Position numbers and translations under genes: made by a program
The notes under the pieces: model-generated
Databases searched by the model: none
The model's input: the letters and a program-made list of their open reading frames with translations, nothing else
Told to the model about the DNA's origin: nothing
Source: an uncultured Alphaproteobacteria bacterium
Lineage (GTDB): Bacteria > Pseudomonadota > Alphaproteobacteria > Rs-D84
Reading direction: 5' to 3'
Assembly (NCBI GenBank): GCA_963540515.1
Contig: CAUTNA010000001.1
Span: 74,699 to 138,698 of the forward strand
DNA: 64,000 nucleotides
Shown here: one piece after another, positions 1-64,000 of the stretch
Layout: the number at the start of each line of letters is the position of its first letter
Position numbering within the stretch: position 1 is the stretch's first letter

Positions 1-2384
1 TTTCCATCTTGATATATAATTATATCTATTGGCTCTGGCTGTGGACTTGATCCTCTTAATATTAACTTAATATTAGATGTTAATCTTTTATTATTAAAAG
101 TTAAATCACCATATATATCACTATGATAAAGAGATAAAGAAAAAGGTAAAGATGTTTTAAATATACCAGAATTATAATCACCAGTAATATTTAATTTTTT
201 AATTCTCGATTCTCCACCTTCTATTAAATCAGATAACATCCTTTCAGCATTTAATATAGTTATACTATCAGATGAAGAATAAAAATTATCAACTCCTAAA
301 CCTTCTAGTAAACCTCCTTCAAAAGAAAGGTTCATATTTCCATTCATATTATTCCAAATATCATATGCTATATTTCCATTAGTATTTAATTTAATTTCAG
401 CTGTTAATAAACTACCTTTTATATTTAATGGTGAAGAAAATGTAAAAAACTTATTTAATATTTTAAATCTATTGAGTTTTACTGTTATATCATAATTATT
501 ATCAGATTTTATAATATCTGTAAGTAAACTACCTTGTTCATTATCAGATATAGAAAATACTTGTTTATTGTCATTTAAGGAATATGTGAATTTTGAGTAC
601 TGCATTCCATTATAAAGTAATTTATCAATAGATATTGATAAATTAAACGGAAACTTGAAAATTAGTATTATTGGATCTTGGGATATAAACTGATTTTCAT
701 CATAATTATCAAAATATTCTTTTTGTATAAAATTATCTATATCTAAAAATTCTGACCATAAAGTAATATTATTATCTGTTAAACTACCCGTAAAATTATA
801 ACCATTTATAGTAATGGTTAAATTAGATATATTTGAATTACTATAATTACCAGATATTGAAAAATGTAAATTATCTTTTACAAATGGTAAATCAACATTC
901 TTAAATATTTTTTTTACATTATTTCCATTTAAATAAAAACTATTTTCCTTTATAAGCAATGAAAAATTATGGGAATATGGTTCAAAAAATATTGAATCAT
1001 TTTTCCAACTAAAATCTCCTTTTTCATCAAGTATAAAATCAGGTAAAAAACTCAATTTTTTATTTACCCATCTTAAACTCTTATTTCTTACAAAATCGTA
1101 TTTAGATTCTATATTTTTATTATTAAATATAATCTCCCCTTTAGTATCTGAAAATTTAAATTTAATCAAACCTTTTGAGCCTAATTTATTTAATTTATTT
1201 TCTAAAAACTTATAATCAGGCATATTTTTATCAGATTCTATTGTTAATTCAAAATTGTTTCCTTTATTTACAAGACTACCTTTAAAATCAGCATATTTTA
1301 AAGAATCACAAATCCAATTATCTATATTTCCAGAAAAAATACATTTTAAATTAATACCATCAACTTCAGTTTCTAGATTAATATTATTTGCACCAACGTC
1401 TGTTATATTTCCACCATTTAATGAAGTAGTATCCGCAATTATATTTTCTATAAAAACTTTTGAGTTAACACTTTTTACTTTTGCTTTTATATGACTAAAT
1501 ATCTTTTCTTTAAGTTTTAGCTTTCCATAAAAATTAATATCTAAGTTTAAATTAGAGATAGGGATCTTATTTGATAATATAAAAGACATATCATATATTA
1601 AATTTAAAGCATTCAAATTAATATCTCTTAATATTCCATCTTCAAATAAGATTTCTCCAGTTATTTCATCTGAATTTATATTATATATTCTTAAACTATT
1701 TTCTCCGTTCCAATAAAATTCACTTTTAAAATTATTTAGATCTGGCAATTCAATATTTTCTATACTAAAAACATTTTTTAAATTTATTTTAGATATTAAT
1801 TTTCCTTTTATAGATCCATCTTTATACGAATTTCCATAAATATTTATACCATTATTAAAATCATTAATAGTAAATTCATTACTTGTAATATTTGCATTGT
1901 ACAAAATATTATTAATATATATATTTCCAATAAAATTATCTTTAAAGATTGTTCCATTTTCAATTACACATTTCTTATTTTTATACTCTATAACAAAATT
2001 TTTAATATCCATTTTATAAGTGTAATTTATAGACTTAAGTGATTCTAACTTTATAAATCCACCATCTATAACGATTCTATTTGATAGCTCAGCAATACTA
2101 GGATGAAATATATCTAATAAAGGTATACCAAACCTTACCCAATTTATATTACCATTTTCAAAAACTACATTATTCGCAACTAATGTAATTTTTCCTAATA
2201 AACTGAAATTTATATTCCCTTTTATTTCAACTTTTTTCCCAGTATTATTTAAAATCGTTGTTTCTAGTTTCTCTTTTAAATGATTTAAATTTAAAAATGG
2301 TGGAATTATTATAATAAACAGTAAAAAAACTGTAAAAAATAAACAAAAACTCCAAAAAATTCTTCTTTTATAACGAGGTTTCAA
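1..2384 (-). CDS. AsmA-family outer-membrane biogenesis protein. Partial: the N-terminus is in the window and the C-terminus lies beyond position 1. Probable TTG start at 2384.
   Basis: One continuous minus-strand frame runs from ~2384 to the window edge with no stop. It reads SRRERILKPRYKRRIFWSFCLFFTVFLLFIIIIPP..., i.e. an N-terminal signal-anchor. A long, Asn/Ile-rich beta-rich body follows, as in AsmA/TamB-like proteins. There is no in-frame ATG; an in-frame TAA lies just upstream of the TTG. It is absent from the ORF track because it runs off the window. Confidence 0.45.
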   Translation of the reverse strand, partial: MKPRYKRRIFWSFCLFFTVFLLFIIIIPPFLNLNHLKEKLETTILNNTGKKVEIKGNINFSLLGKITLVANNVVFENGNINWVRFGIPLLDIFHPSIAELSNRIVIDGGFIKLESLKSINYTYKMDIKNFVIEYKNKKCVIENGTIFKDNFIGNIYINNILYNANITSNEFTINDFNNGINIYGNSYKDGSIKGKLISKINLKNVFSIENIELPDLNNFKSEFYWNGENSLRIYNINSDEITGEILFEDGILRDINLNALNLIYDMSFILSNKIPISNLNLDINFYGKLKLKEKIFSHIKAKVKSVNSKVFIENIIADTTSLNGGNITDVGANNINLETEVDGINLKCIFSGNIDNWICDSLKYADFKGSLVNKGNNFELTIESDKNMPDYKFLENKLNKLGSKGLIKFKFSDTKGEIIFNNKNIESKYDFVRNKSLRWVNKKLSFLPDFILDEKGDFSWKNDSIFFEPYSHNFSLLIKENSFYLNGNNVKKIFKNVDLPFVKDNLHFSISGNYSNSNISNLTITINGYNFTGSLTDNNITLWSEFLDIDNFIQKEYFDNYDENQFISQDPIILIFKFPFNLSISIDKLLYNGMQYSKFTYSLNDNKQVFSISDNEQGSLLTDIIKSDNNYDITVKLNRFKILNKFFTFSSPLNIKGSLLTAEIKLNTNGNIAYDIWNNMNGNMNLSFEGGLLEGLGVDNFYSSSDSITILNAERMLSDLIEGGESRIKKLNITGDYNSGIFKTSLPFSLSLYHSDIYGDLTFNNKRLTSNIKLILRGSSPQPEPIDIIIYQDG

Positions 2385-2456
2385 AATTCTCTCTCTTCTT
2401 GATTTAAAATTATAATTTATTATATTTATTTCAGTCAATATTTATTGGAATATTAA

Positions 2457-4436
2457 TTGATAAAAAATATTTTCAATCTTAAAAGTAATTTTTCTCCTAC
2501 TGGAGACCAACCAAGAGCTATTAAAGAATTAACAGAAGGACTAAAAGAAAATAAAAAATCACAAACTCTTCTTGGTGTTACTGGATCAGGTAAAACATTT
2601 ACTATGGCAAATGTTATAAATAATATGAATAGACCCACATTAATAATGGCACCAAATAAGATTTTAGCGGCTCAATTATACTCAGAAATGAAAGATTTCT
2701 TTCCAGAAAACCATGTAGAATATTTTGTCTCTTATTATGATTATTACCAACCAGAGGCTTATAAACCAACAACAGATACATATATTGATAAAGATGCAAG
2801 TATAAATGAACAATTAGATAGAATGAGGCATAGTGCAACTATGTCTATGTTGACCTATAAAGATGTTATTGTAGTATCCTCAGTATCTTCAATTTATGGA
2901 ATGGGAGATCCAGTTCAATATAACGATATGAAAATAACTTTTTCCATAAATGATGAAATAAATTTAAAAGAAACGATAATTAAACTTGTTAATATTCAAT
3001 ACTCAAGAAATGATGTTGACTTCAATAGAGGAGAATTTAGAACACGCGGAGATTCATTAGATATATTTCCTCCATATTCTCAGAATTACGCATATAGATT
3101 ATCATTCTTTGATAATAAAATAGAAAGCATTTCGGAATTTGATACTCTAACAGGACTTAGTATTAAAAAAATCTCAAGTATATCACTTTTTCCAAATACT
3201 CATTACGCAACACCAATGGATATAATAAGAAAATCTATAAAACAAATCAGAATTGATTTGAATGAAAGGCTTAAATATTTTCAATCAAATATGAAATATA
3301 TTGAAGAACAAAGACTTAAAGAAAGAGTTAATTTTGATATAGAAATGATGGAAACAACTGGAACATGCAGAGGAATAGAAAATTATTCAAGATATTTATC
3401 AGGAAGAGAAGTTGGTGAACCACCAACTACATTATTTGAATACTTACCAAAAGATTCAATTTTATTTATTGATGAAAGTCATGTGACGATTCCTCAAATA
3501 GCTGCTATGTCCAGAGGAGATAGAGCAAGAAAAGAAACTCTATCACAATATGGATTTAGATTGCCGTCTTGTATAGATAATAGACCACTGACTTTTGAAG
3601 AATGGGATAATATTCGTCCTCAAACTATATTTGTATCTGCAACTCCATCAACATTTGAATTAGAACAATCAAAAGGAATTATATCTGAGCAACTAATCAG
3701 ACCAACAGGCTTATTAGATCCTGAGTGTGAAATAAGACCTATTGATAATCAAGTCGATAATATATTATTTGAAATAAAAAAAACAAAAGGATCTGTCCTT
3801 ATTACTACACTAACAAAAAAATTAGCTGAACAATTAACAGAATACTTAAATGAAAATAATGTTAAAGCAAAATATTTGCATAGTGATATTGAAACATTAG
3901 AAAGGATAGAATTAATAAACTCTCTTAGGAAAGGCGATTTTAATGTTCTTGTTGGTATTAATTTGCTTAGAGAAGGATTAGATATACCAGAATGTGAGCT
4001 TGTTGCTATTATGGATGCAGATAAAGAAGGTTTTTTAAGGTCTACACGTTCTTTAATCCAGACTATTGGAAGAGCAGCAAGAAATGTAAAAGGAAGAGTT
4101 ATTTTATATGCTGACAAAATAACAGATTCTATAAAAAACGCTATGGATGAAACATATAGAAGACGAAATATTCAAAAGGAATATAATAAAAAAAATGGTA
4201 TAATTCCTAGAACTATAGAAAAAACAATAAAGAATATTGATTATCAAACTAAAGATTCTACAAAGAAATTTTTATATACTGAAAAAGGAATTCTTGATTC
4301 AAAAGACATTCACAAAGAAATTAAATTACTTAAATTAAAAATGAAAAAATTTGCAGAAAATTTAGAATTTGAAAAAGCAGCTCAATTACGTGATACAATA
4401 AATAAACTTGAAGAAAATTTATTAACATTAGAATAG
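2457..4436 (+). CDS. uvrB: Excinuclease ABC subunit B (UvrB)
   Basis: Shows the N-terminal FxPxGDQPxAI motif, the Walker A motif GVTGSGKTFT, helicase motifs and a C-terminal UvrB/UvrC interaction helix. 659 aa. Confidence 0.95.
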   Translation: MIKNIFNLKSNFSPTGDQPRAIKELTEGLKENKKSQTLLGVTGSGKTFTMANVINNMNRPTLIMAPNKILAAQLYSEMKDFFPENHVEYFVSYYDYYQPEAYKPTTDTYIDKDASINEQLDRMRHSATMSMLTYKDVIVVSSVSSIYGMGDPVQYNDMKITFSINDEINLKETIIKLVNIQYSRNDVDFNRGEFRTRGDSLDIFPPYSQNYAYRLSFFDNKIESISEFDTLTGLSIKKISSISLFPNTHYATPMDIIRKSIKQIRIDLNERLKYFQSNMKYIEEQRLKERVNFDIEMMETTGTCRGIENYSRYLSGREVGEPPTTLFEYLPKDSILFIDESHVTIPQIAAMSRGDRARKETLSQYGFRLPSCIDNRPLTFEEWDNIRPQTIFVSATPSTFELEQSKGIISEQLIRPTGLLDPECEIRPIDNQVDNILFEIKKTKGSVLITTLTKKLAEQLTEYLNENNVKAKYLHSDIETLERIELINSLRKGDFNVLVGINLLREGLDIPECELVAIMDADKEGFLRSTRSLIQTIGRAARNVKGRVILYADKITDSIKNAMDETYRRRNIQKEYNKKNGIIPRTIEKTIKNIDYQTKDSTKKFLYTEKGILDSKDIHKEIKLLKLKMKKFAENLEFEKAAQLRDTINKLEENLLTLE

Positions 4437-4440
4437 AAAT

Positions 4441-4839
4441 ATGAAAGAAATTATATTAGAAAATCTTGAAAAAACAAAACAATGGTCAGAAGATTTTGCA
4501 AAAAAAATTAGAAAACCTCAAACAATTGCTTTATACGGAACTTTAGGAATTGGAAAATCAGAAATTGCAAGAAACATCATAAAAACCCTTAAAGGTAATG
4601 ATACAGTTGTACCAAGTCCCACTTTTACAATTGTTCAAAATTATGATGGAATTTCTCATTTCGATTTATACAGAATTAAAGACGAAAGTGAACTAATAGA
4701 AATTGGTTTATTAAATTCCATTGAAAATGATATCACCTTAATAGAATGGCCAGAAATAGCAAAACATTTATTACCTAAAAACACAATACATATATATATT
4801 AAAGAATTTAAAAATGGTAGAAAAATAAAAATTATTTAG
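4441..4839 (+). CDS. tsaE: tRNA threonylcarbamoyladenosine biosynthesis ATPase TsaE
   Basis: P-loop ALYGTLGIGKSE, SPTFTIVQNY and HFDLYRI motifs. 132 aa. Confidence 0.8.
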   Translation: MKEIILENLEKTKQWSEDFAKKIRKPQTIALYGTLGIGKSEIARNIIKTLKGNDTVVPSPTFTIVQNYDGISHFDLYRIKDESELIEIGLLNSIENDITLIEWPEIAKHLLPKNTIHIYIKEFKNGRKIKII

Positions 4840-6601
4840 ATAATAAATTCTGAATAGTCATTGATAAATCATTAGATTTATATATAGAAGAAGAACAAAC
4901 TATAAAATCAGCTCCTGCATTCCAACAAATTTTTGAATATTCTTCTGTAATATCTCCACAAACTATTATATTAAATTTAAGATCATACTTTCTTCTAGTA
5001 TTTACCAAAATTATTATTTTATTAACAATATCTTTATTAAATTTATCAATTTCTGAACCAGAGTTAGAAGACATAATAAAAATATCATCTATCATTTTCA
5101 AAAAAGGTTTGATTAATAATATTTTTGTAGAAGGTTCTATTGATATACCAACTTTTTTACCTAGTTTTTTTATTTTATTTAAAATATTATACACATTATT
5201 TATTTCAAGTGGAATAATTATACCATCAACACCTATTTTAGATAGTTGTTTTATTAAAGTATTTGGATTTATCATCATTAAATGAACATAAAAATAACCC
5301 GATATTTTTGATTTTATATATTCTATTTCTTGTATACTTCCATATATTCTGTTAACAAAAAAACCATCCATAATAGTTGTATAAAAAAAAGATAAATTTA
5401 AAGATTTAAATAAATCTAATTTTGAATTATCACTTAAATCAAAATCTTTTATATTTAAAATTATTGGATTTAAAAAATTTTTTTGTTTTTTAGAAAAAAA
5501 CTTAAATACAGAACTAAAAAGTTTATCCCTTCTATTTTTTTTATTTATATATCTTAAGAATGATTTTATTTCATTTTTAAAAACATATTCAGATAAACTT
5601 TTTATCGTAGCTTCTGTTCCAAGATTTACAGAATTAATATTAAACCAATCGTTAAATATGGTTTTTATATACTTTCTATTTGATCCTGATACAAATATCT
5701 TATTAACATTATGTTTTTTTAAACACTCTGAAATTTCATTTTCAAAAATACTTAATAATTCTCTATATGCAGATAAAATTATTTTTTTTAATTCTTCTTT
5801 TGTAAAATCAAATTTATCGCTTACAGGAAAATATCTATCATTTTCTTCTATTGATAAATTTATAATTTCTTTCTCCATTAAATAAGCATCTTCAAAATTT
5901 ATATTTAATGTATTTAAAATCTTTTCAATCACAAAATTTTTTCCAAATTTTACAGTCTTAAAAAATACAGGACCTGTTTCCTTCCAAATTGATAAATTTG
6001 TAAAATCATTTTCTAAATTAACAATTAAACAAACATCTTCTTGTTTTCTATATTTTTGAGCAATTACAAAAGAACCGTCCAATATAACTTCTAGCTCTAA
6101 TTTTGAATGATACAAATAAGAATATATTTTCTGTAAATCAGGTTTATTATATGCAATCACACTAAAAATAGAACCTAAGTTATAATCATCAATACCTATT
6201 GGAGATTTTAAATTTTTATTATTATCTGTAGTATATTTTATAGGAATAATATGAATTGGTAAATAATCAGGATTATCTTCTTCATTTTTAATTAACAAAT
6301 GATCAATTTGTTTTTTTATATCATTTGAATTTATTTTATGTAAAATATTTTTATATAAACATTTTTTTTTATAAAAAATAGTATTTTCAATATTTGATAC
6401 AACATAAGCGAACTCAAATCTTGTATTTATTTTTTTTTCAAGCTCATCTAATATTTCCTTTATTGCGTATTCAGCATTTGAATTCTCTATAGATAATATC
6501 TCTGACTGAACTATTTTAGCAGAACGAATTTTATGAGCTAATCCATAAACAATTCCCTCTCCTATACTTAAAAATAAAACCTCAGATTTAGATAATTTCA
6601 T
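4832..6601 (-). CDS. Fusion protein. N-terminus is a degenerate FtsA-like (actin-fold cell-division) domain. C-terminus is a degenerate ribulose-phosphate 3-epimerase (Rpe)-like TIM-barrel domain.
   Basis: Lies immediately downstream of ftsQ with a 4-nt ATGA overlap. The N-terminus reads VLFLSIGEGIVYGLAHKI where FtsA has LDIGTSKI, and its phosphate-2 motif is weakened (IFVSGSNRKY). The C-terminal ~215 aa carry Rpe hallmarks (IMDGFFVN, YVHLMMINP, GVDGIIIPLE, MSSNSGSE, GADFIVCSSSIY), but several metal ligands are substituted. One uninterrupted 589-aa ORF. Confidence 0.5.
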   Translation of the reverse strand: MKLSKSEVLFLSIGEGIVYGLAHKIRSAKIVQSEILSIENSNAEYAIKEILDELEKKINTRFEFAYVVSNIENTIFYKKKCLYKNILHKINSNDIKKQIDHLLIKNEEDNPDYLPIHIIPIKYTTDNNKNLKSPIGIDDYNLGSIFSVIAYNKPDLQKIYSYLYHSKLELEVILDGSFVIAQKYRKQEDVCLIVNLENDFTNLSIWKETGPVFFKTVKFGKNFVIEKILNTLNINFEDAYLMEKEIINLSIEENDRYFPVSDKFDFTKEELKKIILSAYRELLSIFENEISECLKKHNVNKIFVSGSNRKYIKTIFNDWFNINSVNLGTEATIKSLSEYVFKNEIKSFLRYINKKNRRDKLFSSVFKFFSKKQKNFLNPIILNIKDFDLSDNSKLDLFKSLNLSFFYTTIMDGFFVNRIYGSIQEIEYIKSKISGYFYVHLMMINPNTLIKQLSKIGVDGIIIPLEINNVYNILNKIKKLGKKVGISIEPSTKILLIKPFLKMIDDIFIMSSNSGSEIDKFNKDIVNKIIILVNTRRKYDLKFNIIVCGDITEEYSKICWNAGADFIVCSSSIYKSNDLSMTIQNLLSK

Positions 6602-7269
6602 TTTAGTTTAACAATTATATTTTCATTTCTTAAATCAATAAATTCTATTTTCTTAGAAAAAACATCATTCAAATTATTAATTGTCATAAAAGACCTTAAT
6701 ATTTTATATGGATTTTTTTCTGGTAATTTTATAATCAATCCATTTTTAAAATAAATATTCCATCTCCTATCTTCTATCCAACTGACATAATCGATTTTAT
6801 CAATTAAACCTTTTAATTCTGAAGTTATAGATATAATATTTGATGGTACTTTTCCTTTTATAACAAGAAATTTATTGTTAACCTTTTGATAACTAGAAAT
6901 AATTTTTCCTTCACTTGAAATTATAAAATAATTTTTTCCATCCGTCCATAAAGCAACAGGTTTATATTTTTCTATTTTTAATACAACTGAACCATTTGAT
7001 AATTTTCTAATAGATGATTTTTTTACATCAGGTATTGTAGAAATTTTCTTACTAAGTTCTTTCAAATTCAAAGAATCAATTTTTGATTTGTTATCTATAT
7101 TCAAAAGTAAAACAAATTCATTAATATTTTTATCTTCTGTATAAATTGAAATTTTTTTTACATATGGACTATTACCTAATATATATCTATTAATAATAAC
7201 TATTATAAAATAACTAATAAAAATAATTGTTAAAAATAAATTAATAAAAAGTAATATTTTTTGTTTCAT
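6598..7269 (-). CDS. ftsQ: Cell division protein FtsQ (POTRA domain)
   Basis: Has an N-terminal transmembrane segment and a POTRA-like region, and sits at the dcw-cluster position directly upstream of the ftsA-like gene. 223 aa. Confidence 0.7.
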   Translation of the reverse strand: MKQKILLFINLFLTIIFISYFIIVIINRYILGNSPYVKKISIYTEDKNINEFVLLLNIDNKSKIDSLNLKELSKKISTIPDVKKSSIRKLSNGSVVLKIEKYKPVALWTDGKNYFIISSEGKIISSYQKVNNKFLVIKGKVPSNIISITSELKGLIDKIDYVSWIEDRRWNIYFKNGLIIKLPEKNPYKILRSFMTINNLNDVFSKKIEFIDLRNENIIVKLK

Positions 7270-7279
7270 AAAAATTTAA

Positions 7280-7660
7280 TTACTTAGCTCTTAATAAATA
7301 ACCATGCTTAAACATACATTTTCTGTATGCCCCAATTGATTTAGAGCTCGAATTTGGAGGAACAGACATTAACGATCTTTGTCCTATATCTGCATACTCA
7401 TTAGATTGAAAAGTAACCCACAAACCATTCCATTTTGGCATTTGAGGGCTTTGATTAGGAGATAATAATTTTGCTATACGAGATCTTGGCATATGAGAAG
7501 GAGTGTCTACCCCCAAACAACTTTTATGATCTCTAACAAACTGTTCTGCAGTTACAGCATCATTTTCCCAATTTAATATAGTTGCATCATCTATACTTCC
7601 ACTATTTACAGATGCACAAGAAGATAATAATAAAAATAAAATTAATTTATAAAATTTCAT
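7280..7660 (-). CDS. Small Cys-containing lipoprotein of unknown function
   Basis: Signal peptide with lipobox LLLSSC. 126 aa. No recognisable catalytic motif. Confidence 0.4.
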   Translation of the reverse strand: MKFYKLILFLLLSSCASVNSGSIDDATILNWENDAVTAEQFVRDHKSCLGVDTPSHMPRSRIAKLLSPNQSPQMPKWNGLWVTFQSNEYADIGQRSLMSVPPNSSSKSIGAYRKCMFKHGYLLRAK

Positions 7661-7725
7661 CCATTTTATTATAATTTAATTGCTTTTTTGTATCAATAAA
7701 ATTTATAATCCTATTAGGTTTTATT

Positions 7726-8049
7726 ATGTCTGAATTAGCTGTTAATAAATTTATAAGTTTAATAAAATTTTACAATCAATTGATGAGTGTATCTTCTGCA
7801 ATATGTGTAAAAAAACATGGGATTCCTATGGAAAATTATATTGGAAGATTTTTTATTGCAGATACACTTGAGTTTATTACAGAGTTTGGTAAAAAACTTG
7901 ATGATGATAAATTATTAGACAATTCTTTAAAAGAAGCTCTAGAAAACTTGATAATTCAATTCGAATCTGCAAAAGATTTGGTTACACCAACTCAAAAACC
8001 AGTTTATGAAATGACATTAGAAGAATTTGAAAAAGTTATGAATATTTAA
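7726..8049 (+). CDS. Hypothetical cytoplasmic protein, co-oriented with and 2 nt upstream of the secretin-like gene
   Basis: 107-aa ORF with no transmembrane segment or signal peptide. Its stop at 8049 is directly followed by the start of the next ORF at 8052. Confidence 0.35.
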   Translation: MSELAVNKFISLIKFYNQLMSVSSAICVKKHGIPMENYIGRFFIADTLEFITEFGKKLDDDKLLDNSLKEALENLIIQFESAKDLVTPTQKPVYEMTLEEFEKVMNI

Positions 8050-8051
8050 TT

Positions 8052-9386
8052 ATGGAAAAACATACAATGAATATTTTTTTTAAATTAATAATCTTTTTAA
8101 TTATTCCATTTCTTTTGTATTCTTGTAATAAACAAAATGGAAGCTCTGATTATAAAACTGTAAATGTTTATGAAAATTTAGTTGTTAGTGAGAACTCAGT
8201 TCCTATTTTTCCGAAAAAAGCTGCTCTTACAACAGATACAGCAAGAAGATTTTCAATTGATTTACCAAAAAGATGTACAGTTGATTGGAATAACCAGAAT
8301 GTATTTTCTATAATACCGGAAGAAAAAGTTGAAATAATTCGTCTAAATAAAGGAGATGAATTACCTAATTTAAATGTTTCAGAATATGAATTTTCAAATA
8401 TAACTGTAAAAGAAACTTTAGAAAAACTTCTAGAAGGAACAGATATAGATGTTGTTCAAGATGAACCTACTTCTGAAAAAATATCAGGTTTTATAAAATC
8501 AGGAACTCTTTCAGATTCTTTAGAGTTAATTTCTAAAATGGGAAAAATTTATTATTCCTATGATAACGATTCCAAGGAAATTCATTTGTCTGGTCATTCA
8601 AAATGGCTTATGAAAATGCCAAAGGATGAGAATATTATTATTGCTTTAATAGATGCTATGCATGGATTAGATATGAGAAATTTACTTGTAGATTGGGAGG
8701 ATAAAACTCTTGTTTTTGAAGGAAACTTTCAGACAGAAAAAGAAGTTCAAAAAATAGTATCTGCTTTTAGTTCAAAAAAAACTTTGATTGCTTGGGATAT
8801 AGATATTTATCGTGTATATCCAAGAACAGATAATCCTATTGTTTGGATGAATATATTGTCTGCTTTTGGTAATAATAATATAAAAATGTCTGTTCCTGGT
8901 GTTGTTGGAAGAATGTTAGTTGTAAGCCCAGAAATAAATACAAAAACACTACAAAAATTTTTGTATGGTCAAGCAAATGTTGTATTAATATCTCAAGGTA
9001 CTTTTATATTACCAGATAATTGGCAATCAAGATTTGATATAGGACAATGTAGTAGAGAAGAAAGGTTAGAAACAGATCTTATAATAGGAGCAACTGCAAA
9101 ATATGCAGATTTTGCTGGTAGAAATAAAATTGATGCAAAAATTGTTTTAAGAACAAAACGAGGAGAATTATCTTCTTTTAGAGTTCCAACAAAAATAGGT
9201 GATAACTATGTAATAATTGGTATTCCAACACATTCTTTTGTGAATACTGAGAAAACTATAATAAACCCATTCTCTGAATTAGTTGTATTTATGAGTCCAA
9301 GACTAATATCTATTTCTGAAGGTATAAAAGATATGCCAAAAACAGAATTATCTGGAAATGCACTTAGAGAATATCTTAACGAATAA
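8052..9386 (+). CDS. Secretin-like outer-membrane lipoprotein (type IVb pilus / T2SS family, BfpB/PilN/RcpA-like)
   Basis: Signal peptide plus lipobox (FLLYSC). Has an N-terminal secretin N0/STN-like segment (NITVKETLEKLLEGTDIDVVQDE...ISGFIKSG). The C-terminal secretin-domain signature is present (ANVVLISQGTF...RVPTKIGDNYVIIGIPT...ELVVFMSPRLISI). 444 aa. Confidence 0.55.
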   Translation: MEKHTMNIFFKLIIFLIIPFLLYSCNKQNGSSDYKTVNVYENLVVSENSVPIFPKKAALTTDTARRFSIDLPKRCTVDWNNQNVFSIIPEEKVEIIRLNKGDELPNLNVSEYEFSNITVKETLEKLLEGTDIDVVQDEPTSEKISGFIKSGTLSDSLELISKMGKIYYSYDNDSKEIHLSGHSKWLMKMPKDENIIIALIDAMHGLDMRNLLVDWEDKTLVFEGNFQTEKEVQKIVSAFSSKKTLIAWDIDIYRVYPRTDNPIVWMNILSAFGNNNIKMSVPGVVGRMLVVSPEINTKTLQKFLYGQANVVLISQGTFILPDNWQSRFDIGQCSREERLETDLIIGATAKYADFAGRNKIDAKIVLRTKRGELSSFRVPTKIGDNYVIIGIPTHSFVNTEKTIINPFSELVVFMSPRLISISEGIKDMPKTELSGNALREYLNE

Positions 9387-9394
9387 GGTAAAAT

Positions 9395-10651
9395 ATGTTT
9401 TCAAAACTAGAATCTAAAATAGCTTTTAGATATTTATTTACAAAAAGAAGAGAAAAATTTGTTTCTATAATTTCCTGGGTATCTTTAATTGGAATAATGT
9501 TGGGTGTTGCAACACTTATAATAGTTATGTCTGTTATGAGTGGATTTCATGATACACTACTTTCAAGAATAATTGGTATGAACGGTCATATTGTTATATA
9601 TCACCAAGACGGTACTATTAAGGATTATGATTATTTAATTGATAAAATTAAAAGAAATAAAACTATAGATACTATGACAAAATCAATTATTCCAATAGCG
9701 GAAGGACAAGTTATGATTTCTGCAAATGGAAATAACAGTGGCGCTATGATAAGAGGTATAAGAGTACAAGATTTAAAAAATAAAACTTTAAATAAAACAA
9801 AAATATACGGAAAAAAGATTGAAGATTTACAAGAAAATGAATTAGTAATTGGAGCTGTACTTTCAAGACAACTTCGAGCCAGTCTTGGTGATAAAATTTC
9901 TCTGATTTCTGCAAACTCTGCATCAAGTACAGTTTTTGGAACAATTCCAAGAATAGTATTATATCCAATTGTTTCATCTTTCTTTATAGGTATGTATGAA
10001 TATGATTCTGGATATATATTTTTACCTCTTCAAACTGCTCAAAAATATTTAAATATAGAAAATAGTGTAACTCATATAGACTTATATTTAAAAAAATCTG
10101 AATCAACAGATTTAGTCAGAGATGAACTTATAAATTTACTACCTAGTGGTTTTGTTGTAAGAGATTGGAAAGATTTAAATAGTGGTTTCGTTGGTGCATT
10201 AAAAGTTGAGAAAAATGTTATGTTTTTGATTTTAATGCTAATAATAATTGTAGCGGCTTTTAATATTGTATCAAGCTTGGTTATGCTTGTTAAAGATAAA
10301 ACAAAAGATATTGCAGTATTAAGAACTTTTGGGGTACCAAGAAAATCTATGATGAAGATATTTATTTTAACAGGAACAAGCATAGGAATTATTGGATCTG
10401 TATTAGGAGCTATACTTGGTATAATAATAACTTTAAATATAGAAAATATAAGAAGATTTTTACAATGGTTAACAGGTAAGGATTTATTTCCTGCTCAACT
10501 ATATTATCTATCTGAATTACCAGCAAAATTAACTTATTCTTCTGTATTGGGTATAGCAATAACTGCAATTGTACTTGCGTTTTTAGCAACACTTTATCCG
10601 GCTTGGAAGGCATCTAATACAGATCCTGTAAAAGTATTAAGAAATGAATAA
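9395..10651 (+). CDS. lolC: Lipoprotein-releasing system permease LolC/LolE (FtsX-like)
   Basis: Four-TM FtsX-fold permease with a large periplasmic loop. Starts MFSKLESKIAFRYLFTKRREKFVSIISWVSLIGIMLGVATLIIVMSVMSGF. Directly upstream of lolD. Confidence 0.85.
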   Translation: MFSKLESKIAFRYLFTKRREKFVSIISWVSLIGIMLGVATLIIVMSVMSGFHDTLLSRIIGMNGHIVIYHQDGTIKDYDYLIDKIKRNKTIDTMTKSIIPIAEGQVMISANGNNSGAMIRGIRVQDLKNKTLNKTKIYGKKIEDLQENELVIGAVLSRQLRASLGDKISLISANSASSTVFGTIPRIVLYPIVSSFFIGMYEYDSGYIFLPLQTAQKYLNIENSVTHIDLYLKKSESTDLVRDELINLLPSGFVVRDWKDLNSGFVGALKVEKNVMFLILMLIIIVAAFNIVSSLVMLVKDKTKDIAVLRTFGVPRKSMMKIFILTGTSIGIIGSVLGAILGIIITLNIENIRRFLQWLTGKDLFPAQLYYLSELPAKLTYSSVLGIAITAIVLAFLATLYPAWKASNTDPVKVLRNE

Positions 10652-10669
10652 TTATATTGGTTAAATACT

Positions 10670-11365
10670 ATGATAAATGTAAAAAAATTTACTAATGATA
10701 TTGTTTTAAGTGTCCGCGATATAAAAAAAGATTATATAGAAGCAGGAAACAATTTAAAAATTTTAAAAGGTGGTGGCTTTGATTTACACAAGGGAGAAAT
10801 AATTGCTTTTGTTGGACAATCTGGTTGTGGTAAGTCTACACTTTTGCAATGTATTGGACTTCTTGACAGACCAACAAGTGGAAGTATTTTGATAAACGGA
10901 ACTAATATTCAAAATATGGATGAAGAAACTAGAACTAAATTAAGAAGAAAACAAATAGGATTTGTTTATCAAAGACATAACTTATTATCAGATTTTACTG
11001 CACTCGAAAATGTAATACTCCCTATGATGGCAAATGGAACAGATGAAATAATAGCAAATGTTAAAGCTAAAAAACTTTTAAAATCTGCTAATATTTTACA
11101 TCGATATAACCATTATCCAAGTGAGATGTCAGGTGGAGAGCAACAAAGAGTAGCTATTGCAAGAGCGCTTGCAAATAATCCTGAAATATTATTAGCAGAC
11201 GAACCAACTGGTAATTTAGACCCATCACATGCTAATATAATTTTTGATTTACTATTTGAATTAGTTAGAAAAAATAAAATGGCTATGCTTTTTGTAACAC
11301 ATGATATGAATTTAGCAAAAAAAGCAGATAGAGTTATAACTATTGTAGATGGAATAGTAAAATAA
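10670..11365 (+). CDS. lolD: Lipoprotein-releasing system ATP-binding protein LolD
   Basis: ABC ATPase with Walker A GQSGCGKST, signature LSGGEQQRVAIARAL and Walker B ILLADEPT. 231 aa. Confidence 0.9.
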   Translation: MINVKKFTNDIVLSVRDIKKDYIEAGNNLKILKGGGFDLHKGEIIAFVGQSGCGKSTLLQCIGLLDRPTSGSILINGTNIQNMDEETRTKLRRKQIGFVYQRHNLLSDFTALENVILPMMANGTDEIIANVKAKKLLKSANILHRYNHYPSEMSGGEQQRVAIARALANNPEILLADEPTGNLDPSHANIIFDLLFELVRKNKMAMLFVTHDMNLAKKADRVITIVDGIVK

Positions 11366-11454
11366 TTAAACAGAATAACAAACTATAATAAATTTTAATA
11401 AAACCTTGCTTTTATATACTAAGAATGTAATAATTTTCTTACTTTTGAATTATA

Positions 11455-11529
11455 GCGAGTATAGTTCAAGGGCTAGAATGTCAGCCTTCCAAGCTGAAAA
11501 TGCGGGTTCGAATCCCGCTACTCGCACCA
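11455..11529 (+). tRNA. tRNA-Gly (anticodon TCC)
   Basis: Cloverleaf folded by hand. Acceptor GCGAGTA/TACTCGC, anticodon loop CTTCCAA, T-loop TTCGAAT, encoded CCA. Confidence 0.9.
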
Positions 11530-11534
11530 AAAAT

Positions 11535-11621
11535 GGGCGTGCGCCGGAGTTGGAGAGCCGGGGCAGACTGTAAATCTGTTGACTTATGTCTGAGCTGGTT
11601 CGAATCCAGCCACTCCCACCA
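11535..11621 (+). tRNA. tRNA-Tyr (anticodon GTA), class II long variable arm
   Basis: Anticodon loop CTGTAAA, long variable arm TGACTTATGTCTGAG, T-arm GCTGG-TTCGAAT-CCAGC, encoded CCA. 87 nt. Confidence 0.9.
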
Positions 11622-11641
11622 AAGTATTAGAAAGAATATAA

Positions 11642-12283
11642 ATGAAAATTGAATATCTAAAGCAAGATTTAAAAGAAGTTGAGAAAAATTTTGCATATAT
11701 ATTGATGAGCAAGACTATTTGTTTAGATTTTTATAGAGCTTTAAAAGAACAAAAAGTAAAACATAATCTATTTATTAATTGGGTATTTTTAAATTATCAA
11801 GATATTATTACTTTAGATCTGTGTAAAATACTAGAAGAAAAGAAAAAACATTATTCTTTAACCAATTTTATAAAAAATCTTATAAAAAATTATGATTCTT
11901 TTACAATAAAAATTAGAGAATTTAATAATAAACTATCAAATTTTAAAATTGAAGAAATCAAAAAAAATTTTCCTAATGTTGATAATTATGATCCTAAAAT
12001 TCCTGAATTTAATATACCTGTATCAGATTTTGAATATGATTTGAAACAAATAAAAAATATTCATAATAGATTAATAAAATATCGTAACAAAAAATTATGT
12101 CATAATGATATATCTAAAGAATACAAAGATGTATCACCAGAAAAAATAAAAACATTACACTCTTATATAGATAAAATAGAAAGTATTATTATCAAATATC
12201 TTCGAATATTTAACATTTATATGGATTATGATATTTTAAAAAAAGAAAATTATTATAATAATTTCAAATTTGAGCTAAAATAA
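11642..12283 (+). CDS. Hypothetical protein with an Rx5H (HEPN-like) motif, placed directly after the tRNA-Gly/tRNA-Tyr pair
   Basis: 213-aa ORF starting 20 nt after tRNA-Tyr. Contains ...NIHNRLIKYRNKKLCHND..., which fits R-x(4-6)-H. No other recognisable domain. Followed by ~440 bp of non-coding DNA. Confidence 0.4.
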   Translation: MKIEYLKQDLKEVEKNFAYILMSKTICLDFYRALKEQKVKHNLFINWVFLNYQDIITLDLCKILEEKKKHYSLTNFIKNLIKNYDSFTIKIREFNNKLSNFKIEEIKKNFPNVDNYDPKIPEFNIPVSDFEYDLKQIKNIHNRLIKYRNKKLCHNDISKEYKDVSPEKIKTLHSYIDKIESIIIKYLRIFNIYMDYDILKKENYYNNFKFELK

Positions 12284-12723
12284 AAGAGTATTATGATACT
12301 TATTAAAACTAATTTATTTCTTATTTTAATAATTGAATTTTTTTAATTATTAAAGCATTTGAATATCTTTATTGCATATTAATAAAAAACACCCCCTTTT
12401 GTTTTAAGTTCTTATTGCTCTAGAAAAACTTTAATAGACTAGATAAATAATAATTATACAACACCAAAACTTTTTTGTAACTTGGATCTAGATATTGTAA
12501 ACTAGCAAAAAAATCTAATAAATATTATAGGCATTGAAAATATTCCCAAAAACACTATCCAGAAATATAAATATTTTTGATAAGCAATATATTCGAATAT
12601 TTTTAAGTCCAAAATTAACAGAGAAATTATTAACATATAGAAACAAATTTATAGTTTTCGTTTCTTTTGATTTTAAATTAAAAAAATATATAAGTTTTAA
12701 TATTTAAAAATTCTATTTCAAAC

Positions 12724-12800
12724 TGGTAGCGGGAGGGGGACTTGAACCCTCGACCCCATGATTATGATTCACGTGCTCTAACCAGCTGAGCTATCCCGCC
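12724..12800 (-). tRNA. tRNA with CAT anticodon (elongator Met or Ile2-lysidine)
   Basis: Reverse complement folds as GGCGGGA...anticodon loop ATCATAA...T-loop TTCAAGT...TCCCGCT-A-CCA. The anticodon stem is not the GGG/CCC initiator type and the 1-72 pair is a G-T wobble. Confidence 0.85.
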
Positions 12801-12840
12801 AGTGCTTATACAGTATAAAGTTTAAAAATAAAAAAATCAA

Positions 12841-13503
12841 TTACCAAATAATTTCTTTTTTACCTAAACTTTTTAGATACTGATTTGTTTTTGAAAAATG
12901 ATGATTTCCAAAAAATCCTCTATGAGCAGAAAGAGGAGAAGGATGAACACTTTTTAAAACTAAATTTTTATCTATATCTATTATCTCAGCTTTTTTTTGT
13001 GCAAAACTTCCCCATAATAAATAAACAATACCTTCTTTATAAGATAAAATCTTTATAACACTATCTGTAAATATTTCCCATCCAATACCACTATGAGAAC
13101 CAGCATAATGTGCTTTTACAGTTAAAGAGGAATTTAATAATAAAATTCCCTGCTCTGCCCAATAAGATAAATCTCCATTCGTTACACTTTTATACCCTAA
13201 ATCATTTTCTATTTCTTTATAAATATTTACAAGAGATGGTGGATAATTTACACCTTTTTGAACAGAAAAACATAACCCATGAGCTTGATTTGGCTCATGA
13301 TATGGATCTTGTCCTATTATTACTACTTTAACATTATCAAGTGGACACAAATTAAAAGCATTAAAAATATTTGAAGGTTTAGGATAAATTGCTTTTCCAG
13401 ATAAATATTCTTTCTTAATAAAATTTGTAAGATTTATAAAATAATCTTTTTCAAATTCATCTTTAAGAGCATCTTTCCAAGATTGTTCTATTTTTACATC
13501 CAT
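12841..13503 (-). CDS. ung: Uracil-DNA glycosylase, family 1 (Ung)
   Basis: Motifs VVIIGQDPYH, GVLLLN-like and HPSPLSAHRGFFG. 220 aa. Confidence 0.9.
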   Translation of the reverse strand: MDVKIEQSWKDALKDEFEKDYFINLTNFIKKEYLSGKAIYPKPSNIFNAFNLCPLDNVKVVIIGQDPYHEPNQAHGLCFSVQKGVNYPPSLVNIYKEIENDLGYKSVTNGDLSYWAEQGILLLNSSLTVKAHYAGSHSGIGWEIFTDSVIKILSYKEGIVYLLWGSFAQKKAEIIDIDKNLVLKSVHPSPLSAHRGFFGNHHFSKTNQYLKSLGKKEIIW

Positions 13504-13504
13504 T

Positions 13505-14173
13505 TCATTTATTAAAATTTATTAATCCATTTTGGCAAGCTTTCCACAAAACAACATCTATATAACCACGTGGTAAACTTGTTTCTTTTTCCATAAAACT
13601 AAACATATTATCACAAACAATTTTTATATCTTTATCGAGTTTTGAATTATTAATTTTATCGTTTAAACCGGTATTTTTACTATATAATACACCAAGCCTT
13701 TGAATCCAAATATCGTATTTAACTATATTTTCTCCTAAATTTCTTGCTAAGTGATTAACAGTAATTTTTCCAATATGCGGTAATTTTAATAAAAATAACA
13801 ACCTAGACTCTAAAGAAGTTTGCTTATAATAATTTTCTACTATAACATCCTTATCTAACCAAATTTTTATAATAGCAGATATTTTATTTTTATTATTAAA
13901 TAAGCCTATTAAATAGTTATACAAAATATCAAAATTAGTCTCTTTTGAATTGAATAAAAAATTAATTATTTTAGAGTGTATTTTTTTTGCTGTTTTTTGA
14001 GAAAAACCGCTTGCCAAAATAACATAAATACACTCAGAAGCAAAATCTTTTGAGTTTAATATTTTTTTATTTTTTAAATTTGATTTAATTTCATCAAAAG
14101 TACTTGAATCAGAATCAAGACCCTTTGATTTTAAAATATTTTCAATTTCTTCAAACCAAACTTTCGTAAACAT
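13505..14173 (-). CDS. Putative HhH-GPD superfamily DNA glycosylase
   Basis: Helix-hairpin-helix LPHIGKITVNHLARNLG and an upstream ILASGFSQKTAKK helix. Start taken at the Met (MFTKVWFEE) that avoids overlap with the gyrB stop. The ORF track's alternative start is 14209. Confidence 0.4.
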   Translation of the reverse strand: MFTKVWFEEIENILKSKGLDSDSSTFDEIKSNLKNKKILNSKDFASECIYVILASGFSQKTAKKIHSKIINFLFNSKETNFDILYNYLIGLFNNKNKISAIIKIWLDKDVIVENYYKQTSLESRLLFLLKLPHIGKITVNHLARNLGENIVKYDIWIQRLGVLYSKNTGLNDKINNSKLDKDIKIVCDNMFSFMEKETSLPRGYIDVVLWKACQNGLINFNK

Positions 14174-14174
14174 T

Positions 14175-16586
<2,412 letters not shown>

Positions 16587-16649
16587 TTAGTAAAATTCTC
16601 GTAAAACATAGCAATTTTTGATATAATAGGCAAGGAAAAAGGCGGTCTT

Positions 16650-17216
16650 ATGAAATTTAAACTTTTATATTTTGGAGAAATTTTTACAAATCCTAAAAGA
16701 AGAACAAAACATATTTCTGATATACGTATGCAATTTCATCCACAACTAAAAAAGTTAGTTGAACATAGCCCTTGGTTAAATTTAAAAAAATATATGTATC
16801 CTAATGTATCGAAAAATTTAACAAGTTCAAAATTTATTTGTGGCACATATTGGAATCCTATTATAACTCCAAAATTAAAATTAATAGCTGAACTTGATAT
16901 ACAAATGTTACATCCAGAAATAGTTGGAGTTGCACGATCAGATATAGATAATAGAGTAAAAACTCTATTGGATGGGCTTAGATGTCCACAAACAGAAAAA
17001 GAAGTTTCTGAAGAAATGTATGATTATAAAGAACCTGTTTTCACACTATTAGATGATGATCATCTTGTTACAAAAATATCTGTTAATACAAGTCATCTCT
17101 TATCAAATGAAATTTTTAAAAATAAATCTTTATCTTCAGATTCAATATTTATGCTAATAAATGTAAATGTAAGAGTCTCAGAAGGTAATTTAGAAAATTT
17201 ACCTTTTATGATCTGA
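16650..17216 (+). CDS. Hypothetical protein
   Basis: 188-aa ORF between gyrB (divergent) and the pilC-like gene (convergent). No recognisable motifs. Confidence 0.35.
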   Translation: MKFKLLYFGEIFTNPKRRTKHISDIRMQFHPQLKKLVEHSPWLNLKKYMYPNVSKNLTSSKFICGTYWNPIITPKLKLIAELDIQMLHPEIVGVARSDIDNRVKTLLDGLRCPQTEKEVSEEMYDYKEPVFTLLDDDHLVTKISVNTSHLLSNEIFKNKSLSSDSIFMLINVNVRVSEGNLENLPFMI

Positions 17217-17237
17217 TGAATTTAAAAGAAAAGTTTC

Positions 17238-18308
17238 TTAATTTAAATTTGTCATTATTTGATCTTGAATTTGAAAAGTTCCAAGTACTACCCATGCAAT
17301 TATAAAAGAAACCAGAATTATACCAATAGTATTGATTGTACTAGATATAGATTCTGCCTTTCTAATACTATTTTCAAGATAATCTTCGGCTATCTTCGAT
17401 ATATTTTCATTAAAATTATTCATATCTGAATAAATAGCAAGATCTCCTATTATTTCATCGTTTGGGAAATGAGTTTTTGAATTCTCAAGAGCAATACCTA
17501 AATTATCACCATTCGCAACATTATGCATCACGGATTGTAAAATTTTATTCAAATATTTATTAGAATTTTCAGATAATAATCTTAATGCTAAAGATAAACT
17601 ACAACCACTCGATAACATAGCAGATAAAGAAATCATCCAACTTACACCCAAATAAACCTTATATAGGTTATAAGGAGGAATTTTATCAAATATAGTTCTT
17701 ATAAAACCTGACCAATTCTCTAAACTAATCCATACAAAAAATATAACTAAAAGAATACCTATAACTAAAAAATCCCAATAATTTTTTGTAAAATTAGAAA
17801 CATCTAATAAAATAGATGCATTTCCAGTTAAATTTTCAGTTGTACCAATAGCATCAATAAGAGGTGGTATTAAATATATACCCGACATTATTATTATTCC
17901 AAAAGTTAAGATAAATAAAAATAGTGGATATGAAACAGCCGAAAAAACAGCTCTTTTTATTCTTCTAACAGAATCTATAATTTTTGAGATATTATCTAAT
18001 GAAACTGCTAATTTTGAAATATCACCACTTGATAAAATAAGATTTTCTGTATCTGAAACCCAACCTTTTGTTGCTTCAGCAAAAGAATCTCCATTTTCAA
18101 GATTTTTTTGCCAAGATTTTACACAGATAGCAAAAGGCTCTGAATTTTTAATACCACCTTTAGATTCAATTAACTCTATTCTTCTAAGAGCTTCCATAAG
18201 AGTAAAATTATTTTTTAATAATGAAGATATTTTTCTATATAAAGATAACCTTTTTTCAGTATCTAATTTAAATATAAGTTTTGCGTATAATAAATCTAAA
18301 AAAAACAT
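17238..18308 (-). CDS. Type II secretion / type IV pilus platform protein (GspF/PilC/TcpE-like, T2SSF domain)
   Basis: 356 aa. Two cytoplasmic helical domains are separated by TM helices (SYPLFLFILTFGIIIMSGIYLI; FLVIGILLVIFFVWI), with a C-terminal TM (IGIILVSFIIAWVVLGTF). This is the GspF topology. Immediately downstream of the secretion ATPase. Confidence 0.7.
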   Translation of the reverse strand: MFFLDLLYAKLIFKLDTEKRLSLYRKISSLLKNNFTLMEALRRIELIESKGGIKNSEPFAICVKSWQKNLENGDSFAEATKGWVSDTENLILSSGDISKLAVSLDNISKIIDSVRRIKRAVFSAVSYPLFLFILTFGIIIMSGIYLIPPLIDAIGTTENLTGNASILLDVSNFTKNYWDFLVIGILLVIFFVWISLENWSGFIRTIFDKIPPYNLYKVYLGVSWMISLSAMLSSGCSLSLALRLLSENSNKYLNKILQSVMHNVANGDNLGIALENSKTHFPNDEIIGDLAIYSDMNNFNENISKIAEDYLENSIRKAESISSTINTIGIILVSFIIAWVVLGTFQIQDQIMTNLN

Positions 18309-19937
18309 TTAATATATCCCCGGTTGATCTATTAAACCTACCCATCTTTCTAATTCATCAATAGAAATAATTCCTTTTAACATTAATTCAATAGCAGATT
18401 CTTTTAAAGTTCTTCCATCTAAATTTTCAAGCCAATATCTAGTTGCAGATTTTGTATCTCCAGATAAAGCAAGATTTAAAAATTCTCCATCAGTTATTAT
18501 AATTTCTCCAGCTTTTATTCTTCCGTTTGTTCCCTTATTTTTACAATTATCACAACCACAACCTTGTATATAAATCTGTTTTAAACCAATTTCTCCAAAA
18601 GCATCTTTTACCCTTTTATAAGCAGGATGTTCTGGATTATCGATTAATTTTTTCTTACACTTAGGACATAATTTTTTAAATAAACGCATAGATACTAAAC
18701 CTCGCATCATCGTTTCATCTTTTAATTTAAAAGATTCTACACCAATATCTAATAATCTAGTTAATGCAGTCATAGCAGAATTAGCGTGTAAAGTAGTCCA
18801 AACATTATGACCAGATAAAGCTCCTTTTACAGTTAATTGAGCAACTGATAAAGTTCTTATTTCTCCAACCATTAAAGTATCAGGATCGCTCCTAAGAGCA
18901 GCAGCTAATGCCTCTGTAAATTTTTCTTCTCTTTGCTCTTCATTAGAAGTATTAATAACAGGAATTTGATGTGCTCCAAATATTTTTTGTTCTGCAGGAT
19001 CTTCAACTGTTATAAGATTTATTTCATAATTTTTCTCTTTAAGTAAAAGAGACATATTTCTTACTAAAGTAGTAGATTTTCCAGAACTTGTAGGTCCCGC
19101 AACAATAACAAGACCAGTTGGATAAGAACGCAATCTCATTAAAAGTTTTTGTTCATATTCTCCAAACTCTTGTTCTGTTTTTATTCCTTCTGTTGGATTA
19201 TCATAAAGTAATCTCATAACAACATATCTACTACCAAATGCAATTGGATTGAATTGCATTCTTATACCTATAATTCCATCAGGTAAATATAAATCTTTTG
19301 TCCCTCTAAGTGGAGTTCTTCCATCTTTTTGAGCAGATTGATACTCATTCTGAGCATAATTAGAATTTGAAATATCAGACGAAGCAAACGCAGCTCTTAC
19401 AAAAGATTCTCCCCAACTTGAACTATACTCAAAAACAGATTGAATACTACCATCTATTCTAAAATAAATAGTTGTTTGATCAGATACATCTATGTGAATA
19501 TCAGATACTTTTTTTGATACAGCTTTAGATATTATATCAATAAAATCTTTCTGCATTTGATTATCAAACTCTATTTTTAGTCCACCATTTAATTTAATTT
19601 CATTTGTTTTATATATACTTGAAATCAAACTAATATCACAATAATAAGGTTCCAAATGAGTTTTGTTTTTTTTATTTAGAAGTTCTAGAAAAGCTAAGAC
19701 TCTTCCATCATATTGATGATTTCTTGATATTATAATTTCACCACCAGAAAAATAAGCTATTAAATTTTGTGAATCTTTAGATATCTCTAAATCAGCACCT
19801 GTTGAAGTCAACAACTTATTGTTATTAGAAAATAGATAATCTATTATTTCTTTAGAAGAATTTTCCATTGCTTTTGGTATAGAAAAATTCTCTTTCTTTT
19901 TTTTATATTTTAAAGAAAAAGATGTATTATTCATCAA
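18309..19937 (-). CDS. GspE/PilB-family secretion ATPase with a C-terminal tetracysteine zinc finger
   Basis: N2-domain SDIHID, Walker A VIVAGPTSSGKSTTL, Asp box TVEDPAEQ, Walker B LMVGEIRTLSVAQ, His box GHNVWTTLHANSA. Tetracysteine CPKC...CGCDNC. 542 aa. Confidence 0.9.
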   Translation of the reverse strand: MMNNTSFSLKYKKKKENFSIPKAMENSSKEIIDYLFSNNNKLLTSTGADLEISKDSQNLIAYFSGGEIIISRNHQYDGRVLAFLELLNKKNKTHLEPYYCDISLISSIYKTNEIKLNGGLKIEFDNQMQKDFIDIISKAVSKKVSDIHIDVSDQTTIYFRIDGSIQSVFEYSSSWGESFVRAAFASSDISNSNYAQNEYQSAQKDGRTPLRGTKDLYLPDGIIGIRMQFNPIAFGSRYVVMRLLYDNPTEGIKTEQEFGEYEQKLLMRLRSYPTGLVIVAGPTSSGKSTTLVRNMSLLLKEKNYEINLITVEDPAEQKIFGAHQIPVINTSNEEQREEKFTEALAAALRSDPDTLMVGEIRTLSVAQLTVKGALSGHNVWTTLHANSAMTALTRLLDIGVESFKLKDETMMRGLVSMRLFKKLCPKCKKKLIDNPEHPAYKRVKDAFGEIGLKQIYIQGCGCDNCKNKGTNGRIKAGEIIITDGEFLNLALSGDTKSATRYWLENLDGRTLKESAIELMLKGIISIDELERWVGLIDQPGIY

Positions 19938-19940
19938 AAA

Positions 19941-20600
19941 TTAATTTTTACTTATATTTAAAACTTGTGTTTCATCATTTTTTATAAAAACAATTCCTTC
20001 ATCTAAAGATATAGATTTAATTTCAAAACCATCTACAACTTTACCAACAGAAACTTTTTTTTGTCCACCTGTCCTTAAATCTTCTATTTTTGCTTGAAGC
20101 TCACTTCCAACACCAACTATATCAATTAGTTTATAAATACTAGAAATATCATCTAATCTTTTTAGAACTTTATTTTCTACTTTAGAATTTGAACTAGAAT
20201 AAGAATTTTTTTGACTCACAAACCTTTGTTTTTCTTCTTCTAAAGAAGCTTTTTCTTGAGCAAGTCTTTCTTTTTCTTGTTCTAAATCCTGTTTTTGCTT
20301 TTCTTCCATATTAACAAGATTTTCCATTTCAATATTCAACTTTTTCTTTTCAGAATTTACTCTCTCTAAATCTAATTCTAATTGAGCTTTTTCCTTTTTC
20401 AACTGAATTAAGACTTTTTCTTGTTCTAAATCTGTTATTTTTTTAAATAAAGAATCTTCTGTATTATAATTCAATACAGCTTCATCACTTGTATTATTTT
20501 CTAATAGATTTTCTTGCGTATCTTCCTCTGCAAAAGAAAAATTACAATTAAATATAAAAATACTAACAATAACAAAGTATTTTATAAAACTATTTTGCAT
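19941..20600 (-). CDS. Periplasmic coiled-coil protein with C-terminal beta domain (GspC/PilP/GspM-like accessory, putative)
   Basis: Signal peptide, then a long Glu/Lys heptad coiled coil (EEKQKQDLEQEKERLAQEKASLEEEKQRF), then a C-terminal domain KVSVGKVVDGFEIKSISLDEGIVFIKNDETQV. Overlaps the upstream ORF by 11 nt, implying an operon. Confidence 0.4.
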   Translation of the reverse strand: MQNSFIKYFVIVSIFIFNCNFSFAEEDTQENLLENNTSDEAVLNYNTEDSLFKKITDLEQEKVLIQLKKEKAQLELDLERVNSEKKKLNIEMENLVNMEEKQKQDLEQEKERLAQEKASLEEEKQRFVSQKNSYSSSNSKVENKVLKRLDDISSIYKLIDIVGVGSELQAKIEDLRTGGQKKVSVGKVVDGFEIKSISLDEGIVFIKNDETQVLNISKN

Positions 20601-21855
20601 ATATTATCACCTCATAATTCCAAATCTTAGATTCTTCTTTCCAAGATATATTTGTAAAATAAACACCTTCAAAATTTTTAAAAATTTCTATAAACTGTAT
20701 AGGAGTCAATTTAGAAGAAAAAGAGATCTCTAAAATATTTAAATTTATAATATTCTCTCCATCCTGAATTGAATCTATAGCGATATTTGTATTTAAACTT
20801 TCTATAAAACTTTTTTGTAAAATACCAACAATTTGTCTCTCTATAAACTTTATATCTCTTTTATCCTTAGAAAATATTTTTTCCACCTCTGGAATTTTAA
20901 TTCTCAATAGAATTTCTGAATCTGATTTTTCTTCTATTTGTACACCAGGAAAATGCTTATAAACAAAATCATAAAAGTCTTTAATATTACCAAAAGTTCT
21001 TTTAAAAAAAACTGATGCGTAATAATCATTACAATTAACTTCTGTCTGACTCCAACCAACAACTGACTGCATTAAAAAATTAATACTTTTATAACAAGAA
21101 TTTATATATGAAGTTAAAACAGGTAAAGATTCATAAGGTAATTTTATTGGTTCTTTTATCAATTCATCAATTTTAAAATCTTTATCTAGCTCTTGATTTT
21201 TTTCTTCCAATTGTTTTTTATATTCTTCTGCGAGAGTAGGATCTATTTTAGAAATTTGTTTTCTGTTAATTAAAGAATCTCTTATAGGTTCTTTAAAAAA
21301 GGAAAATAATCCAAATAAAAAAAATAATAAAATAAGAAAAGAAAAAATATTAGAACCTAAATTACTTATTGGTTTTAATAAAAACTTCGTATTTGTAAAA
21401 ATACTATTATTTAAATCTTTTTCTATTCCACCTTCAATTTTCCAAGATGATGGAGCAATAAAAACACCCCAATCAGGCATTTCTTTTAATTTTAAATATT
21501 CATCATAAGCATCTTCTTCAGACAAAAAAAGTTTATCATAAATAATAATATTATTTCTTACTGCTACTAACCAAATTTCTTTTTTTAATTTAAAAGCACA
21601 TAAAAAAGAATATATCTCTTTAAAACTTTTTATAAGCTCAATCGCAGCAACAGGCATATTATTTTTATGCCCAAATTTAGAGGAACCAAGCCCTATAATT
21701 GTTCTGTAATCAACATAAAAATTTAATTTTTTATCAACAGATTTTACTAATTGCTTTGCATAATTTTTTGGTAAAATACCACCAGGTAATGGTTGCCAAA
21801 ATAAACCGACTGCATATTTTTTTTTATTTATAAATATTGTTTTATTTTGCAACAA
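20590..21855 (-). CDS. Bitopic inner-membrane assembly protein: cytoplasmic domain, one TM, periplasmic domain (GspL/BfpC/PilM-N-like, putative)
   Basis: 421 aa. Cytoplasmic domain of ~165 aa, one TM (IFSFLILLFFLFGLFSFF), periplasmic domain of ~235 aa. The topology and the position next to the ATPase match GspL-type partners. No sequence-level confirmation was possible. Confidence 0.35.
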   Translation of the reverse strand: MLQNKTIFINKKKYAVGLFWQPLPGGILPKNYAKQLVKSVDKKLNFYVDYRTIIGLGSSKFGHKNNMPVAAIELIKSFKEIYSFLCAFKLKKEIWLVAVRNNIIIYDKLFLSEEDAYDEYLKLKEMPDWGVFIAPSSWKIEGGIEKDLNNSIFTNTKFLLKPISNLGSNIFSFLILLFFLFGLFSFFKEPIRDSLINRKQISKIDPTLAEEYKKQLEEKNQELDKDFKIDELIKEPIKLPYESLPVLTSYINSCYKSINFLMQSVVGWSQTEVNCNDYYASVFFKRTFGNIKDFYDFVYKHFPGVQIEEKSDSEILLRIKIPEVEKIFSKDKRDIKFIERQIVGILQKSFIESLNTNIAIDSIQDGENIINLNILEISFSSKLTPIQFIEIFKNFEGVYFTNISWKEESKIWNYEVIIYAK

Positions 21856-21924
21856 AAACCCTCTTACAATCTAGAATTAGATTATAACATAAAATCAAGA
21901 TAAATATCAAATATAGATTAATTT

Positions 21925-22320
21925 TTAATAAGTTATACCACTTAACTCTGGTGAACCATAGGATGAATTTTTACTATCTGATACAGTCTTTATATATCTT
22001 GGGTTTGGACAATCATAAACATTAGCATTTAGAACAAAAGCTCTTTCTGGTCCAAAAACTACCCATTCATTTGGTCTTGTTCTTTGACTTGTTATCATAT
22101 AAGCATTACCTGGACGAGATTGATCAACTATTTTATTTTCTAAATATCTTCTAGCATCATCAACATCATAAACAGAAACTTCAGATTCTATTTTATATAA
22201 GTAAGTACAACCAATTGGTTCTGATTCTAATTTTACTAGATTTTGACTCCCATTCTCGTTTTTAACCAAACTACTACAACCACTAAGAAAAAATATAAAT
22301 AAACAACATATTTTTTTCAT
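21925..22320 (-). CDS. Small lipoprotein (possible pilotin/accessory)
   Basis: Lipobox FFLSGCSS. 131 aa, with internal Cys residues. Sits between lpxC and the secretion-system genes. Confidence 0.4.
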   Translation of the reverse strand: MKKICCLFIFFLSGCSSLVKNENGSQNLVKLESEPIGCTYLYKIESEVSVYDVDDARRYLENKIVDQSRPGNAYMITSQRTRPNEWVVFGPERAFVLNANVYDCPNPRYIKTVSDSKNSSYGSPELSGITY

Positions 22321-22337
22321 ATAATACCCCTCTTGTT

Positions 22338-23261
22338 TTATCCAACTATATCATAATTAGATTTATCACTAAATATCTTTTTAAGTAAAATATTATTTAA
22401 CGCATGACTTCCTTTATAAGAATCTAATTTTCCATAAATAAAACCACCACTAGTAAACAAATCTCCTAAGATATCAATTACTTTATGTCTTACAAATTCA
22501 TCAGGTTTATGTAATTTATTTATAGTTCCATCACCAACAGAATTTAGTGCAATTACATTTTTTTCTGATGCACCTCTTGCCATTCCATGTTTTTTTAAAA
22601 ATTCCCATTCTGAGTATTTCCCAAAAGTTCTACAATTAGCAAAATTTTTAATAAAATTACTAAAAGATTTTTCAGAATTATCAAAAATATATTCTACAGA
22701 TTGAAGACCTATTATTTTATCTTTATAATCTAATGTTACTTTTATGTGTAACCCTTTATTATATGGTGATATTTTTATATAATTATTAGGTTTTGTTTTA
22801 AATAAATTAAAAATAAAATATCTAACTTTTTCAAAAAAAGAAAAAGACTTAACTAAATCCTTATTATTTACAACAATTTCTTTTTTTATTATGATTTTTT
22901 TCATAGTATTTTTTGATTTATCTTTTTTTAAAAAATCACAAAACTCTAATGCACTTCCATCTAAAATTGGTGTTTCTGAATTATTTATATCTATTAAAAC
23001 ACTATCTATTCCATTTATAAATAACGCAGCCATTAAATGTTCTATTGTTTTAACATTTGTTTTTTTTGAACCAATTGTTGTATTTCTAAATTTTGTTTCA
23101 GTCACATTTGTAAATTTAGCTTCTATATAATCAGATCCTTTTATATCTACTCTTCTAAAAAAAATTCCTTCTTTTTTAGATGGTTTTATTTTCATATTAA
23201 CAGGATTACCAGAATGTATTCCAATACCTTTTATACTAATTATATTTTTTACTGTTGTCAT
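22338..23261 (-). CDS. lpxC: UDP-3-O-acyl-N-acetylglucosamine deacetylase
   Basis: N-terminal IKGIGIHSG and TIEHLMAALFINGIDSVLID...TPILDGSA motifs. 307 aa. Confidence 0.9.
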   Translation of the reverse strand: MTTVKNIISIKGIGIHSGNPVNMKIKPSKKEGIFFRRVDIKGSDYIEAKFTNVTETKFRNTTIGSKKTNVKTIEHLMAALFINGIDSVLIDINNSETPILDGSALEFCDFLKKDKSKNTMKKIIIKKEIVVNNKDLVKSFSFFEKVRYFIFNLFKTKPNNYIKISPYNKGLHIKVTLDYKDKIIGLQSVEYIFDNSEKSFSNFIKNFANCRTFGKYSEWEFLKKHGMARGASEKNVIALNSVGDGTINKLHKPDEFVRHKVIDILGDLFTSGGFIYGKLDSYKGSHALNNILLKKIFSDKSNYDIVG

Positions 23262-24159
23262 TTATTTTTCCTTTAAGCCAAATCCAAAATTTGTCTTCTA
23301 TTTTAGTATCTAGAATTGCAAAATTTATTTTATTTTTATAATTATCTGGAAACTTTACCCAATCTTTTTCAGTAGTGATTAAACTTGCTTTCTCTTTTTC
23401 AGCAAAATCTAACAAATTATCTAAATCTTTGTTTTTATATTCATAATGATCTGGAAAAGAAAATGTTTTAATTGGTTTTATTTTTAATGAATTAAAAAAT
23501 TTTTCAGGATAACCAATACCGGCAAAAGCAATTATTTTTTGATATTTTGTTGAAGGTATTAAAGTTTTATTTTCTACAAAAAATATTGGTTTTTTATATT
23601 TATTTAATTTTTTTTCCAATTTATTTGTTATTCCTTTTATTATTATAATAGCATCACTTCTTTTTATAGCACTTAAAGCTTCTCTATATGGACCAGCCGG
23701 TAAAATAAAACCATTTGCAAGACCAATAAATTCATCAAAAACTAATATACTTATATCTTTTTTTATAGTTGAATTTTGAAAACCATCATCCATAAGAATA
23801 GGTTTATCTTTATCACAAAAATTTAATATACGAATATTATTTCTTCTAGATCCAACTAAAACATCAATTCCTGCATTTTTAAAAATTTTAGCTTCATCTC
23901 CTATATCTTTTTTTTTCTTTTTATATCCACGCATCACAACTGGTAATTTTAATTTTTTTGCAATAGATAATACTATTGGTGTTTTACCAATACCACCTGC
24001 AAAAATATTTCCAACACAAATAATTTTTCTATTAGATTTAAAAACAAATAATAATCTAAAAAAATATACAATTTTAGAAAAACAAAAATATAAAATAGAT
24101 AGTGGTAACAAACTATAAGATATTATATTTTTATTTAAAAACCATTCTGGGGTTTTCAT
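23236..24159 (-). CDS. lpxK: Tetraacyldisaccharide 4'-kinase
   Basis: P-loop GNIFAGGIGKTP, on an N-terminal membrane anchor. 307 aa. Confidence 0.85.
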   Translation of the reverse strand: MKTPEWFLNKNIISYSLLPLSILYFCFSKIVYFFRLLFVFKSNRKIICVGNIFAGGIGKTPIVLSIAKKLKLPVVMRGYKKKKKDIGDEAKIFKNAGIDVLVGSRRNNIRILNFCDKDKPILMDDGFQNSTIKKDISILVFDEFIGLANGFILPAGPYREALSAIKRSDAIIIIKGITNKLEKKLNKYKKPIFFVENKTLIPSTKYQKIIAFAGIGYPEKFFNSLKIKPIKTFSFPDHYEYKNKDLDNLLDFAEKEKASLITTEKDWVKFPDNYKNKINFAILDTKIEDKFWIWLKGKINDNSKKYN

Positions 24160-24899
24160 TTTCTTCTATTCTTTTTAAATTCCGTAGCAGTTAAATCAGA
24201 TTCAACTTCAAAAAGATTAAATTCTTTATCTATTTTTCTAAGTTGATTTATTAAAATATTTTCCATTTTTTCTTTTTGATAATTTAAATCTTCTTTTTGA
24301 TCTAAATATATAGGTTTTCCTATATCATAATTTATCCTTGAAAAAGGAAGAGATATTAAATATCTATCCCATCTTTTTTGAAACCAAGCTGGACTACTTG
24401 AAAAACAAACAGGAATTAAAGGAACCCCACTCATTCTTGCAAAATATAAAGCACCATCATGAAATCGTAAAGAAGGTCCAGATGGACCATCCGGTGATAA
24501 ACATAAAACATTAGATTTTTTTCTTAAAACCCTAACCCCTTGTCTTAATGCAGAAAAACCACCTTCCGAAGAACTACCAAGAATTGATTTTAATCCAAAA
24601 AATCTTTGTAATTTTGCCATTATTTTTCCATCTTTATGACGACTTGCAACAGCATAACCTCTAAAACCAAATATATAAACAATTGGTGATAACATCATTG
24701 TTCTACCATGCCAAAAAACAAAAATTACATTCTTATTTTTAAATTTTTTTAAAACATCTTTTCCTTTTATTTTTTTTATAGAAGTAAAATAAATAAACCA
24801 TATTATTAAAAACATCAAAAAAGCAAGTATCCATTGAGCAATACTATGACTCAAAATAAAATTCCAAAAATATTTCCAAGTTTTTCTAAAGAACTTCAT
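24156..24899 (-). CDS. DUF374-family lysophospholipid acyltransferase-like membrane protein (common lpxK/waaA neighbour)
   Basis: N-terminal TM, then FVFWHGR...SRHKDG...LSPDGPSGP motifs. 247 aa. Confidence 0.65.
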   Translation of the reverse strand: MKFFRKTWKYFWNFILSHSIAQWILAFLMFLIIWFIYFTSIKKIKGKDVLKKFKNKNVIFVFWHGRTMMLSPIVYIFGFRGYAVASRHKDGKIMAKLQRFFGLKSILGSSSEGGFSALRQGVRVLRKKSNVLCLSPDGPSGPSLRFHDGALYFARMSGVPLIPVCFSSSPAWFQKRWDRYLISLPFSRINYDIGKPIYLDQKEDLNYQKEKMENILINQLRKIDKEFNLFEVESDLTATEFKKNRRK

Positions 24900-25027
24900 A
24901 GGTATGTTAAATTAACAATAAAAAATAAAATTTTCAAGATATGTCTAGAATATATATTTTTTTATTTTACTTTTTATTATTATATATTATAATTTAGAGA
25001 GAAAGTTATTTTAACTTTGTTTTTTAT

Positions 25028-25104
25028 CGCGGAGTAGAGCAGTCTGGTAGCTCGTCAGGCTCATAACCTGGAGGTCATTGGTTCAAATCCAATCTCCGCA
25101 ACCA
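25028..25104 (+). tRNA. Initiator tRNA-fMet (CAT)
   Basis: C1-A72 mismatch, anticodon loop CTCATAA, T-loop TTCAAAT, encoded CCA. Matches CGCGGxGTGGAGCAGCCTGGTAGCTCGTCGGGCTCATAACC...-type initiators. Confidence 0.9.
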
Positions 25105-25120
25105 AAATTCTTTTAAAATT

Positions 25121-25738
25121 TTATTTAATACATTTTTTAATTCTAATTTCTGGATCATTAAAATCAACTTTCTTATTTCTTATCTCTTCTTCTGTTTTTA
25201 TAAATCTTTTCATTAAAATAATATCTGGATGTGTTATTATTTTTAAATTAAAAAAATCAAAAGTTTTTTCTAATTCACTTTCATCTTTTATAAAAATAGG
25301 TGTTATTGAATTAGCTGCTGAAAAAATTGATTTTTCTATTTTATTTTTACTTTCTTCTATTATTGATATATATGCTTTTATATGTTCATCTTCATGATTT
25401 AATATTGCATTATACATACAAGATCCTGGTATATGTCTTGAATCTATTTTAACTAAAAAATCACTATAACCAATTTTTGCATTAATAGATTTTAATATTA
25501 CACAAAAACCATTCTTTTTTTTTACTCTATTTATAACTATTTCATAATTTTCAGCAAAAGTTGCAATAACATTACCATGAAGAAAATTCATAGGTTTTAA
25601 TGGTTGTACAACCTCTTTTTTCCAAATAGGAGAAGTTAAAATAATATTTGGATTAATCTTATACTTTAAACAATCATCTGAAAAACAATTTGTTATAAAA
25701 AAAAATATATATAAAACAAAAATAAATATTTTATTCAT
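25121..25738 (-). CDS. Secreted protein with an HExxH (HEDEH) motif, putative Zn-metallopeptidase-like (DUF922-like)
   Basis: Signal peptide. NAILNHEDEHIKAY contains HExxH. Immediately downstream of virB4, with an 8-nt overlap. 205 aa. Confidence 0.4.
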   Translation of the reverse strand: MNKIFIFVLYIFFFITNCFSDDCLKYKINPNIILTSPIWKKEVVQPLKPMNFLHGNVIATFAENYEIVINRVKKKNGFCVILKSINAKIGYSDFLVKIDSRHIPGSCMYNAILNHEDEHIKAYISIIEESKNKIEKSIFSAANSITPIFIKDESELEKTFDFFNLKIITHPDIILMKRFIKTEEEIRNKKVDFNDPEIRIKKCIK

Positions 25739-28133
25739 AACTAGTTTTTTTTAAATATTCTTCTATAAAATTACTACCAAAAGATTTATATAATTCTTCA
25801 GCTAAAATAACAGAAGATCTACCAGATTCAAATAAACGTAATAAATTACCAAGCCCTCCAAGTTCCGTATTTAATATAACAGACTCATTATTAACAGGAC
25901 GAGATAATAAAACAGCTCTTTTTAAATTAGGATATGCTTTACCTTGAATAAAAGCCATTTCTAAAGGATTTAAATTCCAATATTTATAATCAGATAAATC
26001 TGCAGCAGGATTTCTAAAAAACAAAACTGTTTGTGCTTGACCACGAACAACATCTCCTATTCCTAATTTATCTAAAATATTAGCTCTTTGAAAAGATACC
26101 ATATATGCCTGTCTATTTTTTCTTCCTTCTTGTAATCCAGCTATAAAATTATCTCTAAACATCTTATTTTCAAGCATTGGGGCAGTTTCATCAATCATAA
26201 TCAAAGAAGGATTTCCTCCACTTACTGTTGTGGTATTTATTCTATGTAAAATATAAGAAACAACTGCTGGTGCTAATATTTCATCGTTTAAAACAGTTGT
26301 AAAATCAAATGTTGTAAGCCTTGAATCTAAATCTAAAGTATCAAAATCTTCATTAAATATTTTACCATATTGAAGTGGATCAACCCATTTTTTTAAAGCA
26401 CTTCTCATATTTCCTTTTAAAGAAAAACAACTTTCGTATAAATTTGATAATTTTTTATCTTTATCTTCAATATAGTCATAATTTATAGCAACACATCTTG
26501 ATATTTCGTCTAATGATTTAGGATCATTTTGTTCAGAAATTATAGATAACCATTTTCTTAAAAAAACTCTATTAATAGAAGAGTCTTTCATTTTTAAAGG
26601 ATTAAGATGTGTTTGAAAATTATTACCCTTTTCTTTATCAGACATAGTTATATATTTTCCACCAATAGATAAAGTAAAAATTTCCGCGCCTTTATTTCTA
26701 TCAAAGAAAAAAGCTTTTAATTTTTGATGTCTTAAAGACTGAGATATTAAAAAAGAAAAAAGAGTTGTTTTACCTCCTCCAGTTGGTCCAATTGTTAAGG
26801 TATGAGCAACAGCTACAGGTTTATCCGAAACATGAAATTGAAATTGATATGGAGTACCTTGTGCTGTAGGAAAAATAACAAGAGGTTTTTCTCCCCAATC
26901 ACAATTTTTTATACCCTCTGGACTATTTGACATAGGTATACTTATAACTGCTGTTTTTGATAACATTTTAAAACTACGTGGAAAAATATCAAAACCAGGT
27001 ATTAAAGAAAACCAAGATACTTTTGATGCAAATCTTTCAACTATTGGTGATACTCCAAAAGAAGCACAAATTTTTTTAAATTCTTCAACATTATTATTTA
27101 AATCTTCTAAAGAAGTACCAAAAACTAAAAATAAAGGATAATAATCTATTAAAGATTGATTTTCAGAAACATTTTCATCAATTGAAACTTCTATATCTTT
27201 TATCTGCTCCTCAGCTATATCTTCGTTTTTTTCTATCGTTGTTCTTTTTTGTTTTATTATATTATCAATATCAGAATTACTTAAAAATTTAAAAGAATTC
27301 ATTATTATCATTTCAGATTTAATTGTTGAAATAGAATTAAAAAACTCTTCATCTAAAAAATCTGGTGATACTTTAAATGAAATATTTGATGCAAATAAAT
27401 CATTATTTCCACTAGAAAATTTTATAATTCCATTTTTTAAAAAACTTATATTATCAACGGTTGTTATACTTGATAAATTTTGATCTTTTATAATAGGTTT
27501 AGGTTTTGTTACAGGAGATAATATTCTAGCAAAAAAACTAGCTATATTTTCAGAACTATCAAAAGTTAATAATTTAGGTTTATATATAGATAACATTGAT
27601 TCTATATAATTACAGTATTGATTTAATTTTTCTCTATTTTTAGAACCATAAACAGATATAACTATATAAAAATTATTAGTAAAAATTTTTAAACCTTGTG
27701 TTTGCCATTTATCATAAATTTTCTGAGAAACTATATTATCAAACTCGTATAAATCTTCATCTTTCGATGTATTTCTAATTGTAAAAAATCTTAAAATAAC
27801 GTTTGAATCATTTATCTGATTAAAAAATCTTGTACGAAGATCAAGAAACTGCTTTTTAACATCTTCTATTTGCATTCCTGTTTGTATACCAGATAATTTA
27901 TAAACCTTTATTAAAGAATTATTAGATAACATTAAAGAATTATCAGAATATAAAGTTTTAAAAGGTAAATAATCAGAAAATTTTTTATAACTAAATTTTG
28001 GAAATATATTTTTTTTCAAAAAAGATGAATAGATTATTAGTATAAAAGATAATATTAGTATCAACATAACAATAATAAATATTGTTAAAGAAAAATTATT
28101 AGTTATAAAATATTTAAAGTAATTATTAAGCAT
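25731..28133 (-). CDS. virB4: Type IV secretion system ATPase VirB4 (rvh-type)
   Basis: 800 aa. N-terminal TM, Walker A LTIGPTGGGKTTL, Walker B IMIDETAPM. Preceded by virB3. Confidence 0.9.
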   Translation of the reverse strand: MLNNYFKYFITNNFSLTIFIIVMLILILSFILIIYSSFLKKNIFPKFSYKKFSDYLPFKTLYSDNSLMLSNNSLIKVYKLSGIQTGMQIEDVKKQFLDLRTRFFNQINDSNVILRFFTIRNTSKDEDLYEFDNIVSQKIYDKWQTQGLKIFTNNFYIVISVYGSKNREKLNQYCNYIESMLSIYKPKLLTFDSSENIASFFARILSPVTKPKPIIKDQNLSSITTVDNISFLKNGIIKFSSGNNDLFASNISFKVSPDFLDEEFFNSISTIKSEMIIMNSFKFLSNSDIDNIIKQKRTTIEKNEDIAEEQIKDIEVSIDENVSENQSLIDYYPLFLVFGTSLEDLNNNVEEFKKICASFGVSPIVERFASKVSWFSLIPGFDIFPRSFKMLSKTAVISIPMSNSPEGIKNCDWGEKPLVIFPTAQGTPYQFQFHVSDKPVAVAHTLTIGPTGGGKTTLFSFLISQSLRHQKLKAFFFDRNKGAEIFTLSIGGKYITMSDKEKGNNFQTHLNPLKMKDSSINRVFLRKWLSIISEQNDPKSLDEISRCVAINYDYIEDKDKKLSNLYESCFSLKGNMRSALKKWVDPLQYGKIFNEDFDTLDLDSRLTTFDFTTVLNDEILAPAVVSYILHRINTTTVSGGNPSLIMIDETAPMLENKMFRDNFIAGLQEGRKNRQAYMVSFQRANILDKLGIGDVVRGQAQTVLFFRNPAADLSDYKYWNLNPLEMAFIQGKAYPNLKRAVLLSRPVNNESVILNTELGGLGNLLRLFESGRSSVILAEELYKSFGSNFIEEYLKKTSYE

Positions 28134-28422
28134 TTAATTTATTCGGAATCTTTAATTTTAATAAATTTAATTTAACTTTTATAATTTGAGCAAGTTGTTG
28201 TTCTTTTTTTGAAAAATATGCAATAAATATATGTACAGAACATAAAGATATTAAAAATATTAATGGATCTAAAGACTTTTTACCTTTACTAAAAGTAAGA
28301 ACTAATATAAAACAAACTATAAATATAAAAAATTGAACCATAAAATTTAAAACTGCTAAATTATATGGAACAAAAAATATTCTAGATGGATTTGCAAAAA
28401 CTTTTAAAACTTTTTGTTTCAA
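28126..28422 (-). CDS. virB3: Type IV secretion system protein VirB3
   Basis: 98-aa two-TM protein overlapping the start of virB4. Confidence 0.65.
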   Translation of the reverse strand: MKQKVLKVFANPSRIFFVPYNLAVLNFMVQFFIFIVCFILVLTFSKGKKSLDPLIFLISLCSVHIFIAYFSKKEQQLAQIIKVKLNLLKLKIPNKLNA

Positions 28423-28538
28423 AATTTAATTCTCCCAACTGTTGTAATTATAACAATTTCAACTATTATCAACAAGTTTAAAAAATTTTAAGATATAATA
28501 AAAAATAAATGTTTAAAAATATAAAATATTTAACAAAC

Positions 28539-28625
28539 TTTAATTATTAACATTTTTATTAAAATAAAGTAAAAACAATATTTTATTATGTAAATAACTT
28601 GTTTAATTTAATTATTAACATTTTT
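28539..28625. repeat. Two copies of a 19-bp exact direct repeat TTTAATTATTAACATTTTT (28539-28557 and 28607-28625) in the divergent virB3 / rpmJ promoter region
   Basis: Read directly. Spacing 68 bp, between the virB3 start (28422) and the rpmJ start (28716). Confidence 0.45.
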
Positions 28626-28715
28626 TACATAATAAATAATAACAATAAATAAATATTAAATTATTTGATTTTTATTTTTTTATATTTATACTTTAGCTTT
28701 ATTAAGAGGATTTTT

Positions 28716-28850
28716 ATGAAATTTTTAAGTTCATTAAAAGCTTGGAAGAAACGTGGAAACATTAAACAAGTACGTAGAGGTAAACAGGTTATTTTAATAG
28801 ATCCTGATAATCCTAAATTAAAAGCTAAACAAGGTTTTAAAAGAAAGTAA
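28716..28850 (+). CDS. rpmJ: 50S ribosomal protein bL36, Cys-less (non-zinc) form
   Basis: MKFLSSLKAWKKRGNIKQVRRGKQVILIDPDNPKLKAKQGFKRK follows the L36 pattern MKVxSSLK...KQG. RBS AAGAGGA lies 6 nt upstream. Start taken at the second ATG of the listed ORF. Confidence 0.65.
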   Translation: MKFLSSLKAWKKRGNIKQVRRGKQVILIDPDNPKLKAKQGFKRK

Positions 28851-28854
28851 TATA

Positions 28855-29553
28855 TTAAAATATTTCTATATCTTTTATAAAAGCTTCTTTAAGTATTTTA
28901 TTTATTTTGTTTTTATTTAATCCTGAATTTTTTAGGTATTCTATTTGTTTTTGATTCTCTTTATATAAAGAAGCTGAATGATCTGCTGATATTGGGATTG
29001 ATTTAATATACTGTACTGGTAAAAAGTCTATTTTTGAATTAATTTCTGCTATAGCAGAAAAATTTATATCAGATATACATTCTTTTAAATTCTTTTCTAT
29101 GTTTGCTACTGCAGAAATTCTTGAATTTGAATTTTTTAAATTTATTATTCTTGTGTATAAAATGATTTCTGTATTTTTATTAAGATGATTACAATTTTCT
29201 TTTATATCTAATATAGATTCATTTTTTATAATTATTTTTCCTTTAAATTTAGAATTTTTACCATTGTTATTAATATTAATATTTAAATTATTTTTTAATT
29301 TGTTTATTAATTTTAATGTTAAAAAAACTTCTTGATTATCAATATTTATATTTATATTTATATTATTATCTTTTAATATGTCTCCAATGTAAATAATATG
29401 TATAGGTAAAGTTATTTTTTTATTAATATCTATATTTGTATTTTTTATTTCTATAATATTATCTTTTATATTAGATAATAGTTTATTATCTTTAAAGATT
29501 ATTTCATAAGATAAAAATTTTGATATATTAAATTTACTAAAAATTTTTTTCAT
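28855..29553 (-). CDS. Hypothetical Asn/Ile-rich protein
   Basis: 232-aa ORF with a low-complexity NININININ stretch. No confident motif. Confidence 0.35.
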   Translation of the reverse strand: MKKIFSKFNISKFLSYEIIFKDNKLLSNIKDNIIEIKNTNIDINKKITLPIHIIYIGDILKDNNINININIDNQEVFLTLKLINKLKNNLNININNNGKNSKFKGKIIIKNESILDIKENCNHLNKNTEIILYTRIINLKNSNSRISAVANIEKNLKECISDINFSAIAEINSKIDFLPVQYIKSIPISADHSASLYKENQKQIEYLKNSGLNKNKINKILKEAFIKDIEIF

Positions 29554-29660
29554 AAATAATATTTTATATATTTTTTATAATATATGTAAGTATTAAATTT
29601 TAAACTTTAAAAATTAAAAAAAATTATTAATATTAAGTTAATTTTTTAAATGGATTTATA

Positions 29661-30740
29661 ATGGGATTTAATTGTGGTATTATTGGTCTTCCAAATGTTG
29701 GAAAATCTACTCTTTTTAATGCTTTAACAGAAAGTATAATTGCTGATGCACAAAATTATCCATTTTGTACTATTGAACCTAATACAGGTAAAGTTGTTGT
29801 TCCTGATGATTTATTTTTTAAACTTGCAGATACGGTTAAATCTAAAAAAATTGTACCAACACAACTTGAATTTGTTGATATAGCTGGTCTTGTTAAAGGA
29901 GCATCTAAAGGTGAAGGACTTGGAAATAAATTTTTATCACATATTTCAAATGTTGATGCAATAATACATGTAGTAAGATGTTTTGAAGATGATGATATTA
30001 CACATGTAAACGGTATTATAAATCCTTTACAAGATATTGATATTATTGAAACAGAATTAATTTTATCTGATCTGGAATCTTTAGAAAAGCAGATTAAAAA
30101 TATAGAAAAAAAAGCAAAAGGACAAAATAAAGAATCAAAAGATTTATTAGAAAAAGCTTTTTTTGTTAAAGAAAATTTAGAAAAAGGAATACCTTCAAGA
30201 TTTTTAAAATTAGAAAAAGATTATTTTAATTTATTAACAAATAAACCTGTTATATATGTTTGTAATGTTGAAGAAAAAAGTATTATTTGTGGTAATAAAT
30301 ATTCAGATTTAGTTATCAATAAATATAAAAATATATCATCTGTACTTATTATTTCTGCAAAAATAGAGATGGAAATATCTCAAATTATAGATAAAAAAGA
30401 AAAAAAAATGTTTTTATCAGAATTTGGTCTTATAGAGTCTGGTTTAGATAAAATAATAAAAGGTGGTTATGAAATTTTAAATTTACAAACTTTTTATACT
30501 ATTGGTCCAAAAGAATCTCACGCTTGGTCTATAACCAAAGGTTTTACAGCTCCTCAAGCTGCTGGAAAAATACATAGTGATTTTGAAAAAGGGTTTATAA
30601 GAGCAGAAATAATATCTCCAGAAGATTTTTTATATTATGGTAGTGAATTACAAGTAAAAGAAGCAGGAAAAATGAAATTAGTTGGTAAAGATTATATTAT
30701 TCAAAATGGAGATATTTGTCATTTTTTATTCAACTTGTAA
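29661..30740 (+). CDS. ychF: Ribosome-binding ATPase YchF
   Basis: P-loop IIGLPNVGKSTLFNALT, FVDIAGLVKGAS, C-terminal TGS domain. 359 aa. Confidence 0.95.
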   Translation: MGFNCGIIGLPNVGKSTLFNALTESIIADAQNYPFCTIEPNTGKVVVPDDLFFKLADTVKSKKIVPTQLEFVDIAGLVKGASKGEGLGNKFLSHISNVDAIIHVVRCFEDDDITHVNGIINPLQDIDIIETELILSDLESLEKQIKNIEKKAKGQNKESKDLLEKAFFVKENLEKGIPSRFLKLEKDYFNLLTNKPVIYVCNVEEKSIICGNKYSDLVINKYKNISSVLIISAKIEMEISQIIDKKEKKMFLSEFGLIESGLDKIIKGGYEILNLQTFYTIGPKESHAWSITKGFTAPQAAGKIHSDFEKGFIRAEIISPEDFLYYGSELQVKEAGKMKLVGKDYIIQNGDICHFLFNL

Positions 30741-32342
30741 AAATTTTAAATTATTTTCAATTTGTTTAATTTTTATATTTATTCTATCAAGATCCTCATT
30801 TAATAAATTATTACCTAATAGAATTTTTTCTATTAATTCTTTTTTTTGTTTATTTAAATCTTTTAGAGTTTCTTCAAATTTTAATAAATTTATATATTTA
30901 TCAGCTTCTTCTAAAGATAAATTGATGTCATTAGATTCTCTCTTTTTTATTTGCTCTGAAAACTTTTTTATAAAATCAAAATGTTTTTCTACAATTTGAG
31001 GGTATTTTTTTATTATAAATCCTATAGTTTCTAATACAATATCATCAACTTTTGGTATTTTTATATTTTCATATTTTGTTTTATTTTTTTTCCAAGAATA
31101 CCAATTTTCAAATTTTCTTTTATCAAATTCTTTTTTATACTCGTTTCTTAATTTCTCTTCTTGTATTTTTTTTAGTTCTTTTTCTAAAAACTCTTCAGCT
31201 TGAACTCTTCCACCAGGAGAAGAAGTAATATATTTTTTATTAATCATATTCCATAAAAAATCTTCAATAGGTATAGCATTATCCAATAAATTATTTATTA
31301 TTTCTTTTCCATTTATTTTTTTTAGTATTTCATCTGGATCTTTACCTTCTTTTAAAAAGCAGAATTTTATAGAAGAATTATTTCTTAAAAAAGGTATAAC
31401 AAGGCTAGATGCTTTTTCTGCAGCTTTTATTCCAGCATTATCACCATCAAAACAAAAAATAATATTTCTATTTAGTTTACAAAGTATTGATAAATGATCT
31501 TCTGTTAAAGCTGTTCCAAGTGGAGCAACAGTTTCTTCAAAACCATTTATTTGCATTTTTATTACATCAATTTGTCCTTCTACTAAAATAGATCTGTTTT
31601 TTTTATAGATAAAATCTCTTGCAAAATTTAATCCAAATAAAATTTTTCTTTTATGAAAAATTTCTGTATCAATTGTATTTATATATTTTGGATCAGAACC
31701 ATCTATACTTCTGCCAGAAAAAGCTACTGTATTTCCTTTTAAGTCATAAATTGGAAACATAATTCTATTTTTAAAGAAATCATATTTTCCAAAATCACTT
31801 TTTCTTATAATACCAAGTTTATAAAATAAGTCTTCTTTAAGATTTATAAAAGTACTTAATATTTGATTTTGTTTTAAAGAATAACCAATTTTATATTTTT
31901 TGATTATTTCTATAGAAAAACCTCTTTTTTTTAAATATTCCAGAGCAAATTCATTTTCTTTTTTTAAAAGATTATTATGATATATATCGGTAATTTTATT
32001 CATTATATTATAATAATTATCTTTTTCTTTAATATCTTTTTCTTTATATTGAGGAATTTTTAAATTTGCTAATTCTGCTAATTCTTTTATTGCAGATCTA
32101 AAATCTAAATTTTTAATTTTCATTAAAAAAGATATTATATCTCCATGTTCTCCGCATCCAAAACAGTGATAAAACCCTTTTTCTTCATTTACAGAAAAGC
32201 TAGCTGTTTTTTCATTATGAAAAGGGCAACAACCCCAGTAGTTTTTTCCTTTTTTTGTAAGAGAAACATAATTGTTTATAATATCTATAATTGATAATCT
32301 AGAACGCAATTCATCTGTAAAATTATTATTATTTTTTAGCAT
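30726..32342 (-). CDS. dnaG: DNA primase
   Basis: CHC2 zinc finger (CCPFHNEKTASFSV...CFGCGEHGD) and TOPRIM motifs (VEGQIDV, DGDNAG). 538 aa. Confidence 0.9.
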   Translation of the reverse strand: MLKNNNNFTDELRSRLSIIDIINNYVSLTKKGKNYWGCCPFHNEKTASFSVNEEKGFYHCFGCGEHGDIISFLMKIKNLDFRSAIKELAELANLKIPQYKEKDIKEKDNYYNIMNKITDIYHNNLLKKENEFALEYLKKRGFSIEIIKKYKIGYSLKQNQILSTFINLKEDLFYKLGIIRKSDFGKYDFFKNRIMFPIYDLKGNTVAFSGRSIDGSDPKYINTIDTEIFHKRKILFGLNFARDFIYKKNRSILVEGQIDVIKMQINGFEETVAPLGTALTEDHLSILCKLNRNIIFCFDGDNAGIKAAEKASSLVIPFLRNNSSIKFCFLKEGKDPDEILKKINGKEIINNLLDNAIPIEDFLWNMINKKYITSSPGGRVQAEEFLEKELKKIQEEKLRNEYKKEFDKRKFENWYSWKKNKTKYENIKIPKVDDIVLETIGFIIKKYPQIVEKHFDFIKKFSEQIKKRESNDINLSLEEADKYINLLKFEETLKDLNKQKKELIEKILLGNNLLNEDLDRINIKIKQIENNLKFLQVE

Positions 32343-34530
32343 TATTCTTATTATTTATTAATTCAATAGCTTTTTCTAAATCAGGTTTATCTTTTACAGA
32401 AATATTTATTTTATTGCTTGATATATAAGATCCATATCTACCTGTTGGATAAAAATAAATTTGTTTACCACTTTTGGGATTTATACCTAATTCAATTACT
32501 TCTTTTTTATTTATACTATTTAATAATTCTTTTGCTTTTTCAATTGTTATATCTTCTATTTTATATTTTTTTATACTTACATTTTTTTTACCATCTGTTA
32601 TATATGGTCCAAACTTTCCTTTTTTTATAAAAATATTTTCACCCAAATCTATATCTTTTTTATCTATATTTTCTAAAGAATTATTATTTGAAATTTTTAT
32701 ATTATAATCACAATCTGGATAATTAGAACAACCTATAAAAGATCCATATTTAGAAATTTTAATCGAAAGTTTTCCTCCACATTTTGGACATATTTTTTCA
32801 TCAAATAAAAAATCAGATGTATCATTATTTATCCTATCCAAAATATCACTAGTTCTTATATCTTTAGCAGAATTTATAGACTTTTCAGTTGGTATCCAAA
32901 AATTAGATAAAGCTGATATTTTTTCAACTTTACCATTTGATACTTCATCTAAAGTATCTTCTGTTTTAGCTGTAAAATTAATATCAACTAAATCATTAAA
33001 GTAATTATTTAAATATGAATTTAAAATCCACCCTTCGTTTGTTGGTATAAATTTATGTTGATTATTTTGTTCTACATACTTTCTGTCAATAATCGTACTT
33101 ATTATATTTGAATATGTAGAAGGTCTACCTATTCCTAATTCTTCTAATTTTTTTATTAAAGATGCTTCTGTATATCTTGCTGGAGGCTTTGTTTCATGTT
33201 GTTCAGGATTTAAACTTTCTATTAAAATTTTATCTTTTAAATTTAAAACAGGTAATAAATTTTCTTTTTCTTCTTCATCATTATTTTCATTATATATTTT
33301 TGTAAAACCTTCAAACAAACAAGTTGTTCCAGAAGAATGAAAATATATATTTTTATTTTCTAATTTTATATCTATAGATACAGTTTCATATTCAGCATTT
33401 GTCATTTGACAAGATATAGTTCTTTTTAAAATTAAATTATAAAGTTTTTTTTCATCATCGGATAAGTTTGTTGTTTCTTGATTTAAATTTGTTGGTCTTA
33501 TTGCTTCATGGGCTTCTTGTGCATTTTTTATTTTTGTTATATATATATTTGGTTTACTTGGTAAAAATTTTTTTCCAAATTTATCTTCAATATAGTTTCT
33601 TATTGAAGATATAGCTTCGTTTGATAGATTAAAGGAGTCTGTTCTCATATATGTTATAAAACCATTCTCATATAATTTTTGAGCAATCATCATTGTTTTT
33701 TTTGATGTAAAAAATAATCTTTTAGATGATTCTTGTTGTAGGGTGCTAGTAGTAAAAGGAGGAAAAGGTCTTTTATTAGAATTCTTTTTTAATATATTTG
33801 ATACTTCTGAATTTATAGGTAAAGGAATTTCTTTAATAATATTATCAATATCACTTTTATTAGAAATTGTTAATTTTTCAATTTTTCTCCCGTTAAAATA
33901 TGATAACTTAGCTAAAAATTTAAAATTATTTTTTATACAATTTGATGATAAAGACCAATATTCTTGTGGTATAAATTTTTTAATTTCTTTTTCTTTATCT
34001 ATTATTATTCTAACTGCTACAGATTGAACTCTTCCAACAGATCTTCCGAGTCTTTTTTTCCATAAAAGAGGAGATATTTTAAACCCTATTAAATAGTCTA
34101 AAGCTCTTCTAACTAAATATGCGTCTACTAAATTGGTATCAATTTCTCTTGGTTTTTTTATAGCATCAATAATTGAATTTTTTGTTATTTCATGAAAAAC
34201 AACTCTATAAACATTTTTATTTTGTAAAATATTTCTAGATTTTAATATATCTAAAATATGCCAAGCGATAGCTTCTCCTTCACGATCAGGATCTGATGCA
34301 AGATAAATATTATCTGATAAATTAACTTCTTCAATTATTTTTCTTATTTGTTTTTCTTTACCTTCTAAAATTCCCCACTTCATTTCGAAATTTTTATTAG
34401 TATCAACACTCCCATTTTCTGGAATAAGATCTCTAACATGTCCAACAGATGCTATAACATGCCAATCTTCTCCAAGATATTTTTCGATTGTTTTAGCTTT
34501 AGAAGGAGATTCAACGATTAAAAGATTCAT
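32329..34530 (-). CDS. topA: DNA topoisomerase I
   Basis: TOPRIM MNLLIVESPSKAKTIEKYLG, active-site region ITYMRTDS, C-terminal Cys4 zinc ribbon (CPKCGG...CSNYPDC). 733 aa. Confidence 0.95.
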   Translation of the reverse strand: MNLLIVESPSKAKTIEKYLGEDWHVIASVGHVRDLIPENGSVDTNKNFEMKWGILEGKEKQIRKIIEEVNLSDNIYLASDPDREGEAIAWHILDILKSRNILQNKNVYRVVFHEITKNSIIDAIKKPREIDTNLVDAYLVRRALDYLIGFKISPLLWKKRLGRSVGRVQSVAVRIIIDKEKEIKKFIPQEYWSLSSNCIKNNFKFLAKLSYFNGRKIEKLTISNKSDIDNIIKEIPLPINSEVSNILKKNSNKRPFPPFTTSTLQQESSKRLFFTSKKTMMIAQKLYENGFITYMRTDSFNLSNEAISSIRNYIEDKFGKKFLPSKPNIYITKIKNAQEAHEAIRPTNLNQETTNLSDDEKKLYNLILKRTISCQMTNAEYETVSIDIKLENKNIYFHSSGTTCLFEGFTKIYNENNDEEEKENLLPVLNLKDKILIESLNPEQHETKPPARYTEASLIKKLEELGIGRPSTYSNIISTIIDRKYVEQNNQHKFIPTNEGWILNSYLNNYFNDLVDINFTAKTEDTLDEVSNGKVEKISALSNFWIPTEKSINSAKDIRTSDILDRINNDTSDFLFDEKICPKCGGKLSIKISKYGSFIGCSNYPDCDYNIKISNNNSLENIDKKDIDLGENIFIKKGKFGPYITDGKKNVSIKKYKIEDITIEKAKELLNSINKKEVIELGINPKSGKQIYFYPTGRYGSYISSNKINISVKDKPDLEKAIELINNKNNAKK

Positions 34531-35676
34531 TTAAAGACCTTTTGCAGATAATTGTTGCTCTTTATTTATATTAACATTTTGACACAAACCAAAACCAAAC
34601 ATAAGCGATAATAAACTACTACCACCAAATGATACTAATGGTAAAGGTACTCCCACTGTTGGAATTATTCCTAAAACCATCGATATATTTATAAAATAAT
34701 AAGTAAAAAAGTTCAACATAAAACCAAAACAAAATAATTGCCCAAATCGATTTCTTGAAGATTTAGAAATGAAATATAATATAAAAAATAAAGTAGTATA
34801 CAATGATAATAATAGTATAGCTCCTATAAAACCAAATTCTTCACCTATCATTGTAAATATAAAATCAGTGTGCTTTTCTGGTAAAAAAGATTGTTGGGAT
34901 TGAGTTCCAGATATAAAACCTTTTCCAGTAAAACCACCGCTTCCAAAAGCTATTTTTGCTTGATTTATTTGATATCCTGTTTTTCTTATATCATGATCTG
35001 GATTTAAAAAAGTTATAATTCTATTTTTTTGATAATCGTGGAGACCAACAAACCAAATTATTGGTGTAGATAATATTGCTAATATACTTCCTATAATAAA
35101 CCACTGTTTTTTTGCACCAGCTATATAAAATATACCAATGCTAATTATAACTATTGATAAGGCTGTCCCTAGGTCTGGTTGAAGCATTATGAGAAGAAAA
35201 GGTAATAAAACTATTAATATTGGAATTAAATAATTTTTTAATTGTGCAGATTCGACAGAATTTTTCCAAGCAAAATACCTAGCTAATATTAATACAATAG
35301 ATACTTTTATTAATTCTGATGGTTGAATATGAATAAAACCTAAATTTAACCATCTTTGAGCCCCCATACCTTTATGACCTATAAAAGTTACTAAGAAAAT
35401 TAAAATAAATGTAAATATATATATAAAATAGGATGATTTTATCCAAAATTTTATATTTATAAATGTTGCTAAAAAATAAATTATAAAACTAAAAAATATT
35501 TTTATAAGTTGAGAAAAAGCAAAAGGTTTCCAATTTCCTCCACCAGCAGAAAATAAAATAAATTCAGATATAGTAAAGATCATTAATAAAAAGAAAAAAG
35601 AAGGAAAAGAAAAACGTTTTAATTTTTCTAAAACACTTAATTTATCTGAATTTGAGATTCTTGTTTGTTTAGACAT
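34531..35676 (-). CDS. rodA: SEDS-family peptidoglycan glycosyltransferase RodA
   Basis: 10-TM FtsW/RodA family protein directly downstream of PBP2 (mrdA). 381 aa. Confidence 0.8.
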   Translation of the reverse strand: MSKQTRISNSDKLSVLEKLKRFSFPSFFFLLMIFTISEFILFSAGGGNWKPFAFSQLIKIFFSFIIYFLATFINIKFWIKSSYFIYIFTFILIFLVTFIGHKGMGAQRWLNLGFIHIQPSELIKVSIVLILARYFAWKNSVESAQLKNYLIPILIVLLPFLLIMLQPDLGTALSIVIISIGIFYIAGAKKQWFIIGSILAILSTPIIWFVGLHDYQKNRIITFLNPDHDIRKTGYQINQAKIAFGSGGFTGKGFISGTQSQQSFLPEKHTDFIFTMIGEEFGFIGAILLLSLYTTLFFILYFISKSSRNRFGQLFCFGFMLNFFTYYFINISMVLGIIPTVGVPLPLVSFGGSSLLSLMFGFGLCQNVNINKEQQLSAKGL

Positions 35677-35679
35677 TTT

Positions 35680-37446
35680 TTATTCTTTAAGTAATTCTTT
35701 AGCTATTTCTGCTGATATATTTGCAGCTGGTGTACTTGTGTTTGAATGTTCTGTAATAACAGATATTACATATTTAGGATTATTAGATGGTACATAACCA
35801 ACAAATAATCCATGGTTTCTCATACTCCATTTAATTTGTTCTTGAGTAAGTACCCCTTTTTCTCTCTCTGCTTTTGAAATGCTTCTAACTTGTGAAGTTC
35901 CTGTTTTACCAGCCATTTTTTTCCCATTTATATTAATTCTACTTGAATAAGCAGTCCCTCCTTTTTCCAGAACTTGCTCTAATCCATTTAAAATAACATT
36001 AATATTTTTTTGTTGTAGGTTTAACTTTTTAAAATTAGGTAGATCATTTTCAACAATTATTCTTGGAATAATCTCTTTATTTGATATAACTCTAGCCATC
36101 ATTATAGCAAGTTGAAGACAGTTCGATAAAACAAAACCTTGTCCTATACCTGATATAATAGTATCACCATGCCACCATCTTATACCTATATTTTTTTCTT
36201 TCCATTTTTTATCAGGTAAAATACCAATCATTTCATTTGGTAGTATATTTAAAAGTTTATTACCTAGACCTAGTTTTAAAGCCATATTTTTTATTGAGTC
36301 AATCCCTATTTTTAGAGCTATTTGATAAAAATAAATATCACAAGAATGTTTTAATGCACCTATAAGATCTAGATTTCCGTGTCCTTTATGATCCCAACAA
36401 TGATATCTATGGTCCATATATTCCCAGTACCCTTTACAATTTATTTTGTCATAAGGAGATATAGCTCCAGATTCTAGAGCAGCCAAAGCAACTATAATTT
36501 TAAAAGTTGATCCTGGTGGATACAAACCTTCTATTGTCTTATTAATAAAAGGTTTAGCAAAATGATCTCTTAGAGATTTTATATAATTTTCAGAGTTATC
36601 TGAATTAAATTTATTTGGATCAAAACTTGGAGCTGATGCCATAGCAATTATATTGCCTGTTTTTATTTCTAGTACAGTGCCACACCCTGCTTTATTTTTA
36701 TCTAATAAATTGAATAATTTTTTTTGTATATTTTCATTTATGGTTGTTTTTAAATCTAATCCTGATTTAGGTTCTATAAATTGTTCAATATCTTCTCCTT
36801 GTACTCTACCTAAAGCATTAGTAATCATTACTGTTTGCCCAAAATTACCCGCAAGTTTATTGTTGTAAATCTTTTCTAAACCACTAATACCTGTGGTAAA
36901 AAAATCAATGTTTTTATTTTGATTTTTAGTTGTTCCAGCATATCCAAAAACTTGACTTCCTGCTTCTCCTAATTCATATAACCTTGAAAATCCATTTTTT
37001 ATATATAAACCAGAAATATTTAATGTTTGTAATTCTGCGAGTTTATGCCAGTTAGAATTTTCTGATATTAAAACTGGTTGAAATTTAGCTTGTTTTTTTA
37101 TTACTAAATAAATTTTATTTAGTTTTTTTTGAGACAAATTTAATTTTTTTGCTAAAAAATTTAATAGTTTATCTAAATCATCAATTTCTTCTGGAATTAT
37201 ATATATTCTATAAATAGGTATATCTTTAGAAATCACAGAACCTGATTCTGATAAAATTTTTCCTCTTTCTGGTATGGTTATTTTTATTCTAAAAGAATTT
37301 CTTTCTGATTTTTTTTTATATTTTTTATAATCAAAAACCTGCATTTGTAGCATTTTTATTATTAAAACTGATGTAAGTATACTTCCTCCACCAATTAATA
37401 TTGCTGATCTTCTATCAAAAATTTTATTTAATTCAGAATCAATCAT
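35680..37446 (-). CDS. mrdA: Penicillin-binding protein 2 (elongasome transpeptidase)
   Basis: Transpeptidase motifs STFK (PPGSTFKII), SxN and KTG(T) (AGKTGTSQ). N-terminal anchor. 588 aa. Confidence 0.9.
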   Translation of the reverse strand: MIDSELNKIFDRRSAILIGGGSILTSVLIIKMLQMQVFDYKKYKKKSERNSFRIKITIPERGKILSESGSVISKDIPIYRIYIIPEEIDDLDKLLNFLAKKLNLSQKKLNKIYLVIKKQAKFQPVLISENSNWHKLAELQTLNISGLYIKNGFSRLYELGEAGSQVFGYAGTTKNQNKNIDFFTTGISGLEKIYNNKLAGNFGQTVMITNALGRVQGEDIEQFIEPKSGLDLKTTINENIQKKLFNLLDKNKAGCGTVLEIKTGNIIAMASAPSFDPNKFNSDNSENYIKSLRDHFAKPFINKTIEGLYPPGSTFKIIVALAALESGAISPYDKINCKGYWEYMDHRYHCWDHKGHGNLDLIGALKHSCDIYFYQIALKIGIDSIKNMALKLGLGNKLLNILPNEMIGILPDKKWKEKNIGIRWWHGDTIISGIGQGFVLSNCLQLAIMMARVISNKEIIPRIIVENDLPNFKKLNLQQKNINVILNGLEQVLEKGGTAYSSRININGKKMAGKTGTSQVRSISKAEREKGVLTQEQIKWSMRNHGLFVGYVPSNNPKYVISVITEHSNTSTPAANISAEIAKELLKE

Positions 37447-37888
37447 TTTTTAAATATTCCAATATTTTTATAAATATTATATATAAGAAGTAAATCCAAA
37501 TAATAAAAAAGATACTAGTAAAAATATTTAAGAAACTATTTGTAATAGTTAATATTATTATAGGTACTGATATAAATATAAAAAAAATTAAATGATTTCC
37601 GTTTTGTTGATTGGTTATATCTATAAAAGATTGAAAATGGTTGATAGAAAAAATTACACAGTAGTAAAATGAAAAAAATAATAAACTATCTGAGCAGTAA
37701 TCTATTATGAATAAAAAGAAAATAGAAAATAAGAAATAAAAATTTATAGGTTTAATAAAAGAAAAGTAAAATATTGGTATAAATGATAAATATCCATTAG
37801 GGTTCCAAAAAAAATTAAAATACCAGAGTATTAAAACTGATATATAAGGAAATATATTATTTAAAAAAGTTTTTAAATAAGTTTTCAT
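37439..37888 (-). CDS. mreD: Rod shape-determining protein MreD
   Basis: Small polytopic membrane protein between mreC and mrdA. 149 aa. Confidence 0.55.
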   Translation of the reverse strand: MKTYLKTFLNNIFPYISVLILWYFNFFWNPNGYLSFIPIFYFSFIKPINFYFLFSIFFLFIIDYCSDSLLFFSFYYCVIFSINHFQSFIDITNQQNGNHLIFFIFISVPIIILTITNSFLNIFTSIFFIIWIYFLYIIFIKILEYLKND

Positions 37889-38703
37889 TTGTATTTAATT
37901 TCATTGTCAAAATGTAAAACAATAACATTAGAAATAGTTTTAATAGAAGTTATTTTAACTTGTTTATTTTCCAATATTTCTCCGATATTTATACCTTCTG
38001 GTAAAACTCCGTTTATATTACTTGTTGTTAATTTTAATCCTTTTGTTATTTCAAATTTTGGATCACTAAAAAAATCAATACTAGGATTTTCTGAGGATTT
38101 TCCTTGTATAAAACCATAAACTTCAGAACCTGCTATTTTTACAGCTATATTTGATTTTGTATCATTTAAAGATCTTATTTTAGAGAAGTTTTTATTTGTA
38201 TCAGAAACAACACCTACTAAGTTACCTTCTAGAGATATAACAACCATTCCTTTTTTTATACCAGAATCGCTTCCCTTGTTTATAAAAAAAATATCACCAA
38301 AAAGACTTTTATTATAAATAATAGAAGCTAAAGTTGATTTTATTGGTTTGGATTTTATTATATCTAACTCTTTATTTAGTTTTTGGTTTTCAAGAACTAA
38401 AATATCACATTTATTTTTTTCAGATATTAACTCTGATATTTGTTCTTTTAGTTTTAAATTTTCTTCTTTAATACTATTAAAATCTTTTATATTTGAAAAG
38501 AGTTTTGAAATAGATTTTATTGGATAATTTAGAATATTACCTATATTTGTTGCTATGTTCATATTAAATGCAGATATTTTGTTTATTATTTTGTAATCTG
38601 GTTTATCTATGACAAGATAAATAACAAAAAAAGGTAAAAATATTGTTGGTAAAATAGACCAATTAAAAATGTAGTTTTTATAAGATTTTTTTTTAGAAAC
38701 CAT
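37885..38703 (-). CDS. mreC: Rod shape-determining protein MreC
   Basis: N-terminal TM, coiled coil, C-terminal beta domains. Lies upstream of mreD-mrdA-rodA. 272 aa. Confidence 0.75.
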   Translation of the reverse strand: MVSKKKSYKNYIFNWSILPTIFLPFFVIYLVIDKPDYKIINKISAFNMNIATNIGNILNYPIKSISKLFSNIKDFNSIKEENLKLKEQISELISEKNKCDILVLENQKLNKELDIIKSKPIKSTLASIIYNKSLFGDIFFINKGSDSGIKKGMVVISLEGNLVGVVSDTNKNFSKIRSLNDTKSNIAVKIAGSEVYGFIQGKSSENPSIDFFSDPKFEITKGLKLTTSNINGVLPEGINIGEILENKQVKITSIKTISNVIVLHFDNEIKYK

Positions 38704-38839
38704 ATACCTAAATAGTAATATTTTGGTTATATTTATTCAATAAAAACTTGATTTTAATTAAATTTATGTGAGAATTAACTAGGTTAACTGAAATGGCATG
38801 GCGTTGCCATAAGGATTATTTATAGAAAAGGATAAGAAA

Positions 38840-39043
38840 ATGCCAAAAATGAAAACAAAGTCATATATGAAAAAAAGGGCTTCTATAACAGCTAGTGGTA
38901 AGATAAAAGTTGCTCGTAATAGTCATAAAAAACTCTTAAGAAAAAAATCAAGCCGCGCAAATAATGCAGGATCTAAAGCTCAATATTTAAATAGTAATAT
39001 GGTTGGACAAGCAAAAATATTGACTCCATACGGTTTGAAATAA
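38840..39043 (+). CDS. rpmI: 50S ribosomal protein bL35
   Basis: MPKMKTKSYMKKRASITASGKIKVARNSHKKLLRKKS... 67 aa. Confidence 0.9.
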   Translation: MPKMKTKSYMKKRASITASGKIKVARNSHKKLLRKKSSRANNAGSKAQYLNSNMVGQAKILTPYGLK

Positions 39044-39070
39044 TTTATATAATTAATAGGAGATATTTAT

Positions 39071-39436
39071 ATGGCAAGAGTTAAACGTGGAACTACAGTA
39101 AAACAAAAACATAAGAAAGTTTTAGATAGATCTAAAGGTTTTTTAGGAAGACATCATTCTACTTATCGTGCTGCTCGTGAGAAATCAGAAAAGTCAATGC
39201 AATATGCTTATCGTGATAGAAGAGTAAAGAAGCGTGAATTTAGATCTTTATGGATTATCCGCATAAATGCTATGGTACGTAAGAGTGGAATAACATATAG
39301 TCAATTTATATATGGTTTAAAAAAAGCTGGTGTTGATCTAGATCGTAAGATTTTATCTTCTATGGCTTATGATAATGATTGTAATTTTGCAACTTTAGTA
39401 GATTTAGCAAAACGATTTATTTCAAAAGAAAAGTAA
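39071..39436 (+). CDS. rplT: 50S ribosomal protein bL20
   Basis: MARVKRGTTVKQKHKKVLDRSKGFLGRHHSTYRAAREK... 121 aa. Confidence 0.95.
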   Translation: MARVKRGTTVKQKHKKVLDRSKGFLGRHHSTYRAAREKSEKSMQYAYRDRRVKKREFRSLWIIRINAMVRKSGITYSQFIYGLKKAGVDLDRKILSSMAYDNDCNFATLVDLAKRFISKEK

Positions 39437-39440
39437 TTTT

Positions 39441-39488
39441 AAGGGTAGAGTTTTATTTTTCTATAGGCTACCCTTGTGGTAGCTTTTT
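39441..39488 (+). promoter_or_regulatory. Attenuator-like region. An 8-bp stem AAGGGTAG/CTACCCTT is mutually exclusive with a downstream terminator hairpin GCTACC-cttgt-GGTAGC followed by TTTTT.
   Basis: Read directly. The 5' arm of the terminator (39467-39472) lies inside the 3' arm of the upstream stem (39468-39475). Sits between rplT stop and the pheS ATG at 39509. Confidence 0.45.
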
Positions 39489-39508
39489 ACTTTTGGGGTT
39501 TTAGAGAC

Positions 39509-40495
39509 ATGAAAGATTTATTAAATGATTTACTTAATGTTAGATCTATTCAAGATTTAGATAATGTAAAGTCAAAATGGTTAGGAAAAAAATCTGTATT
39601 AAAATCAAATTTTGATTCTTTAAAGAATTTATCTTTAGAGGATAGATATAAAATTGGACAGGAATTAAATGAACAAAGAAAAAATATAGAATCTTTAATA
39701 GAACAAAAGAAAAAAGAAATAATTCAGTCGCAAATAGAGTCTGAATTAAAAAATGATACTTTTGATATAACTTTACCTGGTGAACTTCATAATATTGGAT
39801 CTCTGCATCCTGTAACCATTATAGAAGAAAAATGTATTAAATTTTTTAGATGTTTAGGTTTTTCCGTAGTATCTGGTCCTGAAATAGAAACTCCTGAATA
39901 TAATTTTGATTTATTAAATATTCCAAAACATCACCCTGCTCGTGATATGCAAGATACTTTTTGGATAGAAAAAGAAAAAGTTTTGATAAGAACACATACT
40001 ACATCTGTTCAATCAAGGTTTATGATGTCTTTAAAAGGGGATGAATCTAAATTACCTGCAAAAATAATTTCTCCTGGTAGGGTTTATAGAAATGAAGCGG
40101 TAGATTCTACTCATCTAGCTATATTTAACCAATTTGAAGGACTTTGGGTTGAAAAAGGAATAAAGTTTGCTGACTTGAAAGGAATTATAGAGTATATGCT
40201 TAAAAATATATATGGAAATGATAAAAAAATACGTTTTAAGCCAAAATATTATCCTTATACAGAACCTAGTATAGGTGCTGATATTTTAACATCTAGTGGT
40301 TGGGTTACAGTAGTTGGTGCTGGAATGGTGTCTCCAAAAGTTTTATCTAATTTTGGTTTTGATCCAGAAAAAATATCTGGTTTTGCTTTTGGTTTTGGTA
40401 CATCTCGTTTAGCTTGTGATTTTACAGGTGCAAATATGCGAGAGTTATATGGTATGGATTTAAGGGTTTTAAAAAATATAAAAGGTATAAAATAG
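39509..40495 (+). CDS. pheS: Phenylalanine--tRNA ligase alpha subunit
   Basis: Class II aaRS motifs (HPAR, FRNE-like YRNEAVDSTH, GAGMV). The ORF track starts at a GTG at 39476 inside the terminator hairpin; the ATG at 39509 (MKDLLNDLL) is the preferred start. Confidence 0.88.
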   Translation: MKDLLNDLLNVRSIQDLDNVKSKWLGKKSVLKSNFDSLKNLSLEDRYKIGQELNEQRKNIESLIEQKKKEIIQSQIESELKNDTFDITLPGELHNIGSLHPVTIIEEKCIKFFRCLGFSVVSGPEIETPEYNFDLLNIPKHHPARDMQDTFWIEKEKVLIRTHTTSVQSRFMMSLKGDESKLPAKIISPGRVYRNEAVDSTHLAIFNQFEGLWVEKGIKFADLKGIIEYMLKNIYGNDKKIRFKPKYYPYTEPSIGADILTSSGWVTVVGAGMVSPKVLSNFGFDPEKISGFAFGFGTSRLACDFTGANMRELYGMDLRVLKNIKGIK

Positions 40496-40505
40496 GTTTT
40501 TTATT

Positions 40506-42494
40506 ATGAAGTTTAGTAAAAAAATATTAAATAGTTTTATTGAATTACCATCTAATTGGATAGATTTAATGGAAGATGTTGGGTTAGAAGTAAAATCTTT
40601 TGATGGTAAAGATATAATGAATTTAGAGTTGCTTGCAAATAGAGGTGATCATTATTGTTATATAGGGCTTGCAATAGAAATTTTTGGCAGAACTAATCAA
40701 AAAATTAATTTTAGACCATCTTTAAATTTATTTGAAAAAGAGCCAGAATTTATAACTTATGATAAGTATTTGAAATATAATAATATAAATTACTTTTTTA
40801 ATATAGAAACAGATAAATGCTTAGCTTATTCTTTGACTCCTTATTCTATAGATTTTTTAAAAGATGTTAGTGATGATTATAAGTATATGTTAGAAGTAAG
40901 TGATATTAATGTAATTCACCCTGCTATAGATGTTACAAATATTGTTATGTTAGAACTTGGACAACCTTCTCATGTTTATGATAAAGATAAGATAGTTGGA
41001 AAAATACACATTAGAGATTCAAAAAAAGGAGAAAAAGCAGATTTGTTTTTTCATAAAGAGAGTGTGGAATTACCAGAAGGAATTTGTGTTATAGCTGATG
41101 ATGAAAAAATTTTGTGTATAGGAGGAGTTATAGGTTGTAAAGGAGCAGAAGTAGATAAAAATACAAAGAATATAGTTTTTGAAACTGCTTTGTTTGATCC
41201 TGTTAGTATTAGAAAAACAGAAAGATTTTTATTAGATAAACCAACAATTGCAGCGCAAATTTTTGAAAGAGGTGCAAGTTTGGATAATATTAAAAGAGCT
41301 TCTGAGAGAGCTTTATTTTTGTTTAATGAAATAGGTATAAAAAAATCTGATAGTTATCAGTATATGTACAATAAAGAAATTTCTTTTCAAAAAAGCTTTC
41401 CTTTGCCAGATATATCAAAAGCTTTATCTATAGATTTAAATAAAGATGAAATTATAAATATTTTATCAAGATACGGTTTTATTATAAAAAATAATATCTG
41501 TTTTGTACCTAGTTCTAGGGTTTGGGATATTATGGATCCTGTTGATTTGATTGAAGAAGTTGCTAGGTCCATTGGATATAATAATCTTCCATCAAAACTT
41601 CCCATAGCATTAATTGGAGGATTAGAAAATTATAAAGAGATAAGAAAGTCAAAAGTAAATTCATATTTGGTAAATAATGGTTTTTTTGAGGTTTTTACAG
41701 ATAATTTATATTCTTTAAAACATTCTAATTTATCACCTATAAAAGAACATATAAAAATAGAAAATAGTGTTGATGGTGGTTATAGTTTTATGAAAAATAA
41801 TACTATTGTACAAGCTACTCAACTTATATCTAAAAATATTTCTATGAAAACAAAAGAGATCTATGCTTTTGAATGGGGAAAAGTTTTTTATTCTGATTAT
41901 AGTGAGCATGAAAAGTTATGGGGTGTTTTAAACTCTGAACTAGGTATTTCTATTATGAAATTGAAAGGAATTTTAATTGGACTTTTAAATTCTATAGATT
42001 TAGATTTTTCCTTTGATTATTATCAGGAATCCGACAATAAAGAGTTTTCTCTTCTTGTTCCTAAAAGAAGAGCTAAGATTATATCTAATGGAATTGAGTT
42101 AGGTTTTTTTGGAGAAATTAAACAAAATTTATTATTAGATTTTGATTGTAAAAATATTAGACCTTCATATTTTTGTTTTGATGTATTAAAATTGTTAAAT
42201 ATAGAAGAAAGAGAATTTATTTATAAATCACCTTCTAATTTGATTCAATCAACAAGAAGTATATCTTTAGATATTCCTTTTGGTTTAAATTCTGATAAAG
42301 TTATCAATTTTATATTTCAAAAATATGATTTTATATCTGATATAAAAATAACTGATATATATGAAAAAGAAAAATCTAGGAATTTAACATTTTTATTAGA
42401 GTTTTCTGGTACAAAATCAACTGCTGATATAAATTCTTTAATACTTGAGATTATGGATGAATCAAAAGAATATATAAATAATATTAATAATTAA
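40506..42494 (+). CDS. pheT: Phenylalanine--tRNA ligase beta subunit (shortened)
   Basis: Directly follows pheS. B3/B4 and B5 regions recognisable. 662 aa versus ~800 typical. Confidence 0.8.
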   Translation: MKFSKKILNSFIELPSNWIDLMEDVGLEVKSFDGKDIMNLELLANRGDHYCYIGLAIEIFGRTNQKINFRPSLNLFEKEPEFITYDKYLKYNNINYFFNIETDKCLAYSLTPYSIDFLKDVSDDYKYMLEVSDINVIHPAIDVTNIVMLELGQPSHVYDKDKIVGKIHIRDSKKGEKADLFFHKESVELPEGICVIADDEKILCIGGVIGCKGAEVDKNTKNIVFETALFDPVSIRKTERFLLDKPTIAAQIFERGASLDNIKRASERALFLFNEIGIKKSDSYQYMYNKEISFQKSFPLPDISKALSIDLNKDEIINILSRYGFIIKNNICFVPSSRVWDIMDPVDLIEEVARSIGYNNLPSKLPIALIGGLENYKEIRKSKVNSYLVNNGFFEVFTDNLYSLKHSNLSPIKEHIKIENSVDGGYSFMKNNTIVQATQLISKNISMKTKEIYAFEWGKVFYSDYSEHEKLWGVLNSELGISIMKLKGILIGLLNSIDLDFSFDYYQESDNKEFSLLVPKRRAKIISNGIELGFFGEIKQNLLLDFDCKNIRPSYFCFDVLKLLNIEEREFIYKSPSNLIQSTRSISLDIPFGLNSDKVINFIFQKYDFISDIKITDIYEKEKSRNLTFLLEFSGTKSTADINSLILEIMDESKEYINNINN

Positions 42495-42499
42495 TTATT

Positions 42500-43135
42500 T
42501 TAAATTGTTTTTTTACTATATTCACACCATTTAATTACTGGGCATTTATCGCATTTTGGTTTTAAAGCTTTACATACATAACGACCGTGTAATACCATTA
42601 CATGATTAGTAATATAGTGATATTTTTTAGGTATTATATATAAAAGTTTTTTCTCTACTTTTTCTGGTGTATTGTCTAGTTCATCCACCCAATTAAACCT
42701 ATGGGATAATCTAAATACATGAGTGTCTACACCAATATTTGGTTCTCCCCATAACACATTTGTAACAACATTTGCTGTTTTCTGACCAATTCCAGGTAAT
42801 TTAACAAGTTCATCTCTACTCTTAGGAATTATAGAGTCCATCTCTAATAGTTTTTTTGATAAAGCAATTATATTTTTAGCTTTATTATTAAAAAAAGAGA
42901 TTTGATTTATATAGGTTTTTAATTTTTCTTCACCAAGTTTAACCATTTTCAATGGTGTATCTGCTACTTTAAATAAACTAGGAGTAATTTCATTTACTTT
43001 TTTATCAGTTGCTTGTGCAGATAAAATTACAGAAACTATAAAAGTGAACTCATTAACTGAAAAGAGTTCACTTTTTATATTCATATTAATAGTTGGAGGT
43101 ATTTTTGTAAAAAATATATTAGGTGTAAGTTTCAT
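42500..43135 (-). CDS. nth: Endonuclease III
   Basis: HhH-GPD motif LPGIGQKTANVV and a C-terminal 4Fe-4S cluster (CxxxxxxCxxCxxxxxC: CKALKPKCDKCPVIKWC). 211 aa. Confidence 0.9.
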   Translation of the reverse strand: MKLTPNIFFTKIPPTINMNIKSELFSVNEFTFIVSVILSAQATDKKVNEITPSLFKVADTPLKMVKLGEEKLKTYINQISFFNNKAKNIIALSKKLLEMDSIIPKSRDELVKLPGIGQKTANVVTNVLWGEPNIGVDTHVFRLSHRFNWVDELDNTPEKVEKKLLYIIPKKYHYITNHVMVLHGRYVCKALKPKCDKCPVIKWCEYSKKTI

Positions 43136-46100
43136 TTTATTTTTTCAATTTTAATACCAAATTTATGATCTTCTATATTAATAAAAGTATCAGCATTATC
43201 AGATTTTTCTATATTTATTACTAAAGCTTCTTTTTTTATTTTATCATGATATTTTATAATAGATTCTGATAATTCACTATCACAAGAATATTTTAAATTT
43301 ATTCTATCCGATACATCGAGATCTAAATTTTTCCTAGTTTCTTGAATAAATCTTAGAACATCATTCGCAATACCTTCTTGATAGAGTTCTTTTGATATAT
43401 TTATATCCATAATTATTACAGCTGTATTATCTGGAAGAACTTCACAAGCTTCTATATTATTTTTAATACTTAACTTTATTTCGAATTCATCACTATTTAA
43501 TTCTATTTCTTCATTATTGATTAGAATAACAATTTTATCATCTTTATATTTATACTTACCATTCTTTACAGCTGGTATAATATCTTTCAATTTAGATCCA
43601 AGACGTAATCCTATTTTTGGTGTTATTAAATATATATATGATTCTGCAAAACTATCTATATCATTTAAATATTCTATTTCTTTTACATTCAGTTCGTCCG
43701 TTATAAGTTTTGAATATTTGCTTAAATCTATACCGACTATAGTTATTTTTGAAAGAGGTAATCGATTACGTAGTTTATATTTTTCTCTTATAAGTTTACC
43801 AACACTTATAACTGTTTGAATTTTTCTCATATCATCTAAAAGACTAGTTTTTTTATATTTTTTATTTAAATCAAATCTTTCAAAGAATACGCTTGTTCCT
43901 ACTAAATTTTTATAAATATATTCTGATATGAATGGAGCAAAAGGTGCTAATAATTTACAAAATTCAATTAAAACTTTATAAAGTACATTAAAAGCTTTTA
44001 TATCTTCATTCCAAAATCTTTCTCTATTTCTTCTTATATACCAATTATTCAAAATGTCTAAGAATTTAACAAATTCTCTGATAGCAACATCTGGTTTATA
44101 ATTAGATATAGAATCATGTACAATTTCTTCCAATAAATTTAATTCTTCTAATATATATTTATCTAATAAATCTTCACTTTCTGAATCTGTTTTGGCTGTT
44201 ATATTACTTGCGTTGGCATATAAACTAAAGAAGTGATAAGCACTCCAAAGTGGAGATAAAATAGTTTTAGTTGTTTCATAAATAAATTTTCCTTCTTTAT
44301 CAATTGGTACTGGTTCTGCTTTTAAAAAGTTGCTACCAAGCAAATATAATCGTGTAGAATCTGCGCCATAAGTATCTAATATTTTTATAGGATCAGAGTA
44401 GTTGCCTAAAGATTTTGATAACTTCTTTTTATTTTCATCAACTAAATGTCCATTTGCAGATATGGTTTTAAAAGCTTCTCTATCAAATAAAGCTGTTGAT
44501 AATACCATTAAAGTATAAAACCAACCACGAGTTTGATCTTGACCTTCAACTATGTAATCTGATTTATAGTTAATATTTTCAACCTCTTCTTTATTTTCAA
44601 AAGGATAATGTTTGTATGCAAAAGGCATAGAGCCAGATTCAAACCAAGCATCCAATACATCAGGTATTCTTTCCCAACCATCTTTTTTTAATTTATCAAG
44701 AGTTGCTCTATGTAAATCTGTTATTTTTACTTCAAAAAATTCTTCTAATTCTTTTATAGATCCAAATACTTTATAGTTACCATCTTTTGTCCATATTGGA
44801 AGAGGTACTCCCCAAAATCTGTTTCTTGAAATTCCCCAAGGACGTGCATTTTCTATCCAAGATTCAAATCTATTTCCAGCAGATTTCCAATCAACATTTT
44901 TATTATTTTTTATTAATTTTTCTTTTATTTTTGGAACATTTATATACCAAGCTGATGTTGCTCTGTAAATTAATTTCTTTTTACTTCTTGGACTAAAAGG
45001 ATAAGAATGTTTATGGTTTTCTTTTTGTACTAAATTCCCTTTTTCCTTTAATTTATTAATAATTAAAGGGTTTGCTTCAAAAATATTTAATCCAGCAAAA
45101 TCCAAAACATCTTTTGTAAAATTACCATAATCATCAACATTTACAATTATTGGAAAATTCAAATCTAGTTTTTTTATCTCAATATAATCTATTTCTCCAA
45201 AAGCTGGTGCAATATGAACTATACCCGTTCCATCTGTATCACTAACATAATCAGCGTTGATAACAGTATATAAATAAGTATTGTTGTATTCTTTTATATA
45301 ATAATCAAATAAAGGTTTATATTTTAAACCAACAAGTTCTGAACCATTAATTTCTTTAATTTTATCAGCTTTTTCAAAGAAACAAGAATAATGTTTTTCC
45401 CTTCCTTTAGATACTATATATTCAATACCATCTTTTTTAAACACAGAATATTTTAACTTCTTATTAATTGCTAAAGCTGAGTTTGCAGGTAGTGTCCATG
45501 GTGTTGTTGTCCATGCTAAAATACGTCTTTTATCTTCTAATTCAAACCAAACAGTTACAGTTTCATCTATGATGTCTTGATATTCACTTGATGCTTCACT
45601 ATTTGATATAATGGTACCAAGTGCCCAATCATATGGATTAACTTTAAAATCCTTGTATAATAAACCGTTATCATAAAGTTTTTTTAAAGCCCATATTACA
45701 GATTCCATATAATCTACATTCATTGTGTTATAGACTTTATCATCTTCTATTTCTACCCATCTACCTATTCTTTTTAGATAATCTTTCCATTCATTAACAT
45801 ATTTCATCACTCCGTTTCTACACATATCACAAAACTTCTCAATTCCAAGCTCTGAAACCAATTCTTTGGTTTGTTTTCCTGTTGATTTTTCAACCATAAC
45901 TTCTGTTGGAAGACCATGAACATCCCATCCAAGTTTATGAATAACTTTTTTACCCAACATATTATTATATCTACAAACTAAATCTTTCATGCTAGATACA
46001 CCAAGGTGTCCCATATGTGGAATAGAAGAAGGTGTTGCAGGACCATCAAATAATATAAAATTATCGCCTTTTTTATTAGACTCGGTTACTTTTTTAAAAG

Positions 46101-46182
46101 TATCATTTTCTTCCCAATATTTTGTTATTTCTTTATCTATATTTGTGAAATTTACTTTTGCTTCTGTTTTAGGATATGTCAT
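43132..46182 (-). CDS. ileS: Isoleucine--tRNA ligase, type 2 (eukaryote-like)
   Basis: HMGH, KMSKS (KKLSKSLGN), and a type-2-like N-terminus FILFDGPATPSSIPHMGH. 1016 aa. Confidence 0.95.
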   Translation of the reverse strand: MTYPKTEAKVNFTNIDKEITKYWEENDTFKKVTESNKKGDNFILFDGPATPSSIPHMGHLGVSSMKDLVCRYNNMLGKKVIHKLGWDVHGLPTEVMVEKSTGKQTKELVSELGIEKFCDMCRNGVMKYVNEWKDYLKRIGRWVEIEDDKVYNTMNVDYMESVIWALKKLYDNGLLYKDFKVNPYDWALGTIISNSEASSEYQDIIDETVTVWFELEDKRRILAWTTTPWTLPANSALAINKKLKYSVFKKDGIEYIVSKGREKHYSCFFEKADKIKEINGSELVGLKYKPLFDYYIKEYNNTYLYTVINADYVSDTDGTGIVHIAPAFGEIDYIEIKKLDLNFPIIVNVDDYGNFTKDVLDFAGLNIFEANPLIINKLKEKGNLVQKENHKHSYPFSPRSKKKLIYRATSAWYINVPKIKEKLIKNNKNVDWKSAGNRFESWIENARPWGISRNRFWGVPLPIWTKDGNYKVFGSIKELEEFFEVKITDLHRATLDKLKKDGWERIPDVLDAWFESGSMPFAYKHYPFENKEEVENINYKSDYIVEGQDQTRGWFYTLMVLSTALFDREAFKTISANGHLVDENKKKLSKSLGNYSDPIKILDTYGADSTRLYLLGSNFLKAEPVPIDKEGKFIYETTKTILSPLWSAYHFFSLYANASNITAKTDSESEDLLDKYILEELNLLEEIVHDSISNYKPDVAIREFVKFLDILNNWYIRRNRERFWNEDIKAFNVLYKVLIEFCKLLAPFAPFISEYIYKNLVGTSVFFERFDLNKKYKKTSLLDDMRKIQTVISVGKLIREKYKLRNRLPLSKITIVGIDLSKYSKLITDELNVKEIEYLNDIDSFAESYIYLITPKIGLRLGSKLKDIIPAVKNGKYKYKDDKIVILINNEEIELNSDEFEIKLSIKNNIEACEVLPDNTAVIIMDINISKELYQEGIANDVLRFIQETRKNLDLDVSDRINLKYSCDSELSESIIKYHDKIKKEALVINIEKSDNADTFINIEDHKFGIKIEKIK

Positions 46183-46212
46183 TTTTCATTCCTTATTTTT
46201 TATATAAAAAAA

Positions 46213-46228
46213 GGCACCAAAAAGTGCC
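46213..46228 (-). terminator. Hairpin GGCAC-caaaaa-GTGCC followed on the minus strand by a T-run; terminator downstream of tRNA-Thr
   Basis: Read directly. The minus strand reads GGCAC tttttg GTGCC tttttttt. Confidence 0.5.
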
Positions 46229-46322
46229 CCGTAAATTTTTATACAGGACTTTTAAATTTTTATGATAATTATTTCTCTAATACTCATCAATTGTAAATTA
46301 TATATAATAACTGATAAAAATC

Positions 46323-46398
46323 AATATGTAAATGGTGCCGATTATAGGATTTGAACCTACGACCCTCTCATTACGAATGAGATGCTCTACCAACTGAG
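46323..46398 (-). tRNA. tRNA-Thr (anticodon CGT)
   Basis: Reverse complement is GCCGATT...anticodon loop TTCGTAA...T-loop TTCAAAT...AATCGGC-A-CCA. Confidence 0.9.
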
Positions 46399-46421
46399 CT
46401 AAATCGGCATTTACTTGAATA

Positions 46422-48095
46422 TTAAGATAAGCGATTATATTTTTCTAGTTTTATTTTTCTTAAAACAACCATTATACCTGCTGGTGTGATTCCGGGTATT
46501 TTTGATAAATCTGCAATTGTCTCTGGTCTTGTAAAAGACAATTTTTCAACAAGTTCATTAGTTAATCCTGGAATATTTGTATACTGAAATTTTTCTGGAA
46601 TTTTAATATTTTTATCTTTGTTGTAATTTTCTATTTCTCTTTTATTTCTATCAATATAACCTGAATAAATTAAATCGTTATCTTTAATTATATTTATTTT
46701 CTTACTATATTTAATATTAAACTCTTCCTTTGTTATCAGATTTAAATCTAGAGCTATTTTTCCAAGTCTTTCAATTGCATTATCTGATCTTAAAGAAAGT
46801 CTATATTCTGATCTTGATGTAAACATTCTATATGGTTCATTAATTCCTATTGTTGTAATATCATTTATCATTACTCCTATCATAGAATTAGTTCTATCTA
46901 AATTTAGATATTTATTAGAATTTAAAGAATATATAGCAGCATTAGCACCTGCTACTAATCCTTGACTTGCTGCTTCCTCATATCCAGAAGTTCCATTAAT
47001 TTGACCTGCAAAAAATAATCCTGGTATATCTTTTGATTCTAAAGTTGATTTTATCATTCTTGGATCTATTGAATCATATTCAATTGCATAACCATATCTT
47101 GCTATTTCTACATTTTCAAGTCCATTTATCATTCGTATCCATTTATCTTGAAGCTCTTTAGAAAAACTTGTTGATATTCCATTTGGGTAAACTAAATTAC
47201 TCTCTAATCCTTCTGGTTCTAAAAAGACATGATGAGAATTATGGTTTGGAAATTTCATAACTTTATCTTCTAAAGATGGACAATATCTCGGACCTGTTCC
47301 TGTTATATTTCCGTTATACATAGGTGCATATTTTATATTATCTTTTATAAAGTTATGAATTTTTTCATTTGTCTTAGTTATATAGCAATTTATTGTTTTA
47401 TTATTCAGATTTATATTTGTTAATCCTGAAAAAAAATCATGTTCTTTATCACTTTCTTGGATTTCACACATATTATAATTTATAGAATCTTTATATAGTC
47501 TTGCCGGAGTTCCAGTTTTTAGTCTAATTATTGGAAAACCAGCTTCAGTAAGTATCTTAGATATATTTTTATCTGATTTTTGATATTTATTATCCTCCAA
47601 TATTCTTCCTGACTCTATTCTGTCTTCACCCATATGAATAAGTCCATTTAGAAAAGTTCCTGTGGTAATAACAATTGCTTTTGATAAAATTTTATTATTA
47701 ACAATTTTATTATTTAAATCTAAATCATATACAGATTCATATATGATAGATAGATTTTTGTATTTATTTAAAATATTAAGCATATTTTGCGAATAAAGTT
47801 TTCTATCAACTTGAGCTCTTAATGCTTGAGTTGCTGCTCCATGAGTTGAATTTAAAAGTCTCCAGTGAATTGATGATAAATCGGCAACATAAGGCATAAT
47901 TCCACCAAACGCATCTATTTCTGAAATAAGTTGTGTTTTTCCAAGCCCTCCAATACTAGGATTACAAGAAAGTGCCCCAATATCAGTTTCTTGTTGAGTT
48001 ATAAGTGCTACTTTTAATCCAATTCTTGCAACTGCTGTTGATGCTTCAATCCCAGCGTGCCCTGCTCCTATAACAACTACGTCAAAATCATACAT
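46422..48095 (-). CDS. mnmG: tRNA uridine 5-carboxymethylaminomethyl modification enzyme MnmG (GidA)
   Basis: FAD-binding motif DVVVIGAGHAGIEAS, KTGTPARL, and the C-terminal GidA-associated helix. 557 aa. Confidence 0.85.
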   Translation of the reverse strand: MYDFDVVVIGAGHAGIEASTAVARIGLKVALITQQETDIGALSCNPSIGGLGKTQLISEIDAFGGIMPYVADLSSIHWRLLNSTHGAATQALRAQVDRKLYSQNMLNILNKYKNLSIIYESVYDLDLNNKIVNNKILSKAIVITTGTFLNGLIHMGEDRIESGRILEDNKYQKSDKNISKILTEAGFPIIRLKTGTPARLYKDSINYNMCEIQESDKEHDFFSGLTNINLNNKTINCYITKTNEKIHNFIKDNIKYAPMYNGNITGTGPRYCPSLEDKVMKFPNHNSHHVFLEPEGLESNLVYPNGISTSFSKELQDKWIRMINGLENVEIARYGYAIEYDSIDPRMIKSTLESKDIPGLFFAGQINGTSGYEEAASQGLVAGANAAIYSLNSNKYLNLDRTNSMIGVMINDITTIGINEPYRMFTSRSEYRLSLRSDNAIERLGKIALDLNLITKEEFNIKYSKKINIIKDNDLIYSGYIDRNKREIENYNKDKNIKIPEKFQYTNIPGLTNELVEKLSFTRPETIADLSKIPGITPAGIMVVLRKIKLEKYNRLS

Positions 48096-48098
48096 TTT

Positions 48099-48827
48099 TT
48101 AAAAGCGTCCCATTGCTCCATTTACATGGATTGTTTGACCACTTATGTAAGATGCCTCATTTGAGGCTAAAAACACACAAAGGTTTGCAACATCTTCGGG
48201 TTCTCCAAATCTTGCTGCTGGTATTTGTGCAAGATATGATTTTTTTAGATCTTCCGGTAAAATATCTGTCATAGGTGTTTTTATAAATCCTGGAGCGATG
48301 CAATTTGCTGTGATGTTTCTAGAGGCTACTTCTGTTGCTATAGATTTTGTCATTGCAATAATTCCACCTTTACTAGCTGCATAATTAGCTTGACCAGGAC
48401 CACCAATTACTCCAATAATTGAAGACATATTTATAATTCTGCCAAATTTATTTTTAATCATTGGCATAATTACAGCTCTACATAATTTAAAAGTTGAACG
48501 TAAGTTTGTATTTATAACATCATCAAACATTTCGTCAGACATGCGCATTAAAAGAGTATCTTTTGTGATACCTGCATTATTTACTAAAATATCTATTTTA
48601 CCAGTTTTTTCAATAGTTTCTTGTATTAAAGAGTCTGCATTATTTTCTTTAGAAATATCTTTAACTATTTTGATAAAAGAATCATCGAATTCTTCATTTA
48701 ATTTTTTTTCATTTCTTCCTGTTATAACAACTTTAGCTCCATTTTCTTTCATTTTTTGTGCAATTGATGCACCTATTCCACCTGTAGCTCCAGTTATTAA
48801 AACAACTTTATTTTCTAAACTAAACAT
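48099..48827 (-). CDS. fabG: 3-oxoacyl-[ACP] reductase
   Basis: SDR family. TGATGGIG, NNAG and the YxxxK catalytic motif (YAASKGG). 242 aa. Confidence 0.9.
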   Translation of the reverse strand: MFSLENKVVLITGATGGIGASIAQKMKENGAKVVITGRNEKKLNEEFDDSFIKIVKDISKENNADSLIQETIEKTGKIDILVNNAGITKDTLLMRMSDEMFDDVINTNLRSTFKLCRAVIMPMIKNKFGRIINMSSIIGVIGGPGQANYAASKGGIIAMTKSIATEVASRNITANCIAPGFIKTPMTDILPEDLKKSYLAQIPAARFGEPEDVANLCVFLASNEASYISGQTIHVNGAMGRF

Positions 48828-48837
48828 TTTATATCCT

Positions 48838-49737
48838 TTAAAGTTCTATTTTATTTGTTTTTATGTTTGAATTTGTTTTATTTATAAGTCCTGTTAATAC
48901 ATTACCTGGTCCTATTTCAAAAGATTCTGTTATCCCTAATTTTGACATATTTAAAACACTTTCTCTCCAACGAACACCGTGTGTTATTTGATATAATAAA
49001 GCTTCTTTTATTTCTTCTACATTTTCAATTGGATTACATGTTTTATTAGAAATTAAAGGACAAATTGGTTTTTTTATTTCTATATTATTTAATGCTTCAG
49101 ACATTTCTTTCTTTACAGGTTCCATTAGTTTTGAATGAGGTGAAACTGAAAGTGGTAATAACATAGCTCTTTTTGCTCCTTTTTCTTTTGATAGGTTCAT
49201 AGCTAGTTCTATCGCTTCTTTTGAACCAGATATTACGATTTGTCCTGGTGAATTATCATTTGCTATATCACATACTGAATCATTTCCTATTCTTTTTTCA
49301 GCGTCTATACAAATTTCTTTTAATATTTCATAATCTAATCCAAGTATAACAGCCATAGCACCAGTACCAATTGGTACAGCTTTTTGCATTGAATTACCTC
49401 TAATTCTAAGTAATATAGCTGTATTTTTTAAAGATATAGAATTAGTTGCACAGAGAGCTGTGTATTCTCCAAGAGAATGTCCTGCTACAAAATTTGGTGT
49501 TTCAAGATTTGCTACTCTATACATTGCAATTGATGTTGCCATAATTGCAGGTTGAACATTTGAGGTTAGCGTTAATTCTTCTATTGGACCATTAAAAATT
49601 AATTCTGATAATTTTTGATTCAAAGCATCATCAACTTCATCAAAAACATCTTTTGCAATTTTATAGTTTTTATATAGTTCTTTTCCCATTCCAACAAATT
49701 GACTTCCTTGACCTGGAAAAACATAAACTTTAGACAT
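48838..49737 (-). CDS. fabD: Malonyl-CoA:ACP transacylase
   Basis: VFPGQGSQFVGMG and active-site GHSLGEY. 299 aa. Confidence 0.9.
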   Translation of the reverse strand: MSKVYVFPGQGSQFVGMGKELYKNYKIAKDVFDEVDDALNQKLSELIFNGPIEELTLTSNVQPAIMATSIAMYRVANLETPNFVAGHSLGEYTALCATNSISLKNTAILLRIRGNSMQKAVPIGTGAMAVILGLDYEILKEICIDAEKRIGNDSVCDIANDNSPGQIVISGSKEAIELAMNLSKEKGAKRAMLLPLSVSPHSKLMEPVKKEMSEALNNIEIKKPICPLISNKTCNPIENVEEIKEALLYQITHGVRWRESVLNMSKLGITESFEIGPGNVLTGLINKTNSNIKTNKIEL

Positions 49738-49795
49738 ATTAATCCTTTTATAAGAACAGAAACATATTTCATGGTATCAAACGATATTTTATTAC

Positions 49796-50335
49796 TCAAC
49801 TAAGTTTTCTTATACTAAATTCACAACCACAATAATTTTGTCTATAAAAAGAACTTTCTTTTAAAATACTTTGTCTTGTTTCACTGTTCCATTTAATATC
49901 CAAATATTTAACTTTTTTTATAATGGTTGCAGAATTATTAACTTGGTTTTGATCTTTGTGAAAAGATACTCCAAAAACTGAACTTATTGCATTATAGTTA
50001 TTTTTTATAGCCCATTCTTCTGCAAATTTAAATCTGTATTCAAAACATCTTGAACATCTTTTTCCTTTTTCTGGTTCTTTTTCAAATCCTTTTATATATT
50101 CTAGCCAATCTTTATGATTATATTCAAAAATTACGGTTTTTACCCCTAATTTTTTGCAATACTTTAGTTGTTCTTCTAATCTTTTTATATATTCAGATTT
50201 TGGAAAAATGTTAGGATTAAAAAACATAACCACAAACTCTGAAATTTCTTTTATTTCATAGTTTGACAATTGCTGTATTGCACCACAAGAACAAGGAGTA
50301 CAACAAGATAATAATACTAATTTATACTTATCCAT
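49796..50335 (-). CDS. queH: Epoxyqueuosine reductase QueH (DUF208)
   Basis: LLSCCTPCS, FFNPNIFP, RCSRCF and a C-terminal CGCEFS. 179 aa. Confidence 0.8.
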   Translation of the reverse strand: MDKYKLVLLSCCTPCSCGAIQQLSNYEIKEISEFVVMFFNPNIFPKSEYIKRLEEQLKYCKKLGVKTVIFEYNHKDWLEYIKGFEKEPEKGKRCSRCFEYRFKFAEEWAIKNNYNAISSVFGVSFHKDQNQVNNSATIIKKVKYLDIKWNSETRQSILKESSFYRQNYCGCEFSIRKLS

Positions 50336-52328
50336 TTATTTTAAAATAATCCCCTATTTTAAAATCTTTTGAAAGTTCTATAATTCCATCATTATTTTCG
50401 CTTATTCCTAATTCTTTTTCGCTACACATCATCCCATTTGAAATTATTCCTACTACTTTTCTTTTTGTTATAATGTTTCCATTTTCTGGTATTTTAGCCC
50501 CAACTTCTGCTAAAACACTTATCATTCCGACATACAAATTAGATGCTCCACAAACTATTTGTAAATAATTTTTATCAGCTATATCTACATTTAATATTTT
50601 TAAATGATCTGATTCTGGATGTTTATCAATCGAAACAATCTTGGCTATTTTAAATTTTGCTACCTTTCTTGTATATTTTTCTGACATTTCTGATATTTTT
50701 TTATCATCTATTTTTGAAAATAAGTTTACTGGAGTGTTAAAAATAGTTTCTCCTTTTAATTTTCTTTCAAATTTTTCTGGCCAATTATATTTATCTGTTA
50801 TATTTAAATTAAATATATTTTTAATTTTTTGAGAAGTTTCAGGAATAAAAGGATAGGAAATTTCTGCATAAAAATTAATAAGATTAAAACATTCATTTAG
50901 AATATAACCTGCTTCAATCAATTTTTCTTCTTTTATCAATTTCCAAGGTTCCATTTCTGTCATAAATTCATTTCCAATCGACCAAATATCTCGAATGGTT
51001 GAAATTGCTTTTCTAAATTCACATTTATTTAAAGAATCTGTTAATGCTTTTAGTTTTTTATTAATGTTTTCATCTAAATTAAATTTTTCAATTCCTTCAG
51101 GAATTTTATTTCCAAAAGTTTTTTCGGTTATTTTACAAACTCTTGATACAAAGTTTCCTAAAATTCCATTTAGGTCTTTATTCACGATATCAGCAAATCT
51201 TTGTATAGTAAAATCATTATCATCTGTTTCTGGACAAGAAGACATTAAGGTATATCTCCATACATCAGAAGGAGCATCCTCCAAAGCTGTGTTCAAAAAT
51301 ATACCATTACCGGTTGATTTTGATATTTTCTCTCCCTCAAAATTTAAGAAATTTAACCCTTTTAATAAATCAACTTTTTTCCAATTATCATTTAATGCTA
51401 TTATTTGTCCTGGAAAAAATATAGAATGAAATTTTATATTATCCTTTCCCATAAATTGAACATAGAAGCAATTTTCGTTTTTCCACCAATCTTTCCAATT
51501 ATCTCTAGCTCTTTGAGAGATAGAAACATAACCCCAAGGTGCATCAAACCAGACATAAAAAACTTTATTTTCATAACCTTTTTTGTTTACAGGAATTCCC
51601 CAAGTTAAATCTCTGGTTATTGATGGGTTAGGAATTTCTTCTTTTAGATACTTGTATGTAGATGATATTGCTGTATTAGACCATCCATTTTTTTGTGATG
51701 TTTCTTCAAACCATTCTTTAACTTTTTCTTTTGTTTTTGATGCTAAATAAAATAAATTTTTTGTTTTTCGTAATTCTATATTTTTACTACCTGTTTCTGG
51801 TACATATGGATTTATTAAATCTGATGGATCAAGTAGTTCTCCACACTTATCACATTGATCACCTCTTGCTTTTTCATAACCACAAAATGGGCATATTCCT
51901 TCAATTTGTCTATCAGCAAGAAACATTTTATCATCTATCGAATATGGTTGTAGTGTTGTTTTTTCTTCAATATATCCATTTTCATCAAGTTTTTTATAAA
52001 TATCTTGAACAAGATTTTTTTGTAATTCTGTATGTGTTCTTCCATATCCACCATCAAAAGAAAGATTAAAATCTTTTATAGATTTTTCGTGATAAGATCT
52101 ATATTTATTGACATATTCTTCTTCTGAAATCTTTTCTTTTCTTGCTCCAACTGTTGCAGGAGTTCCATGTTCGTCAGCACCGCATATAAATAAAACATTT
52201 TCTTTACCATATTTTGCTCTGCAAAATCTTGCATAAACGTCAGATGGTAATAAACAACCAACTAAATGACCAATATGAAAATTATTATTAACATAAGGGA
52301 GAGCACTTGTTATTAAAATTTTTTTCAT
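50328..52328 (-). CDS. metG: Methionine--tRNA ligase with C-terminal tRNA-binding (EMAP-like) domain
   Basis: HIGH (NFHIGHL), KMSKS (KISKSTGN), C-terminal OB-fold. Start moved to MKKILITSALPYVNN (52328), so the gene does not run into tRNA-Val. Confidence 0.93.
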   Translation of the reverse strand: MKKILITSALPYVNNNFHIGHLVGCLLPSDVYARFCRAKYGKENVLFICGADEHGTPATVGARKEKISEEEYVNKYRSYHEKSIKDFNLSFDGGYGRTHTELQKNLVQDIYKKLDENGYIEEKTTLQPYSIDDKMFLADRQIEGICPFCGYEKARGDQCDKCGELLDPSDLINPYVPETGSKNIELRKTKNLFYLASKTKEKVKEWFEETSQKNGWSNTAISSTYKYLKEEIPNPSITRDLTWGIPVNKKGYENKVFYVWFDAPWGYVSISQRARDNWKDWWKNENCFYVQFMGKDNIKFHSIFFPGQIIALNDNWKKVDLLKGLNFLNFEGEKISKSTGNGIFLNTALEDAPSDVWRYTLMSSCPETDDNDFTIQRFADIVNKDLNGILGNFVSRVCKITEKTFGNKIPEGIEKFNLDENINKKLKALTDSLNKCEFRKAISTIRDIWSIGNEFMTEMEPWKLIKEEKLIEAGYILNECFNLINFYAEISYPFIPETSQKIKNIFNLNITDKYNWPEKFERKLKGETIFNTPVNLFSKIDDKKISEMSEKYTRKVAKFKIAKIVSIDKHPESDHLKILNVDIADKNYLQIVCGASNLYVGMISVLAEVGAKIPENGNIITKRKVVGIISNGMMCSEKELGISENNDGIIELSKDFKIGDYFKING

Positions 52329-52352
52329 TTTTTTTCCTATGAAGATATAAAG

Positions 52353-52429
52353 TGGTGGACACAATTGGAATCGAACCAACGACCTTTACGATGTCAACGT
52401 AACGCTCTAACCATCTGAGCTATGTGTCC
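52353..52429 (-). tRNA. tRNA-Val (anticodon GAC)
   Basis: Reverse complement is GGACACA...anticodon loop TTGACAT...T-loop TTCGATT...TGTGTCC-A-CCA. Confidence 0.9.
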
Positions 52430-52467
52430 AATGTAGTATATTCTATTAAAATAAAAATATATTTCAA

Positions 52468-53004
52468 TTATTTTGCTGGAGAAATAATAATTGATTTTGT
52501 TCTATCATCTGGCTTTGATTTACTTTCTAAAGTTCCTTTTTCTCCAATTAATTCAATAATTTTTGAAAAAAGTTCAGGAATAGCATCTTTACCTCTTGAT
52601 AAAACTTTTTTACTTCCTTTTGTCATTACTGATATTTTCACCTTATCTCCATCATTTAAAAATTCAAATACTTTTTTTAATTTTATATTTAAATCATTAG
52701 TTTCTATAAATGGTTTTATCCAAACTTCTTTTAAATCAGAAGTTTTTTGTTTTTTTCTTGCTTCAGATCCACGTTTTTTTTGTTCATATTTAAATTTTCC
52801 AAAATCCATTATCTTAACTAGGGGAGGAATATTATTTGCGTTCATTTCAACTAAATCTAAATTTAAGTCAATAGCCATTTGCAAAGCTTGCCCTGTTGAC
52901 ATTGTACCTAAATTTTGCCCATCACTAGATATAACCTGAACATTTTTAGATGTTATTTGTGAATTAATGCGAGGTCCTAAATTTTTGTTATTGTTTTGTT
53001 TTAT
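52468..53004 (-). CDS. infC: Translation initiation factor IF-3, with a non-AUG (ATA) start codon
   Basis: The listed ORF (52468..52902) begins mid-protein. The frame stays open upstream to an ATA at 53002-53004. That ATA is preceded by a perfect AAGGAG RBS 6 nt upstream and a TGA one codon further up. The N-terminus ...LGPRINSQITSKNVQVISSDGQNLGTM aligns with IF3 [25 protein letters not shown]. 178 aa. Confidence 0.75.
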   Translation of the reverse strand: MKQNNNKNLGPRINSQITSKNVQVISSDGQNLGTMSTGQALQMAIDLNLDLVEMNANNIPPLVKIMDFGKFKYEQKKRGSEARKKQKTSDLKEVWIKPFIETNDLNIKLKKVFEFLNDGDKVKISVMTKGSKKVLSRGKDAIPELFSKIIELIGEKGTLESKSKPDDRTKSIIISPAK

Positions 53005-53046
53005 CTTATACTCCTTTCATAAAAGTTTTAGAAGTATTCATTATTT

Positions 53047-53751
53047 TTACTCATTTTTCAATAAATTTTGAATTTTTTTAAGAGTTTCCCAAACTTCTCG
53101 TTTAGAATCTTTATTAATAAGTAAATAATTAGGATGATAAATAGGTACTGTAGTTATACCATAAAATTCATGGAATTTTCCATGAAGTCTATTTATATCT
53201 ATTTTTAGTATTATTTTTGAAGCGAGAGCTCCAAGTGTCACTATAACTTTAGGTTCAGATATTTTTATAATTTTATCAATTATTGGCATACTTAATGATA
53301 TTTCTTCTTCTGTTGGTGTTCGTCCTCCTGGTGGTCTCCAAAAAAGAATTGGTGTAATAGAAATATCTTCTCTCGTTAGTTCTATAGATTTTATTATTTT
53401 GTTGAATAATTCTCCTTCACTACTAAAAAAAAGTCGACCATTTATATCATCATTTAGTGTTGGAAAATCTGTTATAAATAAAATTTTTGATCTTTTTACT
53501 AAATCAGGGATTATTGTATTAGAGGAAAATTGTTTTAATGGATGATTAAATTTTTTTATCAGTTCAATTAAATCTGATATATCATTAACATTTGAAAAAA
53601 AATCATTAGCATATTTTGTATTAATAGGTTTTGTTGATAATATACTTTTTTTACTAGAATTTTCTATAATCACGGTTTTTGATGATTCTATTTCATCTAG
53701 CTCCCATTCAATTTTAAAGAGTTTTAAATCAAACAGATTTATTGAATACAT
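53047..53751 (-). CDS. Uracil-DNA glycosylase family 4/5-like protein (DNA-polymerase-associated UDG family)
   Basis: FSSEGELF (a GEAPG-like motif), RPPGGRTPT and IYHPNYLL (an HPS/HPA-like motif). 234 aa. Confidence 0.6.
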   Translation of the reverse strand: MYSINLFDLKLFKIEWELDEIESSKTVIIENSSKKSILSTKPINTKYANDFFSNVNDISDLIELIKKFNHPLKQFSSNTIIPDLVKRSKILFITDFPTLNDDINGRLFFSSEGELFNKIIKSIELTREDISITPILFWRPPGGRTPTEEEISLSMPIIDKIIKISEPKVIVTLGALASKIILKIDINRLHGKFHEFYGITTVPIYHPNYLLINKDSKREVWETLKKIQNLLKNE

Positions 53752-53827
53752 CCTCTATTTTCCTTGAATTTTATGATTTTTGTTATAGAATATGGAATAT
53801 ATTACAAAAATACAAGGGAGTATTTTA

Positions 53828-54247
53828 ATGAAAGTAAAAAATCTAACTCTATTAGCTGGGGTTGCTGGTTTATTGGTCGCTTGTGGCGGTTCTAATAAGA
53901 TTGTTGAGCCAACAGATATGAATGGTCAAAAAGTTTTCTTTGATTTTGATTCTGCTGAAATTTCTGAAGAATCAAAGAATAACCTTTTAGGACAGGCTTT
54001 ATATATGAAAAACCATCAAGATGCTAAGATACAAATAGCTGGTAATTGTGATGAACGTGGTTCTACAGAATATAATTTAGCATTAGGTGCAAAACGTGCA
54101 AATGCTGCTAAATCAGTTTTAGTAAAAGATGGTGTAGAATCTGTAAGAGTTTCAACAATTTCTTATGGTAAAGAGCGTCCATCTGTTAAAGGTTCTGGCG
54201 AAGAAGTTTGGAAGCAAAATAGAAATGCTACTACTATGTTAAAATAA
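53828..54247 (+). CDS. pal: Peptidoglycan-associated lipoprotein (OmpA-like)
   Basis: Lipobox LLVACGG. OmpA-like domain NCDERGSTEYNLALGAKRANAAKSVL. RBS AAGGGAG 7 nt upstream of the ATG at 53828; the listed ORF start at 53792 was rejected. Confidence 0.85.
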   Translation: MKVKNLTLLAGVAGLLVACGGSNKIVEPTDMNGQKVFFDFDSAEISEESKNNLLGQALYMKNHQDAKIQIAGNCDERGSTEYNLALGAKRANAAKSVLVKDGVESVRVSTISYGKERPSVKGSGEEVWKQNRNATTMLK

Positions 54248-54251
54248 TTAT

Positions 54252-54275
54252 AACCCGTGAAAACGGGTTTTTTTA
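54252..54275 (+). terminator. Rho-independent terminator AACCCGT-gaaa-ACGGGTT + T6
   Basis: Read directly. Perfect 7-bp GC-containing stem, then TTTTTT, 5 nt after the pal stop. Confidence 0.8.
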
Positions 54276-54575
54276 TATTATTCTTTAGTCTTATACACTT
54301 GTTAATTCTGTAAAGAAAAGTTTATTATTTTTTTGACTAATAATCTAATAAAATCTAAAAAATATAATTATAAAAGCTAATGTATGATACATATTGTTGC
54401 TTTGTCTATGTTTTTAGAAAAAGTAATTTATATACATTTATTTTAATACAAATTTTATATTTTATAATCGTATTTGTTTATCAGAAATTGTTTCTTACAG
54501 ATACTTTTCTCTTTATGAACGTGGACAAAAATTAATATATATAGAAAAAAATAGATATAATTTTATAATGTTGAT

Positions 54576-54608
54576 AAAAGTAAAAGGTTTTTAAAGCCTT
54601 TTACTTTT
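54576..54608. repeat. 12-bp perfect inverted repeat AAAAGTAAAAGG-tttttaaag-CCTTTTACTTTT in a 440-bp non-coding spacer
   Basis: Read directly. Lies downstream of the minus-strand TPR gene. Not followed by a clean T-run on either strand. Confidence 0.4.
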
Positions 54609-54650
54609 ATTATCAATAGATACATATATTTTTAAGTTTAAATTCTATAG

Positions 54651-54662
54651 TTTCATATGAAA
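54651..54662. promoter_or_regulatory. parS-like palindrome TTTCATATGAAA (second copy, 12/12 core)
   Basis: Read directly. Shares the 12-bp core of the 16-bp palindrome at 56895. Confidence 0.3.
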
Positions 54663-54685
54663 TTATTTATAATTATATGTTTTTA

Positions 54686-56284
54686 CTAGGTTTTTAGTTT
54701 CTTAATTTTCTTATCTAATTCGGGTATTGATGAGTTTCCATCATTTGATAATTCTTTTGCTTTTAAATATGCTTTTTTTGCCTCTTCGTTTTTGTTTATT
54801 TCTTTATATAAATCTCCTAATAGTTCAAATAAATGTGAATTTGTTGATGATATTTTTCCTACTCTTGATATTACTTCTATTGCAGAATTTACACCTTCTT
54901 TTTCCCTAACGGCATAACCTAATACTATCCAAGCGTCTATACTAGAAGAGTTGTTTTTTATAATTAATATTGCGTTTTTATAAGCTTCTTCTATTTGTTC
55001 TTTATTTTTTACCCAAATTAAAGATTGTGATAATATATAATCAATATCTTTATTTTTATTAATTTTTAAAATTTCATCTAGTGTATCTTGTGCTTTATTT
55101 AAATTGTTAAAGGCTAGATAACTCTTTAATAAGAGCTTTAATAAAAATATTTTACTAGTATCTTTTAAGTCTGTATCTTCTAATGATTTATTTATTAGCT
55201 GTATAGCTTTTTTTTCTTCTCCCTTTTGTATGTGTTTTAATACTAATTTATATATTCCTGGTAGAAATAAAGGGTTTTTTTTGACAATTTTATCTAATTC
55301 TTTTAAATCATCAGATTTTTCTGTTTTTAATATTTCTACAAAAGGTTTAAAGAAACTATTATCGTTTATTTGATTAAAAAATAATTGATAATTTCCGTTG
55401 TTATTTAAAAAGTATTGTCCAAGATAGAAAAAAACAATATCTCTATTGGTCTGGTTATTTTGTATAATTTCTGCAAATCTAAGCATTATTAAAGATAGAT
55501 TCGAATATTTAAGTAGATCTGTATGAGATAAATTTTGGATTATATTAAAAGCAAGTTGATTAGATAAACCTGAAAAATTATTCCAATCCAAATAAATGTC
55601 TTTTTTTATAACAAAAGAACTTAGAGGTGTATCTGAAAATTTATTTTTAAAATTTGTTAATGTATTTTTAAATTTATATTTATTGTAAAATGATGATATA
55701 TATATATAGTCATTTAAATTCATAAAATCAGTTTTTACATTAGAAAAATGATATGCAGCTTTTTTTATTTCTCCTTTTTCACTATAAATTTGTCCTAGTA
55801 AAAAATTTTTCAATGAAGATGATGTTTTTAGCTTTAGTATATATTTGATAGCTTCATTATGTTTTCCTATAGCTATACTTGACCAAATTTTGAAAGGAGC
55901 CATCAATACAACATTATCTTTATTATGTCTTTTATAAACTGATTGCCAATCATTGTTTTTTATGTACTCTGCATCTTTTATAAATTCTAAAGCTAAGGTA
56001 TTAATATTAATTTTTTTATATTTTATAGGAATAAGTTCTCCATTCATAAAAGAAGATAAGATTTTAATATCATCAGTATTAAAGTTTTTTAAATCCTTTT
56101 TTGATAGTTTGCTGGCTGTTTCAAAATCATTAATATTCATTGCATATTGAATATCTAAAAATATGCCAAAATCTGTTTCTGGATATTTATAATCGTATTT
56201 ATGATTAGTTTTATAAAAAAATATCCATCCAATAGATATTAAAGAACTTATCATTATTAATGATATTATTATATGTTTTTTCAC
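54686..56284 (-). CDS. Membrane-anchored TPR-repeat protein
   Basis: N-terminal TM, then multiple TPR-like helical repeats (AxxxYxxA/LG patterns). 532 aa. Confidence 0.55.
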   Translation of the reverse strand: MKKHIIISLIMISSLISIGWIFFYKTNHKYDYKYPETDFGIFLDIQYAMNINDFETASKLSKKDLKNFNTDDIKILSSFMNGELIPIKYKKININTLALEFIKDAEYIKNNDWQSVYKRHNKDNVVLMAPFKIWSSIAIGKHNEAIKYILKLKTSSSLKNFLLGQIYSEKGEIKKAAYHFSNVKTDFMNLNDYIYISSFYNKYKFKNTLTNFKNKFSDTPLSSFVIKKDIYLDWNNFSGLSNQLAFNIIQNLSHTDLLKYSNLSLIMLRFAEIIQNNQTNRDIVFFYLGQYFLNNNGNYQLFFNQINDNSFFKPFVEILKTEKSDDLKELDKIVKKNPLFLPGIYKLVLKHIQKGEEKKAIQLINKSLEDTDLKDTSKIFLLKLLLKSYLAFNNLNKAQDTLDEILKINKNKDIDYILSQSLIWVKNKEQIEEAYKNAILIIKNNSSSIDAWIVLGYAVREKEGVNSAIEVISRVGKISSTNSHLFELLGDLYKEINKNEEAKKAYLKAKELSNDGNSSIPELDKKIKKLKT

Positions 56285-56309
56285 TGATTTTCCTGTTTAT
56301 AATTACACT

Positions 56310-56894
56310 ATGTATGGTACAATAATAGGTATGTTTAATAAAGAAAAATTTGAATTATATAAATCATTAATACTTGATTACTCTAGGCATACAAATTTAG
56401 TATCAAAGAAATCATTAGAAAATATTGAAATAAGACATTTTGAAGATTCTAAACAACTATCTAATTATATTACAGAAGGTTCAACTATTATAGATATGGG
56501 AAGTGGTGCTGGTTTTCCAGGTGTTGTTTTAGCAATACTTGGATATAAAGTGTTTTGTGTTGAATCTATTATTAAAAAAGCCAACTTTTTAAATATTGTT
56601 AAAAATAAGTTAAATTTAAAAAATTTAATAATTTGTAATGAAAGGTTAGAAAATTTTCTAAAAAATATGACGTTTGATAAAAAAACTGTTTTTACTGCTA
56701 GAGCTTTTGCGCCTCTTATAGAGATACTTGAATATATACATAAATTTAATTATCCAGCTTTTTTATTAAAAGGCAGAAAAATAGAAGAAGAAATATTTGA
56801 AGCAAATAAGAAGTTTAAGTTTTATTATGAATTAAAAAAATCAATAACTGGGGATGGTTTTATAATAAAGGTAGAAAAAATAAAGAAATATTGA
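56310..56894 (+). CDS. rsmG: 16S rRNA (guanine527-N7)-methyltransferase RsmG (GidB)
   Basis: SAM motif IDMGSGAGFPGVVLAI. Positioned upstream of parAB. 194 aa. Confidence 0.85.
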   Translation: MYGTIIGMFNKEKFELYKSLILDYSRHTNLVSKKSLENIEIRHFEDSKQLSNYITEGSTIIDMGSGAGFPGVVLAILGYKVFCVESIIKKANFLNIVKNKLNLKNLIICNERLENFLKNMTFDKKTVFTARAFAPLIEILEYIHKFNYPAFLLKGRKIEEEIFEANKKFKFYYELKKSITGDGFIIKVEKIKKY

Positions 56895-56910
56895 TATTTC
56901 ATATGAAATA
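56895..56910. promoter_or_regulatory. 16-bp perfect palindrome TATTTCATATGAAATA, a candidate AT-drifted parS (consensus TGTTNCACGTGAAACA)
   Basis: Read directly. Starts 1 nt after the rsmG stop, ~95 bp upstream of parA. 12/16 identical to canonical parS. All differences are symmetric G>A/C>T changes. Confidence 0.4.
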
Positions 56911-57004
56911 AAGTTTAACTAATTGTTTTTAGTTAGAAAATTAATAAAACTTGATTTTTTTTTAGAATTTTCTAGTATTTATGTATCTTAAATAAAATTT
57001 GTTT

Positions 57005-57787
57005 ATGTCTAAAATAATTGCTTTTGCTAATCAAAAAGGTGGTGTTGGTAAGACTACTACCGCTATAAATATAGGAACTTCGTTAGCTACTATAAAAAAT
57101 AAGGTTTTGCTTATAGATTTAGATCCACAGGGAAATGCTGGTACAGGGCTTGGCTTTGTTAGAGCTAAGTATTCTCAAAGTGTTTACGGTGTTATTGTTG
57201 GAAGTTCTAAAATATCAGATAATATTTTATCTACTTCTGTTCCTAATTTACATATATTACCATCAAGCCCATCTCTTTCAGGAGCAGATGTTGATTTTTT
57301 AGATGTTGATAATAGGGAATATAGGTTAAAAGAATCTGTAAGGTTAGTTGAAGATTATTATGATTATATTCTTTTGGATTGTCCTCCTGCTCTTGGTTTT
57401 TTAACCTTAAATGCTCTTACTACAGCAAATTATGTTATTGTTCCGTTACAATGTGAATTTTTTGCCTTAGAAGGAATACAGCAACTGGTAAATACAATTA
57501 GTGAGGTTAAGAAAAAATGGAATCCTAATTTAGATATTTTAGGTGTTTTACTTACAATGTATGATAAAAGATATGGTCTTACCAAGGCTGTTGAAGATGA
57601 TGTTAGAAATACTTTTGGTGATAAAGTTTTTAAAACTGTTATACCTAGAAATGTAAGAGTTTCAGAAGCGCCATCTCATGGAAAACCGGCTTTATTTTAT
57701 GATTTTAATTCATTAGGAGCACAAGCTTATTTGAGAGTTGCTACTGAGATAGTTGAAAAATTAAATGATGGAGAGAATAATGTCTAA
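57005..57787 (+). CDS. parA: Chromosome partitioning ATPase ParA
   Basis: Deviant Walker A NQKGGVGKTTT, DLDPQGN, ParA family. ~260 aa. Confidence 0.9.
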   Translation: MSKIIAFANQKGGVGKTTTAINIGTSLATIKNKVLLIDLDPQGNAGTGLGFVRAKYSQSVYGVIVGSSKISDNILSTSVPNLHILPSSPSLSGADVDFLDVDNREYRLKESVRLVEDYYDYILLDCPPALGFLTLNALTTANYVIVPLQCEFFALEGIQQLVNTISEVKKKWNPNLDILGVLLTMYDKRYGLTKAVEDDVRNTFGDKVFKTVIPRNVRVSEAPSHGKPALFYDFNSLGAQAYLRVATEIVEKLNDGENNV

Positions 57788-58667
57788 GTTTGGTTTGGGA
57801 AAAGGTTTATCTGATTTAAAAGCTGAATTTGGTGATATACCTGATATTAGTATTTTAAGTGGTAATGATAAAATTGTTGTTAGACAAATTCCATTGATTC
57901 AAATAGGTGTTAATTCTGAACAGCCTAGAAAATTTTTTAATCAAGAAGAATTAAATGATTTAGCAAATTCTATAAAGGAAAAGGGTGTTTTACAGCCGAT
58001 TTTATTACGTTCCATAAAGAATAAGCCTTATTTATATGAAATAATAGCTGGGGAACGAAGATTTAGAGCTTCTAAAATTGCTGGTTTATCAGAAATACCG
58101 GCTCTTATAAAAAATATTGATGATTTTAATGCTATGGAAATAGCTTTAATAGAAAATGTTCAAAGAGAAAATTTAAATCCTATAGAAGAAGCAAATGCTT
58201 ATAAAAATTTGTTAGATAAAGATTATAGTGTTGAAGATATTTGTAGATTAATTGGTAAATCTGAGAGTTATATAAGGAATATAATGAGAATACTTTCTTT
58301 ACCAGATTCTGTAAAAGAACTTGTTATAAATGGAAAGTTATCGGCTTCTCATGCAAGGGCAATTTCTGTTGTGGAAAATCCTTTAAATATTGCTAATAAA
58401 ATTATTAAAGAAAATATTCCTGTTTCTGAAATAGAAAAAATGGTTAAATTAGAAAAAAGAGCTTCAAAAAATAGAGTTTTTAATAATAACTTGTTAGTGA
58501 ATAGTGATATTCTTGAAATAGAAAAAAAGATAAAGAAAGAATTAAATGTAAATGTTAAAATTAAAGAAAAAAAAGGTGGGGCTGGAGAGATAAGCCTCTA
58601 TTTTATAAATAGAATTCAGTTAAAAGAATTAATTTATAATTTAATAAATGAAGAAATAGAAATTTAA
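57780..58667 (+). CDS. parB: Chromosome partitioning protein ParB
   Basis: LGKGLSDL N-terminus, ParB box GERRFRAS, HTH region. Overlaps the parA stop. Confidence 0.9.
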   Translation: MSKFGLGKGLSDLKAEFGDIPDISILSGNDKIVVRQIPLIQIGVNSEQPRKFFNQEELNDLANSIKEKGVLQPILLRSIKNKPYLYEIIAGERRFRASKIAGLSEIPALIKNIDDFNAMEIALIENVQRENLNPIEEANAYKNLLDKDYSVEDICRLIGKSESYIRNIMRILSLPDSVKELVINGKLSASHARAISVVENPLNIANKIIKENIPVSEIEKMVKLEKRASKNRVFNNNLLVNSDILEIEKKIKKELNVNVKIKEKKGGAGEISLYFINRIQLKELIYNLINEEIEI

Positions 58668-58708
58668 TTGATTTTTTGTCTTTTTTTACTTAGTATATTT
58701 TTGTCGTT

Positions 58709-58782
58709 GGCTTGGTGGCAGAATGGTTATGCAGAGGACTGCAAATCCTTGTAAGCCGGTTCGATTCCGACCCAAGCCTCCA
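58709..58782 (+). tRNA. tRNA-Cys (anticodon GCA)
   Basis: GGCTTGG...anticodon loop CTGCAAA...T-loop TTCGATT...CCAAGCC-T-CCA. Confidence 0.9.
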
Positions 58783-58789
58783 TTTTTTT

Positions 58790-59833
58790 ATGATAAAATC
58801 ATTAATTCTTACAAATTTTAGAAATCATATTTTTAGTCATTTTGAAATAGATGATAGTAAAGTTATTTTTGTTGGTGGAAATAATGGAAGTGGTAAAACT
58901 GCCATTTTGGAATCTATTTCAATGTTTTCCCCTGATAAAGGATTGAGATCAGCTTCTATGAATGATATTTTAAGATTTGGAAGTAATGGTTGTTTTTCTG
59001 TTTTTTCAAATCTTTCTGATGGAAATGATTTAGTTATATCTTATTCAAATAATGATTTAAGTCGTAAAGTTAAATTAAATTCTGATAATGTTTCTTTAAG
59101 TTCACTTTCTTCTTTATTAAAAATTATTTGGTTAACACCAAAGGAAGATCGATTATTTATTGATTCTATTGTAGAAAGACGTGTTTTTTTTGATCGTTTA
59201 GTTTCTTGTTTTGATGAAAATCATATGTCTAGAATATCTAAATTAAATAGGCTTCTTTCAGAAAGAAGTTTTGCATTAAAAAATAAAATAAATATAAAAT
59301 TATTAGATGTATTAGATAGTCAAATAACTGGTATTTCTGTATCAATTGCAGCATCTCGTATTCAGTATATATCAGAATTAAGTTACTTCTTGAAAGGTAT
59401 AAATATTGATGTGTCTGGTTTATTAGAGTCTTTTATTTTAAATGAAAATGCAAGTATTGCAGAGCAGAAGTATTTAGATTATTTAATAAATAACCGTTTT
59501 TTAGTCAATGATAAAATGATTATAGATGGAGTTAACAAAACAGATTTTAAGGTTTTTAATAAAACTCTTAATTTACCTGTATACTTAACAAGTACAGGAC
59601 AACAAAAAATTGTTCTTATAGATTTAGTTTTATCTCATTCAAAACTTATAAATACTAAATTAAATAAGAAAAATTTAATTTTATTAGATGAAGTTTTTTC
59701 TCATTTAGATTATTTGTCATCAAAAAAAATATTAAATTCTTTTCAAGAAACTAATTCCCAAATATGGATAACAGGAAATGATGACTCAAAAGTTAAAGAA
59801 TTTAGTAATGTTTTTTATATTAAATGTGTATGA
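58790..59833 (+). CDS. recF: DNA replication and repair protein RecF
   Basis: LILTNFRNH...VIFVGGNNGSGKTAILESI (Walker A), SMC-like signature and Walker B (LLLDEV). The listed ORF start at 58712 overlaps tRNA-Cys and was rejected; start set at MIKSLILTNFRNH. Confidence 0.8.
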   Translation: MIKSLILTNFRNHIFSHFEIDDSKVIFVGGNNGSGKTAILESISMFSPDKGLRSASMNDILRFGSNGCFSVFSNLSDGNDLVISYSNNDLSRKVKLNSDNVSLSSLSSLLKIIWLTPKEDRLFIDSIVERRVFFDRLVSCFDENHMSRISKLNRLLSERSFALKNKINIKLLDVLDSQITGISVSIAASRIQYISELSYFLKGINIDVSGLLESFILNENASIAEQKYLDYLINNRFLVNDKMIIDGVNKTDFKVFNKTLNLPVYLTSTGQQKIVLIDLVLSHSKLINTKLNKKNLILLDEVFSHLDYLSSKKILNSFQETNSQIWITGNDDSKVKEFSNVFYIKCV

Positions 59834-59857
59834 TATAAATAAAATAAGAAGGAATAT

Positions 59858-60322
59858 ATGAGTTTGGATTATCAAAATTTACTAGATAAAGCTTTGAGAA
59901 ATGTAGTTAAAGAAGCATTAATTGATGTTCAATTTAATGGATTAGATGATAAAACAAGGTTTTTTATAACTTTTAAGACAGATTATAGAGGTGTCGTTAT
60001 CCCAGCTTTTTTAAAAGCCCAATATCCAGATTTAATGACAATTGTTTTACAAAGTTCATATTCTTATAGTAATTTAAATGTTTCAGATAGGGAATTTGGG
60101 GTTCAATTAACTTTTGATGGAAGACCTTGTTATATACGAGTTCCATTTGCCTCATTAGTTGAGTTTAAAGATCCTTCTGTTGATTTTATTTTACCATTTA
60201 GTTTAAAAGTAGTTCAAAACAATATAAATGATAATTCAATTGAGTTACCTTTAGAAGTAAAGGAAATTATAGAAACAAATCCAAAGATTATAAATTTAGA
60301 TGATTATAGAAATAATAAATAG
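59858..60322 (+). CDS. sspB: ClpXP adaptor SspB (stringent starvation protein B) homolog
   Basis: Pattern LLDKALRNVVKEAL...RFFITF...GVVIP...IVLQ...FDGRPCYIRVPFASLVEF matches the SspB substrate-binding fold spacing seen in alphaproteobacterial SspB. 154 aa. Confidence 0.5.
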   Translation: MSLDYQNLLDKALRNVVKEALIDVQFNGLDDKTRFFITFKTDYRGVVIPAFLKAQYPDLMTIVLQSSYSYSNLNVSDREFGVQLTFDGRPCYIRVPFASLVEFKDPSVDFILPFSLKVVQNNINDNSIELPLEVKEIIETNPKIINLDDYRNNK

Positions 60323-60512
60323 TTATCATTATTTTTTCTTAGTTTATCATTTTATTTTCTTGTTTTATAACAATAATGTTTAAACTCTTATGAAAGAGAT
60401 TGGTTTATAAAAGATTTTTTAAGATGTAATATTTACTTAATAGTTTTATTTATAATACTACTACTTATTGAACATTTTTATGGGTAAGTTTTTTTATATA
60501 TGTATTAAAATA

Positions 60513-60539
60513 AAAGGTATCATAAAGATACCTTTTTTT
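60513..60539. terminator. Bidirectional terminator AAAGGTATC-ataaa-GATACCTTT flanked by T/A runs, between convergent sspB and accC
   Basis: Read directly. 9-bp perfect stem, T7 run on the plus strand and T-rich on the minus. Confidence 0.7.
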
Positions 60540-61905
60540 ATTCTACTTCTAATTTGTCTTTTGGTTCACTTAGAAACTTTTCAAGCCAATGATTATCAAA
60601 ATTTAAAGTTTTAACATCTTTATTATTTAATAATCTTCTTTGAAGAGGTATTGTTGTTTTTATACCTTCGATCATAAATTCATCTAGGGCTCTTTGTGCT
60701 CTCATAATACATGCCGGTCTGTTTTGTGCATGTATTATAAGTTTAGCGATCATAGAATCATAAGATGATGGTATTGTATATCCCGTATAAACAGCTGAAT
60801 CAACACGGATTCCAAGTCCTCCACTTGGAGAGTAAAGTGATATTTTACCTGGATTTGGGGTAAAAGTATCTGGATCTTCAGCATTTATTCTAAATTCAAT
60901 TGCATGCCCATGTGGTACAACATTCGATTGTGTATAACCAAGTTTTTCTCCTGATGCTATGCGTATTTGTTCTCTTACTAAATCTACATTATAAACCATC
61001 TCAGTTACAGGGTGTTCTACTTGAAGTCTGGTATTCATTTCCAAAAAATAAAATTTACCATCTTCATACATAAATTCAAATGTACCTGCATTTGTATAAC
61101 CCATTTTTTTTGCTGCTGTTTTACAGATTTCAATCATATCATCACGTTGTTTTTGTGTAAGTGCAGCCGCTGGGCATTCTTCCATTACTTTTTGATTTTT
61201 TCTTTGTAAACTACAATCTCTTTCTCCAAAAACTACAACATTCCCATGTTTATCTCCAAGTATCTGAAACTCAATATGTCTTGGATGTAATAAAAGTTTT
61301 TCCATATAAAGAGTATCATCTCCAAAACTTGATCTAGCTTCATTTTTTGTAATTTGGAAAGCTTCGCTCATATCTTTTTTTGAAAGAACAGGTCTCATAC
61401 CTTTTCCACCACCACCAGCAGATGCTTTTAACATTACAGGATAACCAATTTTATCCGCCCATTCGTATGCATTTTCAAGTGATGAAACAGCTCCATCAGA
61501 ACCAGGAACAACAGGTAATCCACACTCTATTGCTGTTTTTTTAGCGTTTACTTTATCTCCCATTTTCAAAATAGTTTTTGCATCTGGTCCTATCCATATC
61601 AGTCCATGTTTTTCAACTTTTTCTACAAAGTTTGCTCGTTCTGATAAAAAACCATATCCTGGGTGAATAGCATCAGAATTAGTTAGAAGAGCAGCTGTTA
61701 ATATAGCTGATTCATTTAAATAAGAATCTTTTGCAGATGCTGGACCAATACATACTGATTCATCTGCTATTTGTACGTGTGTTGCACTCTTATCAGCTGT
61801 TGAATAAACAGCAACTGTTCTTATTCCTATATCTCTGCATGCACGGATTATTCTTAATGCTATTTCCCCGCGATTAGCAATTAAAACTTTTTTTATTTTT
61901 TTCAC
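60538..61905 (-). CDS. accC: Acetyl-CoA carboxylase biotin carboxylase subunit
   Basis: ATP-grasp. KVLIANRGEIALRIIRACRDIGI, GGGGKGMR. 455 aa. Confidence 0.95.
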   Translation of the reverse strand: MKKIKKVLIANRGEIALRIIRACRDIGIRTVAVYSTADKSATHVQIADESVCIGPASAKDSYLNESAILTAALLTNSDAIHPGYGFLSERANFVEKVEKHGLIWIGPDAKTILKMGDKVNAKKTAIECGLPVVPGSDGAVSSLENAYEWADKIGYPVMLKASAGGGGKGMRPVLSKKDMSEAFQITKNEARSSFGDDTLYMEKLLLHPRHIEFQILGDKHGNVVVFGERDCSLQRKNQKVMEECPAAALTQKQRDDMIEICKTAAKKMGYTNAGTFEFMYEDGKFYFLEMNTRLQVEHPVTEMVYNVDLVREQIRIASGEKLGYTQSNVVPHGHAIEFRINAEDPDTFTPNPGKISLYSPSGGLGIRVDSAVYTGYTIPSSYDSMIAKLIIHAQNRPACIMRAQRALDEFMIEGIKTTIPLQRRLLNNKDVKTLNFDNHWLEKFLSEPKDKLEVE

Positions 61906-61926
61906 AAGTTATACCTTTAATAAATA

Positions 61927-62382
61927 TTATTCTATAACTATCAATGGCTGATCGTATTCTACGGCTTGATTATCTATAACTAAAATTTCTTTTACTACTC
62001 CATCTTTTTCAGCTTTTACAGGGTTAAAAGTTTTCATAGCTTCAATTAATACAAGTGTTTCACCAGCTTTTACTTTTGAACCGACCGTTGTAAATGGTTT
62101 GCTATTTGGTTCAGGAGAAAGATATGCTACTCCAACCATTGGAGATTTTAAAATTGTTCCTGAAATTATTTCATTTTTTTGATCTTTATCACTATTTGCT
62201 TTTTTTTCAAAACTTTTTGCATTATTAAACTCTGGCATAGCAATAGTTGCAGCTTTACTTTTTGAAAGATGAATATGTTTTCTATAAATTCCAAAAAGAA
62301 ATTGTCTTTCTAGTTCTATTTCCATTATACCAGTATCATCCATAATTTTGGACATAGATTCAACAGTTGCTTTGAATGACAT
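61927..62382 (-). CDS. accB: Biotin carboxyl carrier protein
   Basis: Biotinyl-lysine motif EAMKT. 151 aa. Confidence 0.9.
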   Translation of the reverse strand: MSFKATVESMSKIMDDTGIMEIELERQFLFGIYRKHIHLSKSKAATIAMPEFNNAKSFEKKANSDKDQKNEIISGTILKSPMVGVAYLSPEPNSKPFTTVGSKVKAGETLVLIEAMKTFNPVKAEKDGVVKEILVIDNQAVEYDQPLIVIE

Positions 62383-62433
62383 TTATAAATCCTTTGATTA
62401 AACTACTAAATTTTAACATAATAGTACTTTAAG

Positions 62434-62649
62434 TCAAGGTACTGGGTCATATCCAAATCCACCTAAAGGATTACATCTTATAATTCTTTTAAATGACAAA
62501 TATAAACCTTTTAAAATACCATATTTTCTTAAAGCTTGTTTTGAATATTCACTACAAGAAGGTGTAAATCTACATACTAATTTTCCTCCTATTATTGGAG
62601 ATATATATTTTTGATAAATATTTATAATAAATATTAATATATTGATCAT
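62434..62649 (-). CDS. yidD: Membrane protein insertion efficiency factor YidD
   Basis: [15 protein letters not shown]...[13 protein letters not shown]. 71 aa. Confidence 0.85.
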
Positions 62650-62969
62650 TATTTTTTAATTGTAGATTCTTCAATAATCTTCAAAAGATCTTTAAACTTT
62701 ATATTTAAAATACTTTTTTTTAATATAAAAATGTAATCTAGTTCATCTGATAATTTTTCATTCAAAATAATTAAAGATGCTTTTAACCTTCTTTTTGCTC
62801 TATTTCTTTCAATTGCTAGTTTAAAAACTTTCTTTGTTGTGATTATTCCATATCTTGGATCTTTTTTGAAAATACAAGGGCGAGTTTTTAATATAAAAAA
62901 TTCTGTTTTTATATTATTAAAACCAGTATCCTTTAAAAATTCAGAATGTTTTTTTAAAATTTTTCTCAT
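62649..62969 (-). CDS. rnpA: Ribonuclease P protein component
   Basis: Basic protein carrying an RNR-like motif ([10 protein letters not shown]). 106 aa. Sits directly upstream of yidD. Confidence 0.75.
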
Positions 62970-63055
62970 ATTAAATATTGCTAATTGGATAGTAAAATAT
63001 AATCTAAATATATTTAATAGTGAATTGATTTTTTAAAATAACAATTTTATAATGA

Positions 63056-64000
<945 letters not shown>

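Follow-up and report, generated by a model that had tools for sequence, protein, structure and literature searches.

Directly behind ftsQ, in the position that ftsA holds in the canonical order ftsQ-ftsA-ftsZ, this locus carries a single gene whose product resembles FtsA in its first half and ribulose-phosphate 3-epimerase (Rpe) in its second. We wondered whether this reading frame is a genuine fusion, whether either half could still act as an enzyme, and what would keep two such domains in one polypeptide.

The fusion gene, its neighbours and its family

The window, by which we mean the whole 64,000-nucleotide stretch of DNA analysed, encodes the fusion at 4832-6601 of the minus strand. As an earlier note made from the letters had claimed, this is one open reading frame of 589 amino acids in which an FtsA-like half is joined to an Rpe-like half, and it is free of stops and frameshifts. 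The reported ATGA overlap with the upstream gene is visible in the DNA: the junction reads ...aaactaaaATGAaatta..., so that the TGA stop of ftsQ overlaps the ATG of the fusion. The features of the region are as follows.

7280-7660, minus strand: conserved gene for a 126-aa lipoprotein, upstream of ftsQ (present throughout the clade; dN/dS 0.05)
6598-7269, minus strand: ftsQ, upstream of the fusion and translationally coupled to it (open reading frame list; Pfam FtsQ_DivIB_C, E=4e-11; ATGA overlap)
4832-6601, minus strand: the whole ftsA::rpe fusion, 589 aa plus stop (ATG start; uninterrupted orthologues)
5570-6601, minus strand: FtsA-like actin-fold core, residues 1-344 (TIGR01174, PDB profile, Foldseek, AF2)
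6554-6568, minus strand: degenerate phosphate-1 motif SIGEG, residues 12-16; family consensus DIGT (motif alignment)
6146-6382, minus strand: 1C or SHS2-type inserted subdomain, residues ~74-152 (Pfam SHS2_FTSA and AF2 model)
5999-6019, minus strand: degenerate phosphate-2 motif NLENDFT, residues 195-201; family D-x-G-x-x-x-T, canonical DIGGGT
5675-5692, minus strand: VSG--SNR, degenerate remnant of the adenosine motif; the family has GGG, and two residues are deleted here
5468-5569, minus strand: inter-domain linker, residues 345-378 (AF2, hydrophobic moment, family pattern, DNA homopolymers)
5495-5527, minus strand: amphipathic stretch DKLFSSVFKFF, residues 359-369, followed by the polybasic tail SKKQKN
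4835-5467, minus strand: Rpe-like (beta/alpha)8 barrel, residues 379-589 (PF00834, 2FLI match, Foldseek)
5363-5383, minus strand: YTTIMDG, remnant of H-x-D-x-M-D-G, with His replaced by Tyr407 and Asp by Thr409 (2FLI alignment)
5039-5074, minus strand: MSSNSGSEIDKF, remnant of the M-x-V-x-P-G-x-G-G-Q-x-F phosphate-binding loop
4949-4963, minus strand: VCGDI, remnant of V-D-G-G-I, with the second catalytic/metal Asp replaced by Cys548
4441-4839, plus strand: tsaE, convergent with the fusion (PF02367, E=7e-32; 8-nt overlap with the 3' end of the fusion)

It had also been noted that ftsZ is not adjacent and that tsaE and uvrB lie convergent instead, and this holds: tsaE sits where ftsZ would be expected, and the UvrB gene, also convergent, lies downstream of the fusion. 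The FtsZ tubulin signature GGG[TS]G[TSA]G was absent from all six frames of the whole 64-kb window and of about 20 related loci, and no ftsZ lies within 10 kb of the fusion in four assemblies of the lineage and 11 species genomes. A DNA pattern for FtsZ written in AT-rich codons matched at least 120 AT-rich loci among metagenome contigs, and none of those listed shares genes with the window or the clade loci.

Orthologous fusions sought in relatives were found in number. Four metagenome assemblies of this lineage, independent of one another, carry an uninterrupted fusion after ftsQ, as do 11 GTDB species genomes, and the two genes overlap in each genome examined. Clustered at 50% identity, the fusion proteins form about 30 groups; they come from uncultured gut Alphaproteobacteria with 24-55% GC, the distant members including genomes of 49-55% GC. 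Habitat and genome size suggest that these loci may belong to the GTDB order Rs-D84 / Ca. Enterousia. Across the clade the gene order is fixed as the 126-aa lipoprotein gene, ftsQ and ftsA::rpe, without ftsZ. The window protein shares 97%, 76% and 20-34% identity with other members of the family, the 76% match (P0002) being found in two further assemblies; in two separate metagenomes (L012 and L013) the linker differs nowhere from that of the window. A homology search with a 22-sequence alignment returned nothing beyond three proteins already found, and searches of the literature yielded no relevant report of an FtsA-Rpe fusion. Two candidates for unfused forms or a split ancestral state (P0022 and P0011) turned out to reflect a scaffold gap and a frameshift.

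The earlier note had entertained a deletion, a missed stop or a frameshift as the source of the fusion. No stop or frameshift separates the halves, and the junction is identical across independent assemblies; a deletion in this genome is likewise unsupported, since relatives share the fusion at only 20-34% identity, with motifs mostly intact. Judged by these comparisons, the fusion is ancient, in-frame and conserved clade-wide, neither an artefact nor the product of a recent deletion.

Two recognisable folds with altered active sites

By sequence profile and predicted structure, the N-terminal half is an FtsA homologue of the actin fold, with subdomains 1A, 1C, 2A and 2B, and the gene is the clade-wide ftsA orthologue. 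The resemblance is loose, as had been observed: the NCBIfam ftsA model TIGR01174 matches residues 26-341 with E=1e-15 but with 57.5 bits, below its cut-off of 175.85, under which the higher-GC fusion members also fall (57-88 bits). Pfam SHS2_FTSA matches residues 89-137 (E=2e-4; 22 bits, below its cut-off of 25.4), and in the AF2 model, where pLDDT is ~90 or higher over residues 1-344, the 1C subdomain comprises strands 74-89, 113-125 and 138-152 and a helix at 92-109. Searched against the PDB, the fusion-family profile finds FtsA at E=7e-30 and PilM at 6.5e-12, and Foldseek gives target-normalised TM scores of 0.73-0.77 to FtsA (1e4g, 7q6f) versus 0.5-0.66 to PilM.

This half has in common with FtsA of T. 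maritima (1E4G/4A2A), E. coli (7Q6D) and Vibrio (7Q6F) the ASKHA/actin fold with its 1C (SHS2) subdomain, the coupled position directly after ftsQ and, as a candidate counterpart of the membrane helix, an amphipathic, basic segment after the core. It differs in that this putative membrane-targeting helix lies inside the chain, not at the C-terminus, with a 211-residue Rpe barrel appended; in its 57 bits against the equivalog's 176; in having no ftsZ after it in the window or about 20 related loci; and, in the window lineage, in the loss of three nucleotide motifs. The window protein fails all three ATP-binding motifs, which read SIGEG, NLENDFT and G--SN. The proposed change of DIGT to SIGEG was found at residues 12-16, whereas IFVSGSNRKY, previously taken for phosphate-2, comprises residues 302-311 and aligns with the FtsA adenosine motif (LTGGGA); phosphate-2 is NLENDFT, at 195-201. 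FtsA binds the C-terminal peptide of FtsZ through its subdomain 2B. The position aligned to E. coli R300, a residue implicated in FtsZ binding, is variable, a point against the scaffold reading given below, and the one aligned to E303 is Glu, in an alignment whose ~15% identity is too low to be decisive.

The C-terminal half matches Pfam Ribul_P_3_epim (PF00834) over residues 394-574 (E=2e-25, 89.7 bits against a gathering threshold of 21.1) and the Rpe of S. pyogenes (2FLI) both in sequence (E=6e-23) and in fold (Foldseek TM 0.89, rmsd 2.1 Å). It falls below the cut-offs of the NCBIfam models NF004076 (126.9 bits; cut-off 165) and TIGR01163 (100.9 bits; cut-off 212.6). With Rpe of S. pyogenes, Synechocystis (1TQJ) and human (3OVP) it shares the (beta/alpha)8 barrel and the elements MDG, HLM, M510 and GAD. 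The known enzymes are stand-alone proteins of ~220 aa, whereas the window barrel is fused to FtsA and has three of its four metal ligands, including both catalytic Asp residues, replaced. In the 2FLI alignment H34 corresponds to Y407, D36 to T409 and D176 to C548, leaving only H67 (H440) of the metal tetrad, which agrees with the loss of metal ligands read earlier from the change of HFDVMD to YTTIMD. The phosphate loops are altered as well, NPGFGGQ having become NSGSEID and GS having become SS. Of the columns that at least 85% of the 29 active-type family members have in common, 84 in all, the window protein retains 50; the 34 that it lacks include H407Y, D409T, D548C, G550D, P514S, G518I, Q519D, G570S, S383N and G197E.

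The description of two pseudo-enzymes in one polypeptide is therefore supported: the folds are confidently those of FtsA and Rpe and, by alignment and model, ligand-binding and catalytic residues are lost from both halves while the folds are predicted to be intact. Higher-GC fusions (P0003; MCL2629093.1, MGI5845729.1) have the same architecture, linker pattern and neighbourhood at 565-623 aa. They retain H-x-D, H, D, PGxxGQ and GS, most of them also DIGT and GGG, and unlike the window protein they pass the NF004076 cut-off (173-177 bits versus 165). The window protein is the derivative in which both halves are degenerate. Across the family the Rpe metal/catalytic tetrad is intact in 29 of 33 members and the FtsA nucleotide motifs in most. 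The Rpe residues are lost only in the most AT-rich branch (the window protein, P0001 and P0002, plus P0018), and all three FtsA motifs only in the window lineage. In a neighbour-joining tree P0018 joins this lineage with support of 98/100 overall and 40/100 on the FtsA half alone. Because that latter support is weak and compositional attraction is possible behind the grouping, we limit the claim to one or two losses of Rpe catalysis.

A predicted membrane scaffold and the competing accounts

AF2 models the whole protein with a mean pLDDT of 89.7, both domains being confident, and a pTM of 0.60, which points to two domains joined flexibly. The linker begins as a helix (residues 345-369), and pLDDT drops below 50 at residues 367-375. 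The hydrophobic moment of this helix is 0.66-0.80, with 0.66 for DKLFSSVFKFF, a range that does not discriminate by itself since ordinary barrel surface helices score alike; the ranking by hydrophobic moment was accordingly downgraded from strong evidence for a membrane helix. The pattern of a hydrophobic stretch and then a polybasic, K/R-rich one recurs in most members of the fusion family, with the exception of a subclade (P0021, P0024, P0026, P0029) whose linker is short, basic and without a helix.

Selection was computed between the window and L014, at a dS of ~0.5. The FtsA half has a dN/dS of 0.33; that of the linker is 0.30 and that of the Rpe half 0.19, compared with 0.31 for ftsQ and 0.05-0.11 for housekeeping neighbours. 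The FtsA half is thus a fast-changing segment, with constraint relaxed relative to the neighbouring genes. On these estimates both halves are under purifying selection despite the lost enzyme residues.

Our preferred reading, to which we give a probability of roughly 0.55, is that the protein is a non-enzymatic, membrane-tethered FtsA scaffold whose dead barrel is retained for a structural role. Ordinary FtsA carries an amphipathic helix and a basic stretch at its C-terminus. The fusion would be a nucleotide-independent divisome scaffold of the FtsA type, translated together with FtsQ, and its linker, with the amphipathic helix and the polybasic stretch, would hold it at the inner face of the membrane. 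The dead barrel would be kept for a non-catalytic role, most likely self-association and alternatively the binding of a partner. Rpe enzymes that stand alone form dimers or hexamers, so that self-association of the barrel would render the FtsA moiety multivalent. Where relatives have kept the active site, a functional pentose-phosphate enzyme would come to lie at the membrane or the divisome. That the fusion protein binds the membrane, oligomerises and binds FtsZ is our inference; the earlier idea of a division-scaffold innovation is compatible with purifying selection on two dead halves.

It is unlikely that the halves work independently and that the fusion, without mechanistic significance, is an accident of genome compaction fixed early, the barrel persisting in this lineage only because its truncation would destabilise or mis-express FtsA, while its pentose-phosphate role was lost. 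Genomes of such bacteria are small: one chromosome among the related genomes measures 716 kb, and reduced genomes have been described for them (PMC12306168). The pTM of 0.60 would likewise fit the lack of a fixed interface between the domains, and the active-site loop drifts fast. Against this, dN/dS is lower for the barrel than for the linker or the FtsA half, and the barrel is more similar to P0002 than the FtsA core is (82% versus 74% identity), which implies more constraint than is expected of a passive appendage. It is also untruncated in all AT-rich members seen, which span two deep branches (the window lineage and P0018), despite abundant out-of-frame stops nearby.

We regard it as distinctly improbable that the Rpe-like half still binds a ligand or performs catalysis by a changed chemistry, in which Tyr407, His440 and Cys548 would replace the His/Asp/His/Asp site and make the barrel a sensor or an enzyme for another substrate. 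These three residues are common to the window protein, P0001 and P0002, and Tyr, His and Cys can all ligate metal. Retention of the pocket residues D412, G413, H440, M442, M510 and D565, and of the family-specific C559-W560, makes residual ligand binding possible. Yet both catalytic Asp residues are gone, the phosphate loops (GG-Q and G-S) are degenerate, and the scores lie well under every NCBIfam Rpe cut-off. Among close relatives the loop MSSNSGSEIDKF changes faster than any other part of the barrel (45% identity to P0002, compared with 82% for the whole barrel), and model confidence is low there, with pLDDT below 50 at residues 516-518. P0018, moreover, is substituted differently at the tetrad positions (N, D, N and Y) and has a loop deletion.

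Decay of a pseudogene in a degenerating, endosymbiont-like genome is very improbable. All the enzyme motifs are lost, the gene has a GC content of 20% with many homopolymer runs, and its dN/dS exceeds that of its neighbours. However, no stop or frameshift occurs in 1770 nt of a sequence in which out-of-frame stops abound. Orthologues at a dS of ~0.5 keep the frame open, with dN/dS of 0.19-0.33, well under 1, and AF2 predicts a confident fold.

No better placed is the possibility that the N-terminal half is another actin-fold protein, such as the PilM of nearby type II/IV secretion-like genes. FtsA models score far under the equivalog cut-off family-wide, there are weak PilM matches, and T2SSE/F genes lie at 17-20 kb; FtsA is nevertheless the best match by sequence profile and fold, with a wide margin, and the overlap with ftsQ is present in all genomes examined.

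Least credible of all is an assembly or sequencing artefact joining separate ftsA and rpe genes through a missed stop or an A/T-homopolymer indel. In its favour, the linker DNA has many A6-A8 and T6-T7 runs, and two database contigs carry 'split' genes. Yet the frame crosses the junction in at least four independent assemblies of this lineage and in all higher-GC relatives; one split (L139) is caused by a 10-N scaffold gap whose flanks are duplicated, and the other (L140) is a frameshift within the barrel, away from the junction. Nor does a separate Rpe have an ATG to start from at the junction or close to it, since no Met occurs between residue 243 (in 'LMEKE') and M411, inside the barrel.

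Implications for division and annotation

The scaffold reading has conceptual precedents. Caulobacter KidO and GdhZ, B. subtilis UgtP and E. coli OpgH are metabolic enzymes, or homologues of such enzymes, and regulate division without a covalent link, KidO being a catalytically inactive oxidoreductase homologue. As in the fusion, a metabolic-enzyme fold is physically tied to the division machinery; these are, however, separate polypeptides that act on FtsZ, whereas here the fold is part of the FtsA polypeptide itself, and any regulatory action that it has would be hypothetical. TsaB (YeaZ) kept the ASKHA fold as a structural partner after losing its ATP-binding motifs, but it belongs to another subfamily and pathway, and its likeness to the FtsA half is an analogy only.

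A wider proposal, which we offer tentatively and consider doubtful as it stands, is that an order-level clade of gut Alphaproteobacteria with reduced genomes has rebuilt its divisome anchor. FtsA would have been hard-wired to a pentose-phosphate enzyme, with ftsZ displaced from the cluster or possibly absent, and a role of the barrel in division, for example in oligomerising or clustering FtsA at the membrane, would have outlasted its catalysis. If this is true, a metabolic enzyme was co-opted and then 'fossilised' as a module of a cytoskeletal scaffold, together with an ATP-independent FtsA.

Public records name the fusion "ribulose-phosphate 3-epimerase" or hypothetical. Given the former annotation, metabolic reconstructions may credit the AT-rich members with a pentose-phosphate step that is dead in them, and reconstructions of uncultured gut bacteria may score ftsA as missing. 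FtsA is among the best-studied divisome proteins, and its function is taken to depend centrally on ATP binding, on polymerisation and on the membrane helix at its C-terminus. A clade that carries an enzyme barrel beyond the membrane helix, with one branch devoid of the nucleotide-binding motifs, would be a natural experiment on which features of FtsA are required, and the fusions with an active and with a dead barrel would form a ready-made pair for probing a non-catalytic role of the barrel.

The fused gene and its locus

The earlier note described one ORF combining an FtsA-like and a Rpe-like half, and we find it in the window (GC content about 25%) within a divergent locus:

4832..6601, minus strand: ftsA::rpe fusion ORF, encoding 589 aa
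7280-11365 (whole cluster), one strand: lolD, lolCE, the 444-aa lipoprotein and the 107-aa protein
same cluster, other strand: the 126-aa lipoprotein gene, followed by ftsQ and ftsA::rpe

The overlap with ftsQ that the note had read is present: the fusion ATG overlaps the TGA stop of the upstream gene (…aaactaaaATGAaatta…), which encodes FtsQ (FtsQ_DivIB_C, E=4e-11). The 3' end overlaps the convergent tsaE by 8 nt, with uvrB beyond it. As the note also held, ftsZ is not adjacent: an FtsZ signature is absent from the 64-kb window and from every related fusion locus scanned, and a metagenome scan with a DNA pattern for the clade's ftsZ gave none among the matches listed. In each member examined, ftsA::rpe is the sole FtsA-like gene at the ftsQ locus.

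Residues 26-341 match the NCBIfam ftsA model TIGR01174 (E=1e-15, 57.5 bits; cut-off 175.85), and residues 373-586 match the Rpe models NF004076 (126.9 bits; cut-off 165) and TIGR01163 (100.9 bits; cut-off 212.6). By these sequence scores each half is recognised significantly by its NCBIfam models, though below their cut-offs; the Rpe half clears Pfam PF00834 (89.7 bits). An AlphaFold2 model built from a 22-sequence family alignment has a mean pLDDT of 89.7, with each domain at about 90 or above and a pTM of only 0.60. Together with a long helix at residues 345-369 and disorder at 367-375, these values fit a pair of rigid domains joined by a flexible tether.

Foldseek searches of the PDB with the model returned FtsA structures first (1E4G, 3WT0, 7Q6F/I and 4A2A; E about 1e-21, target-normalised TM 0.73-0.77), followed by Rpe from S. 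pyogenes (2FLI; TM 0.89, rmsd 2.1 Å) and then 1TQJ, 7B1W and 3OVP. That the N-terminal half is instead a PilM-like protein has less support: PilM scores below FtsA (TM 0.5-0.66), and a profile of the N-terminal halves finds FtsA chains at E=7e-30, against 6.5e-12 for PilM and 1.5e-11 for MreB. These same scores contradict the possibility, raised in the note, that this half is no actin-fold FtsA homologue. The stand-alone proteins nearest to the Rpe-half family profile are not headed by alphaproteobacterial enzymes: the nearest named ones belong to Lactobacillales (Aerococcus, Trichococcus), while in the PDB S. pyogenes 2FLI matches best. The fused barrel may be of foreign origin, or the likeness may be an effect of composition.

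The divergent cluster has the same genes in related loci L001-L018 and L141, across genomes of 24% to 49% GC. Its 126-aa lipoprotein gene, adjoining ftsQ upstream, falls in no Pfam family, has a dN/dS (0.05) below that of any other gene measured, and may encode an unrecognised envelope or division component. Elsewhere in the window, an elongasome block on the minus strand (34531-38703) encodes RodA, PBP2, a 149-aa ORF without Pfam match at the MreD position, and MreC; mreB is not adjacent, and rplT follows on the other strand. Genes for secretion/pilus-type ATPase and platform proteins (T2SSE, T2SSF) and a VirB4/TrbE-type ATPase lie at 17238-19937 and 25731-28133 of this very reduced genome, flanked by ORFs without family match (19941-21855, 25121-25738). 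The lowest GC (17%) is at 28000-30000, where about 720 bp (28134-28854) hold no ORF of at least 120 aa; the 232-aa ORF beside this stretch matches only the C-terminal part of SufB/D and may be a gene remnant. Adjoining a tRNA-Gly/tRNA-Tyr pair, the ORF at 11642-12283 scores 26.2 bits on HEPN AbiU2, just short of the 26.8-bit cut-off, and is missing at the matching site in L012 and L013, contigs carrying a 97%-identical fusion, where only an 89-aa gene is called.

Conservation of the fusion

A word-indexed search returned three full-length homologues, of 97%, 76% and 30% identity. The first lies on 146- and 157-kb contigs from two different metagenomes and the second on contigs from two further assemblies, with the same neighbour genes on all of them. 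The linker codons show zero differences between the window and L012/L013. A missed stop or frameshift, which the note had considered, is contradicted by these independent full-length homologues and identical linkers, and assembly artefact is among the less supported readings.

Orthologous fusions in relatives, which the note proposed looking for, were found in number. When each GTDB species was scanned through a single genome, 11 genomes proved to carry the full-length fusion; all come from uncultured Alphaproteobacteria of the gut or rumen, with 36-42% GC, and they include a complete 716-kb chromosome. Gene order is the same in all 11, with genes for the 444-aa lipoprotein and the 107-aa protein on one strand and those for the 126-aa lipoprotein, FtsQ and the fusion on the other, and in 10 convergent tsaE and uvrB follow (the downstream gene differs in L002). 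When 1.84 billion representative sequences were searched exhaustively with HMMER, about 30 clusters (50% identity) with the fusion architecture ranked ahead of ordinary 220-aa Rpe proteins; distant fusions, in genomes of 49-55% GC, and one on an independent 24% GC contig again directly follow ftsQ. The ftsA::rpe gene is a genuine, conserved and ancient fusion, not an artefact. In habitat and genome size the fusion carriers resemble the order Rs-D84/Ca. Enterousia, whose reduced genomes are described in PMC12306168, and they may belong to it.

Two seemingly split ftsA/rpe versions among database gene calls were rejected as artefacts: L139 (1671-3611) is interrupted by a 10-N scaffold gap whose flanks are duplicated, and L140 (1365-3126), from a single-run assembly, has a frameshift within the barrel.

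Degeneracy and selection in the window lineage

Aligned to 2FLI, the window protein has Tyr407 for the metal-ligand His34, Thr409 for the catalytic/metal Asp36 and Cys548 for the catalytic/metal Asp176, while His67 is kept as His440. The phosphate loop NPGFGGQ has become NSGSEID and the G-S phosphate contact S-S. At least 85% of active-type members (those keeping the Rpe metal and catalytic residues) agree at 84 columns; the window protein retains 50 of these and lacks 34, which by this comparison take in each catalytic or ligand-binding position. No part of the barrel varies more than the former phosphate loop (45% identical to the 76%-identical protein P0002, whereas the barrel as a whole is 82% identical), and the loop is modelled with low confidence.

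In the FtsA half, phosphate-1 DIGT is SIGEG (residues 12-16), as the note had seen. The IFVSGSNRKY segment it assigned to phosphate-2 is the adenosine motif, where GGG has become G--SN with a two-residue deletion (residues 304-309); the phosphate-2 position (canonical DIGGGT; D-x-G-x-x-x-T in the family) reads NLENDFT (195-201). With all three motifs degenerate, the doubt over ATP binding is strengthened.

The motif table of 33 family sequences places these losses. H-x-D, H, D, PGxxGQ and G-S are retained by 29 members, typical ones clearing the NF004076 cut-off (173-177 bits vs 165). Loss of the Rpe residues is confined to the window lineage (window, P0001, P0002) and P0018, the four proteins richest in K/N/I/Y/F, whose genomes have 24-26% GC. 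The substitutions are not the same in the two lineages: Y/T/H/C in that of the window, but N/D/N/Y together with a loop deletion in P0018. A neighbour-joining tree groups them at 98/100 overall and 40/100 on the FtsA half, so inactivation occurred once or twice, and compositional attraction may lie behind the grouping. The P0023/P0025/P0027 subclade, too, has lost phosphate-1, and P0007 and P0010 have eroded phosphate-1 and adenosine motifs; all three nucleotide motifs are lost only in the window lineage.

Nei-Gojobori dN/dS between the window and its 76%-identical orthologue (dS about 0.5, unsaturated) is 0.33 for the FtsA half, 0.30 for the linker and 0.19 for the Rpe half, which indicates purifying selection on both halves, stronger on the dead barrel than on the FtsA core. 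A decaying pseudogene has correspondingly less support. Values are 0.31 for ftsQ and 0.05-0.11 for lolD, lolCE, tsaE, uvrB and the lipoproteins; taken as a group, the division genes are evolving more rapidly than the housekeeping genes beside them. The motifs and the selection together show the window-lineage fusion to be a double pseudo-enzyme under purifying selection, which agrees with the note's view of both halves.

Linker, proposed role and annotation

In most members the two folds are joined by a helix with a hydrophobic/aromatic face and then a K/R-rich tail (DKLFSSVFKFF-SKKQK in the window, KYINKIKKLF-TTHTKKKK in P0003, KFIAQITKLFHRHKKIKKKK in P0004), similar to the C-terminal membrane-targeting helix of ordinary FtsA; in one subclade the linker is short, basic and without a helix. 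The hydrophobic moment of 0.66-0.80 is comparable to that of the E. coli FtsA helix; as ordinary barrel helices reach similar values, it is suggestive of a membrane helix at most. The linker DNA (5468-5569) is dense in homopolymers (A8, T7, A6, A7, T6). Relatives of 36-42% GC also have A6-A8 runs there, with only 1-4 runs of at least 7 in the whole gene. The runs could be an effect of coding poly-Lys; transcriptional or translational slippage at them could also give an FtsA-only product ending just past the amphipathic helix.

We propose that the fusion protein would serve as an FtsA-type scaffold that needs no nucleotide, with its internal amphipathic/polybasic linker as the membrane tether. 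The dead barrel would be kept for a structural role, most plausibly self-association, as Rpe enzymes are dimers or hexamers. The main rival is that the barrel is an appendage without functional meaning that is hard to remove; the strong constraint on it counts against this. A ligand sensor with altered chemistry has less support, and the pseudogene, assembly-artefact and PilM-like readings have in that order less still.

In public records at NCBI and IMG, fusion proteins from across the family (P0003, P0005, P0023, P0029 and others) carry the name "ribulose-phosphate 3-epimerase" or "hypothetical protein" and are assigned to MAGs of Alphaproteobacteria or "Rickettsiales". Because the FtsA half scores 57-88 bits across the family, always under the TIGR01174 cut-off, these genomes are probably annotated automatically as lacking ftsA. 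The variant goes unrecognised by annotation, and a literature search found no paper mentioning an FtsA-Rpe fusion. For specialists in cell division and in pseudo-enzymes alike, the variant is best described as an FtsA with a fused Rpe barrel, fossilised in the window lineage.

What the first reader, a model, noticed from the sequence alone, without database searches (positions are those of the whole stretch)
7726..9386. Secretin-like lipoprotein with an upstream partner next to lolCD; candidate outer-membrane channel for the distant PilB/PilC-like genes
The 444-aa lipoprotein has an N0/STN-like segment (NITVKETLEKLLEGTDIDVVQDE...ISGFIKSGTL) and a C-terminal secretin signature ending ELVVFMSPRLISI. 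It is lipidated, like BfpB/R64-PilN/Tad-type secretins, and it is too short for a classical GspD. It is separated from the ATPase/platform cluster by 8 kb that include gyrB and tRNA genes, and it is translationally coupled to an uncharacterised 107-aa cytoplasmic protein. Sitting immediately 5' of lolCD hints at coupling to lipoprotein trafficking.
Basis: partly seen in the sequence, partly recalled or inferred. Interest (0 to 1): 0.6.

Follow-up and report, generated by a model that had tools for sequence, protein, structure and literature searches.

The report
Gate-truncated lipoprotein secretin, unannotated family
The 444-residue lipoprotein is a real but very divergent relative of the outer-membrane "secretin" channels. 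Standard domain databases miss it, it appears to lack most of the usual channel gate, and it most likely serves a type IVb pilus-like machine in a tiny-genome gut bacterium, although that pairing is not proven.

Summary
ORFs 7726-8049 (107 aa) and 8052-9386 (444 aa, lipobox Cys25) sit 2 nt apart, directly upstream of lolC/lolD-like genes. The organism is a Candidatus Enterousia-like alphaproteobacterium (order Rs-D84, genomes of about 0.75-1 Mb).

No Pfam, NCBIfam or PDB sequence model recognises the 444-aa protein. Pfam Secretin hits 0 of 32 family members. It is nevertheless a secretin homologue:
- Profile-profile comparison with Pfam-positive BfpB-like lipoprotein secretins gives 99.9% probability (E=2e-37).
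- The AlphaFold2 model has pLDDT 84, and its best 30 Foldseek PDB matches are all secretins, with BfpB on top.

The architecture is lipobox, LG-like linker, N0, N3, then a secretin domain about 60 aa shorter than normal. The Gate 1 loop is cut from about 30 to 13 residues, and Gate 2 and the VPxLGxIP-type motif are deleted.

The 107-aa protein is a conserved partner. Its domain lies immediately upstream of the secretin gene across the whole family.

The PilO2-PilP-ATPase-platform module 8 kb away has no secretin of its own and co-occurs with this gene in the clade, but it is never adjacent to it. More distant family members sit in a different conserved cluster with no pilus ATPase. The pilus-channel role is therefore plausible (about 0.5), not shown. 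I rate it a new variant of a known kind.

The parts
7726..8049 (+). p107: 107-aa all-helical protein with no signal peptide. It is the conserved upstream partner of the secretin-like gene and is homologous to the C-terminal domain of the 400-500-aa 'Y' proteins of distant relatives.
8052..8126 (+). Signal peptide and lipobox of p444 (LLYS-C25); Cys25 is the predicted acylated residue.
   Evidence: Sequence. The lipobox Cys is conserved in most of the 32 aligned homologues but absent in the most distant ones. The +2 residue is Asn here, but Asp, Ile, Gln, Ala, Val or Ser in homologues, so the E. coli +2 rule is uninformative.
8127..8381 (+). LG-like linker region (aa 26-110). It has a disordered stretch, then short helices and two short strands before N0, and carries invariant R74 and C75.
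   Evidence: AF2 secondary structure and pLDDT. Invariant columns in A1. Architecture compared with the BfpB LG domain as described in PMC12531336. The equivalence is inferred, not tested.
8385..8591 (+). N0 (STN-like) domain, aa 112-180.
8598..8774 (+). Single N3-type ring-building domain (beta-alpha-beta-beta-alpha), aa 183-241.
   Evidence: AF2 secondary structure. Aligned to the corresponding region of BfpB-like secretins by hhalign.
8781..9317 (+). Shortened secretin domain, aa 244-422. The first outer-barrel strand, a short lip region and the terminal strand ELVVFMSPRLISI are present. The Gate 1 loop is reduced to about 13 aa and contains invariant C333. Gate 2 with its following strand, and the G-P-rich motif, are deleted.
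   Evidence: hhalign A1 vs A3: probability 99.94, E=2.2e-37, with three deletions. Domain length is 165-179 aa against 229-245 aa in the nearest classical secretins. The A3 HMM aligns p444 only up to the start of the gates and again at the C-terminal motif. Gate boundaries come from f1 pIV (Gly267/Gly297, Asp321-Asn335; PMC8563730) and from the BfpB alignment. All Foldseek hits with E<=1e-3 are secretins.
9395..10651 (+). lolC/lolE-type lipoprotein-release permease, same operon (8-nt gap).
   Evidence: Pfam MacB_PCD and FtsX. Follows the secretin gene in 76 of 80 species loci and in the 44%-identical lineage L085.
10670..11365 (+). lolD-type ABC ATPase, same operon.
   Evidence: Pfam ABC_tran, E=3e-36. 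Synteny.
20590..21855 (-). Type IVb pilus protein PilO2 (421 aa, bitopic). First gene of the candidate partner machine.
   Evidence: Orthologues carry PF06864 and are named 'type 4b pilus protein PilO2' by NCBI. The module is conserved in L088 and L089.
19941..20600 (-). PilP-like protein (219 aa): N-terminal anchor, coiled coil and C-terminal beta domain. It is the candidate binder of the secretin N0 domain.
   Evidence: NCBIfam TIGR03021 pilP_fam, E=4e-6 and 27.9 bits, below the cutoff of 34.65. Any interaction with p444 is inferred only.
18309..19937 (-). GspE/PilB-type assembly ATPase (542 aa).
   Evidence: Pfam T2SSE, E=7e-65. NCBIfam GspE and PilB models. 77-78% identical to the orthologues in L088 and L089.
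17238..18308 (-). GspF/PilC-type platform protein (356 aa).
   Evidence: Pfam T2SSF, E=1e-22.
21925..22320 (-). 131-aa lipoprotein directly upstream of PilO2, in the position where R64-type clusters carry the secretin. Role unknown.
   Evidence: ORF and lipobox. No family hit. Conserved position and 64% identity in L088 and L089.

Best explanation
p444 is a highly derived member of the secretin superfamily, of the lipoprotein (BfpB/PilN/TcpC, type IVb pilus) class.

Proposed mechanism:
1. It is exported by Sec and acylated at Cys25. This step is inferred from the lipobox.
2. It is carried to the outer membrane by the LolCD transporter, which is encoded in the same operon. This step is inferred.
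3. It oligomerises through its N0 and N3 ring domains and its shortened beta-barrel domain into an outer-membrane ring. This step is inferred from homology and the predicted fold.
4. The ring most likely serves as the outer-membrane conduit of the PilO2-PilP-ATPase-platform machine at 17.2-21.9 kb. That machine is conserved in the clade and has no secretin of its own. This pairing is inferred from co-occurrence.

The Gate 1 loop is cut to about 13 residues, and Gate 2 with its following inner-barrel strand is deleted. The channel should therefore have a much-reduced inner barrel and central gate.

The 107-aa helical protein is a dedicated cytoplasmic partner conserved across the whole family. 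Its role is unknown. A regulatory or scaffolding role is a guess.
For: Secretin homology:
- Weak phmmer hits are Pfam-verified lipoprotein secretins.
- hhalign of the family against them gives probability 99.94, E=2.2e-37, over residues 83-427.
- Those relatives are closest to BfpB among PDB sequences: E=1.6e-30, against 2e-15 for GspD and 4e-4 for RcpA.

Fold:
- The AF2 model has pLDDT 84.4.
- The 30 Foldseek hits with E<=1e-3 are all secretins, BfpB first, and include secretin-domain-only structures.

Architecture: lipobox, about 85 aa of linker, N0, one N3 domain, secretin domain, no S-domain. This matches the BfpB description in PMC12531336.

Partner machine:
- PilO2, PilP-like and T2SSE/T2SSF form a module conserved in L088 and L089 without any secretin gene.
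- No other secretin homologue lies in the 64-kb window.

Conservation: p444 has 66.6% median identity, comparable with LolC (70.7%), UvrB (69.4%) and the ATPase (77%). This indicates strong purifying selection on a working protein.
Against: - No curated model recognises the protein.
- The gate-forming segments that define the double-walled secretin barrel are largely missing, so channel behaviour may differ or be absent.
- The secretin gene is never adjacent to the pilus module. The module lies within 10 kb of it in none of 80 species loci, at 8 kb in this window, and at an estimated 17 kb (pieced together from two loci) in one relative.
- In five other lineages the family sits in its own cluster (HTHx2, X, Y, secretin, Z) with no T2SSE, T2SSF or PilO2 within 8-10 kb.
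- No pilin or prepilin peptidase was found in the window.
- Oligomerisation, membrane location and the partnership itself are all untested.
Confidence: 0.5

Rival explanations
1. The protein is the outer-membrane ring of a separate, undescribed envelope system, unrelated to the pilus ATPase module. That system is defined by the conserved cluster: double-HTH regulator, X, Y, secretin-like protein and bitopic protein Z, often next to VirB6/TrbL-like membrane proteins. Enterousia would keep only a minimal version of it, namely the Y-domain protein p107 plus the ring.
For: - The Y domain is immediately upstream of the secretin-like gene across the whole family.
- HTHx2, X, Y, secretin and Z are conserved in order in L087, L090 and L091, and partly in L085 and L086.
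- No T2SSE or T2SSF lies within those loci.
- The window also encodes a VirB4.
Against: - X, Y and Z have no ATPase motif, so no energy source is evident.
- X, Z, HTHx2 and the VirB6-like genes are absent within 10 kb in 80 Enterousia-clade loci.
- The nearest classical relatives are type IVb pilus secretins.
- The Enterousia pilus module needs a secretin and has none.
- The other genomes may encode pilus genes elsewhere; this could not be checked.
Confidence: 0.3
2. The ring works with the Lol pathway. It could act as an outer-membrane acceptor or insertase, or as a surface-export pore for lipoproteins, in a lineage that lacks LolB. This would explain why it is co-transcribed with lolCD.
For: - The secretin-lolC-lolD order is conserved in 76 of 80 species loci with gaps of about 15 nt, and in a 44%-identical lineage (L085).
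- Its conservation is comparable with LolC and LolD.
- From general knowledge, not tested here: LolB is absent from Alphaproteobacteria.
Against: - Three other lineages have the family without adjacent lolCD.
- As a lipoprotein it is simply a Lol substrate, and in about 0.8-1 Mb genomes tight packing of unrelated genes is common.
Confidence: 0.05
3. It no longer forms a pore. It would be a periplasmic or outer-membrane-anchored ring or scaffold that kept the N0 and N3 domains and a remnant beta-sheet, serving as a structural or anchoring element.
For: - The gate and inner-barrel segments and the conserved G-P-rich motif are lost.
- Pfam Secretin hits no member.
Against: - The outer-barrel strands and the terminal strand motif are retained and modelled confidently, with pLDDT above 90 over most of residues 244-422.
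- The family is under strong purifying selection.
- The Foldseek hits include secretin-barrel-only structures.
Confidence: 0.1

Closest known systems
BfpB, the lipoprotein secretin of the EPEC bundle-forming (type IVb) pilus (PDB 9u5s; PMC12531336)
   Same: - N-terminal lipobox and a linker region before N0.
- N0 followed by a single N3 domain and then the secretin domain, with no N1/N2 domains and no C-terminal S-domain.
- The Pfam-positive relatives of this family match BfpB best by sequence.
   Different: - About 10% sequence identity, with no direct sequence hit.
- The secretin domain is about 60 aa shorter, with Gate 1 truncated and Gate 2 deleted.
- No N3-barrel insertion is evident.
- It is not encoded inside a pilus operon, and no BfpG/TcpQ-type partner was identified.
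- Instead it has a partner without a signal peptide (p107).
R64/PAPI-1 PilN-family type IVb secretins (NCBIfam TIGR02520), with the pilL-M-N-O-P-Q-R gene order
   Same: - It is a lipoprotein secretin.
- The window's PilO2, PilP-like, ATPase and platform genes reproduce the pilO-P-Q-R order.
- The nearest Pfam-positive relatives hit TIGR02520 below its cutoff.
   Different: - p444 itself does not hit TIGR02520 at E<=1.
- The secretin gene is displaced 8 kb or more from pilO and sits in an operon with lolCD.
- A 131-aa lipoprotein occupies the slot upstream of pilO.
Classical gated secretins: GspD/PulD, PilQ, InvG, f1 pIV and RcpA (Pfam PF00263)
   Same: N0 and N3 domains, outer-barrel strands, the terminal strand motif, and overall fold similarity.
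   Different: - There is no PF00263 hit in any of 32 members.
- The Gate 1 loop is about 13 aa, against about 29 in pIV (between Gly267 and Gly297) and about 31 in the BfpB-like relatives.
- Gate 2 and the conserved Arg-bearing strand are absent.
- The VPxLGxIPxLGxLF-type motif is absent. That motif is recalled from general knowledge of secretins.

Membership tests
Secretin superfamily (Pfam PF00263 Secretin) | Significant match to the curated Secretin domain model | tested here: not met
   There is no PF00263 hit at E<=1 for p444, or at E<=0.1 for any of 32 family members. No NCBIfam secretin model hits it. No PDB sequence hit is found with the single sequence or the family profile.
Secretin superfamily (Pfam PF00263 Secretin) | Homology to bona fide secretins across the N domains and the secretin domain | tested here: met
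   hhalign of family A1 against Pfam-positive secretins A3 gives probability 99.94, E=2.2e-37, over 334 columns. The A3 HMM scores 105 bits on p444. Weak phmmer hits are Secretin+STN proteins.
Secretin superfamily (Pfam PF00263 Secretin) | N0 (STN-like) domain followed by at least one N3-type ring-building domain | tested here: met
Secretin superfamily (Pfam PF00263 Secretin) | [quoted passage not shown] | tested here: not met
   By alignment, Gate 1 is reduced to about 13 residues, and the Gate 2 segment plus its following strand (22 columns) is deleted. A further 12 or more columns carrying the G-P motif are also deleted. The domain is 165-179 aa against 229-245 aa. Gate positions are taken from PMC8563730.
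Secretin superfamily (Pfam PF00263 Secretin) | Assembly into a 12-17-mer outer-membrane ring | not testable with these tools
   Only single-chain prediction was available.
Type IVb pilus lipoprotein secretins (BfpB/TcpC/PilN class) | N-terminal lipobox, a linker (LG) region before N0, no N1/N2 domains and no S-domain | tested here: met
   Lipobox LLYS-C25. About 85 aa with helices and two strands precede N0, then one N3 domain follows, and the protein ends about 20 aa after the last strand. Compared with the BfpB description. Equivalence of the LG region is architectural only.
Type IVb pilus lipoprotein secretins (BfpB/TcpC/PilN class) | Encoded within the pilus gene cluster, next to pilO/bfpC-type, ATPase and platform genes | tested here: not met
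   The module is 8 kb away in the window. It lies within 10 kb in none of 80 species loci. Modules in L088 and L089 lack a secretin gene.
Type IVb pilus lipoprotein secretins (BfpB/TcpC/PilN class) | Match to the PilN-family model TIGR02520 | tested here: not met
   No hit at E<=1. Only the more classical relatives hit it, and below its cutoff.
Type IVb pilus lipoprotein secretins (BfpB/TcpC/PilN class) | Small periplasmic N0-like partner (BfpG/TcpQ) | tested here: inconclusive
   No TcpQ hit was found for the neighbouring small lipoproteins. Some distant relatives carry a fused TcpQ domain.
LolB-type outer-membrane lipoprotein acceptor | LolA/LolB-like unclosed beta-barrel fold of about 200 aa | tested here: not met

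The most novel reading that the evidence does not exclude
The family could be a gate-less 'mini-secretin' forming the outer-membrane part of a previously undescribed trans-envelope system. That system would comprise a double-HTH regulator, acidic scaffold proteins X and Y, the ring, and bitopic protein Z, and it would not depend on type II/type IV pilus ATPases. In the roughly 0.8-1 Mb Enterousia genomes it would survive as a core two-gene unit (Y-domain protein plus ring) co-transcribed with LolCD. It might then serve as a constitutively open conduit for uptake or export in an organism that lacks standard transporters.
Probability: 0.2. Interest if true: 0.75.

Novelty: new variant of a known kind. 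Interest (0 to 1): 0.55.

Why it matters
More than a thousand database clusters of this protein are labelled 'hypothetical' with no domain, in common gut Alphaproteobacteria of humans and livestock. Recognising them as secretins assigns an outer-membrane component to an otherwise incomplete type IVb pilus-like machine in a genome-reduced, apparently partner-dependent lineage.

The family also shows that the secretin fold may tolerate loss of most of its gate. That would be a natural experiment on how secretin channels are sealed and opened. In addition, it reveals a conserved cytoplasmic partner domain that has no counterpart in known secretin systems.

Tried and rejected
Searches that gave nothing or were uninformative:
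- Pfam and NCBIfam scans of p444, p107 and the neighbouring lipoproteins found nothing significant.
- PDB sequence searches with p444, the family profile A1 and the p107 profile A5 found nothing meaningful.
- A scan of viral contigs with the distant-member alignment found no relatives, so there is no sign of a phage origin such as an inovirus pIV.
- hhalign of Z against PilO2 matched only the transmembrane helix.
- A regular-expression search for prepilin-like ORFs gave only one spurious hit. Pfam on the other window ORFs found only housekeeping genes and no prepilin peptidase.
- Walker A motifs were sought in X and Y and none was found.
- HMMs for X, Z, HTHx2 and the VirB6-like proteins found nothing in the window or in 82 Enterousia-clade loci.
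- The promoter/terminator scan was no better than shuffled sequence in this AT-rich DNA.

Tool failures and limits:
- The AFDB50 fold library was unavailable.

Ideas rejected:
- The LolB-analogue idea, because the fold is a secretin and lolCD adjacency is absent from three lineages.
- The E. coli +2 sorting rule, because the +2 residue varies in homologues and includes Asp.
Full report
**What is there**

The window is about 25% G+C. Its closest relatives are MAGs of Candidatus Enterousia and other uncultured gut Alphaproteobacteria. This genus belongs to order Rs-D84, with genomes of about 0.75-1.0 Mb that lack the TCA cycle, respiration and standard transporters (PMC12306168).

The two ORFs of the finding are exactly as described. 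p107 (7726-8049) ends in TAA, and p444 (8052-9386) starts 2 nt later. lolC-like (MacB_PCD + FtsX) and lolD-like (ABC_tran) genes follow after 8 and 18 nt. p444 starts with a signal peptide and the lipobox LLYS-C25.

**Is it a secretin?**

Pfam Secretin, Secretin_N and STN give no significant hit for p444. The only hit is FecR_C, an N0-related domain, at E=0.0027. PF00263 hits none of 32 family members at E<=0.1. NCBIfam and PDB sequence searches also find nothing.

Three independent lines nevertheless show secretin ancestry.

1. An exhaustive phmmer search found 122 representatives. The weakest full-length hits are longer lipoproteins that Pfam recognises as Secretin + STN, two of them with a fused TcpQ domain.
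2. Profile-profile comparison of the family (A1) with those proteins (A3) gives 99.94% probability, E=2.2e-37, over p444 residues 83-427. The match covers the entire Pfam-defined secretin domain of the template. An HMM of A3 scores 105 bits on p444. A3 in turn matches BfpB best among solved structures: E=1.6e-30, against 2e-15 for GspD, 2e-9 for pIV and 4e-4 for RcpA.

**Architecture**

From the model's secondary structure and the alignments, the domains are:
- signal peptide and lipobox (residues 1-25);
- an 85-residue region, partly disordered, with short helices and two short strands (26-110);
- N0 (112-180);
- a single beta-alpha-beta-beta-alpha N3 domain (183-241);
- a secretin domain (244-422);
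- no S-domain.

This is the layout reported for BfpB, namely LG domain, N0, N3 and secretin domain, without N1/N2 or an S-domain (PMC12531336). Apart from the lipobox cysteine, which most but not all 32 aligned homologues retain, two cysteines are invariant: C75 in the linker region and C333 in the secretin domain. A disulfide between them is possible, but I could not check distances.

**What is unusual**

The secretin domain is 165-179 residues in this family, against 229-245 in the nearest classical relatives. The hhalign alignment shows three deletions.

- **After FDIG(331)xC.** In f1 pIV, Gate 1 is the loop between hinge glycines 267 and 297 (PMC8563730). In the BfpB-like relatives the equivalent glycines are about 31 residues apart. 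In p444 only about 13 residues lie there.
- **After GELSSF.** About 22 columns are missing. These correspond to Gate 2 (pIV Asp321-Asn335) and the following strand with the conserved arginine.
- **Before the last strand.** At least 12 columns are missing, where classical secretins carry their glycine/proline-rich motif.

The first outer-barrel strand, the helix before the second strand and the terminal strand (ELVVFMSPRLISI) are retained. By alignment, the inner barrel and central gate are therefore largely gone.

**The upstream partner**

p107 has no signal peptide or transmembrane segment and is predicted to be helical (single-sequence model, pLDDT 71). It has no family, PDB or informative fold match.

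It is nonetheless a genuine partner. In distant lineages the gene immediately upstream of the secretin-like gene encodes a 190-500-residue acidic protein, which I call Y. Its C-terminal domain is homologous to p107 (HMM E=5.7e-9; alignment A5 with invariant A25, C27, Y38 and D46). The Y HMM finds the ORF immediately upstream of the secretin gene in 79 Enterousia-clade loci.

**Gene context**

In 76 of 80 species-representative loci the order is lipoprotein-126(-), p107, p444, lolC, lolD, with gaps of about 15 nt. The median identity of p444 to these orthologues is 66.6%. That is similar to LolC (70.7%), LolD (72.8%) and UvrB (69.4%), and far above FtsA and FtsQ (about 30%). A lineage only 44% identical (L085) also has secretin-lolC-lolD.

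**The pilus-like module**

The module at 17.2-21.9 kb consists of:
- PilO2 (orthologues carry PF06864 and the NCBI name 'type 4b pilus protein PilO2');
- a PilP-like protein (TIGR03021, E=4e-6, below the cutoff);
- a GspE/PilB-type ATPase and a GspF/PilC-type platform protein.

This reproduces the pilO-P-Q-R order of R64-type type IVb pili, as I recall it from general knowledge. The module is conserved between lpxC/lpxK and gyrB in L088 and L089. It never carries a secretin gene; a 131-aa lipoprotein sits where one would be expected. The ATPase is 77-78% identical between genomes.

However, the module lies within 10 kb of the secretin gene in none of the 80 species loci. In one relative the distance is an estimated 17 kb, pieced together from two loci. 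No other secretin homologue, pilin or prepilin peptidase is present in the window.

**The complication**

In lineages where the family is 30-45% identical (other gut Alphaproteobacteria), it lies in a different conserved cluster (L087, L090, L091, L085, L086):
- a double-HTH regulator with a weak (sub-threshold) S24 peptidase-like hit, seen in L087;
- X, with a conserved N-terminal helix and an acidic low-complexity region;
- Y;
- the secretin-like protein;
- Z, a bitopic protein with a roughly 100-residue periplasmic domain carrying two conserved cysteines.

**Interpretation**

That p444 is a divergent BfpB-class lipoprotein secretin is well supported; I put it at about 0.9. That it is the outer-membrane conduit of the PilO2-PilP-ATPase-platform machine is the most economical reading for Enterousia: the machine needs a secretin, has none, and co-occurs with this gene. 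The reading remains circumstantial, and I give the full explanation, including this pairing, 0.5.

The main rival is that the family belongs to its own X/Y/Z system (0.3). A Lol-related function has no support beyond operon membership (0.05). A non-pore scaffold is possible given the missing gates (0.1).

**Novelty**

The family is unannotated and invisible to curated models. It has an atypical, gate-truncated secretin domain and a conserved partner without a signal peptide. I rate it a new variant of a known kind.

Noticed in passing
window 4832-6601 (-): A 589-aa protein fuses an FtsA-like N-terminal part to a C-terminal ribulose-phosphate 3-epimerase domain. The same fusion (590 aa) is present in a related genome (L001).
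   Followed up: partly
window 11642-12283 (+): A HEPN AbiU2-like gene (Pfam E=6e-6, just below the cutoff) is wedged between the tRNA-Gly/tRNA-Tyr pair and tRNA-Met. A homologue occurs in only 1 of 84 related loci, so it looks like a strain-specific defence-gene insertion at a tRNA cluster.
   Followed up: partly
window 25731-28133 (-) and 25121-25738 (-): A VirB4/CagE_TrbE_VirB-type ATPase (800 aa) with a 205-aa unknown ORF downstream lies about 4 kb from the pilus-like module. This tiny genome therefore also keeps type IV secretion parts, scattered among housekeeping genes.
   Followed up: no
window 7280-7660 (-): A 126-aa lipoprotein with no family heads the ftsQ-ftsA operon and is transcribed divergently from p107. 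It is very conserved in the clade (73% median identity, found in 81 of 84 loci).
   Followed up: partly
window 21925-22320 (-): A 131-aa lipoprotein with no family sits directly upstream of PilO2, where R64-type clusters carry the secretin. It keeps this position and about 64% identity in L088 and L089. It could be a pilotin or a BfpG-like partner.
   Followed up: partly
L087 737-4052; L091 1464-6270; L090 1-5065: Distant relatives of the secretin-like gene lie next to arrays of two or three paralogous polytopic membrane proteins. One of these has a TrbL/VirB6 Pfam match (E=1e-5), which is reminiscent of Rickettsiales-type VirB6 arrays.
   Followed up: partly
L092 11827-12960 (Erythrobacter aureus YH-07 plasmid NZ_CP031358.1, 334348-335481): A 377-aa non-lipoprotein distant relative of the family (A1 HMM E=2e-20) also has a short secretin-like C-terminus. 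It follows a 1304-aa membrane protein and is the only relative found in a cultured organism's plasmid.
   Followed up: partly
window 16650-17216 (+): A 188-aa protein of unknown function lies between gyrB and the platform gene. It is conserved in position and sequence (65-70% identity) in L088 and L089.
   Followed up: no

Follow-up and report, generated by a model that had tools for sequence, protein, structure and literature searches.

A locus in the gut bacterial order Rs-D84 quite probably encodes a chromosomal, vertically inherited type IVb pilus core of the R64 thin-pilus, PAPI-1 "Pil2" and enteropathogenic Escherichia coli (EPEC) Bfp kind. The locus was analyzed in a 64,000-nucleotide stretch of DNA (the window) from an uncultured alphaproteobacterium, in which a first-pass annotation had described five genes as a type IV pilus or type II secretion system (T2SS)-superfamily machine. 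An ORF check recovered the same five ORFs on the minus strand at the same coordinates, with the ATPase motifs as described, and matches to Pfam T2SSE and T2SSF bore out the superfamily assignment. Four of the five, pilO2-pilP-ATPase-platform (20590-17238), are predicted to specify the inner-membrane core of the pilus.

Predicted core proteins

The four core genes lie on the minus strand in the order pilO2/bfpC-type (421 aa; 20590-21855), pilP-type (219 aa; 19941-20600), ATPase (542 aa; 18309-19937) and platform (356 aa; 17238-18308). The pilO2 gene overlaps pilP by 11 nt, 3 nt separate pilP from the ATPase gene, and the ATPase stop abuts the platform start.

The ATPase matched T2SSE with an E value of 7e-65 and carries an SDIHI motif at 145, a Walker A sequence, GPTSSGKS, at 281, an Asp box, VEDPAE, at 311, a Walker B sequence, RSDPDTLMVGEIR, at 349, and cysteines at 424/427 and 460/462/465; the earlier GspE/PilB-family call was correct. 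Its closest solved relative was BfpD (8dze; E 2.7e-79, residues 30-528), whereas the matches to GspE (7e-46) and PilB (about 1e-38) were far weaker. The top plasmid matches, at 33-35% identity, were located within PilN-PilO2-PilP-ATPase-GspF clusters. The protein is thus classed, from its sequence, as a type IVb pilus assembly ATPase of the BfpD or R64 PilQ type with a tetracysteine motif.

The platform protein, with three transmembrane segments, matched T2SSF in two stretches (E 1.3e-22) and PilC in the PDB (3jc8; E 4.7e-8), while every score against the NCBIfam ComGB, GspF and PilC models was under the cutoff. As the first-pass annotation had rightly proposed, it is predicted to be a polytopic platform of the GspF/PilC/BfpE family, with two T2SSF domains.

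The 421-aa protein had been noted for a BfpC-like topology, and the data extended this to homology with BfpC and PilO2. Homologues numbered 523, PF06864 was precomputed on most of them, and the NCBI name for the orthologues is "type 4b pilus protein PilO2". BLASTP matched the PilO2 of Methylovorus pMsip01 over residues 7-144 (E 9e-15), and the family profile matched the BfpC N-domain (3vhj; E 0.0066) and PilO2Bp (4bz0/4byz; E 0.013); the window's own protein gave no Pfam match. With its sole transmembrane segment at about 163-181, it is assigned to the bitopic PilO2/BfpC family, with a predicted actin-like cytoplasmic N-domain, a transmembrane segment and a periplasmic C-domain. The PF06864 family has been described (PMC3984277).

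The 219-aa protein matched NCBIfam TIGR03021 (pilP_fam) over residues 111-201 with an E value of 4e-6 and 27.9 bits, under the cutoff of 34.65, and all 20 orthologues tested matched the same model (best E 5.9e-11). Its layout of signal peptide, long coiled coil and C-terminal beta domain, and the placement of its gene between pilO2 and the ATPase gene as in R64-type clusters, mark it as a PilP-type periplasmic protein. The accessory proteins had been said to resemble no named family beyond topology; PilO2 (PF06864) and PilP (TIGR03021) are now recognized among them. That both window proteins fall under the curated cutoffs counts against the type IVb reading.

Comparison with known systems

The R64 thin pilus and the "Pil2" systems of PAPI-1 and Burkholderia Tfp7 (PilN2-PilO2-PilP2-PilQ2-PilR2-PilS2) share the pilO2-pilP-ATPase-platform order and both signature proteins with the Rs-D84 locus, and their secretin is likewise a lipoprotein. 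The PilN-PilO2-PilP-ATPase-GspF clusters of Methylovorus pMsip01 and of E. coli plasmids also matched in gene order. In contrast to R64 and Pil2, the Rs-D84 cluster resides on the chromosome, in a genome smaller than 1 Mb, and is not borne by a plasmid or ICE. Its platform gene has no pilin gene after it, and the secretin is encoded apart from the other genes, is short (444 aa against about 550) and has diverged so far that Pfam and NCBIfam miss it. No homologues of PilL, PilM, PilT, PilV or TcpQ were detected in the window and the operon and secretin loci of relatives, and none of PilU in the fetched sequence.

From Bfp of EPEC (BfpB, BfpC, BfpU, BfpD, BfpE) came the solved protein nearest to the ATPase, aligned over the full length, N-domain included, the closest solved match of the 421-aa protein (the BfpC N-domain), and, in BfpB, one of the structural matches of the secretin. 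However, the ATPase identity was only about 32%, no bfpA, G, P, H, I, J, K or L homologues were found, and the Rs-D84 PilP belongs to the R64 family.

The T2SS (GspD/E/F/L/M plus pseudopilins) shares the ATPase, platform and secretin superfamilies, and the bitopic protein with its actin-like cytoplasmic domain is the analogue of GspL, but all Gsp equivalog models were far under cutoff for the Rs-D84 proteins. Protein secretion is a known capacity of type IVb pili, as when TCP exports TcpF and CFA/III exports CofJ. The same parts could form a type IVb-derived secretion machine, in which a short pseudopilus-like fibre pushes one or a few proteins, such as adhesins, toxins or hydrolases directed at a partner cell, through the secretin, and the accessories of a long fibre (PilV adhesin, shufflon, retraction ATPase) were undetected. 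This is a minor possibility, since the ATPase is far nearer to BfpD than to GspE, neither pseudopilin genes nor GspC, GspL or GspM were encountered, the operon has no linked gene that would qualify as cargo, and fibre formation and secretion are compatible in type IVb systems. It would fit a lineage in which the standard importers are missing and which is viewed as exploiting other cells (PMC12306168).

Secretin, pilin and prepilin peptidase

The only secretin candidate named in the first-pass annotation, 8 kb away, proved to be a true secretin homologue, encoded on the plus strand at 8052-9386. The 444-aa product gave no Pfam Secretin match, and 28 of 35 family members matched Pfam STN weakly. 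Its AF2 model was confident at residues 90-240 only, and nearly all of the top Foldseek PDB matches of the model were secretin N0-N1 domains, including BfpB (9u5s). Searched against 1.84 billion proteins, a profile retrieved proteins at E values of 7e-14 to 5e-6; all ten tested scored above the Pfam Secretin cutoff, two carry a fused TcpQ domain, and one relative is encoded directly upstream of T2SSE and T2SSF genes. Profile-profile alignment of the window secretin family with 25 such pilus secretins by hhalign gave 99.7% probability and an E value of 3e-26 over 330 columns (query 90-426), extending through the C-terminal ELVvFMSPR motif. The protein is accordingly read, from these profile matches, as a real but highly divergent and minimal lipoprotein secretin, with a lipobox followed by predicted N0/STN, N1 and secretin domains.

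This secretin is probably the outer-membrane pore of the pilus, the pairing being proposed across unlinked loci. Secretin and pil operon were unlinked in most relatives, and the short contigs bearing the secretin homologues of more distant lineages carried no pilus genes. The stop of a 107-aa gene (7726-8049, plus strand) falls 2 nt short of the secretin start, and in 78 of 80 metagenome loci this gene lies ahead of the secretin. One distant lineage (L085) has a similar gene ahead of its secretin homologue, and in another (L089) a 107-aa-like gene is in frame with the homologue. Its cytoplasmic-looking product, which matched no family, appears to be a conserved secretin partner, and its membership in the pilus is uncertain.

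Neither a pilin motif scan nor homologue searches found a pilin or prepilin peptidase in the window, in agreement with the first-pass annotation. Extended to 80 operon loci and 80 secretin loci, the search again gave no pilin, minor pilin or A24 prepilin peptidase; with the window it covered about 2.5 Mb in total, always in the same two neighbourhoods. The undetected pilin and peptidase, the undetected accessories and the unlinked secretin count against the reading as a type IVb pilus. In PAPI-1 and Tfp7 the peptidase is supplied in trans, which may also apply to Rs-D84 (PMC3984277).

Transcription and genomic neighbourhood

A sigma-70-type promoter with an extended -10, TTGATA-N18-TATAAT preceded by TG (21881-21910, minus strand), was the top promoter-like site in 16500-25200, with 11 of 12 matches plus the TG. 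It reads TTGATA-18-TGTTATAAT at 21910-21881 and lies within the 69-bp gap between the lipoprotein gene and pilO2. The extended -10, TGnTATAAT, occupied the same position in 76 of 78 related loci ranging from 33 to 56% GC, and the -35 TTGC was 91-99% conserved among them.

The first-pass annotation had the five genes fused onto lpxK-lpxC and co-transcribed with them, a version that would make the 131-aa lipoprotein a machine part and couple the pilus to lipid A synthesis. The identities of lpxC, lpxK and DUF374 were confirmed by family profiles. In the window no terminator-like hairpin was found between lpxC and the pil genes, as had been observed before, and read-through from lpxC into them is possible there. 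The adjacency is kept in about 78 species, and the lipoprotein gene occupies the TcpQ/BfpG-type secretin-partner position of other type IVb clusters, bfp included. Nevertheless, this version is very doubtful: besides the promoter conserved before pilO2, a hairpin and T-run terminator stands between the lipoprotein gene and the pil promoter in 59 of 78 relatives, and the identical gene string in about 78 of 80 related species, far above chance, carries little weight because the entire 20-kb region from virB3 to udg is syntenic. The pil genes are thus predicted to form one tightly packed operon, separate from the lipid A operon.

The lipoprotein gene (21925-22320, minus strand; lipobox LSGC) lies between lpxC and the pil promoter, 17 nt from lpxC in the window and a median of about 20 bp from it in relatives. 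Its family of 528 members was seen only in this lineage, is named "hypothetical" and is devoid of Pfam domains; the core, residues 20-107, is nearly invariant, with two conserved cysteines. The window protein gave no Pfam, NCBIfam or PDB profile match, no similarity to pilus proteins was detected, BfpG of PDB 9u5s included, and its AF2 model was unusable (pLDDT 47). Linked to the pili by position alone, this orphan lipoprotein would be transcribed as part of the DUF374-lpxK-lpxC unit, and on this evidence it cannot be counted as a pilus component.

Genes of an rvh type IV secretion system had also been reported nearby; virB3-virB4 are located 4 kb upstream, and VirB4 was verified through CagE_TrbE_VirB (E 4e-14). 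A mating or contact-stabilising thin pilus working with a VirB/D4 (rvh-like) type IV secretion system was considered, with a parallel in the thin pilus of R64, whose role is to stabilise IncI conjugation in liquid. The ATPase's closest plasmid relatives occur in conjugative elements, beside TrbB/TrbC or TraU/TrbC, and the only two full matches to the strong-promoter pattern in the window precede pilO2 and virB3, a pattern also present before virB3 in 6 relatives and before pilO2 in 71. However, this promoter type is a generic strong one, found about twice per locus, with further instances ahead of other genes and at a site downstream of udg that recurs among loci, and two matches per 64 kb are not unusual (simulation mean 0.66; at least two in 15%). 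No PilV or shufflon was found, and the proximity may reflect general synteny alone; a mating pilus is unlikely.

Host lineage and conservation

The first-pass annotation had suggested a Rickettsiales-like endosymbiont, but all of the relatives were genomes from gut metagenomes, assigned to Rs-D84 (Candidatus Enterousia and its kin), a little-studied order with genomes smaller than 1 Mb. It had also raised the prospect of a decaying remnant, here taken as the non-functional relic of a mobile-element pilus, with which the failure to find a pilin or peptidase around the operon and secretin loci would agree. This is highly improbable. All four pil ORFs were intact in 77-80 of 80 species loci, the median identity of the ATPase over 80 species (76%) was close to that of GyrB (79%) and above those of LpxC (55%) and LpxK (51%), and promoter and ribosome-binding site were kept across 33-56% GC. 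Pseudogene accumulation is absent from Rs-D84 genomes (PMC12306168). On these comparisons the pil cluster is under strong purifying selection, and it is read as chromosomal and vertically inherited.

Proposed assembly and role

By analogy with Bfp and R64, the operon would be transcribed from its own strong, conserved promoter, and a hexameric BfpD-like ATPase would dock against both the cytoplasmic side of the platform and PilO2's actin-like N-domain. ATP hydrolysis may turn or lift the platform, whose movement would let processed pilins leave the inner membrane and join the fibre base. PilP and periplasmic PilO2 would bridge to the N0/N1 rings of the secretin, presumably the divergent lipoprotein encoded at 8052-9386, and pilins and prepilin peptidase would be encoded outside the window.

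Other ultra-reduced bacteria that depend on partners have been proposed to take up DNA through pili, and a competence-type pilus scavenging nucleotides would suit genomes in which nucleotide biosynthesis is missing. Such a function is quite unlikely here, as the ATPase, PilO2 and PilP all group with type IVb adhesive or conjugative systems and not with Com or type IVa ones, and no comEA, comEC or retraction ATPase was among the window ORFs scanned.

For the type IVb pilus, the most likely role we infer is that of a surface fibre attaching metabolically dependent gut bacteria to a partner cell or host surface. Upper glycolysis and respiration are missing from Rs-D84 genomes, as is the synthesis of amino acids, nucleotides and lipids; dependence on a partner is predicted, and the lineage has been compared with Patescibacteria, a lifestyle parallel to Saccharibacteria being drawn (PMC12306168). 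In Saccharibacteria, type IV pili mediate episymbiotic attachment, and association with the host bacterium requires them (PMC9894109). The likeness is one of working and not of membership: those bacteria are also ultra-reduced and partner-dependent, with the pilus among few envelope machines, but the pilus subtype differs, and the Rs-D84 envelope is of the Gram-negative kind, its genes including those for lipid A and a secretin.

Genes and coordinates of the pil operon

An ORF scan recovered all five minus-strand genes reported in the first-pass annotation, with exactly the same coordinates: a 131-aa lipoprotein (21925-22320), a PilO2-type protein of 421 aa (20590-21855), a PilP-type protein of 219 aa (19941-20600), an ATPase of 542 aa (18309-19937), and a platform protein of 356 aa (17238-18308). 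The last four genes, here called the pil operon, abut or overlap their neighbours. Upstream on the same strand, lpxC (22338-23261), lpxK (23236-24159), and DUF374 (24156-24899) were identified by family matches, and beyond them lie virB4 (25731-28133; Pfam CagE_TrbE_VirB, E 4e-14) and a virB3-like gene encoding a 98-aa protein with two transmembrane segments. The window is dense with housekeeping genes. Directly 3' of virB4, and overlapping it by 8 nt, is a minus-strand gene for a 205-aa signal-peptide protein (25121-25738), which is 44-55% conserved in relatives, has no family match, and could be a type IV secretion component particular to this lineage. A plus-strand gene running towards the platform gene encodes a 188-aa protein (16650-17216), which is 67% conserved, adjoins the platform gene in about 70 species, and has no match in Pfam, NCBIfam or PDB. 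Its D-I-D-N-R-V-K (DxDN) motif is one that we take to be reminiscent of RusA resolvases, but a RusA-like assignment was dropped, since none of these three databases supported it.

Identities of the pil operon proteins

The 542-aa ATPase carries the motifs that had been read from it in the first pass, and it matched Pfam T2SSE with an E value of 7e-65. Its best solved relative was the type IVb ATPase BfpD (E 2.7e-79, residues 30-528, full length), ahead of GspE (E 7e-46) and PilB (E about 1e-38), so that within the GspE/PilB superfamily it groups with the type IVb ATPases PilQ2/BfpD. Among 72,556 plasmids, its top matches (33-35% identity) lay in clusters annotated TcpQ - PilN secretin - PilO2 - PilP - ATPase - GspF-family - pilin, the middle four genes of which are in identical order in the window. 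The platform protein, with three transmembrane segments, matched T2SSF in two stretches (E 1.3e-22) and PilC in PDB (3jc8, E 4.7e-8), as expected of a GspF/PilC-family platform with two T2SSF domains.

Direct family searches were empty for the 131-, 421-, and 444-aa window proteins, and orthologue sets and profiles were needed. The window 421-aa protein alone had no Pfam match. However, it has 523 homologues, of which the ones at 41-51% identity bear Pfam PF06864 and the NCBI name "type 4b pilus protein PilO2"; the protein itself matched a Methylovorus plasmid PilO2 in pairwise comparison (E 9e-15), and its family profile retrieved the structures of the BfpC N-domain and of Burkholderia PilO2 (PilO2Bp). 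It has one transmembrane segment, in agreement with a bitopic PilO2/BfpC protein with an actin-like cytoplasmic N-domain. The PF06864 N-domain has an actin-like fold that BfpC also has (PMC3984277), and thus the GspL/BfpC-like character of this protein, earlier noticed as a matter of topology, reflects true homology to BfpC. The 219-aa protein matched NCBIfam TIGR03021 (PilP of R64-type pili) with E 4e-6 and 27.9 bits, which is under the curated cutoff of 34.65, while all 20 orthologues tested matched this model (best E 5.9e-11), and we assign it to PilP. The PilP profile returned only coiled-coil noise from PDB.

The first-pass annotation had placed the five genes in a machine of the type IV pilus/T2SS superfamily, and the T2SSE and T2SSF matches uphold that part of its interpretation. 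It had also seen no likeness of the accessory proteins to named families beyond topology, which was wrong for two of the three, PilO2 and PilP.

Comparison with related systems

The pilO2-pilP-ATPase-platform order is shared with R64-type plasmid clusters. As for the Bfp system, BfpD is the nearest solved ATPase, and the BfpC N-domain and BfpB are among the structural relatives of the window proteins. A T2SS, which would have GspE and GspF equivalogs together with GspC, GspL, GspM, and the pseudopilins GspG-K, does not fit: the ATPase scored 221.8 bits against the GspE model (cutoff 630) and the platform 69.6 bits against the GspF model (cutoff 424), no pseudopilin motif was present in the window, and in place of GspL and GspM the operon has PilO2 and PilP as its accessory proteins. 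Nor do the genes fit a Tad/Flp pilus, with its TadA ATPase, TadB/C pair, RcpA secretin, and Flp pilin. The ATPase matched the TadA-family model weakly, with 45 bits (E 7e-12; cutoff 373), and the window instead has a single full-length GspF-type platform. By the identities of its proteins, the pil operon is predicted to be an R64/Bfp-like type IVb pilus machine. The system type is already known; its Rs-D84 member is new.

A divergent secretin outside the operon

A 444-aa lipoprotein with a lipobox is encoded about 8 kb from the pil operon (8052-9386, plus strand) and had been noted as the only secretin candidate. No Secretin match was obtained for it from direct Pfam or NCBIfam models, and pairwise BLASTP and two-sequence hhalign against PilN-type secretins were not significant. 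These pairwise comparisons were superseded by a library-wide profile search and by hhalign against 25 sequences. The STN domain was weakly matched by 28 of 35 family members. In the AlphaFold model the sole confident part, residues 90-240, matched almost exclusively secretin N0-N1 domains in PDB (among them MxiD, GspD, PilQ, EscC, XcpQ, and the type IVb secretin BfpB). The family profile, searched against 1.84 billion representative proteins, retrieved longer lipoproteins (E 7e-14 to 5e-6); Pfam Secretin scored above threshold in each of the ten tested, of which two also have a TcpQ domain fused to it, and their best NCBIfam models were the pilus secretins MshL and PilN. In a conjugative element, the gene of one such relative is followed immediately by T2SSE and T2SSF genes. 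Alignment of the 444-aa family with 25 of these secretins by hhalign gave a probability of 99.7% and E 3e-26 over 330 columns, spanning N0, N1, and the entire secretin domain up to the C-terminal ELVvFMSPR motif. On the basis of these profile and model matches, the candidate is judged to be a genuine but very divergent, short secretin, an outer-membrane lipoprotein of the PilN/BfpB/TcpC type that profile-profile methods recover and direct Pfam/NCBIfam models do not see.

In most relatives the secretin block has no pil operon within 10 kb, so we infer, and do not observe, that the secretin belongs to the pil machine; the pairing is suggested by the fact that no other secretin-using system was found in the sequence examined. 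Most of the 80 secretin-centred Rs-D84 metagenome loci have the block (ftsQ, 126-aa lipoprotein, 107-aa gene, secretin, lolC) without gyrB or pil genes within 10 kb, and thus the 8-kb distance seen here is particular to the sub-lineage of the window. In the related locus L042 the order differs again, and the block comes immediately 3' of the platform gene. The 107-aa gene (7726-8049, plus strand), whose product has no family match, precedes the secretin gene in 78 of the 80 metagenome loci. Outside the close relatives, a related gene of this type lies 5' of a secretin homologue in a distant lineage (locus L085, 34-654), and at locus L089 (10001-11725) a 107-aa-like segment is in frame with a secretin homologue, giving one 574-aa ORF. 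Adjoining the block is a divergent minus-strand gene for a 126-aa orphan lipoprotein (7280-7660). This protein, 73% conserved in 66 loci, matched no family.

The pil operon and the lpxK-lpxC unit

The pil genes had been described as fused onto lpxK-lpxC and co-transcribed with them because no terminator was visible between lpxC and the pil genes. The observation holds for this window, but the conclusion is not supported. The highest-scoring promoter-like site of the region lies in the 69-bp gap 5' of pilO2 (21910-21881) and reads TTGATA-18-TATAAT, preceded by TG. The corresponding gap in 78 related loci (33-56% GC) measures 117 bp in the median; an extended -10 element, TGnTATAAT, was present in 76 of the 78, the -35 TTGC was 91-99% conserved, and a conserved ribosome-binding region, AGAGAGAGAAA, lay 3' of the promoter. 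Between the lipoprotein gene and the promoter, directly after the former, a GC-rich terminator-like hairpin with a T-run was found in 59 of the 78 loci; it is missing from the window. The gap from lpxC to the lipoprotein gene is only about 20 bp in the related loci. Were the pil genes part of a single lpxK-lpxC operon, neither a promoter nor a terminator would separate them from lpxC; here the promoter, the hairpin, and the short lpxC gap point to two units, DUF374-lpxK-lpxC-lipoprotein and a separate pilO2-pilP-ATPase-platform. Read-through from lpxC into the pil genes is possible in this AT-rich genome, but it does not appear to be the design. The adjacency of lpx and pil genes is uninformative, since the entire virB3-to-udg region is syntenic across the order, and the appealing idea that pilus assembly is coupled to the synthesis of lipid A is unsupported and is corrected here.

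The pattern TTGnnn-N13-15-TGnTATAAT occurs at only two sites in the window, both on the minus strand (28447-28475 and 21881-21910), just 5' of virB3 and pilO2. Among relatives, 71 loci have it 5' of pilO2, and 6 of the approximately 7 loci spanning the virB3 start have it 5' of virB3. Two matches in 64 kb are not significant by count alone (simulated mean 0.66), and the promoter argument rests on position and conservation. The pilus and type IV secretion operons may share this strong promoter class. In four related loci (L039, L052, L062, and L071, about 12700-14500), an inserted gene directly after the platform gene, encoding a protein of about 430 aa (beginning MADFKFDLE, with a coiled-coil C-terminus), is preceded by the identical strong extended -10 promoter.

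The 131-aa lipoprotein, placed by this division in the lipid A unit, belongs to a family of 528 proteins that is confined to this lineage among the matches and has no domain annotation. Its core is nearly invariant, with two conserved cysteines. Direct and profile searches gave no match in Pfam, NCBIfam or PDB, the AF2 model (pLDDT 47) was too poor for use, and no similarity was seen to genes 3' of the distant secretin homologues. The gene occupies the position of TcpQ-type secretin partners in other type IVb clusters and of BfpG in the bfp operon, but the protein showed no similarity to TcpQ-type partners or BfpG. We leave it as an orphan that would belong transcriptionally to the lipid A unit.

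Search for pilin, prepilin peptidase and other components

No pilin, pseudopilin or prepilin peptidase had been seen in the window, and the motif scan and tblastn likewise found none there. The searches covered about 2.5 Mb in total, in two genomic neighbourhoods; contig searches beyond the two ends of the window added only short contigs or some 2 kb of new sequence. The window, the 80 operon-centred loci, and the 80 secretin-centred loci yielded no prepilin motif (G-x4-E) or pilin homologue, no A24 prepilin peptidase (PilU2/BfpP), and no homologue of PilL, PilM, PilT, PilV or TcpQ. With 19 reference type IVb proteins, tblastn detected no pilin or peptidase in the window and the 80 related loci, and in the 80 secretin-centred metagenome loci the sole matches of tblastn and the motif scan were antisense frames of the secretin gene. 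The ORFs 3' of other copies of the strong promoter included no pilin or peptidase. The usual place of the gene for a type IVb prepilin, with its class III signal peptide, is just 3' of the platform gene; the two neighbourhoods contained none, and the genes inserted at that point in some relatives (porin, sigma factor, BamB-like, and repeat proteins) are unrelated to pilin. The missing peptidase is not alarming, because known Pil2-type clusters can use one encoded elsewhere, as do the peptidase-less Pil2 clusters of PAPI-1 and Tfp7 (PMC3984277). The missing pilin, over the two neighbourhoods searched, is the main gap.

Conservation across Rs-D84

The ATPase search retrieved 80 species-level genomes at 73-80% identity, all of them gut metagenome-assembled genomes from termites, ruminants, humans, chickens, and mice, labelled Candidatus Enterousia, Alphaproteobacteria or Rickettsiales and placed by GTDB in order Rs-D84, with a single closed chromosome (716,531 bp) among them. 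[quoted passage not shown] In that study, the sole genomic description of Rs-D84 that we found, type IV pili are reported only for another lineage and pili in Rs-D84 are not mentioned (PMC12306168); our further literature searches found nothing on pili in the order.

The string DUF374-lpxK-lpxC-lipoprotein-pilO2-pilP-ATPase-platform was intact in about 78 of the 80 loci. Median identity to the window protein was 79% for GyrB, 76% for the ATPase, 66% for the 131-aa lipoprotein, 55% for LpxC, 54% for the platform, 51% for LpxK, and 42% for both PilO2 and PilP. The intact string and this pattern of conservation exclude a decaying remnant. The GC content of the window is about 25%, compared with 33-56% in the 80 related species loci, and no genome in the species-representative collection exceeded 80% ATPase identity to it; the window thus belongs to a branch of Rs-D84 that is unusually rich in AT and is represented solely by raw metagenome contigs (e.g., Logan SRR16100534).

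Proposed mechanism and role

By analogy with Bfp and R64, the hexameric ATPase would engage the platform and the PilO2 N-domain and drive processed pilins into the growing fibre, PilP and the periplasmic domain of PilO2 would connect to the N-domains of the secretin, and the fibre would exit through the secretin. These interactions are predicted by homology with the two systems; what is established is the identities of the parts.

The most likely role, again by analogy, would be attachment to a partner or host surface, given that the lineage relies on other cells and that pili mediate episymbiosis in Saccharibacteria (PMC9894109). The machine may instead serve protein secretion or DNA uptake, or may cooperate with the adjoining VirB system. 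A wider proposal, which we hold to be rather doubtful, is that the pilus is the organelle of partner attachment or exploitation that carries the obligate dependent lifestyle of the whole of Rs-D84, with non-canonical unlinked pilins, a stripped-down secretin, and lineage-specific 131-aa and 107-aa parts outside current families, expressed together with the VirB-type system from one strong-promoter class.

Rs-D84 (Candidatus Enterousia) bacteria are widespread gut inhabitants of humans, ruminants, birds, mice, and termites and seem unable to live alone. The conserved type IVb core, with an ATPase at about the level of GyrB, the strong promoter, and the secretin missed by annotation make a concrete candidate contact organelle for them, and the core and secretin offer a starting point for studies by enrichment, imaging or antibodies. 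The points of note are that an ultra-reduced gut lineage conserves the machine at a housekeeping level, that its secretin is invisible to standard annotation, and that its pilins would be unlinked to it.

Other genes of the window

Two further genes were recorded. A single minus-strand ORF of 589 aa 3' of ftsQ (4832-6601) has an FtsA-like N-terminal part (weak SHS2_FTSA match) and a ribulose-phosphate 3-epimerase domain at residues 394-574. It was called at the same length on an independent contig (L091), and is either an ftsA-rpe fusion or the result of a lost stop codon. A plus-strand gene (11642-12283) encodes a 213-aa protein with a borderline match to HEPN AbiU2 (26.2 bits, just under the cutoff of 26.8; E 6e-6), and may be an abortive-infection-type defence gene, which would be unexpected in so small a genome.
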